The notes under the pieces are model-generated. The model did no database searches. It worked only from the letters and a program-made list of their open reading frames with translations, and had not been told where the DNA came from. A stretch of 64,000 nucleotides of DNA from Octopus vulgaris (Eukaryota), in contig OX597826.1 of assembly GCA_951406725.2 (NCBI GenBank), forward strand, positions 14,074,001 to 14,138,000, in the 5' to 3' direction. Both the position numbers and the translations under genes were made by a program. How positions within the stretch are numbered: position 1 is the stretch's first letter; each line of letters opens with the position of its first letter. Shown piece by piece: positions 1 through 64,000 of the stretch.

Positions 1-1139
1 ATTGACTGTATCGTTTCGGAAATGTTAAATGTGAGACAAAGTCATGCCAACCGGACATCAGTCTGTTGCAAGCATTATTTTCAATAAAGCTGTTTAAAGC
101 TTCCAGCAAACTTCAACTCATGACTACGTTTACCAAAGAAAAAATTGTTGCTGTTTTTCTTTAGTCGCAGGTGAGCTTCCGGCTTCCTCTTGCAGTAAAG
201 AAACAAAAACAGTAAAGAAACAAAACACTCAGTATTACAACTATAAAACCATGGGGCTCTATCACATGTACTTTTTTTTATATGAAAACGTGTGTAGCAC
301 ATTTTTCTGAAATGCGTGTGATTGTTTCTCTACGTATAAAACAGAAAGGTTGCATGATTTCAGAAAGGTCAACCTGCTATGTCTAACAGTTTTAATGGCC
401 TGCTTACTACCAGTTATAGGATTTTTTTTATTCAATAACTTCACTCGTTCTTTCTTAGATATTTCTTTCTTGTGATAGGTAATATACAATCAGCCATTTC
501 AGACACAGCGCACCTGACTCATAATTATTCCTACCAAAGAAAAGTGTCACAAAATGAGAGGGGGGGAGTGAGACGATACATCAACGTGAATGTTTATGAG
601 CATGAATCAAGTTTCGCAGAACATTTGATCATATACACTCAGGGATGTGTTATATTTGTTTTTGCAATACATTGAAAATCTTGAGGCAAATGGAAAAGTG
701 AAGTCATGATTTGTCTGAATGTATTCTGAAATTCAACAATAAAATACTAATTTAATTTATTCTTATGATAAACTTCAAATCTCAACAATGGTGCTTCTGA
801 AGTTCGGTCATAGTTGAATTCATAGAATTATCCAGGTTTTTGTCTTGTCAGCATCCATTTATATCACACAATATGCCTAGCGTCTACATGTTTCTCTCTG
901 CGTCCTTGGGTTTCACAAATTCAATTTATTATTCAAAGGGCAGTCGAGAATATATAAAATTTGTGAACTACATCTCTTAAATGACTTATAACATTTCAAG
1001 TACACTGCATTCAATAAAATTTTATTACGAGCAGAAGGTTGGAATTCACGTCAAATGTATGAATTGTACATTTGAGAAAAGTTTCTGATAATTCCATGCA
1101 TACTTGTTGAGTGGTGGTTTGGCACAGTCCTTAAAGTAT

Positions 1140-1865
1140 CGGAAAAACCACCTTAAGACACTTGCTCTGGCACTCTACGTCCTGAGTTCAAATCTCATGT
1201 TGGTAAAGCTTTTTAATTCATCCTTTTTGGGGTCAATAAAATAAAGCACCACAGAAGTGCTGGTGTTAATGGTATCGACTAACTTCCATAACTCCGAATT
1301 GCTAGCCTTGTAGGAAGACCAAAAATACGGATATACGTCTTAAATAATGCGTCCGTGATTCACACTTCATAGTGAATTAACAGCCAAACAAAATACCGCA
1401 ACTGCTTACAACGAAATTTTATGTTGAAAGTTGTATAATACACTGTTAAATATACTATAAAATAAGGGTGGAGAGATTACAATCATTAGTATGCTGAAAA
1501 ATATGCTTAGCGGCATTTGGTCCACCTTTACACCCTAAGATCCAATATAGCCGAATGTGACTTTGCCTTTCATCTTATTGAGGTCGCGAGTAGTTGAGTA
1601 CTGGGGTGTATGTCATCAATTTATCCTCTCTCCCGAAATTTCTGGGCTCGTGCCGGAATTTGAAGCAAACATATTGTACAATATGTAGCTTAATATAAAC
1701 TGTTGGGTCGTTGGACTTTACGTTCTGAGCACAAATTCGACTGAGGTCAACTTTGCTTTCATCTTTTCGGGTTCGATAAAATAAGTACCAGTCGAACACT
1801 AACGTCGATGTTCTTGAACTAACCCTCTCCTTCGGAATTAATGGCTTTTTGACAAATTTCGAAAC
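1140..1865 (+). mobile_element. Three diverged, partial copies of the dominant octopus-type SINE
   Basis: Degenerate versions of ctgagttcaaattcc..gaggtcgactttgcctttcatcctttcggggtcgataaa at ~1180, ~1550 and ~1725. Confidence 0.6.
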
Positions 1866-2148
1866 CACTATTAAGTATTCGCGAATGTTTTTCTCAGGAT
1901 CAACCTGAATGTTGGGACAACTTTCCGTATTTATTTTTGGGTTTTTACGTTGTCAGTTAAAATTTCTCTGAAGGTTACACTATTTGTTCACAGCCAAGAA
2001 ACGTTTGATTTTGTGCCTATGGTAAAGACTAAAATTATAATTATGATATTTTAACACTTTCATATGCCTTAAAGGCAACAATAGTGCACCATTAGACTGA
2101 GGATTGCGTTCTGTTGAAAATATATTTTTATGGGAATATAGTCTGGGT

Positions 2149-2200
<52 letters not shown>

Positions 2201-2238
2201 ATATCTCTAATCCCTCTCCCTCTCTTTCTTTGTGTATA

Positions 2239-2316
<78 letters not shown>

Positions 2317-2427
2317 GCCGAAATTGATCTGTTCTTGACTGATATAGGGCTAATGTCCCGTCCTGTGGTTCTTGTGTCGTCTCTTTGGTGTTTCATGTTC
2401 TTGTCCATGTCTGTATTTATTTTTTAC

Positions 2428-2478
<51 letters not shown>

Positions 2479-2481
<3 letters not shown>

Positions 2482-2810
2482 AAAATAGTAAAGGTGAAAA
2501 AACGACAGAAGGCTTAAATGTTAAAGAATATATATATTTGCGTCAATATAGAATATTGGGAAGATTTTTTCCTTCTTATAATAACATAATTTTATAATTT
2601 TTAAAGAAAGACGGTTTCGCATTTATACGTAAACATTACGTCGCAAGAAATTTGAAGAGCTAAATATAACCGGTCTTTCTTTAAAAACTATAAAATTATG
2701 TCATTATAAGAAGGGAAAAATTTTTCCAATATTCTCAGACATATACGCAAATATATATATTCTTTAACATTTAAGCCTTCTGTCGTTTTTTCACTCTTTA
2801 CTATTTTCTT
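2479..2810. repeat. Fold-back element (arms ~2479-2616 / 2669-2810) next to (TA)n, with hammerhead remnants
   Basis: aagaaaatagtaaaggtgaaaaaacgacagaaggcttaaatg... is mirrored by ...catttaagccttctgtcgttttttcactctttactattttctt; AAGAAA-t-TTGAAGA-gc and (minus strand) gc-GAAA-ccg-TC-tttctt lie near the centre. Confidence 0.85.
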
Positions 2811-2872
2811 ATATATTCACCCACGTGCTTTCACAAACAAACTTTCTTATCTCTCTCTCTCTCTCTCTCTCT

Positions 2873-3026
<154 letters not shown>

Positions 3027-3374
3027 TATTACTGTACTTACTTTGAAGAATGTTAGCTGCTCTAACTATTATTCTAGTTTTTGTTCTTTTGTCGATGTGA
3101 TAGGCCATTTAATGTGGTGGAGTGTGTATTGTAAGTGATGTTGTGAATTGTATTCTGTCGCTTAATGTCCGATGCCGGGTGCATACAGTATATACCGTGG
3201 GTATATACTATGTATTATACTATTGTCTTCGAATTATGTACAGCATGTATTTTGGGGAGAGTAAAATTTTATGTGTGATTACTGTGTAAAGTATGTGTGT
3301 GTTCTGTTGAAATGGAAAAATAAAATGTGTTACTTTGATATACTTAAATTAGTATACTTTGATATACTTAAATA

Positions 3375-3605
3375 GGCGGCGAGCTGGCAGAAACGTTAGC
3401 ACACCGGGCGAAATGCGTAGCCGTATTTCGTCTGTCGTTACGTTCTGAGTTCAAATTCCGCAGAGGTCGACTTTGCCTTTCATCCTTTCGGGGTCGATAA
3501 ATTAAGTACCAGTTACGCACTGGTGTCGATGTAATCGACTTTATCCCTTTGTCTGTCCTTGTTTGTCCCCTGTGTGTTTAGCCCCTTGTGGGTAGTAAAG
3601 AAATC
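3375..3605 (+). mobile_element. tRNA-derived SINE, family A (ggcggcgagctggcagaa head)
   Basis: Closely similar to copies at 25787, 32047 and 56957; B-box-like gagttcaaattcc; TSD-like atacttaaat on both sides. Confidence 0.9.
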
Positions 3606-4522
3606 TATACTTAAATTAGTATCTCCTCCTGCTATAGTCAAAGTATTGACTCTCGTACAAAACAACCTTAAATTGTCGTCTAAAATTATTCTCATCCCTT
3701 TGCTTATACCATGGATGTTCTCCGAATAAATTATACTACTATTTGCGATGCGGCTATTTCGTTACAGTTAAAACAAGGTAGATATTTTTGACTGACCAAG
3801 GGATTGATTTAACACACTTTAGCAAAATTATTACACTTAGCACCTAACAGTATTTATGTGAGAAGACTGATAGGATCATTAGTGCGTCGAACAAAAGGAT
3901 CTCCCGCATTTAGTGGCTCTACGTAAATTTTACTTTTCTTCTCTCCAGTAGCGATAAAATAATGTACCACGCAATTACTAGATTCTTTCTAATCAGAAAA
4001 ACTCCCGGTCGCAAAAATTGCTGGCCTTTTGCCTAATGTGGCGGATTAGCAAAATCGTTCGAACATCGGAAAAAAAAAATTACTTTCGCAATTTGTTCCG
4101 GCTCTTAATATTTTCCGGCTGTATACGTTCTGAAATGAACTACTTCGGTATGTGTGTCTCAAGTACAGTCTCTGTTGAACAGATTACTCTGTTTTGCTCG
4201 AAATTGCTGGTTTTGTGTGTAAATTGCAAATCATTATAAAAAGTTTATATTTAATGAATAAAGAGAAAGAAGTAAAGAAACCATTATTATAATAATTGTT
4301 GCACTTTTTTGTGTGTATTGTTGTAGGCCATTCGATTAAGATGGCGCTTCCTTTGGTTGCTGCTGCCTGTGTTATTAATATCGGTGTTGTTGCGGTGGTG
4401 GTGGTGGTGGCATCAACAGTACGTATGAAACACACAAACACACACACAACGAACACAGTTGTATAATTTTATACGTGCGTGTGTGTGTATAGATATATAG
4501 ATAGACAGATAGAAAGACAGAC

Positions 4523-4584
<62 letters not shown>

Positions 4585-5249
4585 GAAATATAATGATAAT
4601 CAGTAGTGTATATTAACAACTCGTTTCCCGATTATGATTGTTTGGTACACGTGATATGTGTTCCAAATGCACATATTGCAAATCTACATAGATGCTCAAC
4701 AACAAAGGATCCTGGGGACACACTCAATCGTACCGAGTTACATAATTATCTGTACAATGATGCAATAATGCGTTCTCTGTGGATCCGTTGTGGTTGAGAA
4801 TCTATATACATTTGGAATATCTGTTGCGCGTAGGAAATTTAATATAAAATTGTGTTTCTTCTTACTGTCTATAGGACTTGACTTGCAGCTCGTAACTAGT
4901 AGTACTACTCATAGTTAATAAACAGTGAGAGAATCTGGGCGCATCTTCTCGGAAGAGCGGTAGAACGGTCCGTTAGGAGACTCACTCACTCACTTCAAAA
5001 CGGCGGTGCATAAGCATAGCCGCAGCTCTAAGCTAAAACTACAGAAAAAAAAAACTATACAGAAAGTTGACTTGACTGAAAATCTGCCCAGGGCTCTAAA
5101 CATAACAGTAGTAGTATTACGTCAACTTTTACACATAATTTCTTTTCAAGTCACACACACAGAGTCACGTACACACACAGTCACGTACACACACACAGTC
5201 ACGTACACACACACAGTCACGTACACACACGCACACATATATCCCGTAA

Positions 5250-5500
5250 TCACGTGACTGACCAGGCTATCAGATGTTACAAATCGCTGGTCACAATGCG
5301 CTTTGCATTCTTGTTTTTTTTTAGCCTACAAATGATGCCATCCTGCTGGTAGGACGAGCAGGCCAATATTCCCAAGCCTGATAAAAACTGAGACAGGCGC
5401 ACCGTGAAATGAAGTGTTTTTCCCCAAGAACACAACGCACCGCCCAGTCAGGGAATCGAACACACGATCTGGCGATCATGAATGCGACAGCTTAACCAAT
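5250..5500 (-). mobile_element. tRNA-derived SINE (related to the 21590 copy)
   Basis: Minus strand ggttaagctgtcgc...gtgttcgattccctgac (A/B boxes), followed by gcgttgtgttcttgggg..acacttcatttcacg, which is shared with 21590. Confidence 0.7.
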
Positions 5501-5805
5501 ATATGTGTGAGTGTGTGTGTGAATCTATGTGTGTGAGCATGTGCTTGTGTGTCTGTTAACCTGATAGTCGTATTTATATATGTACATGAACGCACAGTCA
5601 CATGCACACGCACACACATATGTGCATACATGCTTTAGATCATCGACCATACCTATGCAACAGCATTGTGGAAGCAACTGTGGAAAGGTCTTTTAATTGA
5701 ACAGATGACAAAAATAAATATATGAGAGTAAACAGACTCACACACAGAGCGAAATATGCGCGTATGTGTTGACCTCATAGCAATATATATATATAGAGAG
5801 AGAGA

Positions 5806-6010
5806 GTTAATCCAAGCATGAAAACACAAAGAGAAAACACAACAACGTGAGGACGTGGAACAAATATAGTATTATTGGACGCACATGATGGAAGGGAAGA
5901 AGGAGGGTTTAACGTTTCGAGCGGAGCTCTTCGTCAGAAACATAGGAAAAGGAAAGATCCAAAGAAGGGAAGACGGAGCAAAAAAAATCGCCACCGGTAC
6001 ACACGCGGTC
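5806..6010 (-). mobile_element. PLE pLTR-like short repeat carrying a hammerhead (second copy at 62936-63128)
   Basis: About 180 bp shared with 62936-63128; both copies begin at (TA)n/(GA)n tracts. Confidence 0.75.
5907..5941 (-). ncRNA. Minimal type-I hammerhead ribozyme, canonical core
   Basis: Minus strand: guuu CUGACGA a gagc-ucc-gcuc GAAA cg UU aaac; stem I guuu/aaac, stem II gagc/gcuc, palindromic AACGUU stem III. Confidence 0.85.
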
Positions 6011-7569
6011 ACAGCTATGTGTGAATGTCTGTGCTTGTGTCTTTCTCTCCTCTCCAACGCTTGAAGACCGGTGTTGGTGTGTGGTGTGTTCACATCCCTG
6101 CAAATGAGCGGTTCGGCAAAAGGAACCGATAGAATATGTATCAGGTTTTAAAAAATTAATGGGCGGTACAGCCGAGTAAAATTTCTTCAAGGCCGGTGCC
6201 CCAGCATGACCGTCTGGAGATTGCTGCATGTGAAAAAGACAAGAAATAAATGAAAGTATTTCTTAAACTTTTTGTCTGTATTCACCAACGAGAAATAAAT
6301 TCGATTCCACTGGAGTTATTTTCCTATGATGTTTCGTTTTAGTATTTTTGACATATATATTAGTCAGTTAATTATCACTCACATCACTGTTTAATTATGC
6401 AATCCTTCACGAATTTAAACACATTAGCAATCATCCCCATAATTACTACAATACCTTCAAGAACGCACACCTTCAGATAAGACTTCTCTAATTTTCATTT
6501 ACTTCATTTTCTAAATAATTACTCATGAATTAACGTCTCCTTTTAAAACGATACACTGAGACGATTGATCAATTCATCAAGTCTTCTTTACTAATAATAT
6601 ACAGTCATGTACACCGCCGAAATAGTAAGTACTAATTATTGATTCAACTTGATAAATCTAATTCTCTGCGAACAATCTGTTAACCAAGTGCGTGCTGAAG
6701 GAAGGAATGCCAATTGTCACTGTCCTAAATACGTCTACATTTACACACACACACACACACACATACAAACACAGAGATACACATACATACCTACATACAT
6801 ACATATACATATGTGTATGTGTGTATATATATATTTGTGTGTGTATGTATATATATGTACTATGTATATATATATATACATATATATATACACATGTATG
6901 TACATATATATGTGTGTGCGCATGTATGTATGTATATATATATAAACACACACATACACACACACACACACACATATATATATAATTGAATTTTCTGTTT
7001 GTATGTATGTTTGTGAAAATGAGAGTAATCACCTCAAAAACTGTAGTAGTCTCACCCTGTTTCAGATTCGAAAGTGGATCTTTCAATTATCTTTGAGCAT
7101 ACTGACAATTCAAACATCAAAAGGAACCTTGGCAAATTAGTGTTCCACTTGACCTGTGGCCTTTTCAGTGCCATCGCAGAGTCACCTGGATTCGGTAAAG
7201 CTATTGTTCTATATGATATAGCTATTTTTCTAGCTTTGTGGTTCAGATATAAATACCCAAACTTATTTGAGACAGGCAGAGAGAATACGAGGGCGAAGCG
7301 AGACGCACGACCCACACAGACAGTATTTGACAGGGAAACGAAAAACATTGAGTCACCTGTGAAAAGCCAAATCACATCAACAGCATGTATTCCGACTTAG
7401 AGATCTGCTTCGCTTTCACTACCGACTGCTACAGTTAAACTTCTTTATCACAAAACGCCTTGCTTTGCATTCCTGGAAAATCGCATCGGAAATTCATCGC
7501 CAACACTGACAGGATATAGCATTTGTAATTTCATTTGACTTGTGAAAAAAATGTCTCTTAAAAAACAAG

Positions 7570-8310
7570 GGCGTCAAAAAAGGAACACCAAAGAGATGCG
7601 CGACGATGAGAGACGCGCAGAATTTCACATGATCGACAAAGAAAGAAAGCTTGATGTGCATCTGGACCCGAAATACATCTAAGAAATGCACGACTTGCAG
7701 ATGGCCAACGAAGAATGACAGCCAGCAAAGAATTTAGAACGTGCCATAGAAAACGAAGATGAGAGACGCGCTTGGCTTGCAGATGAAACAAGGTACAATC
7801 TTAATGACGGGCTTCACTTTGATACAATCCAACAGCTTCAGCAAATGTTTCATAACAATAATAATTATATCAAGAGTTTCAAATCTACCCTTGATAATAC
7901 CCAAAGCAGAAATGTTCAATTGGTGATCTATTCTGACAGAAACCCCCAACTGACTACTCACGGCGTTTCAATGCACCAGAAACTAATGACGTTGCTATAA
8001 TTTTGTAGGTGAACAAACTGGAGAACGGGATATAATTATAAAGTGAAGAGACTGTTTCATTCAACGGGAAAATGACACACATCGCTCCTATGATACATTA
8101 CAGTATCTCTTGCTTTTTCTACATGGAAGAGATGAATATCACTCAGGCAGACGAAAATTCTAGAAAAAACCCCAAATCTATCGTGTATCGATTGAGTATG
8201 CTTAGACCCTTCAGTTTTAATTCATTGTATCGAAGTATGGATTTACTTCAACAATTCCTTGTTGACATGTATGCCAAGATAATCAAGAAAGACTCATCTA
8301 TGTAAGAACA
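7570..8310 (+). mobile_element. Helitron Rep-helicase gene fragment (decayed)
   Basis: Frameshifted motifs RRFNAPETNDVAII, GERDIII, HRSYDTLQYLLLF and LLQQFLVDMYAKI, typical of the Helitron Rep N-terminal region. Confidence 0.85.
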
Positions 8311-8489
8311 CACCAAAAAGGAATAAGGGGGAAAATAAACAGTTAGGGTAAAAAAAGCAAAAAAACTTATGGATTCAGTGGTCAAGCATGGCGACTGGTT
8401 AGAAAAACAAAGGTTTGACGGGCGAGGTTAAAAGAAGGGGAGATGTGGGATGTGGGGATGTGGGGGTGTGGTGAAGGTAGCGGTGGGGC

Positions 8490-9320
8490 GTGTGTCGCAT
8501 GGTTTGGAGATGATATCAATGAAGAGAGGAAGGGAGTTGAGCTCAAATGGCGCAGAAGAGGGAAGAGAGTATTTTAATTCTCGTTCACGGCGAAGGCGGT
8601 AGACTGGATGGCCCCTGTGCAAAGAAAGTCCGAACAGAGACAGGTGTTGTAATGAATGACCGGTAGAGCAGAAATGGCGCGAGACCGCGGTGTCATTGTT
8701 AAGTCTGATGTCTCGGAGGTACCCCGCAAACCGGTCAGCCAGAGGAGGGTAGAGAGAGCAGGGGATGCAGTAAATATCGTAGCTAGAAGTGCAAGAAAAG
8801 GAGTCGGTGATATGATAGGGACAATAGTGGATTCTTGTGAGGATGATGGTTGAGAGGTGGGGTTGAGGGAGAAACTGTGGACCAGGAAGTCACAGAGGTT
8901 GTGGGCTCGTTTGAAGGAGGGAAGGGGTAGGCTGAGGAAGATGTGCGAGGTGAAGGGATCGGACTGGTGTCACCGGATGTCTCGAAGAATAGTACGTTAG
9001 CGGGGTAGGGTGGAGAGGTGGTAGGTGAGGGGAAACGTGAAACGGGAAACTGAGGTGCGGCTATGGGAAGAAAGAGAAGAGGCATGGTCCACGGAACGTG
9101 CCCTGGCAAGGGCTGTGTGGATAGGGGGGTGAGGGGATATCCACGAAAGATGAAATGGTGAGCCATGAGTTGAGACTGGTTCTCACTGCAGAGCCTGCGC
9201 AGACGGAGGAATTGGGAGTAGGAAATGGAGAGCTTGGTGTGAGTAGGGTTGGAAGAGAAGTTAAGATAAGAGCGGGAGTCAGTGTGTTTGTAGTGTATGG
9301 AGGTAGTGAGAGCGGAGCGG
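8490..9320 (-). mobile_element. Penelope-like element fragment (RT thumb + GIY-YIG)
   Basis: TTSIHYKHTDSRSYLNFSS..HTKLSISYSQFLRLRRLCS..RGYP; DIYCIPCS..ADRFAGYLRDI; RLRRERELKYSL..APFELN. Confidence 0.88.
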
Positions 9321-9799
9321 TATATATACATATATATAAATAAACGTACATATATAATAACGCATACTCTTACTCACACGCATGTATGTATATATTTATT
9401 TTATAAGGTCGTTTTTTTCTTTTAGTTGTATGTCGCAGTTACAGCCAAAACCAACTTTACTTTCGTTTATGTCAATCTTACTCCCGAGCTATATTAAATT
9501 CGAAATTGGTATTTTAGCTAAATATGTGATTAGATTATTTCTTCTACTATCCTTGATATAATGTCATATTATCAACTTTTCTCACATCTGTATATTTATA
9601 CTTATAGTATGCAATAACCTTCAGGCTTTTGAAAAGAAATCTGTGTGAAGATTGAACTAAATATTCTATTGATCTTAAATCATCTTATTTGTGTTAATCC
9701 GATGATGAAGCACAGTGACGACGTATATTGTCTTTAACTACTTTCGTTACTTATATCTAATTTTACACGATATTACTGTGCTTTGTTGCTTTATGGAGA

Positions 9800-12200
9800 T
9801 ATTATCTATTGTTTTGTAGGATTATTTAGTATTAATTTAACGAAAACTTTGCACAACAAACACTCACACGCAAATACAATATGAGTTAATATTGCCCAAA
9901 TCACACCTAAACACGTGTGCACATACATGAAGCAATATTTACATGCACATACATAAAGAAATATTTCAAGGAGATTAATGAGATAAATGTTATCATTCTG
10001 AGAAAATCGGTGTGAGGTAATATATGTGCAGTGCAATAGATATAAGTTTCCACTGGATGTCACATAAAATACGTTGGAAACGTTCAGAGTTCAAAAGTCT
10101 TTTATAGAGTTAATACCTTTGCTGAAGCAATTTCTGTGTTTGTAATCCGAATGTTGTTACTTATCTTGGTAGGGAATAAAGCTTCTCACATTCATTAAAA
10201 GGGATATGTTAGGTTGCATAAATATGTAAAATTCAACAAATATCGATAATACAAGTATTGCACTATGAGAACCGGAATTTTCAATAACTGTTGTCATTAA
10301 GCAAAATTACTAATGAAATAGTGCTGCATATTTTAGGTATAATCGTTTTTGATTATTGTTCGAAGAAATACTTGTGTTGAAATTGTTTTATTAATTACCG
10401 GTAATAAACGTTTAGATTCAACATTTAATAACAAGCCTTAGTACACATTCCCTCTAAGTTCATTGATATTGAAATATCGCCATGATGCCTTTAATTCCAC
10501 GTCTCTCGGGATTTTTATATTGTTTCATTTGTATCTGAACATTAATTTATTATTTTATTCAAAGAACTAAAATATTCATGTTTTATAATTATTTCTCCAT
10601 TATTCATATATTTCAATGATATCTCACAGATAGTGATCGATAATTATATACAACAAGTAGAAATAAAATCATTGCAAGTTTATTTAATGAAATTTTAATA
10701 AGACTTTTATTATAAAACCTAGCCTCAAATAGGAAATTACCTTTTACTGGAACAATAGTATATTATTACTTTCTCAAGATATGTTTTGTATTCCGATTTG
10801 ATATGATATAAAACTTCACCTCTATTAGATAATTGTGGAACTATATCACCTCAGTAAAATCATAACGTGAAGATAATTATATCAATTCTGACAGGCTAGA
10901 TTGGCCAAGATATAATCGGATATACAGTGTAATATAAGTAAGAATAAAGATAAATGAATTCTGTTAAATGAAAGTATGCGTGTCTATCGTAATATAATTC
11001 TATGATTTATATGAAAGACGAGAATTAAATATAATTAGCTGGTGTTTTAAAGCGCAAGAATATTTAATTTACAAGATTCTAACTTTAGGTTCCTCGAACT
11101 GGATTGACTACATGTAAGATTCCCTGGTAATTATTTAGATTCAGATAAAGGAACATTAATGTGATGTTCAAAACGAGTGGGTTCACGCAAAGGGACGCAT
11201 TTAAATTCACTGAGTAACTTTTAATAGTGAGACTCCGATAGTCTAGTTCCTGGACAAGTATTACTCGTGAAAATGAGATCTCTTTTCCCAAGATTACTTT
11301 TCAGAAGCCTTTTAAAAATATTTGAGTACAATCCAGAACCTAGACCATATAAATTTGATAGTATTTCATATTCCCTCCTTCACGAGCAGTTGCAAGAAAT
11401 ATTGTATAATGAAGCGGGGTTGTTTAAATTATGCGAATAGTTCATGATATACAAAGAGAGCTAAATGTCTAAGGGATCTTTCCTTACACAATCTTTCTAT
11501 ATATTATTTAATCCCTTCTTAATAGTATCGCAACCTTGATTATCCTATGGTGAAAGCGATATCCTATGCTTCGAAATATAATCACAAACGCCTAGCCATA
11601 ATGTTTTCTGCTCCCCGATGCCTATGGTCCCTATTTTTCTCGTTAGGATCCATATTAAACATTTCATAATTTCTTTGTAACATTTTATTCTTACGGAAGC
11701 CCTTACATGCGGATATCTGGTTATAAAATAATAAAAGGAATATATTTGGCTACTTAATTTACTTGTAAATGCGTTATTCAAACGCATCCGATCTAAATTT
11801 CACATAGTTAAGAGCCAGTGAAATCAGAGTTTCTCTCATTGATGTATAGCTTGTCAAATAGGAATTTGGATTCACTGAAACATCGCGACGATATAGTTTT
11901 AAATACGATGGCGGAGTGTATGTAGTAATCATCTTATAATGCAAAGCTCTTTACAATGGATTATATCTAACTACGAGAATCCAGTTTTCACTATCTGCGT
12001 GTGAAGACATATGTCAACGAGAGAATAATCTTGTTTTCAATAGATATTATCATGGGATAATCCTTGAAATATTCAATATTGTGATTTTTCTTAAATATAA
12101 TAGCGTGCAATCGTTGAAAATATATATGAAATTATATTAATCAACACATATCCAATTTAATTTTGATTTTCTCGGAATATTCTTTGCGATCTAGTTTACG
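9800..12200 (-). pseudogene. Decayed cadherin-repeat coding remnant with possible transmembrane segment
   Basis: ILVQELDYR (~11235-11262), INVPLSES.*LPG, RYFNINELRGNVY (~10441-10480), hydrophobic CLGVIWAILTHIVFAC (~9860-9915); many stops and frameshifts. Confidence 0.4.
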
Positions 12201-12384
12201 TTCATATGTTACAGTTTATATATAAAATGTTAAAAGTAATGTAAGTATGAAGGAGAATGTTGTACCAGAATCTTCTATTGTTTGTTAACCTGTTTAAGTA
12301 CTTATTTCTGCTCAAAGGAATTGTCGAATACTCGCCAATAAAAATCTAAATTTTGTTCAACTCATCTTTTTGATTGTAAACCAA

Positions 12385-12464
<80 letters not shown>

Positions 12465-13499
12465 CGAAATTGATGCATTGGTGATATGCGCTCGATAGCG
12501 GATTGAGTGGAGGGTTTACAATAAAACAGGTAGTTTCTACCGATGAAACAAAGCTCTAACGCTGTAGTCTAGTAAATAAGAACGGTAAAGAGTTCCATGC
12601 TGAACATACTAGTAATTTATTTGTTTATTATTCCTTTTTTATTTACAAGGCTGGCTACATCATTTTCAAAATCACAGAGGTATTTTTACATTAGTGAGTC
12701 TATATTTGATAAGAAAGAGAAGTGTGCCAATAATATATTCAGATTTAATTTTTAATCTGGATAGAGGCGCTGTATATTTCGAAATATTAGTCTGAACTCT
12801 TTCTCACTGATTTTTAACGAAGAAATCATGTGCACAATATAAGCGCATCATCTGTTCTAAATAACTGAAAATAAAATTTATTACTCTTAATTATTACATA
12901 AACATGGCAGTTTCATATAAAAAACGTATCCGTTGGAAGGCGGGAAAAGGTACAGTCACAAATCCTTTATGGAAAAAATCTCGTTCGCTTCTACCTGTGC
13001 ATTTCTGTGTCTGTCGCACACCTACTTGTGTCTCTGTCTCCCTCATTTCCCCATCTCTCTCTCTTACACTCATTGCCTCTTTCTCTCTCTCTCTCTCTCT
13101 CTGTATATATATATATATATATATATAATAGTACCAGAAACACCCGTCATTGGCTGGGCTGAAAAAGCTGCCAAAATTGTTCTATGAATATTGAAAGTTA
13201 CTCACTTAGATTGTATTCAACATAGCCGGAAATTGAACATTTTGAGGGGCATCGTAGGAAGGTGAAATAAATGTTTCATTTAAACAGCTGGCAGCTCAGG
13301 AATCAGAAAGACATATAGGTGTTTAGGAATGGTCATCATAGTTATACTGATTTTAATATGGTTTTAGATGAAATTGTAAAGTGACATATGGATGAAATTG
13401 TAGTAATAATGGTAGGTTCAAGTGGAACCTCGTTTGTGAAATAGAAAAGATTCTTGAAAATAGTTACATAAGAATGAAAGTAAATTGTGAATTTGCATG

Positions 13500-15070
13500 A
13501 GACTCATTAAACGATTCTACATTGTTAGGGGCGACAATAAGGTTTTCAGGCATAACTACAGGTTCCCGCACCACTGTTGTCACATAACTTCCAGAAAAAT
13601 GGATACTTTGTCACAAAATTTTCAACAAAATCCGCTTAGATGCTATACATTCAGAGCATTTATGAATTTATGGAAACGAATTATTTGGAGGAGGTGCGGA
13701 GAGGAGTTTCGGATAATTAACACGACCTCATTTTTGTCCCCTCATAACTTTGAGGAAAATTGGTATTTTTTATTGAAAGTTTATACAATTATCTTTGAAA
13801 CTGCATAAATTACGATTATAAAGAAATTTGTGGGTAAAAATGTTCTCCGAGGGACCAGGGAGTAGTGTTTCGAAAAAAAGACCGATCAAGAAAACCATAT
13901 AAGTTCATTTTTTTTATTCCACCCCCACTCTCTATTGTCGCGATTGGGGTGGGGGTGGTTGAAGCAATGGGAGGAACATTTTCGGTACTAAAACAAAAAA
14001 AATTTAATATTTTCAGGGAAAATCTGTGATTTGGCTGTTGTCTCTAGCACATCCCAGGATCAAACGCCTTGTTTTTTTCCCACTCTCACATGTATTTACA
14101 TTTTAAAATATTTTTCTTCCCATAAACACATTTATGTAATAAAAAAAAAGATTTGAAACTTTATGATTTCCTTTCAACCCCTCTTCCTGTCAACCCCCAT
14201 TCTTTCTGCTTATAATTTTAAATACTGGAGAGTCTGAGAAGGTCATTCCTGGCATTTGCCCACACTGATTTAAAAAACAGTGGATGGGGCTACTTAAAAG
14301 ATAGTTCATTTTAACAGCATACTCTTCTGTTACAAAATATTTTCTTCCTCTCTCTCATGCACACAGGGTCCTGCAAGCTTGATGTGGGTGTCAAACTTTA
14401 AATTACCGTTTTTTTTTGTTGTTGTTGCTTTATATCCCACCAATGGACCGGTCGATTGTTATTTCCACAATCATCATTCCATAAAACGTTTTTATGGTGA
14501 GAAAAATATGGAAAAACATCAATACACGTGAAAGTGAAAACTAGGAAAGTAGTATTCTGATGTGATAGAAACAACAGCCAAATCTCTCTTAAATCACACA
14601 CTTTTTCCTCTGAAAATACATATTTTTCTTTTCTTTTTTTTTAACGAAATTGTTTCTCCCATGGTTTTTAGATGCTTAAAAAATTGGCTATAATCAGCCC
14701 GGAGAGCAATGCTAAGGGGGAAGCGGAGTGAAAAATCATAAACTTTCCAAACTTTGTTTCATAATATGATGCCCCTAATCCACCAATTACTTCCAAGTTT
14801 GTGGTGAAAAACAAATAAGAGAGTCCCAGTCAAAACGGACAAATCCAACTTACGTGGTCTTCCTCATCTGAACTCCATTTTGATCAAAACTCCTCTCCCC
14901 ACCCACCCGGAAAATGTTTTCCCCACAAATGTCTTTATAATTGTAATCTAGACCCTTTGAAATGCATTTCTATTAACTTCCATTCCAACATAACCATTTT
15001 CCTGAAAGTTATGATGCAAAAAATTCGAGTCGTGTGAAAACATACAAATTTTGCTTTTTAGGCGGACAGA
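13500..15070. mobile_element. Old non-autonomous DNA-transposon-like element with long imperfect inverted repeats
   Basis: 13744-13850 (cataactttgaggaaaattgg...attataaagaaatttgtgggtaaaaatgttctccg) is approximately the reverse complement of 14905-15013; a cataacttcc.gaaaaatgg subrepeat lies at ~13582. Confidence 0.55.
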
Positions 15071-16488
15071 GATAATAACGTGTGTATGTGTATGTGAGTG
15101 TGTTTGTGTGTGTATGTGTGTAACTATGATAAGGCGTGTTGCTTTATATTACGATAAGTATTACTTAATTTACTGGACAAAGGAAAGTTGATAGATTTCA
15201 GTTATATCTGAATTTGTTGTGAAAAACATTTTCCTCAAGTCGAGGTACCAGTTTCGGAAAAACTCAAACGATTCTGCTTCAATGGGAGCGAAAAAAAGAA
15301 TTTCACAGCAAATTTTGAATCTCCAACATTACAAGGATATGTATAGGAAATTTTGTTTTAAAATACACACTATCCCTAAATTGAAGAAGAAAGAAAGTCG
15401 GTGGGGCATTCTTGTGTAGGTATGCTGCATGTATAAAAAGTATACGGTCAAATACACAATACGCGAAGTGCTAGAAATAGGAGCCAACGCACCACAAATC
15501 CAACACAATTCTGTCTTCGCGATGTTCAATTTAATTGAAATGACACGAAAAAGTGTTATCAGCGGTCAACTTAAAAAACAAACAAACATAAATAAACTTT
15601 GCTTTTCATAAAGATAGAGGTGAAGTATTACATTTTTTAAAGGACAGAACAAAGTTGATTCATTATTGAATTTTAAACTTAGGTAATTTTCCTTATGTTG
15701 CCTTACACTTTAGTTTCATCATTGTCTAATTGCTTTCATGGGCTTCTTTTTCATTTCACTAAATAGGCACCAAATTTAGTTAACTTAAACCTACAAAATA
15801 ACTATAATTTCATCCTCATGCAACTTAAGAAGTTACTTTCATTTTTGTGTAATTGTTCCCATGAATCTCTTCTGTGGCATAAACGGCGTTCACCTTGAAC
15901 CTTTAGTATAACTACAATTTCATCCATGAGTAACTTTACAATTTCATAAATATAAAACCGATGAAAAGGAGATAATGCACATTTAACTTTCTCCCTTAGA
16001 CGGTTGATTTATTTCGGACTCTACCTTGAGTCCAATATTTTGGCAAATCGTGAGTAACTCTCTTAGGATGGGATGGCACGTAGAGAGTCGGGATCACATC
16101 CATTGTTTGCAGCCTAAAATTTTACTCAAGAATTAGATTTTAGTTTGTATATAGATGTTGTAACCTTTCTTGCAAAATATGGACAGACAGACACACACAT
16201 TTATTTTTAATTTATGGATTATGTATGTGCGTATATATATGTGTGTGTATGCATGTGTGTGTGCGCACGCACACACATATATATATAGATACACATACTT
16301 ACTCATTTGCTGCTCAAATTACCGGGAGTCTAACATGTCCAACCTGCAATGGTCTGTGTAAATCACCTTTAGCACCGAAAATACATATGCATAGTCATGA
16401 AATGCAATAAAAATCTTTGTATATATTAAAATTGTGAACAATGAAAACAAATTGACTATACTGTCGGATTTTTTTATCTATATATAGT

Positions 16489-16900
16489 TGTGGCTGTGTG
16501 GTAAGTAGCTTGCTAACCAACCACATGGTTCCGGGTTCAGTCCCACTGCGTGGCATCTTGGGCAAGTGTCTTCTGCTATAGCCCCGGGCCGACCAATGCC
16601 TTGTGAGTGGATTTGGCAGACGGAAACTGAAAGAAGCCTGTCGTATATATGTATATATGTATATATATGTGTGTGTGTGTGTCTGTGTTTGTCACCCTAG
16701 CACTGCTTGGCAACCGATGCTGGTATGTTTGCGTCCCCGTCACTTAGCGGTTCGGCAAAGGAGACCGATAGAATAAGTACTGGACTTACAAAGAATAAAT
16801 CCCGGGGTCGATTTGCTCGACTAAAGGCGGTGCTCCAGCATGGCCGCAGTCAAATGAATGAAACAAGTAAAAAGAGTAAAAAGAGTAAGAAAGAAACAAA
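16489..16900 (+). mobile_element. tRNA-derived SINE, family B (gtggctgtgtggtaagtagcttgct head)
   Basis: A-box tggtaag and B-box ggttcagtccc; internal (TA/TG)n; homologous to 22874 and 33415. Confidence 0.9.
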
Positions 16901-17372
16901 TTAACAGATAAGAACCATACAATATGTGTATTATTGTTATTTGTAGATAATGTGCTTTTTATGTGAGCAGCCGCCGTCTCATGTTTGTCTATTGTCACTC
17001 TTCAGTTCATCAGGTCATCTGTTTCGATTTTGTGATATTACTTCAAGTGTTTTGGTGATTTTCTGTCCTCATTACTGAATACTTATACGGCATTTCCCAC
17101 GAGATATTGGTTGAGGAATTTATTTTCTCAACAACATAACCTCCTCATTATTTTTTTGACCTGCTGTATCATGGCTGTCGTTTTTATGCAGTCTACAGAT
17201 ACATCAGTTGTAGATTCCTAACCTATATTTTAAAAAGCATTACATATTTTCGTTCCTTATACCTCGTTTCTCATCACTACAATTTTGTTTCATATATTTT
17301 GTATAGCTAACGTAGGAAGCGGAACACACAGGTCTTCTGATTGAACAACGCAGAAAAGCTTCCTCTTCCCCC

Positions 17373-17483
<111 letters not shown>

Positions 17484-17509
17484 TAATAATAATAATAATA
17501 ACAACGAAA

Positions 17510-18232
17510 CATAGTTGTAGCAACCCAAGATGAAGCGATAAAAACAAACAACTTGAGAGAAAACAGGTATGGAGAGTATGTGTTAGAAAAATGTTGAGCC
17601 CGTGGAACTTGGAACAAGGCAGTGGCACACTTTGTGACAGAATGCTCCACGTTGGCACAGGAAGAGTAAAAAAATGCAGGCACGACCAGGCCGTAAAAGT
17701 TTTACACAGCAAACTGATACAACCACCGAGTCGAAAGAGTACTGGAGCCGGAGAAATGTAAGATTTCATGAGACTTTCCTATTCACACGGACAAGAAAAT
17801 AACAGACCGGACATAACAATTATAGATTAAGTAAAAGTGAATCTGCTTAGTAATCGACCCATCACAGCCGTTTGATTCCAGAATCATAAAGAAATAGAAA
17901 GAAAAACACAAAAATACAATCCTTAAAAATTGTAATAAGAAGAATTTGGAACATGAAAACAGTAAAGATCATTCCTCTAAGAATTGGTGCGTTGAGAACA
18001 ATAGACAAAGATATAGACAATTGGCTGAAGAAGACTGAAATAGAATGCCCGGTAGAATTCTTAAAGGAAGTTTGTCTCTTAGGGACAGCAAAGATGATTG
18101 GGACTTTTCTAAGCACTTGAACGATGCTGAAAACTTGTGGCTACCTAGGGTTACAGGTAGTAACCCGCTACCCGGTTAAATCCTACTAGGAATAAGACCG
18201 AGCTTGATTTAAGCCCCCACCAAAAAGTAATA
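17510..18232 (+). mobile_element. 3' fragment of an RLE-type non-LTR retrotransposon (Dong/R4-like) within (AAT)n
   Basis: CCHC-like ..VAHFVTECSTLAQEE*KKCRHDQ, DFPIHTDKK..RPDITI and IGALRTI...EVCLLGTAKMI; flanked by TAA repeats. Confidence 0.8.
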
Positions 18233-18612
18233 ATAGTGCTAGGGTATAACAGATCGGACTGACAGGTGGTTGACAAGATGCACCACATTGCTATATATTT
18301 GATGTTGCGTACCCCATTGACCAACGAATAGTCAAGAAAGAAGGCGGGAACATAGTTAAATACAAGCCTCTTAAGTACAAAATAATTCGGCTATAGAAAA
18401 TGAAGAAGGTGAATATGCAATCTCAAGTTTTGAAACAAATATAATTTTCGTATGTTTTTTTTGGGGGATTCACTAGTACAACACTATGTACAAAACCAAA
18501 TATATGGCACCCTAGGTATAACACCAACATGAACTTCCAACTTGTTGTCTCTTGAGGTCTCTGAGTGAGACTTGGAGCCAACTTGTACAAATGTAAAGCA
18601 AAAGTCAAACAT

Positions 18613-18658
<46 letters not shown>

Positions 18659-18730
18659 TAATAATAATAATAATTATTATTATTATAATAATAATAATAA
18701 TTATTATTATTATTATAATAATAATAATAA

Positions 18731-19178
18731 TATTGTATAAAAGATTATGGGTAAGGTCAAAACAATGCGAAGTAAATGCAAGGTAAATAACAAGAAAACA
18801 AATATGTGAATTGGTGTAAACTTACCTTGTATTCAATATTTCTGAGTTATGACCCCATTTTCAAGAAATTGATGGATGTTGCCGATGTCGGAAGCACGTC
18901 AAGGGAACTGCCATGTACGCATTAAGGAACTCATGCAGGTAAACACGTCCGTGAAGAAACACCTACGGATATGTCAGACCCGGGAATTCACAATGTATAT
19001 CAAGGCAACACAGCGGAACTGGGGCAACCTTAGAATCTCTGATGCCGTTCTCATACACCAAAAGAAACCCAAGATGAACAATAGAAGGGAGTTATTAATT
19101 TACATATGTGTTACCTTGTGGTTCACCTTGCATTTACTTCGCATTGTTTTGCCCTTACCCACGATCTTTTATACAATA
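18731..19178 (+). mobile_element. Truncated PLE: GIY-YIG C-terminus bracketed by ~80 bp inverted repeats
   Basis: DVGSTSREL/HVRIKEL..SVKKHL..LRISDAVLIHQKKPKMN; arms 18731-18812 and 19096-19178 are reverse complements. Confidence 0.8.
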
Positions 19179-19225
19179 TATTCTACACAATGCTTCATAG
19201 TAATTATTCGAAAATAATAATAATA

Positions 19226-19665
19226 AATGCCTTGACGCAGTACGAGGCAATGGCTCTCGTGGTTTCTGATCTTAATTGATTCATGTCCCTTAGTGACTGA
19301 CGATATGTGCATCTCTGATCACGGACAGAAGTAGTGGAGAGCATCATAGCAATGTGCTGGGAGGAATTCGTTGGTGTTTGAATAACTCACCTTTGGAAAC
19401 ATAGGTGTTTGGTTCATCATCCTTACAAAAAACCTTAATCAGTGACCTCTTGAGTGGGATGGACGACTTGACCTGAAGAAAATCCTCACTAGGCTCCACC
19501 TGCAAGTTCATGCGTTGTTTATCTTGATATGAGATCACCATGTCGCGCACATATGGTTGAAGTGTATGTCTCGTGTACCCTTACAAGACAGGTAGTCGAG
19601 ATGGGTATATTAGGCTTCGTATATATGTATCCCAGTGTCACTTTGATGTTATGGTCTGCTCTCTC
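19226..19665 (-). mobile_element. Probable LINE 3'-end-derived repeat between (AAT)n tracts
   Basis: GC-richer 440 bp block bounded on both sides by TAA repeats; family assignment is by resemblance only. Confidence 0.35.
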
Positions 19666-19667
19666 AC

Positions 19668-19748
<81 letters not shown>

Positions 19749-19799
19749 GCAACAACAAAGACAACAACCAGAACAATAATAATTATCCTTTTTACTGGA

Positions 19800-19970
19800 A
19801 TCACAAAGCCTCAACTTTTGGGGAAGGGATTAATTCGATTACATCGACCCCAATGCGTAACTGGTACTAATTTTATCGACCTCAATATGATGGAGGGCAA
19901 AGTCGACCTCGGCGGAATTTAAATTCAGAACGTAACGGCAGACGAAATACCGCTAAGCATTACGCTGCCT
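19800..19970 (-). mobile_element. SINE family A, diverged
   Basis: ggcaaagtcgacctcggcggaatttaaattcagaacgtaacggcagacgaaatacc is the reverse complement of the family core. Confidence 0.8.
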
Positions 19971-20003
19971 TGAATAATAATAATAATGATAATAATAATA
20001 ATG

Positions 20004-20082
<79 letters not shown>

Positions 20083-21588
20083 TAATAATAATAATCGTAC
20101 AAGGAGAGTATAATATAGTAAATCTTAGTATACATGTGTTTACATCTCTCATTTTACTGAATAAATGATTTAGACTAGTAACATTTATGTAGACACAAAC
20201 ACTCACACATACATATGCAAACACACACATAGATGCATGCACAGAAGCACACATACACATACACACACATACACACATAAACACACTCACACACATTCAA
20301 AGAGGCACACACCGCGTGCGCGCACACACACACTCACTCCAACATCAATAGCTGTATTTTCTCGATTTAAATTTCAGTATGGCAAGATTCCACCAACATA
20401 TAACGCACAAATATGCTGAGAAGTTTTTGGAAGAAATATTTCAGGATGAGTTTTTTTTCTGAATGCTCTAATTAGAGTCCATTTTGCATTTATGGTAATA
20501 TTCCAGCAATGTATGTTAACTTTGATCGTAGGCAATTTAGATATTACTAGTCCCATGTATATCTGTTTGGCAGGCATAACAAACATACGTAAAGAGGCTG
20601 TGGACGAATATATGGTACTAAAGGATGCAAAAATATAAATGAAAAAAATAAAAATTCTGTCATCAAATTCGCAGATTCTTTCTTATTTTGAAGTTTAGTA
20701 GAGCACTTTTAAATAATATTTGGCTAGATACATATTATATATATATATACACCTATGTAAATATATTTCTCTATATGCGTGTGTATATATAAATATATAT
20801 ATATATATATGTATATTTACATATTTTGACATTACAGAAGGCGCTAAAGTTTCTCAACTATTTTCTGTATGTCTATTTGTAATGTGTGACTGAAATCTTA
20901 GTCGAATAATTTATGAGCTGAGAGAGTCGTATTCTGGAGGAAACACATGTTCACAGTTTTCCTATTGTTCCAAGAAAAATAGCGACCCTCCTTTTCTTTA
21001 CTGGTATGTTATGAAAATGTTTGGCCAGTGGTGGCGTGCTTATAATGACGAATAAATCATAAGTAAGTATATGATATACTAAATGTGATAATTTCTTGAT
21101 ATACTAAAATTATCGTCCCTTCTAAGATGTCACTGGTAAATGTAAGTTATTTTACATACCTCAGTTAATTTAGGCCATGGATATGTCTTCCTCCATTGTT
21201 AATGTCTAATTATTTCATCCGCTGGATTCCGTGTAAGACATGCGGCGAAATATAATGCACGCTAATGAAATTCATTAGAAATTATATATTAAAATTTTAA
21301 ATATTAAATAAATGTATTGAATGGTAAAGCCGTAGATAATTGTAATGGATGATGCAGGATATGCACGTCTCCTCTTTGGCTTAAATTGTGTGAAGATGTA
21401 GAAACAAGGGGGAAACGTTCAGAGATTTTGGACTGACTCCAAAGTGTCACATAAGATATCACTCTCTTCTACTACAAAACAAGTGGTAAGAACATAGTCT
21501 ATGTATGGCACGTAACTGAAAATGGTGAGTGATTATATCATTTTTGTTGCGTCTCTGGTAAACGGTTGATCTATAAACTGAAACTGAA

Positions 21589-21920
21589 GGCGCAGGGCTC
21601 AGTGGTTAGAGCATCGAGCTTACGAACGTGAGGTTGTGAGTTCGAATCCGGGACCAGGCTGCATGTTGTGTTCTTGAGCTAGACACTTTATTCCACGTTG
21701 CTCCAGTTCACTCAGCTGTAGAAATGAGTTGCGACGCACAGGTGCTAAGCTCTGTCGGCCTTTGTCTTTCCCTTGGATAACACTGGTGGCGTGGAGAGGG
21801 AAGGCCGGTATGCATGGGCGACTGCTGGTCTTCCATAAACAACCATGCCCCGACTTGTGCCTGGGAGGGGAACTTTCTAGGTGCAATCCCACGGTCAGTC
21901 ATGACCGAAGAGGGTCTCAA
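21589..21920 (+). mobile_element. tRNA-derived SINE, family C
   Basis: ggcgcagggctcagtggttagagc (A box) ... gagttcgaatcc (B box); TSD-like taaactgaaac flanks. Confidence 0.85.
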
Positions 21921-22873
21921 TAAACTGAAACAAAATGGCTATTATTGTATTCAAAGTTAGTTCTCAGCAGTGATTTATGCACGACTTGGTCTGGTGTTGG
22001 ATATGTAGCACTTGGGAAGACTTGATATTTGTCCAATGAGCCCATGTTGCTAAAATGATAGACAATTACTATACTGAACTGAATGCTATACACTGTGTAG
22101 TATACAGAGTTTAAATGTGTATTCTTAAGTCCTACCAAAACAGTTATTAATCCAAAAATATCAAAATAACCAGCAGCAATATGTCAAAGAGAATAAAATA
22201 ATCATGTTGCTTATCAGAAAGACTAAAGAAAATCTGATGAGAAGTTTCACATAATTTAAGCTGATATGTAACGGATCTGATGTCAGATAAACGCAGTCCC
22301 TCTCCTGATATAGATGACCACCACAACGTATCAGTTTATAGATTTCGCAAAGTCAGCAGTATTGAAAATCACGGGAATAGAGTTAGCTACTGCAGCTGTT
22401 TGAGACAAATTTCAGCCTAAATAAGGATACGATTAAGTGTTGAGAAGTCTTATGATTAAGATACTGATTAACTTAAAATCGAAGTTATATGGCATTTGTC
22501 TTCAGGGAATTCATTGATATAGAAGATTTGTCAGAAAGTTTGTTGGAAAATAATTAAAAGTTGGAACACAATTTACGCCAAATGATAGTAAAAGGGAAAG
22601 TGTGCGAATAATGTATGCGATAGAAGTTAAGAAGAGAATCAGATATGCAAACCAACGCTTAAGTTGGGATGCCTCAGTGTTCACTAATTCTAGTTATCAT
22701 AACATGGACGCTTATATATATCTTTGTGTGTGTGTGTGTGTGTGTGCGCGCATTCATATATATTTATACATGTATATATATATGTATGTATATATGTATA
22801 TATATATATATACACACACATACACACACATATAAAACACACACACATATAAAACACACACACACATATATAT

Positions 22874-23278
22874 TGGCGCAGTAGTGGTTGTGTGTTAAGT
22901 AGCTTGCTTACCAACCACGTGGTTCCGGGTTCAGTCCCACTGCGTGGCACCTTGGACAAGTGTTTTCTACTGTAGCCTCGGACCAACCAAAGCCTTGTGA
23001 GTGGATTTGGTAGACGGAATCTGAAAGAAGCCCGTCGTATATATGCATAAATATGTGCGTGGGTATGTATATGTTTGCGTGTCTGTGTTTGTCCCCCCAA
23101 CATAGCTTGAAAATCGGTGCTGGTGTGTTTACGTCTCCGTAACTTAGCGGTTCGGCTAAAAGACCGATAGAATAAGTACTAAGCTTACAAAGAATAATTC
23201 CTGGGGTCGATTTGCTCGACTAAAGGCGGTACACTTACATGGCTGCAGTCAAATAACTGAAACAAATAAAAGAAAAAA
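22874..23278 (+). mobile_element. SINE family B
   Basis: Colinear with 16489-16900; A-rich tail. Confidence 0.9.
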
Positions 23279-23430
23279 AGTGTTACAATATTACGGAGAT
23301 GTACTTGCATAGCGAGTGACTTGATCTGAGATCGTGTGCTGGAACGAAAACAATTGCAGCGTGGAAGGTGTTTATAAGCCATTTAAAAAACGCACAAAAC
23401 CATTAGATTCACTTCAACATTTAAATTTAA

Positions 23431-23480
23431 TTTGTCAAAATATTTTCGTCGCTTGAGACCGCGACCTGTTCACTGACAAA
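23431..23480 (-). ncRNA. Type-I hammerhead ribozyme with G3-C8 swapped core
   Basis: Minus strand: uuuguca GUGAACA g gucgc-ggucucaa-gcgac GAAA auau UU ugacaaa; perfect 7-bp stem I and 5-bp stem II, palindromic AAUAUU stem III. Confidence 0.8.
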
Positions 23481-23489
23481 GCTTTTACT

Positions 23490-24290
23490 CAACAACCTAT
23501 TGTTTCTAGGCTTTTGTGTAAATTTGTAAGTACATAGCCTAATGCAACTAGGATGATAGGTACAAATGAGTATTTATGATCGGGGTTAATTTATCATAAA
23601 TGTTCTTTTTTTCTTCGACTTTAGATGAGCAGCTAACCTCTACAAAAGTGCATAACTTTTCTTCCAAGTCACAAAAAAATATGCCAGATCTTTCGTGCTG
23701 GCACCGAATTGCTATTTATTTTGGAGAGTTCCACCAGTATGTCTTGTTTGTAAATGTGTCAATACCTATTGGTTCTAACATGACCTTGATATATACATCA
23801 GAACAGTCTTTCCTGTGGATAGCATTGCAAATAGTATTTCCAATTATATCATACCTCAGTTGCAGGTAGTATATCTTAGACATTTTGGGTTAGCTGCTGA
23901 TTATGTGGGGGACATCTTCCACACTGCTATAGCAGACCCGACATGTTTTTTATCACAACATGGAGGTTTAGTGGTCTGTTTGTCTCTCTTGTTTATCAGG
24001 TATTTATTAGCTATTTCTTGTTCCTAGATAGCGAAAGGCATCCAAGTACACGGCAAGTTACACTTCCTGTCAATATTGCCCTCTAGCTTTCGGGACATGT
24101 ACCCAATCTGTGTGTCCGTATGGAGAATACAAAACCACAGTAATGAAAAATAAACGGCAAAAAGGAAACGTTTAAAAGTGTGGACGAGCTGCAATAGAAC
24201 AACCTGATTCATATTAGAATATAAAGTAGAATTTATTAACTTCATATCTTCTTTACAATGGTCATGCAAGTGCAACATATTCTTGCAGGT
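23490..24290 (-). mobile_element. Highly decayed PLE-like RT/endonuclease fragment upstream of the G3-C8 hammerhead
   Basis: Weak motifs NSTLYSNM (cf. DFSTLYTNI), VYLDA (cf. RYLDD) and NAIHRKDCSDVYI (cf. GIY-YIG). Confidence 0.35.
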
Positions 24291-24299
24291 TCACAAATA

Positions 24300-24650
24300 G
24301 TCTTACTATAATCAGAAATAATAATATAGATACAGTATAAAAATTAATACAACCGGTGGATAATGCATCCATACCAAATTGTAGTCGTCAAACGTTACAA
24401 TGATAAAATGAAACGGATCACAGCATATACACGTCACAACAAAACGAAAGTGTGATTAATGTCGTATAAATCTTAGAATATATTTCAAATATGAGTTACA
24501 CACATTAAATGACTGAATGTTTATCAACGATGACAGCGAAGTACTTACACCAGTAACTATTTACGTCCTGCAGATAAACTGTAAGAACCTCTGATCGTTG
24601 ATATTGCTGATAGATTTAGTGGTTTAATTCTTCCAGACAAACTGAAAGCA
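24300..24650 (-). pseudogene. Cadherin-repeat remnant
   Basis: SEVLTVYLQDVN at 24559-24594 matches the cadherin linker consensus (T)V.V.DVND. Confidence 0.45.
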
Positions 24651-25399
24651 GCCCATAAGAAATTTGAAATATACATCCTAAAATAAAAAAAATATCAAAA
24701 AAATGAAACTAGAACATAGTCGCGACTTTAAAACCACAATTGAAAAAACCCAGCTCCCATTTTTCTATTTTTAAGAGTAAGGATATATATATATATATAT
24801 ATGTATATATATGTATATATATATACATATATATGTATATATACATATATATGTATATTGCTAAATAGATGTAGAGATAAATAAATGGATAGACAGATTG
24901 ATATAAATATCTACGTGTACATTTGCAGACACTCGCGAACGCATACAATCACATATACATCCGTGTATATACGTATCTGTATCTGTGTGGGTTTGTATGC
25001 ATAGTTGCTCTTCATGCGTATGTATCACTCTGTATGTGTGTGTGTTTGCATATGTGTGTATTTGTGAAGGATAAAAGAAATAGAGGTAGTATGAAAATAT
25101 AGATGTCGAAATAAATTTAGGAAGATACCAAATATACATAACTCAGTCAAAGTGATGTTGCAGACCATATAATTATAAGCAAAGAAAAAACAGCTATGAT
25201 TCTTACTTTTCTTTAAATATCAATTACATCAATGTCGATAAATTCATATGTTTCTGAAATGTTCAATTACTTATAGCGTAAATTCATCTTTTTCCTTTTT
25301 AACTAAAGGGAATAAAATTGATAAAAATAATACTGCATTTCTGGAATAAAGAAAATATTTTGAATGAAAATTCCCATCTAATCATTGTGAAAAGTTAGT

Positions 25400-25466
<67 letters not shown>

Positions 25467-25786
25467 ACACACACACACACACACATACACACACTTTCAT
25501 ATATGCGTGCGTAAACACATGCAAACATGTATGTTTGTATACATAGATAGAAAAACAAATAAAATCACATGCATTATATTATTGTGATACAATAGGACCA
25601 ATGGTTTAAGAGAGCGTTTAGAGTACCAGGCAAAATGCCTTGCATTTATAGTAATTCTTTGTTTTCTGAATTCAAGTGCCGCAGATTACAATAGTGCATG
25701 TATACATCTATCCATACATTCATACACACGCTTATAAATGGACACACGCATACATTTGCATACATATGTATTACATGTATGCGAGG

Positions 25787-26015
25787 GCGGCGAGCTGGCA
25801 GAATCGTTAGCACGCCGGGCGAAATATGTAGCCGTATTTCGTCTGCCGTTACGTTCTGAGTTCAAATTCCGCCGAGGTCGACTTTGCCTTTCATCCTTTC
25901 GGGGTCGATAAATTAAGTACCAGTTACGCTCTGGGGTCGATGTAATCGGCTTAATCCGTTTGTCTGACTTTGTTTGTCACCTCTATGTTTAGCCACTTGT
26001 GGGTAATAAAAAAAC
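25787..26015 (+). mobile_element. SINE family A
   Basis: Full-length copy; TSD-like tattacatgtat on both sides. Confidence 0.9.
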
Positions 26016-26399
26016 AAATATTACATGTATACGTGCATATTACCTATATTACAGAGTGATATACATGTGCGTATATATTGCGTATGAGGAGACTTATATA
26101 CGTATATTTATTCTGCAGGAATTTTGATCCGAAATCAGTCGTCTTTTATTTTCCACAAATATTTTTCGGTAACCTATTTCTATGACCTCGTTAATGATTT
26201 AGTATTTCCAGATGATTTTGATTTATCAGTTCATTTCGCTACTGTGTTATGGCATCACATCATGTGTATGAGTGTTGCAATTTATCAGACGCAAGAGCTT
26301 AACATGAAAGATTAATTCACTTGGTATGGTAAAATCATTTAAAAACTGAAACTTACTGATTATATCCCGCAAAGCGCGCCATTTCCCCACTTAAGATTA

Positions 26400-27560
26400 A
26401 AAATTAAAATAAAAAATACTACAACCGTTGAGTGTGTTAACTCTCATCCAAAATTCCCTTGTCCATAGCAAAAATACTCCTCCAGTATTGTTCTGACCTT
26501 GTCTACATAATTTATATTTTTTGCGTCAATAATTTTGATCGCTGCGGAATAAATGATAATCAGATTGGGCAATGTCCGGTGAATATGGGGGGTGGGGTAT
26601 CGTTTCTTATTCAAACTGCTCCAGCCTTTGGAATGTCGTTCTCGCTGTATGTGGCCGAGCATTATGCTGATGGAAGGACACTTTTCGTCTTGAAACTAAA
26701 GATAATAATTTTTCTTCTAGTGCGGACTTAAGCCACTCAAGCTGCTCGCAGTACAACTCCTTCGATATCATATTGTATGAGTTTAAAAGTTCAAAGTGTT
26801 CTAAACTTTTCATATCCCACCAAACAGATAACACCATATATAAGTGAAGACCGTCTTTAACCTGGGGTGTTAGAATTTCTCCTTTACTTACTTCGGCGAT
26901 TGATATTTTTATAGAGAACCCATTTCTCATCACCAGTCACTATACGATCCCCAAAAGTTTCATTCGTGAGACGTCACAACAAAGAATACACACATTCACT
27001 CTTAGCGAGCGACTAGAACCGGGAAGTTTGTGAGGAATGCATTGACCCAGTTTCCTGACTTTTTTGATGGCACGAAGGTGTCGATGAATGGTTGCATGAC
27101 CAAATCCAAGCTTCTCTGCTAGTTCCTTAACAATTACGATGGAACTTTTTCCCAGCAGGGTTTTCAGGACGTCCTCGTCGAGCTCAACAGATCGAGGTTT
27201 GTCTTCTAGGCTATAGTTTCTGGCTCAGAATTTTTGGAACCACCATTGATACTGGCTTACGCTTATTGTCCGATCCCTACGTACTGCATTAATATTCGTC
27301 GCACCTTCCTTTGCATTGTTACCTTTATTGAACTCATAAAGCAAAAGATACCGAATATGCTCTTTTGCCACTTCCATTATAGCTTTGAAAAAATAACTAT
27401 TAAAATCGAACTGCACTCTTCAAAACTTGCATTAAAGATAAGTACAAGGTAAAATTTCTACCTCCTCTAAAGCAAGTCCATACAGGTAGCTTATCCCGTC
27501 CCTTCCGACTTTTAGCTCATGCAATTGAAAAATCCGCATTATTTAGGGGATGATCCACTA
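26400..27560 (-). mobile_element. Mariner transposon (decayed transposase)
   Basis: MEVAKEHIRYLLLYEFNKG..WWFQKF (HTH), SVWWDMK..HFELL, FHQHNARPH and PHPPYSPDIAQSDYH motifs; TIR-like ggatcatcccctaaataatgcggattttt at the right end. Confidence 0.92.
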
Positions 27561-27564
27561 CGTG

Positions 27565-27610
<46 letters not shown>

Positions 27611-27614
<4 letters not shown>

Positions 27615-27821
27615 CCCCGAAAGGATGAAAGGCAAAGTCGACCTCGGCGGAATTTGAACCCAGAACGTAACGGTAGACGAAATACGGCTACGCATTTCGC
27701 CCGGCGCGTTAACGTTTCGATAAATTAAGCACCAGTTACGTACTGGGGTCGATGTAATCGACTTAATCCCTTTGTCTGTCCTTGTTTGTCCCCTCTATGT
27801 TTAGCCCCTTGTGAGTAGTAA

Positions 27822-27823
<2 letters not shown>
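27611..27823. mobile_element. SINE family A with inverted 5' half
   Basis: 27611-27717 is the 5' half on the minus strand; 27717-27823 is the 3' half on the plus strand; flanked by (TA)n. Confidence 0.85.
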
Positions 27824-27885
<62 letters not shown>

Positions 27886-27897
27886 ATATAACCGATA

Positions 27898-27964
<67 letters not shown>

Positions 27965-28017
27965 ACATACAACATATATAGATATAGATATTTTTACACA
28001 CTACCGTATGTGAATAA

Positions 28018-29321
28018 TATTCTTAAAGTCAACATTTACTCACTCAGGACCACTTTTAGGCATTGTCTCTAACTCAGTTTTTAAGGAAAGTAGATGATGT
28101 TTATACATTTTATATTAATTACAGCTTAAGCTACATTTTCACCTACAAAATTTGAAAATGGAATCAGTAGAAAAATGTTTGAGTGAAATATGTGAGGTTA
28201 AAAACGGGAGAATGACGCCTGAAATCGACTTTGAGGTCAAATCTTTTTTTTTAAAGAAATCTTTATTTGGTTTTAGCTTATATGATAGGTCTAGGTGAAA
28301 GGATATCTATGTTAGTTATATGGAAATATATTAAGTAGGAAAAAAGAACTGAGATGGCGAAAAAAGCTGGCGAAAAAACGGTGATTAATGCCAGAAATCT
28401 ACTTTGACTCCAAATATTCTTCTTTCAAAAGTAAACTATATTTAAATTCAACTTTTCTGATAGATATCGACTACAGGAATCCCATGATGCTACTGATATA
28501 TAAAAAATTAAAATAAGAAACCAGTGGGGCCAAATGTGCCGAAAACAAATGATAACGCCTAAAAGCAAATGTAAAACCTAAACATTTTGATTTTGAGTAA
28601 AACTTTCGTTTTCGTTTAGCTCATTTTATAGAACTCATCAAGACAAGTGTCATGGTGCAAATGTTTTAACAAGATATTCAAAATGAAAACATGTTATTAT
28701 ATAAGCTAAATGTTACAAAAATACGTAAAATAATTTTCAATTAATATTATTACTTATTACAGTACTAAGACAACGAGCTGGCAGAGTCGTTAACACGCAG
28801 GGTGAAAGCTTCACGGCCTTTCGTCTGTCTTTACATTCTGAGTTTAAATTCCTCCAAGGTCGTCTTTGCATTTTGTCTTTTCGGTACTCGACAAAATGAG
28901 GATCAGCTGAGCACTGAGGTCGATGTAATCAACTTCCCTCCACTCCGGATTTGATGGCCTTTATTGCAAACCAATATTGCAAAATGTCTGATTCAGTTCA
29001 GTATATAGGTATCTTGCAAAGATCTACTTCATATTCATGGAATATACTGTTTTGTAATAAATATATATTGTAATGAATATCATTCTCACTCTATTCTTAA
29101 AGTCAATAATTATTCACTCGTGACCACTTCTAGGCTTTGTCACTAATTCACTTTTCTTTACCAAATTTGCTGATGGTTATACATTTTTAGATTGATCAGC
29201 TACTAACTTACATTTTGAGCTACAAAATTTGAAATTTGGTAAAGTAGAAAAAAAATTGAGATTTCATGTATGTAAGGTCAAAAAGAGGAGAATAACACCT
29301 GAAATGGACTTCAGGGCTAAA
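28018..29321. repeat. Diverged ~220 bp direct repeat (28018-28241 and 29092-29321), with an old SINE at 28770-28960 between them
   Basis: Both begin tattcttaaagtcaa..ttcactc..gaccactt.tagg and share ctacaaaatttgaaa and ggagaat.ac.cctgaaat.gactt. Confidence 0.7.
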
Positions 29322-29799
29322 CACGCGACGCTGCTTACATACTTTCGAAATAACACAGACACACACACATGCACATACACATAAGTAAGTTTTAAAACAC
29401 TCATGAAAGGAAACAAAGGTGTGACGAAGGTGTAGCTTTCAGGAGAGATTGGGTAAGTTGACAACAATTGATGACAAGTGGACTCTGCTGTCCATCGTAT
29501 ATAAACACGCACACATACACATACATGCACACACACACATACATACATACATACATACATACATACATACATACATACATACATACATACATACATACAT
29601 ACATACATACGTACATACATACATACATATATACATATATATACACATGCATATGTACGTACGTACATGCATACATATATGCGTATATATATGCGTACAT
29701 TCATACATGCATACTTATTGCATACATTCATACGTACATCTATACAGGCATACTTATTGCAGAAAAATGTTACTGAGGTTTAAAGCTTAATCCTTTTCA

Positions 29800-30400
29800 C
29801 CTAATCAGAAGACAGTGTACTAAGACATGATGAAATTATATTTTCACTAGGGTGCCGGTTACTTGTCCTTGGACAAGCTCTAACCAGGCAGGGTTGGCGT
29901 TGTACGGATTGAAGCAACAACCTCCGTCTAAGGCTAGAATGCGCCTGCAGATATAAATTTAATTCAGTTTCTGCTAGTACGTTGGATTGTCAACCACGTA
30001 GTTTGAAGCTTCTCATTCTATCAGCCTTATCCACATGGAAAGTAACCTGTTCGCTTTCCTTGTTACTATGTTCACAGACTTGACAAGTTATCCTGCGCGG
30101 ATATGCTTTTTCGTAACCAATTTGACGTTCAAGTTGTTACTGCAATTAATTTATTTTAATTTATTCGGCTTGCGGAATTTGGTCTTTTCAGCAGTACTAG
30201 CGTCTATAATTTGGAATTTATATCCAGCTTCATATTTAAGGCAGTTGAGCACATGTAAGTATGTAGTAAGTAAAAACCAAATCCATTCATGCCCACCAGT
30301 ATATTCTCGGCAGACTGAGGACTGAATTTTAATGTTTGTACACAATAAAAATCCCCTTTGCACACTATTGTTCAGCGTTCTAAAAGTGTAAAATGAATTA
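29800..30400 (-). pseudogene. Cadherin-repeat remnant
   Basis: AENILVG (30291-30311), LHVLNCLKYEAGY, QIGYEK (30107-30124) and QVTFHVDKAD, in cadherin-domain order. Confidence 0.45.
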
Positions 30401-31089
30401 TTTTATTAGAACAAAACAAAAATATTGCCTTCTGAATCTTTTTAGAAATAGTTGAATTTCTTCATTATGACATTCTTGAACGAAACCCATGGTTGTAGAA
30501 ATTGAATTTATCATAGTTATTTGAATGTATATTCTGACCACCTTTGCGTAACTTTCTGTACCGCGTCATATTACTGACTCTCGTATTTTTGCTAAAACAG
30601 GATCTAGAAGCTGGCATTTTCTGCATGACAGTTCTCTATCACAGAATGAAAGCAAAATCATTATATGAGGGGGAACTTTTACTAAACAAACGAAAGCAGA
30701 GCATAACGACGACCAAAGTTGTAAGAGCTTCTGAACTTTTATAAGTTTTTTGTTTCTTTTAAATTTTAATTCAATATTAAGAGTAGCAGAATTTAGATTA
30801 TTATTTCTTAGGGTAAATTGATAAGGCTTTTGCTTTCAGACAATATGATTAGACTCTCAGAGTTGCAGGATTCAGATTATTTTATTTTCAGGCAAGTTGA
30901 CAAGAACAATAACTGAATTGCAGGCTTTATTTTGAATGAATTGCGACAACCAAACTAACTTCGCCCTAACAAGGGCAGGTGGCTCCGCCTGCCTTATGGT
31001 GGATGCATTAGTTATTTTTGCCGTTTTAAAAAAATTATGTTAGCCATGGCTTTACTATTCATATGATCAGATTCTTTTCTTACTATTGT

Positions 31090-31385
31090 TTGTTCCTTCT
31101 CGAGCCACACCTGGCTCATAAGGGCCGGTATCCCGGTTTCCTTGGCGTATAGGTTCATCACCTGGACGGGACGCCGGTCCATCGCAGGGGATCTGCAAAA
31201 TGCAAGAGGAAAAAGTGAAAGAAAGTTGTGGCGAAAGAGTCAGCAGATGTTCGCCATTACCTTCTGTCTGAACCGCGTGGAGCTTAGGTATTTTCGCTCA
31301 TAAACACACTTTATCACCCAGTCTGAGATTCGAACCCGCGATCCCTCGACCGCGAGTCCGTTGCTCTAACCACTAGGCCATGTGT
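31090..31385 (-). mobile_element. tRNA-derived SINE, family D
   Basis: Minus strand ggcctagtggttagagcaacgg...gggttcgaatctc (A and B boxes). Confidence 0.8.
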
Positions 31386-31434
31386 CTCAACTTTTCTTAC
31401 AATAGAGTTCGTATATTTTAATACTTCTCATCTG

Positions 31435-31585
31435 TCTATGTTCTGAGTTCAAATTCCCAGAGGTCAACTTTGCTTTTCATCCTTTCGGGGTTAATAAATT
31501 AAGCACCAGTTGCGTACTGAGGTCGATGTAATCAACTGGCTCCTTTCCCAAATATTTCAAGCCTTGTGCCTAGAGTAAAAAAGAA
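31435..31585 (+). mobile_element. SINE family A, partial
   Basis: ttctgagttcaaattcccagaggtcaactttgcttttcatcctttcgggg core. Confidence 0.8.
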
Positions 31586-32046
31586 TATTCACTATTATAA
31601 AAAAAAAATTATATTTCATAATGATTATCCATACTTAATCTTTTTGGCGCGTTTGTACTCTGCTCTTTGTTACCATGTAAACATTTTATAGGCAGTGAAG
31701 ATATAGGATCTAATATTTTCCACAATTATAATTCCATTTCTCATTTATAAAATTCTTATTTTAATTCAATCCTCAAAAAGGAAAAATAGTTCAAATATCT
31801 TTTTACAAAAGAATATTTATTAGTTTTATTGCATTGCCAAGTAAACGAGAGGATTACAATGAAAATTACGGGCGCATGCGTGTTAATATTCTTAAGTTAT
31901 TACACCTGGAAATGTACAGAACAAGATTTCTACAGTAGAATCTGCCTAATTCGTCACCTCCAAAGGAAACTAAAATGCGCTTAAAATATTGCAGCCGAGA
32001 ATAAAATTTTCAAAATTAATATACATTATAACAGGTAAATTTGGAA

Positions 32047-32455
32047 AGCTGGCAGAATCGTTAGCACGCCGGGCGAAATGCTTTGCGATATTTCGTCTGC
32101 CATTACGTTCTGAGTTCAAATTCCGCCGAGGTCAACTTTGCCTTTCATTCTTTCGGGTTCGATAAATTAAGTACCAGTTATGCACTGGGGTCGATATAAT
32201 CGACGTAATACGTTTGTGTGTCCTTGTTTGTCCTCTCTGTGTTTAGCCCCTTGCGGGTAGTAAAAAAGTAGGTATTTCGTCTGCTGTTACGTTCTGAGTT
32301 CAAATTCCACCGAGGTCGACTTTGCCTTTCATCCTTTCGGCGACGATTATTAAGTACCAGTTATGCACTGCGGTCGATATAATCGACTTAATACGTTTGT
32401 CTGTCCTTGGTTGTCCTCTCTGTGTTTAGCCCCTTGTGGTTAGTAAAGAAATAGG
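32047..32455 (+). mobile_element. SINE family A, head-to-tail dimer
   Basis: Core repeated at ~32090 and ~32273; TSD aggtaaatttg flanks the whole dimer. Confidence 0.88.
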
Positions 32456-33094
32456 TAAATTTGAGACAGTTTATTTTATTTTTTATGAGAATCTAAAAAA
32501 GTAAATCTATAAATTTATAAAAACATGCTACAAAAATAATCACCAAAAATTTAAACAAGAAAACTTATAGAAATCATGTCTTTTGAAATATACAAATAAA
32601 ATAGTCATTTTATTTATTTGTATCAAGTAAAAACAATAAAATATGAAGTTGTAATCACACAACATATTTTTTCACCTTAATTGAAATCTTATTACAAAAT
32701 ACAAAACATTGATTGCTGCAGAATGGTCATTAAATGGTATCAAATCTACCATAAGCTCAGTAAACTCTTTCACTTTAAAACAAAATCTGACATATAACTC
32801 ATGCAATTTATTAGTTAGAATTAATACAGTAGACTCAGCTTAAATCGTCTTTGGCTAATTCGATCCTTCACCTAATTCGCCACATTCAGTCCCCACCTAC
32901 GGATGACAAATCTGGTGAAATCTCCTGTATTTTTAAACATTAATTTTATTTTATTTCATTTTTAAAATACTACTTTTTCCAAAAATAAGCCAATGGGCTG
33001 AAATACAGACTTAAATAATTTTGTTAAAATCGGTTTAATTTTCTGGAAATAATAAAAAATTACTGGGTCTATATATGAAAAGAGTTTCTGAATA

Positions 33095-33400
33095 TAACTG
33101 TCAAACGCTTTACTGAAGTCAAGATATATGACATCAGAGTTCAAATCTGTTCCCAAGGCTTTAAGTATATCTTCAATGTTGTGTAAGAGCTGTGTTAGAC
33201 AGTCCCTGCCACAGCAAAAGCCAAGCGTTTAGGAGTTTGTGGGTCTCCAGGAAGTCAGCTATCCTTGATCTCACCACCCTTTCAAATAATTTAATGATGT
33301 GCGAGGTGGGCAATAGTTCACTGCGGAGGATCTGCGTCCCTGTTTGAGAACCGGGATGACAGACTGGGATAGGAGCTGCTTCTACAGAGGTTGGTCAGAG
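33095..33400 (-). mobile_element. LINE RT fragment (CR1/L2-like)
   Basis: DVIYLDFSKAFDS preceded by GFCCGRDCLTQLL and TSHIIKLFERVV. Confidence 0.8.
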
Positions 33401-33414
33401 GAACTGCTACTTGG

Positions 33415-33528
33415 TCCTGGGTTCAGTTTCACTGCGTGGCACCTTCAGTAATTGTGTTCCACTATAGCCTCGGGTCGACTAGAGCTTTGTTAGTGGATTT
33501 GGTAGACTGAAACTGAAAGTAGCCCGTC

Positions 33529-33579
<51 letters not shown>

Positions 33580-34060
33580 CATATACAGGGTGTCCCAGAA
33601 GTTGCTCACCATTACGATCTTTTAAAAGAATACAGCCTTATTGATTTCGAAAACAATTTATTGAAATTAATCGTAACAAATGCTCATATTAAGCACTCTC
33701 TGCAATAAAACTTGCAGAAAAAATATAACAAAATAAAATGCTTTAATCATTTTAAATGAAAACCAGAATGGTGCGCGACTTCCGGGACACCCTGTATATA
33801 TATATATATGTGTGTGTGTATATATATATATATACACATATATATGAGTCTATGTATGTATCTTTGTGTCTGTGTTTGTCCCCACCATCGCTTAAGAACC
33901 GATGTTGGTGTTTTTATGTCCCGTAACCTAGCGGTTTGACCCCAGAGATCGATAGAATAAGTACTAAGCTTACAAAGAATAAGTCATGAGGTCTATTTTT
34001 TCGACTAAATGGCGGTGTTCCAGCATGGCCGCAGTCTAATGATTGAAACGGGAAAAAAGA
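33415..34060 (+). mobile_element. SINE family B interrupted by a MITE
   Basis: Homologous to 16489 on both sides of 33586-33794. Confidence 0.85.
33586..33794. mobile_element. Tc1/mariner-type MITE, 209 bp
   Basis: 28-bp TIRs cagggtgtcccagaagttgctcaccatt / aatggtgcgcgacttccgggacaccctg, with TA on both sides. Confidence 0.88.
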
Positions 34061-36169
34061 ATATATATATATATATATAATCAAAGCTAAATTATCTGTG
34101 AACCTCTGAATGAATTCAAATGATTACTCCCTCACTAAATGTTTTTGAAAATGTTTGTACAGCCCTAAACTGTCGTTTGGGATTTTGATCCCAAGCTGGC
34201 GTGAAAGATTCTGTCCTTTTCCACCCCCTATCTAAGAGGAAACTTATGTCTCTTTCCACACTCTCGTCTCGATGTCACTGAAAAATGTATAGCAATATAT
34301 CTCAATAAGCCAAGTAAGACAACAATGTATTCTCTAATAAAACAAAGCATTTGCACACACACACACCACTAAGCAGAAATTGAAACACTTGATATTCTCA
34401 TTTTCTGATTTTTAAATCAAGCCTATTCTGATAAAAGTTTGACATTCTTTTTAGTTTCGATTAAAATCATTCCAAAATTTCATACTTTCTATATTCAGTA
34501 ACACGTATTTAACATAAAATAAAATAAATGAATCAATGAAAACAACGTCATTGATGAATAACCAACTTTCTAATTTCGTTAACAAACATTCTTGATGGGA
34601 TGTTAGACTCTATCTTTCATTTATGTTATTTATTTTTTTTTTGCATTGTATGAAATTTTAATATATGTTCAATGTGAAGACAAGCAGTCAATTCTTATTT
34701 TTATTTATACCAAAATATAATCGTAAAAGATTCTTTTTCCGAAACTATTCGTCGACGTCCTAATCAAGAAATACTGTCTCCTGTAGTTGTCCAAACATTC
34801 TCGTCTCATCCAATAGCTAAGACAGGTGAATTTTAAAATGTCTAATATAATTAATAGGATCAAGTGACATTTATTACAAACACGAGTCTATTAGTGACAA
34901 TATATTACAGGTTGTTTCTGGAGAAAGGAATAAACTAATTACAGAAATACGAACCGATTTGAAAAAGGCTATCAACCGTCGAATTTAATTTACAAGTTTC
35001 TTCAAGAATCTTTGAACATTTGCATGTGTCGCTAAATACACATTGCAGAACAATGAAGGAACAGTTAATACGGTAAGGTATGTTGACCGAAGAATGAATA
35101 TATCAGTAGCTTTTTAATGTTTTGATCGTAGGTTCATATCTCATATGAGCTATGGAGAATGAGTTTACGAATAAAATTTCACTTTTATCGGCATTCAAAA
35201 GTATGTTTTGTCATGCTTAAATTCCTAACCAAAAATTATCGCATGAAAATTTGGATACAAGCAAACGATCGAATCTCGTAGAGGTCTTCAGTAAAAGTCA
35301 GCATGTGTGAATCATTCTTCAATGAGAAATTACACTTCTCTACCCAAAAGGACTTAACTGTGTGCGTGGAGTTGTCCCTATTTATTACTAGATGTATTTA
35401 TTGCTAATCATTTTATGGTCTTGGTTGTTATAATTTTAATGGAGTGCTAATGATAGGGAAGGAATCGAATTTTTGAAATATTGTGGTCATCGAATATATT
35501 CTGAATGTGTGATGGAAGCCAAACAAACATATTCATCATATGAATGATGTACAAAAGGATGTACAGGAAGTGAAAAAGTCACTACAGCTATATGTTGATT
35601 AGACTCTCCGTTCTGACACCAAAAATGATTTACATCACCAGCCAAAATATTAGGGTGGCGCAACAATTAGTTCCAATAAAATGCAAAACGGTATTTATTT
35701 TGGCTCGTTATATTCTGAGTTCCAATCTCGCTGAGGTCAACCTTGCATTTTATATACTTCCAGGGCCGATAAAATTACGTATAAATAAGGTAGTGATGTA
35801 GATTGAATTTATCAGCCCTTCGGCTAGAAATATAGAAATTTTCATTGGTAACTGATGCGAGAGAAGTGTCAGCGTCGTTAGACGCCAGGAAAGATGCCTT
35901 GTATAGTCGATCCAATTCTTAATCGAATTGCACCATGCTTAATCTTACTCTTCATACTCGTAGGAACGATTTGATTGGCAAATTTTCTTCTTCCAAACAT
36001 AATAGTCTCCTCGTAGTTCATATTCAGTTTCCACCAAAGTCGACTTGTTTATTTTTTAGATATGGATAAGAAGTTTCAATTAAAATTTTAGTATTAAAAA
36101 TTTAGTATTTTCGTATATGTACATAATATATATAATATATAATATATATATATATATATATATTATATA

Positions 36170-36250
<81 letters not shown>

Positions 36251-36265
36251 TTCATTAGAATTTTC

Positions 36266-36735
36266 TCCACGCCACCATCTCTTCAGTTATCCGGCCATCG
36301 GAAAAACGCTATGAAAAATGAACGTTATGCAAAGGGAAATTACTGTGGTATTGACCGCTATTAAGACAAAAGCGCTATTCGAATGACCACTAAGTAAGGT
36401 AAGGGGGTAAAAGGTTCATAGTATTTGCGTAAGCGCACCTGTTCATACTTATACATGTGCACCCGCACACCCACGTGGGTACGCATACATTCATCCACCC
36501 TCACTTGAAAAACGTGCACATCCTTACTCAAATCCTTCAGTTAATTTTTGTTTAACGGTCATCTTTCATAGCGTTTTTCCGATGGCCGGATAACTGAAGA
36601 GATGGTGGCGTGGATTTCCACCTCCGCATCCGAAACTCAGAGTATTATCTTGGCTGCCGAATAATTGTCACATATTACATTTACAGATAAATTCCTCTAT
36701 TTACATAATATTAAGGTATCTTTCATTCTTTTGTT
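36266..36735. mobile_element. PLE pLTR-like fold-back element (arms 36266-36345 / 36538-36614)
   Basis: tccacgccaccatctcttcagttatccggccatcggaaaaacgctatgaaa is mirrored exactly; same family as 60117-60310. Confidence 0.85.
36585..36654 (+). ncRNA. Type-I hammerhead ribozyme, canonical core
   Basis: gccggauaa CUGAAGA gaug..gugga-uu-uccac..cauc c GAAA cucagag UA uuaucuuggc; GUA cleavage triplet. Confidence 0.8.
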
Positions 36736-36794
36736 ATCTTACCGTTTTTATCAATATATAATATAATATAATATAATATGGTATAATATAATAT

Positions 36795-36830
<36 letters not shown>

Positions 36831-36932
36831 TCGGGGTGAGTACTTGATAATTGTAAGCACCTGTATATACCGTTTGGTGGTGTAGGTGGTGGAGTAAATT
36901 GATCAAAATAAAAACATGATGCCAAGGATTCA

Positions 36933-37010
36933 GCGGTACATATGTTTCGGGCCTTTATTAGACAGATTTATAACAATGCATAATGTATGTCTGTGGCCTT
37001 CTTCAGCCGC
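36933..37010 (-). ncRNA. Type-I hammerhead ribozyme (mirror of 39599-39676)
   Basis: Minus strand gcgg CUGAAGA aggcc...ggccc GAAA cauaug UA ccgc. Confidence 0.8.
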
Positions 37011-39016
37011 GCACAACAACTTCCACAAGGACATGTGTTACATCAAAAATTCTTGGTTGGGGATGCAAATCCTCTAATTCGCGTACGACATAATCCAGCA
37101 ACATCATAGAATTGAAGCGTCCATCTCGTTCTTCTCTCAATGTAGAATGAGGAAATTTGGATGTTGAAGTAATGTAAATAAATTAATAAATAAATACATA
37201 TATAGACGTGAAGGGACCTGGTAATAAGAGTAAATAGGGGTAAAGATGGAGGGGCGAGAATTCAGGACGAAGGATAAAAAATATATAAAAAGTGTAAGTA
37301 TAGAAAAATATAAAAGTGTAGAGTATAAAGATATAAAGAGATATAAGGAGATATAAAGGGGATATAAAGAATATAAAAAAATATATATGAATATAAAGGT
37401 ATAAAATTATAAAGTATAAATTGAAATAGAAATAAAAGTAAAAATAGAAATAAAAATAAAAATAAAAATAGGAATAAAAATAATAAAAAATGTAAAAGAA
37501 TATAAGGATAAGGGATGTATAGTGGTTACGAACCAAACATGGTGGTCAGGAAAATGACAAAATTTAGTTGTAGAAGTTTTGGGTGTCAATAAATCAACAG
37601 GGGTGTCTGGGGACTTAGTGTATTGTAAATCAGAGCTGTTGAGCAGCTAATCTAGTTCCTTGAATTAAGTGGTCATCTTGTACATACCAGCATGGATACA
37701 TACACCCATATACACGCAACATATACGCACGCATACACAGCTCCAAGCATATAAGCATACATACGTACTCACGTGTAAACATATACAGAAACACATATAC
37801 ACCCACACACATGCGCATATATACATACATACAACAGAATATGCGTATATATACACGGACATTATACGTGTACATATACACATATACATATATACACACA
37901 CACGCACATACACATATACATATACACATACACATATGCATACATATATGCACATGTATACATATACATACGTACGCATATACACACACCTATATATACA
38001 TACGTACGTCCATCCTTACATACATATACACAGATGGCCACACATACAGGTTTAGATATAAGATATTAAAGGATGTATATAAGAACGCATGTAAAGAATC
38101 ACGCACTCACGTCTACACGTACACGCACACACGGCTGTGTGTCTATATGTGCGTGTACATATACAATTACATACACACACAGAGACATACGCGCGTATAG
38201 GTATAGCTATAAGATATTAAAAGATGTATACAAATATGTGTAAACATATGCATATAAGAAATCTGCGAAAACATGTAAAAAAACATGTAAAAATTTTTAA
38301 AAATTATTAAAGAAAATTATTAAAGAAGAGTAACGGGGTATGCACATCCAGACGTAGATGTTTACTCGTACATACGTACACATATGTATACGTATACATA
38401 CGTACACGGACGCACGTATAATCATAAAGCGGATCCATAGATAAGTAAATAAGGAATAAGCAAAAAATAGACAAATATAGAGATATAAAGCGATAAGTTA
38501 GGGGTAAAAATAGGAGTAAGAATAAAAATTAGAAATAAAAGTAAGAAATACAATATAAAATAAGAAATACAATATAAAAGTTAGAAATAAAATATAATAT
38601 AAAATATAAAAATTATAAGAACTATAAGAATTAAAAAAAGAATGAAAATAAAAATAAGAATAAAGGTAAAGCGAAATAGAATAGGATAAAGTAAAATAAA
38701 AATATAATCGAGTAAAGCTTAACATGAGATGAAGGAAAAAATAAAAGGTGGTTGAAAGTGTAAAGTTAAAGGTGTGTGCTAAAGGTGACCACATAGGGGC
38801 GGGCGGGGGGGAACTGAAAATTGGAAGGGTGGGAAGTGGAGTTTGGCGGTGTGCGCTCAACCTCCGAGTAAGAAATGTGAAAAGGTATAGATATAGGGAA
38901 ACAAAGAGTCTAGATAGGAAGAATGTAGGTGTAGGAGAAGAAATATATAGGGAAAAAAAACATATATGGGAGACAAAATGTGTATATATAGGAGGAAAAT
39001 GCAGGGAAATACATAT

Positions 39017-39063
<47 letters not shown>

Positions 39064-39598
39064 CATATATATACACATATATGTATATACATATATATAT
39101 ATACATACACATATACACGCACATATAGGAAAGCGGGATGCGCTGGAGCCGTCAGGTTGCACCGGGTGGGAGGAAATTGCATGGGGAGTTGGTATAATAG
39201 CCTAAGCTTTGTAGTATTTGAAAGTATTAATAAGTTTGTGTATACAGGATGGTTATATCTCTTTATATCTCTTTATATCTTTATACTCTACACTTTTATA
39301 TTTTTCTATACTTACACTTTTTATATATTTTTTATCCTTCGTCCTGAATTCTCGCCCCTCCATATTTACCCCTATTTACTCTTATTACCAGGTCCCTTCA
39401 CGTCTAAATATGTATTTATTTATTAATTTATTTACATTACTTCAACATCCAAATTTCCTCATTCTACATTGAGAGAAGAACGAGATGGACGCTTCAATTC
39501 TATGCTGTTGCCGCATTATGTCGTACGCGAATGAGAGGATTTGCATCCCCAACCAAGAATTTTTGATGTAACACATGTCCTTGTGGAAGTTGTTGTGC

Positions 39599-39676
39599 GC
39601 GGCTGAAGAAGGCCACAGACATACATTATGCATTGTTATAAATCTATCTAATAAAGGCCCGAAACATATGTACCGC
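39599..39676 (+). ncRNA. Type-I hammerhead ribozyme with large loop II
   Basis: gcgg CUGAAGA a ggcc-(~41 nt)-ggcc c GAAA cauaug UA ccgc; palindromic ACAUAUGU stem III. Confidence 0.8.
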
Positions 39677-40299
39677 TGAATCCTTGGCATCATGTTTTTA
39701 TTTTGATCAATATATATATATATATATATATATATACGCATGTGTGTGTGTCTTTGCGGTGTAGCAAATACGAAACGATAAAATAAGTAGCCAGCTTAAC
39801 AGAAAATAATTACTGGGGTCGATTCCTTCGGCTATAAACGCTTGAAGGCGGTGCCCCAGCAGACCGCATTCTAGTAACTGAAACAAGTGAAAAATTTAAA
39901 AAAAAAGGATAAAAGATCAGTATTTGGTAAAGAGATAGCAAAATTGATAAAGAATAACATCTTTCTCGGCCTTTCACATATATGTGCTAAGATATAATGA
40001 CACAGATCAATTTTGACTTGTCATAATTTAAGTTTCGATAAAATACATACACACTGCGTCAATTAATCGTGTCATTTTTGTGAAATTGTACTAAAGTTGA
40101 GCTCTCTCCAAGCACAATGAAACCTGAGTCATTCATTTTAGTCTTCCCACAAGTGAACTCAAATCAGTTCTTTCTTTACTGCGTTGCATATCCGTAGATG
40201 AAATCGATAAAATTGTACCAGTAACGTACAAAACGTAGATCCACATGACTTCGCTATCGTTTTTGTGAAATTGTGCTCTAATATATTGTGCTGCAATAT

Positions 40300-42747
40300 A
40301 TTATTAAACAACAATAATCTTAATTATAATAGTCAATATTTGACACAAGGTAACTCTATCTTGAAAATTGTTATTGTTCATAGACATTTAAAACTGAGAG
40401 GCCATTAAGAATTATATCAAATACTATTTCTGATATGAGTAGCATACAAGATATTGAGATAAAAAATTATAAAATAAAATAGTATAAAAACAAACATATT
40501 CTGCGATAATTTATTCTTATTTTGGACATTAATCATACCAACATTCTAATCTGAAATGATTTTTATTCTGTTGCATGACGGAAAATAGAATCATAATGCG
40601 AGAAACACTAATGATAAGAAGTGACTGGTAACAAACAAAGTGAAAAAGGGAAGATGATATTAGATGACTTTATAAGATACATATATTTATGGAAGGCTAA
40701 ATAAAAAGACAACACAATGGAATATTTACTAACTGAGGAATTACTAAACTGAACTGTTAGATGATGGTTGATAAACAGAAGAGTCATGATAAACGGACAG
40801 ACCAGGGCACTCAGAGAAGTAAGCGATAAATATTTGACAGCTTCTAGGAGAAAAAAGAATACAGCAGAATTTCAATTTATCTCTATACAATCACTATTAC
40901 AAACGCTAACAGACACACACTGACGGCCACACATATAGAAAATATCTGTGCGTGTAAACATGTGTGTGCGTATATGTGTTTACTTTGTGTACGACTAGAT
41001 ATATATTCATATATTCATAGAAACTAACATATACATACAGATATCTCGATTTGATAGGTCTAAATGTAAATGTGAATAACGTGACAGGAATATGAAGGCA
41101 AGAAATAAAGATTTCGAATACTTTATATACAGAATTGGTCACCCTCCATTAGATTTGTCTCAGTAGATGGTGTGCCAGTTTATTATATAATGTCAAAATA
41201 CTTCGATCTGTTCTGCTTTGTTTACTAATTGTGTGCAGCAACAGTGAAGTCAATTCATTGGTGGGACACAAATTTCTCATTCTTGTTACACGAAATCAGC
41301 GAGAGAAACACGCAAGTTATTTCATTCCAATTTTTTTTCAGAATTTATCTCACGCGATTTATGTCATAGCTTCTTAAATGTTAGGTATTCAGATTCAAAT
41401 ACGAAGCGATATATGTCTATTCTTGTCTGGAAGTTGATATTGAGTTCCTTTGTGCAAGTCGTTATATTCACAAAGAATATTGCCTTCTCATCCGTTAATT
41501 ACAAATAAATCTACATTTAATGGCAGCGATAGTAATCAATAACAGCGCATTTTAACCGTGAACATAAACACTGATGGTTTTCAACTCTCGCCAAAAGTAA
41601 CATATGTTGGTTATATTGAAATCTGATGTGAAAATTTCCCTCCTTCCTATAGTATATGTAGCTGAGTTATACAAAAAAAAAACATTTATGAAAAACTATA
41701 GAGACGCTACATTTTCACCTTATGACGAATACCTTTCACTAACGTCTTTGAGAACAACATTTCCTTATTACATAACCAATTGATTAAAGAATTATTGGTT
41801 TGGCATAAAACTAACGTCATTTAGGGTAAACGAATTATTGGCTATATCATTAGTGTAAGATATGAATCTTCGGTAAAATCGTTTCTTCTAGAAATACGGT
41901 ATCATATTGGAAAAGAGATAAACGGATGGGGGTGTGAGGGGAATCAAAGAATAAAATTACTTTAATGACTTATATAATTCCAAACTTTTCAGCAGAGCAA
42001 TAATTCACTTTCTAGCTTTTTTTACCTTTTTCCCCATATTAATCGTATGAATTTTTTTTCCCGCCAAATACAATAAATAATATTTGTAGATTTAAAAGTC
42101 AGAAGAACAGAGATATATCGCAATTGTAGAAAGAGAAATGGGATAATTCTTCTTTAGAGATGCTGAGATATAAGTATTGTTAGTACCATGCGGTACGCAA
42201 TGTAGATCGCTTGTTGGTTACAATATTTATGTCAGCATCTGTTTCTTGTAATAGGCGTTACGTATATATTATGTGATTCTACGAATGTCTCATCGCTAAG
42301 ATCATGAACACTAATAGTGCAAACCTGGAGTGAATTATGATATTGTTAATGAGAAATTCCTTTCGCGTTTATATTAATGTACTAATTAAATGTTCGCCCT
42401 TAGGCTAATCATGCAGTGATTATTTGTTAAATTAATAGAACGTAAATGTTAAAGTTCCTTGTTCCTTTACAAATATTTGAAACATTTGAGAAGTATCTTC
42501 TCTGTGCTCAAAAGTTAATAACACTCTCTGAATGTTAAACTTACTCTAAAATCACATTTGAAGCTTTTTTTTAAGTAACCAAGATAAATAAACTCTACTG
42601 AAAACTTAATTTAACAAAGATACTGATTGATTGATATTTTCTGTTGTTGTACTTCATGTGAGAATGATGTGATATCCACTCGACATTTTTTTCAACTTTT
42701 ATTGTTTTATGAGTGAATCAGGTAGATGGAAATTATGTGGAAGTCCG

Positions 42748-42798
<51 letters not shown>

Positions 42799-44900
42799 TG
42801 TATATCCGCGTATGTATGTGTGTGCGTATAGTGATGCGTGCATAGGTATATATTCGTGTGTATGTGTGTAAAACGAACCTAATAAAGTCTGGTGGAACAA
42901 TGTATCTTAAAACTAACGTCCTCGAACAATGTACAAGGAAAAAGACAACAATCGACCAGCTTGCATAAAATATGTTGTATATCATAAAATAAAATAAGAG
43001 AATAAACTGGTAGTTAAAGGGAAAAAGTTAAAAATAAATAAGAATGAAATTAGAATTTAATTAAATTTTTAAAATGAATATAAAAGCAACGAAATTTCAG
43101 GGTCAAAACTACCTGAAATTACAAAATCACATGTCCGATCTTCAAACAGATTAAACGTTTCGATGAACTAAAAGAACAATGTATATATGCACTAAATTTT
43201 TAAAGAGGTATATCGGACGTAAAATGAATAATTAAATATTTTGCAAGCGAAGACATTTGAGAAATGCATTCTGCAATTTGAAATAGTTTTTACTCCTACC
43301 ATAATCTTTTTTTGTTTTATTTTACTATGAGTGACCTACTGGATACTAGTAACGAACGACGTTATTCGTCACCTGTTGCTCTATTAAATTTTCAAAAGGG
43401 TAAAGAAATATATTGAAAAGGGTGTGAAACAAGTGGAGTTTGATATACAAAATGGGATAAGAGAAAAATTAACAAGAAAGAGAAGAAAAGACAATGTAAA
43501 TAAGACATTGTAATGGAGATGAACGAAACGTATTGAAAGAGTTATTGAAGGCTGAACGATTGTAGACAAATGTATTAAGTGTCTCTTTTAATGAGATACG
43601 CCAATAGAAAACAACAAAGAAATCCAATTTCATCTCGGTCTATGTACAAGAGCATTTTTCGTTCCATTGTATACACGACAATATGTTTTCTAGAGAGTAA
43701 AACATTTAAGAGCCGGTAATCTAATCATATTTGAGGAAATTATTGCTGTCTCCATATCTCTAAATAAATTCAATACTGCTTGAAATGTAAATTTCTTCAT
43801 ACTAAAATACATGTTGTTGAACAGGTCTTTAGAAATGTAATTTTTCTCGCTAAGTCCCATTCAAGTACACACCAGCTGGCTCTATACTACGATAAGCCAC
43901 GTCTTCTTTCTACTGGAACTAAAGAATTTGAAATACCTGAAATTCTTGTTTGTTCTTAAAGACATAGTTTCATGAATGTGTGGGATATAGAAGTCACAAA
44001 TTAAGATATGGAGGCTAGATTTGAGTCTAATGTGTATGCCGACAGAAATCTAGGTATAAATTCAGCACGACGGATGATAAGGTAATTTCCTAACCATGTA
44101 TAGGAAGCAATGTTTTGTGCAGTGGACTTTAACAACGCATGTTATCTTAACAAGCAACTTTGAGTACGTGTTACACTGCATATAAAAATTGAGAGTAGCG
44201 TAATTTTCAGTCACTTTTTCAATACTTACGTTCAAAATCGTTGATGTGGGTCTCAGTGATTTGTTTATATTATTTCTATCACCCACCAATAGGCTAAAAT
44301 ATTTTGACGTTCATAGTAGTATCATAACGTTCAGACTATAAAAGATGTTCCGTTTCGTTTGCAGTTAAGTTACATTAATGATCTCTTTTGTGGTCGTTGA
44401 TCTAGATATAATACACAAAACTCACTCAAATTGCAAGAAGTATCTCGAAACAGAAGGAACACATAGAAAGAATGGTAGACAGAGATATGCAAACTAGCAT
44501 AAGATCGGTTAGTCATTGCTGGAACGTTTAATTTTTATTACAGATTTGCTTAATCAGGGCTTGCTTGAGATTTAAGGACACTTATTACGTTCAAATTCAC
44601 AAGAAGCTAACAAGGTCGTCAAACAGATAGAAACCACAGCCAGGTAACTTTCAATGACGTCGAACAATCTCCTAAAACGTAGAACACTTTAGGAGTTTGT
44701 GGTGGCAGAAAAATGGAATATAAATGGTGCAAATACGATTACATAACAGGCTTTCGCTTTTGAGGCTGACCAGGTATTTGCAAGAAAAAATGGAAAGTAA
44801 CAGGAGCTTCTTTAGAAGAAACGACTCGTAGGAACGTCAATTGTATCATTAAATAAGTGTAACCGAATCCGATCCACCCGAGTCCGGTCTATTCCTATTA
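40300..44900 (-). pseudogene. Cadherin-repeat remnants (interrupted by repeats at ~42.7-43.3 kb)
   Basis: YYERQN/FSLLVGDR..PTSTILNVSIEKVTEN (44200-44322), LDYR (~43715) and DLFVING*EGNI (41476-41511). Confidence 0.45.
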
Positions 44901-45035
44901 TGATTTACTTTAGATTTGCTAAAGTAACTAAAATACTTACATTAGTACATACATACATACATACATACATACATACATACATACATACATACATAAATAC
45001 ATACGCATGCATACATACATATACATATATGCAAA

Positions 45036-45102
<67 letters not shown>

Positions 45103-45189
45103 AAGGGTGAAAAGGAACACACGAGTTGATATATATGAAAAAACAAGTCAAAAATAGAAAATGCTAAAATAATTTTATAGTGAACATTT

Positions 45190-45227
45190 CAGTACCGGTT
45201 TCGGTCATTTTGAGACCTTTTCAACTG
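45190..45227 (-). ncRNA. Type-I hammerhead, U3-A8 variant (sense to the PLE ORF)
   Basis: Minus strand cag UUGAAAA gguc-ucaaaau-gacc GAAA ccgg UA cug. Confidence 0.75.
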
Positions 45228-45945
45228 TAACGATTAAATAATTAAATTTAGAAAAATTAGAAGAAAAGTTTTTTTTTAAAGAATATTTCTATAGTAGTGT
45301 TCAGATTTAAGTGGCATTCTGCCTTTCTCTGACTCCCTTGTTTGCATTTGAGTGTTGGAGGTCGTTGTGAGTTCTTGGTAGGGTAGTAGAGGATAAAGGC
45401 TGGTGAGGAAAGGGGGGTGGGAGAATCTGGGAGTGCCCTGATGGTCGTATTTTGAATGGTCAGTGGCGGCTGGCAGTCTCAGTTCAATTCAGGAGAATAT
45501 TTATATTGACAGGCTTGTTTATAGAATTAGCGTAGGTGTTATACTAAAAAACATTAGTGACAAAGTTAAGGGGTAGGGGGTGGAGAAGTAGAAGAAGAAG
45601 AAGAAGAAGAAGAAGAAGAAGAAGAAGAAGAAGGAGAAGATGACGATGATGGTGATGGTGGTGATGATTATGACGACGATGATGATGATAATGATGATGA
45701 TGAAGAAGAAGAAGAAGGAGGAGAAGGAGAAGATGGTGGTGATGATGATGACGACGATGATGATGATAATGATGATGATGAAGAAGAAGAGGAAGAAGAA
45801 GAAGAAAAAAAAGAAAAAAACAGAGAAGGGAGAATATGAAAGGGTGTAAGTATAGCTATGAAGGGGCTGATTAGTAATGGATTCTATGGAGTGTAATATT
45901 TGTGTGTGTATATATATTTTTCTTTTATTCTAAAGTTGAGGTATA

Positions 45946-46272
45946 TTAATTGTTTGTCGTAGACCCGTTAAGAAGTGGCTTGTATTTTGTAATAAAGAGA
46001 TTTTCTTTACTTATTCGTTGTCTCGAGGTTGTATCGTCCCTAAATTGGTAGAGGGGGAAAATTCTGAAGTTTGGTGTTTTTTTGTTGGCGCAAGTATCTA
46101 TGTGTTGGCTAAAAGCTATTTTTCTGTTTTGGGGAATTTTTATCTGGGATCTGTGCAGGGCCATTCGTTTACGCAAACCATTTTTTGTTTGGCCTATGTA
46201 CTGCTCTTGACACCCGGAGCAGGTTAGTGAGTATATTAGGTTCTCCGAAGCACATGTGAAGTTGCTTTTCAC
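45946..46272 (-). CDS. GIY-YIG endonuclease domain of the Penelope-like element (open fragment)
   Basis: NFTCASENLIYSLTCSGCQEQYIGQT..LRKRMALHR...KENLFITKYKPLLN. Confidence 0.85.
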   Translation of the reverse strand: MKSNFTCASENLIYSLTCSGCQEQYIGQTKNGLRKRMALHRSQIKIPQNRKIAFSQHIDTCANKKTPNFRIFPLYQFRDDTTSRQRISKENLFITKYKPLLNGSTTNN

Positions 46273-47134
46273 TGTAAACCGTTGTCCCTGTTTGAAGGAG
46301 AACTCTGATCCCTCAATTAGTTAGTCGCATATCCCGCAATTGGGTCTTCCTAATTTTTTTTACTGTCGGCTTCTGTGTTGAAGAGTGAATTCGGGCTTGT
46401 GTAAGGAGACTTTTCATGGATCTAGGCTGTCTTTTGCTTTTTATGATCGTGTGTGTTTGGAGGATTGTGTTCATTCTGTGGTCTTTTTTTAGGAGGGGTA
46501 TGTTGTGGAGGATGGTGTCGAAGGCTTCGTTATTGAGAGGGTTGTGTGTGGAGATGTATGGTAAGGCTTTTGGTTGTAAGTTTTTCTTTGATTTGGGATG
46601 TCTCAGTTCCTTGATGTTAAGTTGAAGGGCACGTTGAATGCACTTGTCAATAAGTGAAGGTGGATAGTTCCTGGTGATTAGGGTATCTTTTAGTTCTTGT
46701 AGTCGTGTGTCTCTGGTGTTTGCGTTAGAGACTATAGTGCATATCCTTTTTGCTAGATTGAAGGGGATTCATGCCACCCCAGACACACCAGGATGAATAT
46801 CCCCTTCAATCTAGCAAAAAGGATAGTTAGAGACTATAGTGCATATCCTGTCAATATAAATATTCTCCTGAATTGAACTGAGACTGCCAGCCGCCACTGA
46901 CCATTCAAAATACGACCATCAGGGCACTCCCAGATTCTCCCACCCCCCCCCTTTCCTCACCAGCCTTCTTCCTCTACTACCCTACCAAGAACTCACAACG
47001 ACCTCCAACACTCAAATGCAAACAAGGGAGTCAGAGAAAGGCAGAATGCCACTTAAATCTGAACACTACTATAGAAATATTCTTTTAAAAAAACTTTTCT
47101 TCTAATTTTTCTAAATTTAATTATTTAATCGTTA

Positions 47135-47172
47135 CAGTTGAAAAGGTCTCAAAATGACCGAAACCGGTACTG
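47135..47172 (+). ncRNA. Type-I hammerhead, U3-A8 variant (mirror copy)
   Basis: cag UUGAAAA gguc-ucaaaau-gacc GAAA ccgg UA cug; palindromic ACCGGU stem III. Confidence 0.75.
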
Positions 47173-47221
47173 AAATGTTCACTATAAAATTATTTTAGCA
47201 TTTTCTATTTTTGACTTGTTT

Positions 47222-47269
<48 letters not shown>

Positions 47270-47322
47270 GTATATAAATGCATATGTTTAAGTATATATT
47301 TAAGTATATATGTATATACATA

Positions 47323-47383
<61 letters not shown>

Positions 47384-47505
47384 GTGCGTGTGTGTACACA
47401 CACATTCATGTATATATGTATGTATATATTTCTACACGTGAACGCAAAGACATGAATTCACAAAAGCGACCTCAAACAGAGGCATGCACAAGCATATACA
47501 TATAC

Positions 47506-47557
<52 letters not shown>

Positions 47558-48227
47558 ATACTCACACACATACACAATTCCATGCATATGTGCATAATTA
47601 TTTGCTGAGGAAATATGTGACAATCGGGTTTTATTTGATTTACCCTTCGCTGGAGATAATAAGAATAATTTGAGATAAGCTCTATAAAGATATATATACA
47701 CTATTTAGTAATATCTTTTATAGTAGTAATACTACGTGCCGACGACAAGTAAGTTAGAAACGTTGACAGCATGAAACTTCGAGATGCTGTATGAGTAAAG
47801 TAATGTATGTGTCACCTATTTCTAGGAATGGATGTTCAAACATTATCCATCCATCCATCCATCCATCCATCCATCCATCAATCCATACATACATACATAC
47901 ATACATACATACATACATACATACATACATACATACATACATACATGCATACATACACGCTCACAGCAAACGACAGAGGAAGAGCGAATTAGAGAAGTAT
48001 AAGTTTTTTAAGTTGCAATTCTTGGAAAGTGTCCAAATTTTACTGCCTCTTTAAAAATAAAATTCATAAAAGTGGAAATTATTTCATTCTGATTAAGTTA
48101 CGAGAAAGAATACCGTTTACTTATATATTATATACATTGATACTACATTCACACATGTGTATAAACAACCGGCTCTGGTCTGATCGACGTCGAAAGTGTA
48201 ACTTTCCCAATTATGATTTTCGCGTGA

Positions 48228-48319
<92 letters not shown>

Positions 48320-48321
<2 letters not shown>

Positions 48322-51300
48322 ATGGAACAAAAACGCAATAGAGGACAATTAATCATTCGGAGAGATAGACAACACAAAGCCGGACAGGAATAACAACAAT
48401 TAGAGGGACAGGGAAAAAAGGACAGGTTATTCATTGCTTTCTTTTGTCAGTCAGATTATGAGATGTCCTTACAGTTTCGAGCAGTTACACTTGAGGCTAT
48501 TCCATATGGTTGTCCCCAAAAAATGGCATTAGATTTTTTTTGTAAGAAAGCAAGCGAATGTGTACGACAATAATGATAAAAAAGGAAAACATGTTACACA
48601 ATTACAAATAAAACCAACAAGAATATTACAACAGCAGGTGTCTTTCGACAAAGGACAAATCAAATTAAGCTGGTGTGTATAAAGTGAAATCCTTAAGGCA
48701 GGAACGTAGGAGTTGGACACAAGAGGTGTTGGCGGTCAGCAATCAGGCCATACATAAGAAGAAAAATCCATAGAAATGCAAGAAAAACAAGGGTGGTTCA
48801 CTAACTATTAAAAAGCTATGGAGACAAATACATTATGAAAACGAAGCTACAACAACAAAAAATTGGAGGAAATCGAAAACAAACATAGACACTAACTCCA
48901 GAAGAACCGGACTGAGGCATCGAACCTCTAATTACCCAGGAACATACGCGGAAATGACCTCCATCTCACCCTAAATACAGAGTAGAAACCCATATTCTAC
49001 AACACATAACAGAGCAAATAGCCAACGCATGAAATATAGAAGACAACCATCGACCAATGAGTACAAACACAAAGGAAAAAAGACCTGAAAGACAAATAGC
49101 ATACAGGCAACGACCAGACCATAATAACATGTACCTGAGATGAATGAATACATGGGATGAAAGACAAATAAAATACTGAGAGCACAGGTGCTACAATAGG
49201 AATAATAATCATCATGCAACTCATGATTTACTACCAAAAATTCCATATATCCTGACTGGTGAAAAAAGTATGGATGATGGGAAGAAAACAAAACTTATAA
49301 CCAACGGAATTAGTATAAAAGACATGAACCATCCTCCCTACGTGGGAACCAGAACGCCGAGATCAGAAAATGGAGAGACGGTAACACAATTCCTTTTTTT
49401 AAGGAGAAATACCAAAATCAGGCACCGGACCCGATAATACACGGAATTTAAATGAACACACAGAACATATAGAGCCGAAGATCATAAATTTGGCATATAG
49501 GAACCTCAACAAGAATGAGATGAACCTCCTATTAAAATGTTTCAAGTTTACACCGATATCCACCCTTAATCTCATTGAACTGAAATTTTATATTGAACAC
49601 TTCAACCGCCACCCCCACTTATAGAATTCTTCAGGAATAAGGATTTAAATAATGAATAAATAGTTAGAAATAAATTCCACTTCACCCCTACAAGGGAAAG
49701 GACAAATATTTAGACGCGAATATAGACACGGTTTCAAAATTTCCCCTAAATACCCACAGATACAAGCAAAGACTTCGTGAAATAGAAAAGGAAGCCTTAC
49801 AAACGTTGAAGAATGACAACTCAACCATCTTAAGAGAAGCCGATAAGATAGTGATCATGTACAAGGACTATTATAAAGATAAAATATTGGAAATGTAAAC
49901 AAACCTACTACAAGGAAGAATCAAGACACACAGAAAAAATAATGAACAAAGTCAGAAGACTAATCAATGAATTCCAAGATTCCTTCATAGACAAGGAGAA
50001 AGATTATATATGCAACTCTGTAATCAAAGAAAGCAATTTCTATGGATTACCCCAAATCCACAAAAACTCCGAAATACAAAGTGCCATAAATAAGCAGAAA
50101 AACCAGTGCGTAAAAATGCTAAGGAGGCTGTCTTCAAAATAAGACCAGTAGTTGCTGGACCTCAAACAACAACACGACAACTAAGTCATTTTTTAGATAT
50201 ACTCCTAAAAAACTGTGTGTCCTTTAATTCTTAGTTATATACAGGATAGCATAGATTTCACCCAACACGTCCCTCCCGCTGTCGCAGAAGGAACTATACT
50301 CACAAGTTTTGATGTCACCAATCTCTATACTAGTATACCTCACACTTTAGGTCTAGAAACAAGGAAACACTGGGTAGAAAAACATAGAGAACGGATAAAT
50401 GAACGCTTCAAGACTGACTTCATCACCAAGGCCACACGCCTAGTAATAGAAGAAAACGCCTCTAGATTCGAAAGTAAAACATATCGACAGTTAAAAGGGC
50501 ACGGCTATGGATACGCAGTTTGCTCCCTCATATGCACACTTAGTTATGGGATATTTGGAAGAAAAACTTTATGAGGAAGTAGTAAAGATTTTCGATCAAG
50601 AGTACAGGAAATATAACATTAAAAAGTGGAAACGCTTCCTAGATGATTGACTCATCTTCTGAGACAAATCGAATGAAGGTCTATATATATTTAACAATAT
50701 ACTCAATACACTTCCCCCATCTATTAAATTCACGACAGAATCCAGTTGCAATGAACTACCATTCCTGGATATCCACATAAAAATACAGAACTCCGCAGTC
50801 ACAACAGACATATTTTACACAAAAACTGACACACGCCAATATTTAAATTTCTATTCTTGCCATCCATCACACACCAAAAGGAACATCCCATACAGCATGG
50901 CAAGATGCATCTGTGCTATAGTGACTGACCCCAAAATTCGTGAAATCCGACTTACGAACTCAAAGATTTTCTCACAATGCAGAAACATCCCTTTGGATTA
51001 ATTAAGTAAGGAGATGAATCTGGACAGCAACCAACTAAAGACACCTAAGGAAAAAGTGAATGAAAACACGATTACGTTCGTTAACACACACAATCCAAGA
51101 ATAACCAACATCATTCTCGCCATAAAATGGAACATGCTTATACTCCTACAAAGCCCCAAAATGAAAAATCTGATTGAAAAAGTCACCTTACGGAACAGCA
51201 GACGCCATCGAAAAAGACTTTTAAAAAATCTTCACAAAGGCAGAATTCAAATCAGAATTCAAAGTAAAAGAATGTGGAGATAAGAGATTTGGACCATGCA

Positions 51301-51840
51301 ACAACATCAACAACTTCAAATACTTGGAAAGTGGTTCCCACTTAAAATTCAAGAGCGGATCCCTTTTCAAAATAAATGCAGATATAAACTGCAAAATGCA
51401 AAGCCTCATATACTGCATTATTTACCCAAACTGTAAAGAAAATTACATTGGTGAAACAAATAATTCTCTCTGCCAACGTGCAAGAATCCACAAGCATCAT
51501 ATCCGACAAGTGGAATTACGCAGGATTCCATTAAGTATGCATATGGAAATATGCAGCGACAAAAAAATTTAAAATGTTTTCCTTTTACAAATGTGCACGG
51601 GACGATCCGCATACCGAAAAGCAATGGAACTATATTTCATCAAAGATTTCTCTACAAAATTAAATGCGAGAAAGAATAGCGGAGGCAGAACATTTAGTGT
51701 TATATTAATGTTCTCTAATGCAAAAGCATGAAACTGAAAGAAGCGTGATCGAAGTTACACAGAATAAGCATGAAAATGTTCCCAAACACACACTTACACA
51801 CACAAACACTTCATCAAGGGATTCTCCCCAAAATTGAATA
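48320..51840 (+). mobile_element. Near full-length decayed Penelope-like element (ORF remnant ~49480-51670)
   Basis: EADK.IVIM, FYGLPQIHK, RPVVAG, FDVTNLYTSIPH, GTAMD, RFLDD, LPFLDI, TDTRQYLNFYSCHPSHTKRNIPYS and LIYCIIYPNCKENYIGET; multiple stops and frameshifts. Confidence 0.92.
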
Positions 51841-52326
51841 TTTGAAGGTAAAGTGGTTAATTTGCATTTTTTAATTCCAAATTTCGCTCATCTCTATAAA
51901 TTTTCATGCGTGTGTGTGTGTGTGTGATTTTGTGTGTGTGTGTGTGTGTGTGCATGAGTTTGTGAGTGTGTCTAGCATTGAGATGTTCTACCTTTACGTA
52001 TATATATATTTATATATTCATTATATTTTATTCATTTATTTATTTTTTAAATTGTTAATCTGCAAAATATTATACTGATGTTTTTTTCATGCAGAACTAC
52101 ATTTCATCAAAAAGTTCCCTACAAAATTGAATGTTTGGAAGGGGGGACAGCATATTTTGGGGACTCTAAATATAACTCTAAGAGAGGATAAAGGAAGAAG
52201 GAGGGAAAAAAGAAGGAAAAAGGAAGAGAGAAAGCAAGCAAAATGACTTTCAGTGATGACCAAACCGCACTTGTTTTTTTAAGAGGTCACCATCCTTAAA
52301 CTCATTCCAATATAATGGTAAAGGTC

Positions 52327-52361
<35 letters not shown>

Positions 52362-52437
52362 ATGTACGGTGAATAGGAAGGGGGTACCTCTTCTCTCTCT
52401 CTCCCTCTACCTATCTGTTTGTCTGTTTGTCTGTTTG

Positions 52438-52545
<108 letters not shown>

Positions 52546-52550
52546 GTCTG

Positions 52551-52599
<49 letters not shown>

Positions 52600-52600
52600 A

Positions 52601-52635
<35 letters not shown>

Positions 52636-52870
52636 TTCTATCTATCCATCTCCATTTTTATGGAACCTCACCCCAAAATACAAAAACAATGTTCTCTTCT
52701 AAACCTCCCGCCCAAGATCTGTTTTACATTAATGATCAAGCTGTTAGTACATTCACGTTCGAGAAAGGAACGAAAGCGCTGATAATAATGAAGAAATAGA
52801 AAGAATTTTTCCAAAATTCTGACGCCTTTCTTTTAATATGTATACATACATACATTACACACACCCCCAC

Positions 52871-52952
<82 letters not shown>

Positions 52953-53422
52953 CTACACAAACATACACAGACATATGACTTATTTCTCTATACATACATA
53001 TTTAACCTTCTCCGATGCGCCGAGAAATAATTCTAATCAGTTACACTTCTACTTCGTTTAGTTTTATCAACTGTTTTCACTGATGGGGAAAATAAGTAAT
53101 CTTCAATATAATCCTAGGCGGTAGTGGGTACGTCACGCTCACGGGTATATAGTTACACATATTTTGAGAATGACCTATAAGTTGTGCATGAAATCTACAT
53201 TATGGGGTCATTAGATGAAAAGAGGAATAGAAATATCCAGTATGTGAGCTATATAATATGCATATATACACACACAAGCACGTGCTTATATATGAATGCG
53301 TGTGTGTATGTACATCGTTATATAAGTATAGACACACTTGCACACGCAGACACGTATATGCATATGGAGAGAGAGATATCTACCGACCACATACACACAC
53401 GTATATAAACAAACACACGGAT

Positions 53423-53463
<41 letters not shown>

Positions 53464-54954
53464 AATATATATGCATATATACACACACATATGTGCACAC
53501 ATACACACATATGTACATACATATGTTCACAACTGAAAAGAAAACTAATTAGCTAAATTAAATGAGCCAAAGTATTTAAATTTAGTTTTAGAATCTCTAA
53601 AAGACTTGCTTTTGTATTGAAACTTTCTTCTTCAGTTCTTTTTTCGTTGTTGACGAGGAATTACCTCACTCGTGTCGCCAAAAGGAAATTGGCTCTGTTT
53701 TGTTTTTTAAAAGAATATTTCTCTCAACCATGAATAGCAATTTTTAGAACATTATATTGTAGTAATATAATTTGGTCATGTACATTGATTTTTTTTTATT
53801 GTGCATTTCAGATTTTACATCTTTTTTCCTCAAGAAATTTATCATCTAATAACATTGCCGTCGAGTATATTCATTTCTTCATCTTCATTGGCGTCATTAT
53901 CATCCTCATCCTCTTCACCATCAGCATCATAACGATCATGGTCATGATCGCCATCATAATCATGATAATCACCAAGCTCATCAACATCATCATTATAAAT
54001 GCAATAAATATAAACGAGTCGATAAGTTAGTTGCATCGTCTGATAGAAAGAGTACTTAAATCTTCCCTCAATTGCGGATAATGAAGGCTTCTATTCGCAA
54101 TATTATTGACAAGAACAGTACAGTCATGCCGGTAACGCTTTTGATAATTGTTTTTTTTTTTCTCACTCAGAGCTGAAGATGTTTAATCCACAACATAGTA
54201 GATTACAAAAATTATTGATGTTATTATCTACCTAACTATTGATACTATTACTAATCAACACACTCTTTCTATATAATAATAGTTATCCTTCTTAATATGA
54301 TTTAATCTCTTTACTGAATATTATCAGAGAAAGGAACGAATCGTTTTCACTGATTATGTAGCACTTAATACCAAATTTTAGTCGGCAAGATGTAAAAAAA
54401 TGTTTTCTGTATCAAGCAAATTTTGTCCTATATGAAAAATGCATCTGTATTGCATGTGTAATAATTATGATTATTGATCTTGAAAATATCTTTGGTAGTT
54501 TTTATAATTTAGCCAGGAGGAGGTGGCGGATCATGCTTACTATCTGAGAACATGCATAATTTCAACTTACAACTAAAGTGTTAGAACAGATCACGCAAGG
54601 CACCCTCTCCAGTGCTATAACGATCCTGTCAGTATACTGCCTTACACTGGTACAATAAATATATTGACCCTGCAAGGGGGAACTGCATAACTGATCTCAG
54701 CATTATTTAAACTCGGGAGATAGAGAGCCGGAATAAATATGAGGTGCTATCAAAAAGTTGTCGAACTAATTAAGTTTAATTTTTTAAATAACTTATTTTA
54801 ACGTCATCTCGTTCGAAATATCCCTAACACTTTTGGAATTCGGTCTGGAAATCGTTTTCTGTAAGCGAGTCGAAGACCTTCTGCGATTCTCTCTGGATCT
54901 CCACTACGGTGTCAAAACGGTGCCTTTGAGCTGCACTTTCATCTTATGAAAGAG

Positions 54955-55050
54955 ATGGAAGGCTGAAAGGCAAAGTCGACTTCGACGGAATTTGAACTCA
55001 GCACACAAAGACGGACGAAATGCCGCTAAACATTTTGCCCGGGGTGCTGC
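54955..55050 (-). mobile_element. SINE family A, partial
   Basis: tgaaaggcaaagtcgacttcgacggaatttgaactcag. Confidence 0.75.
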
Positions 55051-55544
55051 CTTAAGTAATTCTTTGATATTAATGTTTCATTGCATAATCACAAAGACGC
55101 AAAGTTTCAGGGAAATTATAGCAGATAAAATGTACCCCGTATCAGAACTAGACTTTTAGATATTTGATCGATCCTGGAATTATAAATATAGATACGAACT
55201 TCTGAAGGCTTAAAACAGAGAAACTGAAATGAAGTAACTAATCATATTAATTATATAAATAATTATTTGTGTATTGATAACACCACAAATCATTTCATTC
55301 ATAACTCTAACGATTCTGCTTTGCACCACTCAAGTTATCATAATAACTTCTTGCATTATCATTTGTCCACAACAATCAAAATAAGATGGTTGATTTCCTG
55401 GACAGCAATTCTCGTTTATCGAAACAGTTGTGTATAACAAAGACGAAATTGAAAGGATTAGAAATCAGAATGTAAATGACTAAGTTACATATAGTAAAAG
55501 CTTTAGTTTAATGCTCTGTCGATTCTCTTATCTACTGGACAAAT

Positions 55545-55568
55545 GACAATAATAATGATAATAATAAC

Positions 55569-55603
<35 letters not shown>

Positions 55604-55644
55604 TAATAATAATGATAATAATAATGATAATAATAATGATAATA

Positions 55645-55680
<36 letters not shown>

Positions 55681-55719
55681 GTAATAGTAGTAGTAATAAT
55701 AATAATAATAATAATAATA

Positions 55720-55755
<36 letters not shown>

Positions 55756-55784
55756 GTAATAGTAGTAATAATAATAATAATAGC

Positions 55785-55824
<40 letters not shown>

Positions 55825-55914
55825 GTAATAGTAGTAATAATAATAGTAGTAATAATAATAGTAATAGTAATAGTAGTAATAATAATAATAATAATAATAG
55901 TAATAGTAATAGTA

Positions 55915-55951
<37 letters not shown>

Positions 55952-56016
55952 CAATAATAATAGTAATAGTAATAGTAATAATGATAATGATAATAATAAT
56001 AAAAATAATAATAACA

Positions 56017-56053
<37 letters not shown>

Positions 56054-56077
56054 TAATAATAATAATAATAATAATAA
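55545..56077. repeat. Long imperfect (AAT)n microsatellite, ~530 bp
   Basis: Direct reading; the source of the poly-I/Y/L ORFs. Confidence 0.98.
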
Positions 56078-56956
56078 AGTTCTCCTTTATATTCGCACGA
56101 AGTTATACAAACACGGGAGAAGCGATGACAGATTATATACATTTCAATGGAAATTACATTAAAAAAATACATGAAACATTCCAGGTTCTCGTTCATTTAC
56201 GAGAGAGAAACTGCTAGCTTGGGTGTTTTAGGGCAATCTGCGTTCCTAATAGCCAGTCGTTGTTCATTCTGGTCTAAATGTTGACCAAATGGTGCATGCT
56301 TAATACATTTCAGTTATGTGAAGGAGATGATAGGCCATATTTTCATGATAATTGTGCTACAGTTCGTTGTGATATATTTGTATAATAATTACGTTGAGAA
56401 GAGGTATTACTTGATAACATAAAACCAGTATAATTACTACCAGTATTCTTCTTATTATTAATACCACAAATAAGAAGACGGTAAGCTAGCAGAATTGTTA
56501 ACATGCCGGGAAAAATAGCGGCATTTCGTCAGTCTTTACGCTCTCAGTTAATATTCCACCGTTGTCTACATTTATTTTCATCGTTTAGCCTTCGATAAAT
56601 TAACCACCAGATATGCAGAGGGGTCGATGTCATCCAGTAAACCCCTACTTTCAAATGTTGGTGCCTTTACCTATAATAGTAAAGAGTATTACTTCTGTTA
56701 AATGTCCGAGAGAGCAGAATGGTTGCCATATCAGGCAAAATGATTAGTAATATCTATTCTTGCTCTTTATTTCCTGAGTTCAAATTCCGCTGAGGTCAGC
56801 TTTCTCTTTCATTCTTTCGGATTTTAGGTACTGCGATCATTGTGATTAACTTGCCCCTTGTGCAAAATTTTAAACAATTATTACGACTATTATTATTTCG
56901 GATTTACGCACACATCGAGGATTTTTGAGGGGAGGGTACTTAAGATTATATATTAA

Positions 56957-57192
56957 GGCGGCGAGCTGGCAGAATCGTTAGCATACCGGGTGAAATGCTT
57001 AGCGGTATTTCGTCGGCCGCTACGTTCTGAGTTCAAATTCCGCCGAGGTCGACTTTGCCTTTCATCCTTTCGGGGTCGATTAAATAAGTACAAGTTACGC
57101 ACTGGGGTCGATATAGTCGACTTAATACGTTTGTCTGTCCTTCTTTGTCCCCTCTGTGTTTAGCCCCTTGTAGGTAGTAAAGAAATAGGTAT
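56957..57192 (+). mobile_element. SINE family A (older diverged copies at 56480-56680 and 56710-56870)
   Basis: Full-length match to 3375. Confidence 0.9.
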
Positions 57193-57849
57193 TTACGATT
57201 ATATCGATCACAGTATTTGTGTGGTACCTCATTTTATCGAACTAAAAGAAAAAAGAAACCGGAAAACAAATTTAGCCGCGGCGAGATTTAAACTGAGAAT
57301 AAAATATGGAAAATAAACGGAATAAATGACGTAAGATATTTTGTCCGACACTAAATATTTTGTCAATAAAAGAGTTACAGCTTGTACCTCATTGACAAGT
57401 TTTACCTCAAAGATAAACTGAGCGAGGAGAATGTTTACGCAATAAAATACAGCATAAACGTTATACAAAGTAAATGATGAAAAGACAGAGTAGAGCCTCT
57501 TAAGGGAACCTCGCATTGTAAGCATGCTTAGTATGTCTTGTAAGATTGGGCAAACGAAAGAAAGTCAGTAACCAAAGAATGAGCTACGATTTGAAAAAAA
57601 TAATGCCAGTACAAATATAAAATTACCGAAGAGAATTAATTAAAAGAGGTATTACCATCTGTGCACAATGTAATAATAAAACAATAATAATGAATTAGCA
57701 AACTCAGAACAAGCATATATACGTATGTATGTACGTATGTATGTATGTATGTATGTATGTATGTATGTATGTATCCATCTATCTATCTATCAATCTATCT
57801 ATCTATCTAACCGCTCTATACGTCACTAGCGAACATAGTAAAATAAGGC

Positions 57850-58560
57850 CACTGAGTTGGCTAGCTATGAATGGAATTTGAAGGCTAACACCACGGCACA
57901 CACAGTCAAATAGAAAGTAATTGACAATTTCACACCATATTTCAACAAATCAAAAAAACTACAAGTTATGCATAGCTGAAAGATCACAGATCCTTTTCAC
58001 ATCTAACGACAATGCTGCGCTGCTAATTTCTAAATCTTAAAATTTCAGCGGTTGTAAATATATGAATAAATCCCTCGGAGAATTTGAAAATACCACATTC
58101 TCTGGTTTGAGCATTGATACCATAGATTCTAGTTCCCTATCCATTCCACCTTATTACAGCTTTACTGTCAAAGGGGACATAACTTTAATTTTCCCTTAAT
58201 TCCTTTCCTATTAGATATTAAACTCCAAACACGGCTAGCCAACTTAGTAGATTTGCTTTTGTCCGTATGTCGTATGGAGTTTGAAATCTAACCCAACACC
58301 TCATACAATAAAGTGAAAAATAATCGAGAAATCCACACCATATGTTAACAGATAAAAAAATTGTAAGCTGTGTGATCAGATCCTTTTAAGCTCTAAGATC
58401 TCTAACTCGCTGAACTCTAGATCTGAAATTTTTAGCAGTTGTAAGCATATGTCTAAGTTTCTGTTGAAGAATTGAGAAATTCTTCCTCCGATTAATAATT
58501 GTACCATAAACTCTTCACCACTAATTTCCCAGTCTTATGATTTACGGTCTAAGGAAGATA
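57850..58560. repeat. Old element with diverged direct repeats (~57910-58200 / 58315-58560) and a short inverted repeat
   Basis: Shared cacaccatat.t.aaca.at.aaaaaa, cagatcctttt and gttgtaa..atatg; ctgagttggctagc (57852) vs gctagccaacttag (58234). Confidence 0.55.
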
Positions 58561-58881
58561 AATGTTTTTCCCATTTTGCTTCTTTCTGATTAATTTTACG
58601 TTTTCCGACTTTTCAATCTTCCACTTTTTCTACATACACTCTTCTCGCCTTTTCTCGTTTCTTCTCATTCCATTTTTAATTCGTTTATGCCATGTGGATT
58701 GTGCCCGATGCCCGTGTAGAGACGTCAGACGTGTTATGAAACGTGTTTACCATGTTCTCAGAATATGGAACTAGTAGGGGGCACATAAAGACGTATTGTG
58801 TTTATTAGATAATATTTATCTCTCACCAAATGGAGTACTTTTTGTTGATCTTATCATCACGTTATATATATGTATATATAT

Positions 58882-58939
<58 letters not shown>

Positions 58940-59334
58940 GAGTAAGCACAAAAATGCCAAACAAGGAGGAATAAGATATTGCTCGAATACCGAGGGTAGA
59001 GTAATATGTTTTCTACTAATGACATTTTAAGCCTAGGAACTTCAATCTATGGGTTTTAAATTTACAAAAACTGACGTCTCCATTACAAACGTACTTATTT
59101 ACCATTCATTAATCGATTCTGGACATACATGACTCCTTTCTTAACACGTGTTTTTTTCGATATTGTACAGTACAGTATATATACATAATTTACTTTTTAA
59201 TTTATAAACACCCGACTGGCTTAACCGCTAACGAATTTACTGGGTCAAATACAAATGCCTATTCGTCAGATTGAATCACATTAAACTATATATGACATGC
59301 ACCATCACAATTTTCTTCCATTCTTGATCACAAC

Positions 59335-59370
59335 TGCCCGACGAAGGAAACCGTGAAATTCTAAGTAGCA
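59335..59370 (+). ncRNA. Degenerate hammerhead-like motif (U4C)
   Basis: ugc CCGACGA agg-aaa-ccgu GAAA uucuaag UA gca; short, imperfect stems. Confidence 0.4.
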
Positions 59371-59408
59371 TGTTATTTATGATCTTTCAGGTTTAATAAA
59401 ATGTACAC

Positions 59409-59448
<40 letters not shown>

Positions 59449-59456
<8 letters not shown>

Positions 59457-59970
59457 ATTAGGGCTTAGTAAAATAAATTACTTTGCCACATACTGAACTT
59501 TCTAGAAATAGCAGCCCAAAAAGTTTTTTAGCCATTTCCACTACTTAAAGAAAATTTCTCTCAGATAATGTTTACTCAAAATAAGAAGGGGAGAGTAGGA
59601 AATCTTCGCTTGCACATTTTGAATTTGTTGGTACTGGCAGTCTGAACGGGTCATCTGAGGTGATAAGTCGCCAAAAGGTATGTTCTTTCTTTTAGTGCTT
59701 CCAAATCCAAAATAAGAAATGTTGAGCTGACGAAAGAAATGCTGAGTATATTTGGCTAATCTAGAAACGTTAACGTTCTCAAACAATCTTTGTACTTGTG
59801 ATATTTTTCTGTTTTTACCTCCATACCTTCGTGAGTTATTTTGAGTAAACATTATCTGAGAGAAATTTTCTTTAAGTAGTGGAAATGGCTAAAAAACTTT
59901 TTGGCTGCTATTTCTAGAAAGTTCAGTATGAGGCAAAGTAATTTATTTTACTAAGCCCTAATTATATAAT
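59449..59970. mobile_element. Fold-back element (arms 59449-59584 / 59836-59970) next to (TA)n
   Basis: ~135 bp arms are near-perfect reverse complements. Confidence 0.9.
59721..59784 (+). ncRNA. Type-I hammerhead in the loop of the fold-back
   Basis: guugag CUGACGA aaga...ucua GAAA cguuaacg UU cucaaac; palindromic AACGUUAACGUU; weak stem II. Confidence 0.65.
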
Positions 59971-60063
59971 GTAACATTTTGAATTCGCCTTAAATGGTCC
60001 TTTTACATACTGAATACTTGGTGAAATTGATTAATAACTAATTAATTTTACCCTCAATTGTTG

Positions 60064-60095
<32 letters not shown>

Positions 60096-60116
60096 AAAAA
60101 CGGTAAGATTATTATC

Positions 60117-60310
60117 TGTAATTAATATGTGACCATTATTTAATAACCAAGATAAAATTCTGAGTTTCGGATGCCGAAGTGGAAATCCATAACATCATCT
60201 CGATTATCTGGCCAGATAACCGAAGAGATGGTGTTGTGGATTTCCACTTCAGCATCCGAAACTCACAGTTCTATTTTGGCTATTGAATAATGGTCATATA
60301 TTAATTTACA
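60117..60310. mobile_element. Spacerless palindrome of two head-to-head hammerhead-bearing pLTR fragments
   Basis: Centre ttatctggccagataa (60204-60219); right arm gccagauaa CCGAAGA gaug..cauc cGAAA cucacag UU; same family as 36585. Confidence 0.85.
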
Positions 60311-60318
60311 CACACACA

Positions 60319-60405
<87 letters not shown>

Positions 60406-61073
60406 GACGCGCCCACAAGGCTTTGGTTGGTCAGGGGCTATAATAGCAGATATTTAACAGAGTACCAAGCAATGCGACTGAACCTGGAACCACGTCGTTA
60501 GAATGGAAACTGCTTAACACACACACAAAGCCCACACCAATACAGAGATACTGTTACGTAAGAGATTCGAAACTGAGTGAACTTGCCGTTGGATTTCATT
60601 CCGAATATGTAAAGCAAACTGCTATTATTATTGTTTTTATTCTTTTTGTTGATATTGCATTGCTCATTCACTTCCTCCACATCATCATCATCAGCATCAG
60701 CAGCGGTATCATAATTATTAATTCTTTAATATTATTATCATGAGAACTGAAATCACCTACGCCGTAATAATAATTATTATATTCCAGTTTATTGTGTTCT
60801 TTACAGACATCCCATTTTTACTCAATATTGTTAGATGCTAATGAAGGAATGTTTAAGAAAGAGTATAAAATTACAACAAAAAAGAACCATAATACTAAAA
60901 ATAAAGAGAAATTAATAAACAGAAGAAACATGGAATATTTCATTTCTGCTTACCATATTTCTACTTTGATAGAACAGAAAAAGTGTATATAGAGCTAAAG
61001 CCGCAGGCGTTTTCATATACCATTACATTCAAAATATACGTATACAATAAATATCATTCCAAATCTCTCTCAG

Positions 61074-61110
<37 letters not shown>

Positions 61111-61155
61111 TTCTCAGCGTCATACACACTCATACATGCATACATCGTATATATG

Positions 61156-61226
<71 letters not shown>

Positions 61227-61351
61227 GTGTGTGTAATGCCTTTCTATATATGTTTTGTGAGCGTATATGTATAAATGAAAGCGTCTGACTTTGTGATATT
61301 TATTTTTGTCCATATTTGAAGATTGAGGCAAACGACAGTGATGCTGCTATT

Positions 61352-61593
<242 letters not shown>

Positions 61594-62903
61594 AATAGAC
61601 CATGTTTAGTAAATCTTAAAACTATAATATTTACAACTTTCTGTGAAAAAGTTTTCCTCGTTTTCTTTTCTGCTCTCTGAGTATTTGAAAAAATAAACAT
61701 CGTTTCCATTGCAAAAACACTACTGCATTCTCCAACTGGTCAGACAAACGAACATCTCAAGAAAACTTAAGAACTTTAATATATTAATTTTTGTGTGAAA
61801 CTTTGATTTTTCTTTTCCTCCTGACTACCCATATATGTAAAAATACCTTTTATTGCAACAACACAACTGAATACAGAAATTCAAAAATTTATCGACGTGG
61901 AGATTACTATATATATATATATAATTTTTCCTACCAGTAATTACAAATAGAATAGGGTGAATTGCTTCTTTTCAAAGCCAAGGTCAGCCTTCTTATTGGT
62001 CGCTAGTAATAGTAAACACATGTTTTGACCTCTGCTGACCCAAGGGGGGAGAATATTCTTTTGTCTTCTATTACTGACATCCTCACCATCTGTCGAATCA
62101 ATTTATAGACCTGTAGAATTTGATCTATTCACCAACCTGCTACACTTCCTCCAACTATTTCCTTCAACAACCACATATTTATAATTACCTCAAGTGCAAG
62201 ACAAACATATAAAATAACGAATATTTAATAAAATCTTTTAATAATAAATGTAAATAGTAATAATGATAATAACAATAGTAGTAGTGGTGATGGTGATAAT
62301 GATTATAGTAAAAATAATAATAATAATAATGATAATAATAATAATAATAATAATGATATACTGCAGCTGCTAATACTACAACTACTACTAATCTGATAGC
62401 ACAGAAATCTTAGGCCCAACTACCCTACTACCACTACGCCTCCTCTACTCCTTTTGCTATTGCTGCCACCACTGCTGCTACAACACGAGAGCAAAAGTAG
62501 CAATAATTAATATAAGAACATCAACAACACAGGAAGTAACTCAAATCCACCACCGTCTGGGAACCCGTGGTTAAAGAATATAGCCTAGCTAGCGACTAAA
62601 GTCAACAAAAATCTCTCTCTATATATGTATATATATATAGTAATTTGAGAAGAGAAATCGTATTGTAGGAAATTACCAGTTGCATTCTAATATCCATTTG
62701 AAATTTTTTGAGTTTTAAGTCTATCGGTGAAAGTATTTCCTTACTTGATCAATTCTATAAAGAAGCGCATTGAGTCACTTCAAATAAAAGCAGACAAACA
62801 TTCCAATAAAGCATATGAGACGGTATCTGTAAACAATACATATTGTTATATGCATAGATGCCATTATGTGTGCATGTTTCAAACATCTCTCCCTCTCTGT
62901 CTT

Positions 62904-62935
<32 letters not shown>

Positions 62936-63054
62936 GTTAATCCAAACAAGAAAACACAGAAAAAAAAGAGAGAAAAAAAAGAGAAAAAAACACAGCAACG
63001 CAGGACGTGGAACAATTAAAGTATTATTGACGCTCAGGAAAGAAGGGAAGGAGG

Positions 63055-63089
63055 GTTTAACGTTTCGAGCGGAGCTCTTCGTCGGAAAC
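63055..63089 (-). ncRNA. Minimal hammerhead, U4C variant of 5907-5941
   Basis: Minus strand guuu CCGACGA a gagc-ucc-gcuc GAAA cg UU aaac. Confidence 0.7.
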
Positions 63090-63159
63090 AAGGAGAAGGA
63101 AAGATCCCAAGGAGGGAAGACAGAGGAGACAATATTTGAGTTGGTGGTGCTTAAGAGAT

Positions 63160-63224
<65 letters not shown>

Positions 63225-63954
63225 ATATATGCATATACATACGCATACATACATATATGTATGTGTGTGTACGCTTGTATGTAGTGTGTCTATCTGCGTG
63301 TATTTCTGCGTGTGTGAGTGGTGTGTATTGACATAAAGAAGGGGAATTGGTCATTAAATTCAAGTAAATCCTCACTTGTCGTCTGCCTATATCCTCACGA
63401 TTATCAGACTATTAAGACAAGCAAGGCAGTTTAATAACCGTTGCAGAATTGATTGCAGCACCATGGTGACTAACACTAGTCGTATACTAAGTAGACAAAT
63501 AGCTACAAGCCTTCTCTAGCGCAGAGGCACGTACTGAAATCAACTCTTAAAACGTTGGACAAAAATTAGCTATCGCACCATCTAGAGGAATTAATTGATT
63601 GTAAAATGGATAAAGTACTCCACTTTATTTATTTGGTTCACATGCGCACAAAATGTCTCCCTCTTTCCCTCTGTATATATATATCTTTCAGGTGGGCGGG
63701 TGGGGTGTTTGCATGTAATTTATAAAAATTTATATAGGTTATATTTAACCGATGCAAAGTTAATTGCAAATAAACAAGTTTGTAGTTCCTTCGATTTTCA
63801 GTATTCAAAACGCAAAATTAGAGGTGGGAAAGGTATGCGAGGGATAGGGTTGGTAGCATACTTTTAAAAATTTGTTAATTCATTTCTCACACCAAAATGA
63901 AAATAGACACCAATCAATATGTGGATTCGACTTAAAAATTTCGGGATTCCTCTT

Positions 63955-64000
<46 letters not shown>

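What the first reader, a model, noticed from the sequence alone, without database searches (positions are those of the whole stretch)
23431..23480. Hammerhead with a G3-C8 inverted catalytic-core pair
Seen: perfect 7-bp stem I, 5-bp stem II, GAAA and UH, but the core reads GUGAACA instead of CUGANGA. Known: C3 and G8 form a tertiary Watson-Crick pair in the active HHR, and compensatory double changes rescue activity in mutagenesis. Inference: this is a natural double-compensated ribozyme that consensus CUGANGA searches would miss, and it probably defines a whole repeat family (23280-23480 looks like a pLTR end).
Basis: partly seen in the sequence, partly recalled or inferred. Interest (0 to 1): 0.85.

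Follow-up and report, generated by a model that had tools for sequence, protein, structure and literature searches.

The report
Swapped-core hammerhead in Penelope-like retrotransposon
A jumping gene with thousands of copies in this animal genome carries a small hammerhead-type RNA in which two paired core letters have traded places (C-G became G-C) while its closest relatives keep the standard pair, so it is likely a natural working variant of a self-cutting RNA that the usual search pattern misses.

Summary
Confirmed, with corrections. The motif is on the minus strand (23480→23431). It is a minimal type I hammerhead: core GUGAACA, one extra G before stem II, a palindromic stem III (AAUAUU) and a UU cut site. 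It sits in the pseudo-LTR of an endonuclease-bearing Penelope-like element (PLE), 55 nt before the ORF start.

G3-C8 is the family norm: 6,609 of 7,244 genomic motif matches, and it flanks ORFs with up to 1,025 open codons. The sister family and outgroups carry C3-G8 or U3-A8 at the same place, and the tree makes G3-C8 the derived state.

Most copies start upstream of the motif, so most templates were uncut. Among 119 hand-scored 5' junctions near the motif, density steps up about fourfold at the predicted cut site, an indirect sign of cutting in vivo. Cleavage was not assayed.

Natural U3-A8 and engineered G3-C8 are published. I found no published natural G3-C8 in ten searches, but four key papers were unavailable. 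The scan's own unchecked notes report G3-C8 on other DNA (phages, PLE tails). Verdict: new variant of a known kind.

The parts
23290..23484 (-). Short copy of a Penelope-like element: 3' part of the pseudo-LTR plus ORF-start 'tail'; lacks about 13 nt of the usual 5' start
   Evidence: 96-98% identical to 39 other best-scored copies; 91% to both pLTRs of element L148
23474..23480 (-). Hammerhead stem I, 5' strand (7 bp)
23467..23473 (-). Core G3-U4-G5-A6-A7-C8-A9 (G3=23473, C8=23468)
   Evidence: 6,609 of 7,244 family matches
23466..23466 (-). Extra G between A9 and G10.1
   Evidence: also G in L155, L162, L163, L164, L186, L188; an extra nucleotide here is a PLE min-HHR feature (PMC4209133)
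23448..23465 (-). Stem II (5 bp, G10.1-C11.1) and 8-nt loop
   Evidence: fourth pair is G-C here and A-U in sister families
23438..23447 (-). G12-A13-A14, palindrome A15.1-AUAU-U16.1 and U17; predicted cut between 23438 and 23437
   Evidence: two copies pair the palindromes in co-folding; step in copy 5' ends here
23431..23437 (-). Hammerhead stem I, 3' strand
23290..23382 (-). First 31 codons of the PLE ORF (ATG at 23382-23380); about 23350-23290 is the optional tail between the two common 3' ends
   Evidence: the same start runs on into the N-terminal domain in L148; 16 of 30 copies have the tail, 14 end short

Best explanation
This is the minimal type I hammerhead motif in the pseudo-LTR of a Penelope-like retrotransposon family, with the core pair changed family-wide from C3-G8 to G3-C8, and it likely still cuts its own RNA slowly after U17. 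Shown: position, family-wide G3-C8, link to RT/GIY-YIG ORFs, and C3-G8 or U3-A8 at the same place in relatives. Inferred: the 3-8 pair is kept because the core needs a Watson-Crick pair of any kind there. Stem III is too short to form alone, so two copies in a tandem transcript (or the element's protein) would be needed, and cutting would be partial. Transcripts would start about 22 nt upstream of stem I. Reverse transcription started inside the ORF's first ~95 nt would copy only this 5' end, giving thousands of ~150-215 bp copies like the one in the window. Most come from uncut RNA; a minority would come from the cut 3' product.
For: Family norm 6,609/7,244. Motif lies about 1 kb behind long ORFs in L145, L146, L147, L148, L157, L159, L160 and in both repeats of L148; L145 has a GIY-YIG match and RT motifs read by eye. 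The sister family (57% protein identity) has C3-G8 at the same place. 174 genomic matches to a pattern asking for Y3/G8 with the same flanks belong mostly to older related families. A descriptor left free at positions 3, 8 and 9 found a motif just behind the ORF in 5 of 58 metagenome loci (C-G x3, U-A x2) and C-G motifs in 4 weak-hit loci, none mismatched; 2 hits in 433 kb of shuffled sequence. Tree: G3-C8 clade 100/100, joined to the C3-G8 sister 100/100, next branch C3-G8 at 87/89. C3G/G8C partly rescues an engineered PLE hammerhead (PMC11167929). 5' ends: 17 in positions -12..-2 against 68 in -1..+9, p=2e-8, best change point at -1. 18 of 28 copies ending upstream carry a non-genomic G, as a cap would leave.
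Against: No cleavage assay and no raw RNA reads (only contigs). Most templates were uncut: 383 against 42 TA-joined ends on one strand. PLE minimal hammerheads are slow in vitro (PMC4209133), and cutting is not needed for insertion in vitro (PMC11167929). The extra base is G, outside the published consensus CUGANGAH. No C3-G8 copy among the first 100 of 225 non-G3 matches and no intermediate lineage, so the path of the double change is not seen. The swap is one evolutionary event. About 2% of copies are G3-G8, more than a plain transversion rate suggests, unexplained. The junction census was by hand and is open to microhomology bias.
Confidence: 0.7

Rival explanations
1. The motif is a hammerhead by descent but no longer cuts. 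The G3-C8 fold is kept, or simply carried along, as a structural or protein-binding element of the 5' UTR, and the step in 5' ends comes from reverse transcriptase stalling in stem I.
For: Uncut RNA is the main template. Catalytic mutants insert normally in vitro and no RNA reads ended at the cut site in the anole element (PMC11167929). Naiad elements thrive without canonical hammerheads (PMC8557442). Stem I covers positions 0..+6, exactly where ends pile up.
Against: All other core positions are unchanged in the family, and two transversions restore exactly the 3-8 pair. No pile-up where the enzyme would enter the GC-rich stem II (-10: 1, -11: 0 events), and ends stop sharply at -1/0, with 0 at -2.
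Confidence: 0.22
2. The two changes drifted to fixation in one source element during a period without selection, and the restored pair is a coincidence.
For: It is a single event on the tree; genomic copies decay without selection, so copy number adds no independent proof. The sister family tolerates another core change (C at position 9).
Against: In every family-level motif found with the free descriptor, 3 and 8 are complementary (C-G, U-A, G-C). Two specific transversions with no other core change are unlikely by drift.
Confidence: 0.07
3. Chance look-alike or assembly artefact.
For: Rfam gives no hammerhead hit.
Against: 7,244 matches against 0 in control; present in runs of four coded organisms; homologous motifs behind related ORFs; Rfam also misses two relatives that keep G8.
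Confidence: 0.01

Closest known systems
Minimal type I hammerheads (min-HHR) of metazoan Penelope-like elements (Cervera & De la Pena 2014, PMC4209133)
   Same: In the pseudo-LTR; extra nucleotide between 9 and 10.1; G10.1-C11.1; short palindromic stem III suited to dimers; UU cut sites occur; many solo and inverted copies.
   Different: G3-C8 instead of C3-G8; extra base G rather than H; 7-bp stem I (4-5 bp in the Schistosoma families).
Natural U3-A8 core variants (Perreault 2011, PMC3088659; Schistosoma Cercyon PLE, PMC4209133)
   Same: Compensated change of the 3-8 tertiary pair in nature, in one case in a PLE with about 1,300 hits.
   Different: U3-A8 is two transitions and keeps pyrimidine-purine order; G3-C8 is two transversions and reverses it.
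Engineered C3G/G8C double mutant of the anole PAc (Poseidon) hammerhead (PMC11167929)
   Same: Same pair in a PLE hammerhead; singles are dead, the double is partly rescued; activity needs the element's protein; two 3' ends and a tail from internal RT start.
   Different: Laboratory mutant; here it is the natural state of a family with long open ORFs. The ribozyme lies 55 nt before the ATG rather than overlapping the ORF.
EN+ PLE clades Neptune/Nematis (as described in PMC8557442)
   Same: C-terminal GIY-YIG, CX3CxxC linker, (TA)n targets, tandem and inverted copies, tail.
   Different: Clade not settled: no reference sequences were compared; DKS in place of DKG; tail about 60 nt rather than 30-40.

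Membership tests
Hammerhead ribozyme, type I | Stems I and II around the core, open end in stem I | tested here: met
Hammerhead ribozyme, type I | Literal core CUGANGA | tested here: not met
   GUGAACA; differs at 3 and 8 only
Hammerhead ribozyme, type I | Watson-Crick pair between positions 3 and 8 | tested here: met
   G-C in 6,609 of 7,244; C-G or U-A in relatives
Hammerhead ribozyme, type I | U4 G5 A6, A9, G12 A13 A14, A15.1-U16.1, H17 | tested here: met
   each in 98-101 of 101 copies
Hammerhead ribozyme, type I | Stable stem III in the monomer | tested here: not met
   closing the one pair costs 5.4 kcal/mol; palindromes pair between two copies, as in PLE min-HHRs
Hammerhead ribozyme, type I | Match to an Rfam hammerhead model | tested here: not met
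   relatives L163 and L276 also missed
Hammerhead ribozyme, type I | Site-specific self-cleavage after position 17 | not testable with these tools
   only indirect: step in copy 5' ends; no raw RNA reads
Hammerhead ribozyme, type I | Loop 1 / loop 2 tertiary contact | not tested
   loop 2 is the most variable part of the family; no contact was sought
PLE min-HHR | In pLTR, extra nucleotide 9/10.1, G10.1-C11.1, palindromic stem III | tested here: met
   extra base is G, not H
EN+ Penelope-like element | Single ORF with RT and C-terminal GIY-YIG | tested here: met
   L145 1,025-codon open frame; GIY-YIG PF01541 E=1.8e-5; RT motifs by eye, no Pfam RT hit
EN+ Penelope-like element | pLTR repeats, inverted partial copies, optional tail, (TA)n targets | tested here: met
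Neptune or Nematis clade | CX2-5CxxC linker and RT phylogeny with named references | tested here: inconclusive
   linker present; tree had no named references
Non-LTR retrozyme | Head-to-tail tandem units each with a hammerhead | tested here: not met
   copies are solo or head-to-head inverted; no such array in the window

The most novel reading that the evidence does not exclude
A natural G3-C8 hammerhead is active in the germ line, and the genome records it: a share of the retrotransposed copies begin at the cut site because the element's reverse transcriptase ran off the self-cut RNA end. Copy 5' ends would then be a general, assay-free readout of in vivo cutting by Penelope-like hammerheads, whose role is still open.
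Probability: 0.5. Interest if true: 0.72.

Novelty: new variant of a known kind. Interest (0 to 1): 0.55.

Why it matters
It would complete the natural set of 3-8 core pairs (C-G, U-A, now G-C) in a successful animal retroelement, showing that the pair matters and not the letters. CUGANGA-based searches therefore undercount hammerheads by whole families, here about 6,600 motifs in one genome. The step in copy 5' ends at the predicted cut site offers a way to test the open question of whether PLE hammerheads cut in vivo and whether cut RNA is used as template.

Tried and rejected
Rfam found no hammerhead in the window, and none in two relatives (110, 111), so it is uninformative about the swap.

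The tandem pair at C2:171.24 Mb, first taken for pLTR-ORF-pLTR, is not: the ORF there belongs to a different PLE family.

The idea that G3-G8 or U3-G8 copies are an evolutionary intermediate was rejected. 18 G3-G8 and 4 U3-G8 copies in a 123-copy alignment had no private marker and carry the 5' variants of several subfamilies; two of the six U3-G8 hits belong to other, older families.

The CTAAC...YAG just upstream looked like an intron end, as in D. virilis Penelope. Copies that end there show a single extra G with varied bases before it, which fits a capped start better than a spliced exon; splicing was neither shown nor excluded, and contigs gave no such joint.

The pair count on alignment A4 (15 of 15 paired at 3-8) is not independent evidence: 12 of the 15 rows were picked by a pattern demanding Y3 and G8.

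The 101-copy column table used copies found with the whole 141-nt stretch, core included, so it is not free of selection on the core.

Cleavage ends in RNA could not be tested: all 24 runs listed are contigs. Papers not held: PMC1986816, PMC4447102, PMC5785218, PMC2151028.

Full report
OBSERVATION. The motif is on the minus strand, 23480→23431. It reads: 7-nt stem I strand, G3 U4 G5 A6 A7 C8 A9, an extra G (23466), a 5-bp stem II opened by G10.1-C11.1 with an 8-nt loop, GAAA, AUAU, U16.1, U17, then the 7-nt partner of stem I. Folding gives stems I and II (-14.7 kcal/mol, z -2.93, 4 of 200 shuffles as good). Hammerhead numbering is from my own knowledge and matches the papers read. Rfam has no hit in the window at gathering score and no hammerhead at E≤10, but it also misses relatives L163 and L276.

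FAMILY. A DNA search of the own genome gave 2,650 candidates, 40 scored, 96-98% identical to the window copy over about 197 nt. The motif with positions 3, 7 and 8 free has 7,244 exact matches and 0 in the reversed control. 225 lack G3 and 410 have G3 without C8, leaving 6,609 G3-C8 (91%). Of the first 100 non-G3 rows, 11 have C3, all with C8, and none is C3-G8. In 101 copies aligned to the window, 88 are G3-C8 and loop 2 is the most variable part (copies were found with the core included). Runs of four coded organisms hold the stretch. Loose-end consensus lines from runs of organisms B, C and D spell the same G3/C8 core; one line from 8 records of run X14 shows C at position 3; 18 variant rows were not shown. 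Copies sit mostly in (TA)n, often with a head-to-head inverted partial copy, and have two 3' ends: 16 of 30 with a tail of about 60 nt and 14 without.

PARENT ELEMENT. Walking upstream led through about 1 kb of microsatellite-rich DNA to a GIY-YIG 3' end and RT fragments. A protein search gave 254 matches from 150 scored of 2,140 candidates, in two main groups of about 75-95% and 60-64% identity. Of 16 stretches fetched, seven (L145-L148, L157, L159, L160) have the G3-C8 motif behind a long ORF; L149 and L158 of the same group gave no descriptor hit. L145 has 1,025 open codons with RT motifs (by eye), a CX3CxxC linker and GIY-YIG (Pfam gave no RT hit). L148 is pLTR-ORF-pLTR, frameshifted, with the motif in both repeats and the ATG 92 nt after G3. 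The window's ATG (23382-23380) and tail are that ORF start. The best database protein is named as an Octopus vulgaris protein, 58% identical. The clade (Neptune or Nematis type by linker, per passages of PMC8557442) is not settled.

IS THE SWAP COMPENSATORY? The sister family (57% identity over the RT-EN part; 1,312-codon ORFs) has the motif at the same place with C3-G8, the extra G and UU, but C at position 9. A pattern asking for Y3/G8 with our flanks gave 174 matches; most of the 100 listed are C3-G8 and, in the 30 loci read, belong to older families whose downstream ORF start resembles the sister's. In the commonest of these the first pair of stem I is imperfect. The unbiased test was a descriptor free at 3, 8 and 9, run on all 58 metagenome loci of related proteins: motifs just behind the ORF in L163, L164, L186 (C-G) and L162, L188 (U-A), C-G motifs in four weak-hit loci (L209, L212-L214), nothing in the other 49, many of which end near the ORF; 2 hits in 433 kb shuffled. 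A different PLE family in this genome has U3-A8. The protein tree of 21 rows (L187 left out as too short) puts six G3-C8 elements in one clade (100/100), sister to C3-G8 L155 (100/100), with C3-G8 L163 next (87/89); the root is a midpoint. G3-C8 is thus one derived double transversion.

HOW IT WOULD WORK. Closing stem III in a monomer costs 5.4 kcal/mol, whereas co-folding two copies pairs the palindromes (-30.7 against 2 x -14.7), as proposed for PLE min-HHRs, which cut slowly in vitro (PMC4209133, parts 1-2 of 4 read; review PMC6765202, passages). In the anole PLE, single C3G or G8C kills cutting, the double partly restores it, protein is needed, uncut RNA is the main template, and RT starts inside the ORF at two sites that bound the tail (PMC11167929, section 3 read whole). 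The family fits this. Most copies start upstream of stem I: 383 TA-joined ends on one strand within 30 nt before the core against 42 in the window around the cut site (different anchors, so the ratio is rough). 18 of 28 copies that end at the usual start carry a G where all 38 run-on copies have C or T, as a cap would leave (inference from my knowledge of LINE copies).

TRACE OF CUTTING. I scored by hand the 5' junctions in all 134 rows, dropping 15 as repeats of the same junction, leaving 119. With 0 = 23437: 17 ends in -12..-2, 76 in -1..+10 and 26 in +11..+18. For equal windows 17 against 68, p=2e-8, and the best single change point is -1. An end at 0 joined to a T of (TA)n reads as -1. There are 18 ends at -1/0 and none at -2. 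The rival is enzyme stalling in stem I (0..+6); against it, entry into stem II shows 1 end at -10 and 0 at -11. Limits: hand calls, microhomology, only TA-joined copies, no sister-family control.

LITERATURE. Natural U3-A8 is described (PMC3088659, section 8; PMC4209133). An engineered G3-C8 variant is mentioned in PMC3884650 (passage). Ten searches and term look-ups in PMC6155905, PMC10085705, PMC11014351, PMC6765202 and PMC8557442 (passages), in the supplements of PMC4209133 (one of two files searchable; part 1 of 3 read) and PMC8557442, and part 1 of 5 of bioRxiv 2026.07.22.740005 showed no natural G3-C8. Four papers that could bear on it were not held, above all Lunse et al. 2016 on PLE hammerhead variants; the library lacks most subscription journals and figures. 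The scan's own notes list G3-C8 candidates in phages and two PLE tails (unchecked, seen after my analysis); a sequence look-up found nothing like this element.

VERDICT. Real, family-wide and phylogenetically polarised; a new core variant of a known ribozyme in a known setting. Activity is likely (about 0.7) but unassayed. Interest 0.55.

Noticed in passing
L153:1843 (-), L155:1637 and 6225, L150, L152; L162:2497: A9 is replaced by C in the hammerhead of the young sister family (1,312-codon ORFs) and, separately, in metagenome locus L162 (with U3-A8); both keep the extra G. A recurring core variant at a normally fixed position.
   Followed up: partly
L091:7403 (-), L096:1403 (-); G000:C2:171.24-171.26 Mb: A different PLE family (764-codon RT/GIY-YIG frame, inverted pair) has a U3-A8 hammerhead with no extra nucleotide and a 5-nt spacer; a further U3-A8 motif lies at L091:5496 and 2041.
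   Followed up: partly
family-wide, e.g. L026, L031, L220-L267: About 2% of copies are G3-G8 (35 of the first 100 of 410 rows), several times the G-to-C rate at position 3, spread over subfamilies; a mutation hotspot or an advantage of uncut templates, unexplained.
   Followed up: partly
L148:3195-3225 and L061-L090: The element's start (YAG|ATGCAGCACG) is preceded by a branch-point-like CTAAC and a pyrimidine run; it may be both a transcription start and an intron end.
   Followed up: partly
window 22876-23279 (+): A SINE-like repeat directly adjoins the element's 3' end; the label is from its look and recurrence in other loci, not tested.
   Followed up: no
window 45968-46320 (-): Decayed fragment (65% over 359 nt) of the other PLE family's ORF.
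   Followed up: no
L008, L027, L092: Asn-rich frames ending in a GIY-YIG-like segment, probably 3' ends of yet another PLE family.
   Followed up: no
L051:1571-2117 (+): An uninterrupted 182-codon frame that looks like dCMP deaminase, possibly a processed retrocopy, beside a copy of the element (name recalled).
   Followed up: no
L209, L212, L213, L214: Canonical C3-G8 minimal hammerheads with palindromic spacers in metagenome contigs that match the PLE protein only weakly.
   Followed up: no

Follow-up and report, generated by a model that had tools for sequence, protein, structure and literature searches.

An inverted-arm element of the Octopus vulgaris genome is most probably a tailed, 5'-truncated insertion of a Penelope-like element

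We analyzed a 64,000-nt stretch of one strand of the Octopus vulgaris genome (GCA_951406725.2 OX597826.1:14074001-14138000; hereafter the window), which is AT-rich and abundant in microsatellites. An element of ~2.9 kb at 36829-39710 is most probably one retrotransposition product of a Penelope-like element (PLE), in which a 5'-truncated minus-strand copy of 2.4 kb meets a 458-bp inverted copy head-to-head; we give this reading a probability of about 85%. A sequence-only reading had taken the locus for a symmetric cassette starting at 36899, similar in appearance to a TIR transposon, but probably retro-derived and linked to PLEs. The retro-derived, PLE-linked origin is supported by the type of hammerhead ribozyme (HHR), by a tail on one side only, by the (TA)n target and by the presence in the window of a coding PLE with the same layout. 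The symmetry gave way to a minus-strand body with an inverted truncated copy and a 70-nt tail on one side, so the insertion most likely begins at 36829. The layout is the published PLE arrangement and the locus an ordinary example of it; the oddities of this insertion are its 70-nt tail, its long-loop hammerhead and its long, microsatellite-rich body. No description of this family was found in the literature covered, which did not include Repbase or most subscription papers.

Among the 1950 inverted pairs detected in the window, the arms of this element formed the longest (462 nt at 98% identity before trimming). After trimming, the left arm (36899-37356, minus strand), which represents the 3' end of the body or pseudo-LTR (pLTR) region, and the right arm (39253-39710, plus strand), the inverted 5'-truncated second copy that has no tail, were identical at 450 of 458 positions without gaps, bearing out the earlier description of near-identical inverted arms of ~450 bp. 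The differences comprise three transitions and five transversions, four of the eight falling within 29 nt, and the longest perfect run is 112 nt. The arm has no further copy within the 64-kb window. A divergence of 1.7% fits the young insertion that had been proposed, but it provides a loose clock only, as the two arms could derive from distinct cDNAs that were unlike from the start, or could have been homogenised since.

The two ends of the element are not alike. Outside the left arm lies a unique 3' extension of 70 nt, a putative tail (36829-36898, minus strand; boundary accurate to 1-2 nt), AC-rich on the sense strand and missing at the right end, compared with 30-40 nt in published elements. 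No stable fold was predicted for this tail (z -0.65). It ends 2 nt from the edge of a (TA)n-rich tract in the left flank (36754-36828), whereas the right arm is flush with an (AT)n tract (39710-39736). The outer ends therefore lie 2 and 0 nt from TA-tract edges, and just 0.7% of all positions in the window are 3 nt or less from such an edge. The element thus occupies a microsatellite, AT-rich target, and a TSD cannot be read inside (TA)n. Polarity follows from the inner boundaries. The inner 100 nt of the arm have an A content of 0.56 and a C content of 0.02, and the left continuation has 0.63 and 0.00. When the continuity of this A-rich array past the arm was scored, 6 of 300 shuffles reached the observed score on the left and 218 of 300 on the right. 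This left-only continuity indicates that the left arm and the interior form one minus-strand body and that the right arm is a shorter inverted copy, placing an inverted 5'-truncated copy at the 5' end of the element.

A descriptor scan located one type I HHR motif per arm: at 37010-36933 on the minus strand for the left arm (predicted cleavage after 36937) and at 39599-39676 on the plus strand for the right arm (predicted cleavage after 39672). In each arm the site of predicted cleavage is 38 nt inward of the outer end, in agreement with the earlier estimate of about 35 bp. All core bases are present, namely CUGAAGA, GAAA and the GUA cleavage triplet. The left motif has 4-bp stems I and II, a 41-nt loop II region and an 8-nt palindromic stem III. 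Stem II is flanked by an unpaired A and C and not by a direct G10.1-C11.1 pair, which makes its closure irregular, and in the right motif a single substitution weakens the stem II extension. With a descriptor composed after the motif had been seen, none of 3000 dinucleotide shuffles of the arm yielded a match. Across 40 block-shuffles of the window, the strict descriptor averaged 0.0 matches against 3 observed, and the relaxed descriptor 0.025 against 5 observed; a weak match from the relaxed scan at 61677-61769 was dropped as likely chance. Scanning the window with Rfam at gathering scores returned no matches, and a scan of 36000-40000 at E<=10 returned 71 matches, none of them a hammerhead. 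We rejected these weak matches, mostly miRNA models on (CA/TA)n, as composition artefacts. The failure of Rfam to recover the motifs is likely due to the long loop II.

The HHRs had been called intact, which holds for the core sequence; stem II closure is irregular, however, and the minimum free energy (MFE) fold shows a hammerhead junction in the left motif only. In isolation the two motifs folded no better than shuffled sequences (z 0.28 and 0.51). Helix probabilities for the isolated motif were ~0.77 on the left and ~0.1 on the right, and 20 nt of flank lowered the predicted values to near 0 for both. Stem III comprises 2 bp as a monomer versus 8 bp in a predicted dimer, and for two left HHRs a double hammerhead is predicted, at -35.4 kcal/mol versus -23.6 kcal/mol for two monomers. 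This palindromic, dimer-type stem III would thus prefer a second same-sense HHR, but each strand carries only one. For the HHRs covered in the relevant part of Cervera and De la Pena 2014 (PMC4209133), no cleavage was reported for the monomer and weak cleavage for the dimer. Self-cleavage is predicted to be weak or absent for the monomer here, and the ribozymes are probably idle passengers.

Folding of the whole element gave ~466 predicted long-range pairs on either strand, with 77-78 of the 78 HHR bases paired with the opposite arm in the MFE structure. It had been suggested that a transcript would end in a ribozyme and could form ~450 bp of dsRNA. The duplex is indeed predicted for both strands, but it contains the HHR. 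Ribozyme and dsRNA are therefore predicted to be mutually exclusive, because the duplex buries the HHR and stem III favors a same-sense partner that is absent here. A read-through RNA, with its predicted duplex of ~460 bp, would more likely feed siRNA production or editing than self-cleavage. Production of siRNAs from inverted PLE arms is already published, siRNAs matching Penelope inverted repeats having been reported in Drosophila in the part of PMC3681739 consulted. Such arms are hence a known source of dsRNA and siRNA, and the present data give no indication of a host function.

The interior between the arms (37357-39252, 1896 nt, minus strand) is non-coding, continuous with the left arm, and likely a 3' UTR. 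It contains U/C-rich, G-poor blocks and degenerate (CA/TA)n, and 721 of its 1896 nt lie in tandem-repeat arrays. None of the 12 stop-to-stop frames of at least 90 aa in the element matched Pfam, so its description as a microsatellite-rich 1.9 kb without a recognisable ORF stands. The best hit of 151 PLE proteins searched against the element by tblastn had an E value of 0.65, and an HMM built from 93 PLE proteins found no domain below E 5; the same searches produced strong matches at three other loci in the window. The 151 proteins came from one search and none of them ends in the Hydra-type motif, so PLE clades outside the query set are poorly covered. An ORF beginning in the HHR or tail, the arrangement of PAc, was rejected, since no ATG-initiated open frame extends to the tail end. 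An ORF for RT and GIY-YIG is thus not detected in the element, as expected of a 5'-truncated copy, and we classed the locus as a fragment derived from a PLE, not a complete element. Since it encodes no detectable protein, it is presumably unable to move alone.

In composition the interior is unlike host DNA, with a purine fraction of 0.629 that none of 213 overlapping background windows attained. On the minus strand, G makes up 0.067 of the non-microsatellite interior, and the 3' UTRs of two coding PLEs, elements C and E, have 0.071 and 0.076; the G-poor bias is not common to coding PLE D (0.19) or to element B (0.20). At 2.2 kb or more, the non-coding body is long, compared with 722 nt from stop to HHR in element C. 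We rejected the interior as a decayed two-unit tandem, the unique blocks scoring at chance (155 and 221 of 300 shuffles reached the score); the A-rich blocks (11 of 300) and the CA blocks (19 of 300) were marginal in the same test. A tRNA scan gave no hits, a blastn search of 36829-37200 against a phage collection gave no match, and a bacterial promoter scan, a type of scan that does not apply to this host, was at chance.

Element C (45101-47230), located 5 kb away, provides a coding counterpart. Its inverted arms are identical at 381 of 384 positions, with a U3-A8 HHR in each, and it has a one-sided tail of ~30 nt and TA flanks. On the minus strand it retains a frameshifted, 5'-truncated coding remnant of the RT thumb and GIY-YIG (Pfam E 2e-05; tblastn 8e-72). 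Because element C and pieces of the B family show the same inverted, tailed HHR arrangement, PLE insertion routinely yields this layout in this genome.

The arrangement agrees with published PLEs, for which we used parts of each source and the definitions given in part of PMC8969392. Craig 2021 (PMC8557442) describes an inverted 5'-truncated copy that produces inverted repeats around the unit, a tail of 30-40 bp and a microsatellite bias; in its supplement, Penelope-13_HM (3045 bp) is listed with an inverted copy and an outward-facing pair of HHRs, antisense at 102 and sense at 2944. Arkhipova 2013 (PMC3846280) documents copies that have inverted pLTRs on either side and may or may not show a TSD. 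With the EN+ PLEs that carry an inverted truncated copy (legend to Fig. 2 of Craig 2021; Pen2/Pen2a_Av in Arkhipova 2013), the element shares pLTR-formed inverted terminal repeats, a putative one-sided tail, an HHR in the repeat, a microsatellite or AT-rich target and a TSD that is sometimes absent. It differs from them in having no detected RT-EN ORF, a tail of 70 nt versus 30-40 nt, no second pLTR in direct repeat and a low-complexity non-coding body of at least 2.2 kb.

Similar relations hold for other HHR-bearing elements. In Cervera and De la Pena 2014 (PMC4209133), HHRs occur in pairs on opposite strands, with a palindromic stem III and one additional base following position 9. The dual minimal HHRs of Schistosoma mansoni in that paper, attributed to truncated PLEs, resemble our motifs in being two PLE-type HHRs of opposite orientation, and in both cases stem III is palindromic and a base is added between positions 9 and 10.1. 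They are spaced ~100-700 bp apart, however, versus 2.6 kb here, and the octopus motif has a shorter stem II and a much longer loop II. Non-LTR retrozymes, whose derivation in animals from PLE pLTRs is proposed in a preprint (bioRxiv 10.64898/2026.07.22.740005), are likewise non-coding and carry type I HHRs. They consist of head-to-tail tandem units with same-sense HHRs, whereas the element has one HHR per strand, on opposite strands, and no dimer in cis.

We infer the following route for the insertion. A PLE RT/GIY-YIG protein made elsewhere would have nicked both strands of the (TA)n tract, and two cDNAs would have been primed from the element RNA. One may have begun at a distal start site, yielding the tail, and the other at a proximal site 70 nt inward. 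Both would have stopped early, at ~2.4 kb and 458 nt, and their 5' ends would have been joined head-to-head. The two-cDNA step is modeled on PAc biochemistry. In the portion of Frangieh 2024 (PMC11167929) consulted, both strands are nicked and extended, two RT start sites delimit the tail, a dimer is predicted, and HHR cleavage is dispensable for insertion in vitro. Self-priming is an alternative to the two-cDNA route, and for inverted junctions Arkhipova 2013 (PMC3846280, in part) favors self-priming on an antisense template. A 102-bp palindrome is present at the inversion junction of element C, and none is present at that of the focal element.

Rival readings of the locus concern its body and its two arms. 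The body may not be a 3' UTR; it could be a dedicated non-autonomous PLE derivative, or a pLTR with captured foreign DNA, mobilised in trans, which we regard as possible if rather doubtful. Such an origin would suit 2.4 kb without a coding match, and it has published parallels in the sources as far as consulted: Pen1_Av captures host spacers of 0.9-1.5 kb and pLTRs mobilise unrelated DNA in trans (PMC3846280), non-autonomous Chlamys elements exist (PMC8557442), and the preprint cited above takes animal retrozymes back to PLE pLTRs. The strand bias of the interior, however, lies above all 213 background windows and matches the UTRs of two coding PLEs, an ORF may end at the junction, and the tandem HHR monomers of retrozymes are absent. 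Long, near-perfect inverted arms would also be expected of a non-autonomous DNA transposon (MITE or foldback) with 458-bp TIRs at TA, in which the HHRs would be inherited or incidental, and the window does contain a mariner DDE fragment and an HHR-less 139-bp TIR pair at 59446-59973. We consider this reading highly improbable. The 12 nt outside each arm differ, the right side alone being TA repeat, and with no flank shared at the arms the expectation of TIRs flush with a TSD on both sides fails. Moreover, the low-complexity array crosses the left inner boundary only, and the HHR, tail and layout match those of the coding PLE C.

If one young PLE family had inserted twice, independently and facing outward, on either side of 1.9 kb of host DNA, this would account for the eight arm differences, with their cluster of four, in a window dense in HHR-bearing fragments. 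We regard such a double insertion as very unlikely, since the inner junctions have neither a TA tract nor a host-like break, the interior does not resemble the host in composition, and the arm is not found again in the 64 kb. A cassette selected for regulation, in which ribozyme-trimmed read-through RNA would become long dsRNA for siRNA production or editing, would draw on the duplex predicted for either strand and on the Drosophila Penelope siRNAs (part of PMC3681739). The predicted sequestration of the HHR within that duplex makes such a role highly improbable, as does the fact that at least two other elements of the window show the same layout as a by-product. An assembly artefact, whether a fold-back chimera or a collapse of repeats, is likewise highly improbable. 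Complex PLE insertions with TA flanks are known to cause difficulties in assembly (PMC8557442, in part), but here the arms differ at eight sites, the one-sided tail and the TA junctions are in keeping with known biology, and the layout recurs in unrelated families. A single PLE insertion thus remains our preferred reading.

We compared this PLE insertion with the Hydra clade, using the parts of Craig 2021 Files S1, S2 and S7 consulted. Hydra-clade PLEs such as Penelope-13_HM and Hydra-1_Obim have a (TA)n target, as here; the combination of (TA)n target and canonical HHR is present in the element and is not exclusive to that clade. The palindromic stem III begins with AC in both. By our own count, stem II is flanked on both sides by a base that does not pair in 15 of the 26 Hydra rows of File S2, as in our motif, where the flanking mismatch is A.C versus U.U or U.C in those rows. 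Hydra-clade PLEs are further marked by the RT/EN motifs RWK and DKT and a CxCX5C linker, and lack CCHH; the element retains only 16 candidate codons. This frame of 16 codons and a stop on the minus strand (39202-39252) starts exactly at the inversion junction and, in a post hoc comparison, weakly resembles the C-terminal end of PLE proteins of the Hydra clade. It reads S-C-x-H, 11 residues and a stop, a motif present at 0.4% of start points in the window when counted post hoc, and the ORF of Hydra-1_Obim, translated by eye, likewise ends in C-x-H plus 11 residues. The K-F found two to three residues after H in Hydra ends is absent from the junction frame. Loop II is 41 nt versus 3-10 nt in Hydra rows, and the 3' UTR would be 2.2 kb versus ~0.2-0.35 kb from stop to HHR in the Hydra consensi consulted. 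None of five short motifs was found in the part of the line-wrapped Craig 2021 supplement searched, and by eye the arm showed no resemblance to the 3' end of Naiad_Obim as given in that part. With two weak leads, membership of the Hydra clade is conceivable and, on balance, doubtful. Somewhat more speculative is a new Hydra-type PLE family marked by roughly tenfold growth of the 3' UTR to 2.2 kb of microsatellite, an A.C-closed long-loop HHR variant missed by Rfam, a 70-nt tail and twin priming that used both target strands and two RT start sites. If this were true, the many inverted copies of this genome would directly test how PLE inversions form.

Seven strong HHR motifs, belonging to four sequence families, occur in the window together with three or four inverted insertions, so that the host genome would be a rich natural data set on the origin of PLE inversions and tails. 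The locus matters mostly for annotation hygiene, as such insertions mimic TIR transposons and Rfam missed every hammerhead motif in the window.

Several further elements were observed in the window. Element B (36243-36755, 0.5 kb) uses the same TA tract, which separates it from the focal element, and the two lie tail-to-tail. It has a plus-strand HHR at 36588-36650 with a Hydra-like stem III, and its 68-bp inverted copy is cut inside loop II. Two decayed HHR pieces of the B family at 60092-60310 form an outward-facing inverted pair of ~220 bp with a one-sided tail. A near-full-length, decayed PLE ORF on the plus strand (49445-51680) encodes RT and GIY-YIG, interrupted by stops and frameshifts; no hammerhead was found at its 3' end. 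At 8430-9340 the minus strand carries a decayed fragment of a PLE from a different family, in which the 3' region is C-rich. A short repeat is present in two copies of 77% identity (5783-5978 and 62913-63125), each with a minimal minus-strand HHR and TA or TC repeat ends; the HHR at 5937-5911 has a full core and that at 63085-63059 one core mismatch.

The pair of 139-bp inverted arms at 59446-59973 (97.8% identical) surrounds ~250 bp, with (TA)n on the left only and no hammerhead found, and is possibly a MITE or an HHR-less PLE end. A Tc1/mariner transposase fragment lies on the minus strand at 26607-27224 (Pfam Transposase_1, E 2e-10). A SINE-like dispersed repeat of ~240 bp, 85-92% identical among copies, was found at 3374-3613, 25785-26024, 32039-32457 and 56956-57195 and in other partial copies; one pair is in tandem (32089-32457) and another lies head-to-head near 27606-27836. 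A second dispersed family of ~390 bp, 77-84% identical, is represented at 16486-16872, 22880-23271, 33409-34063 and 60414-60523.
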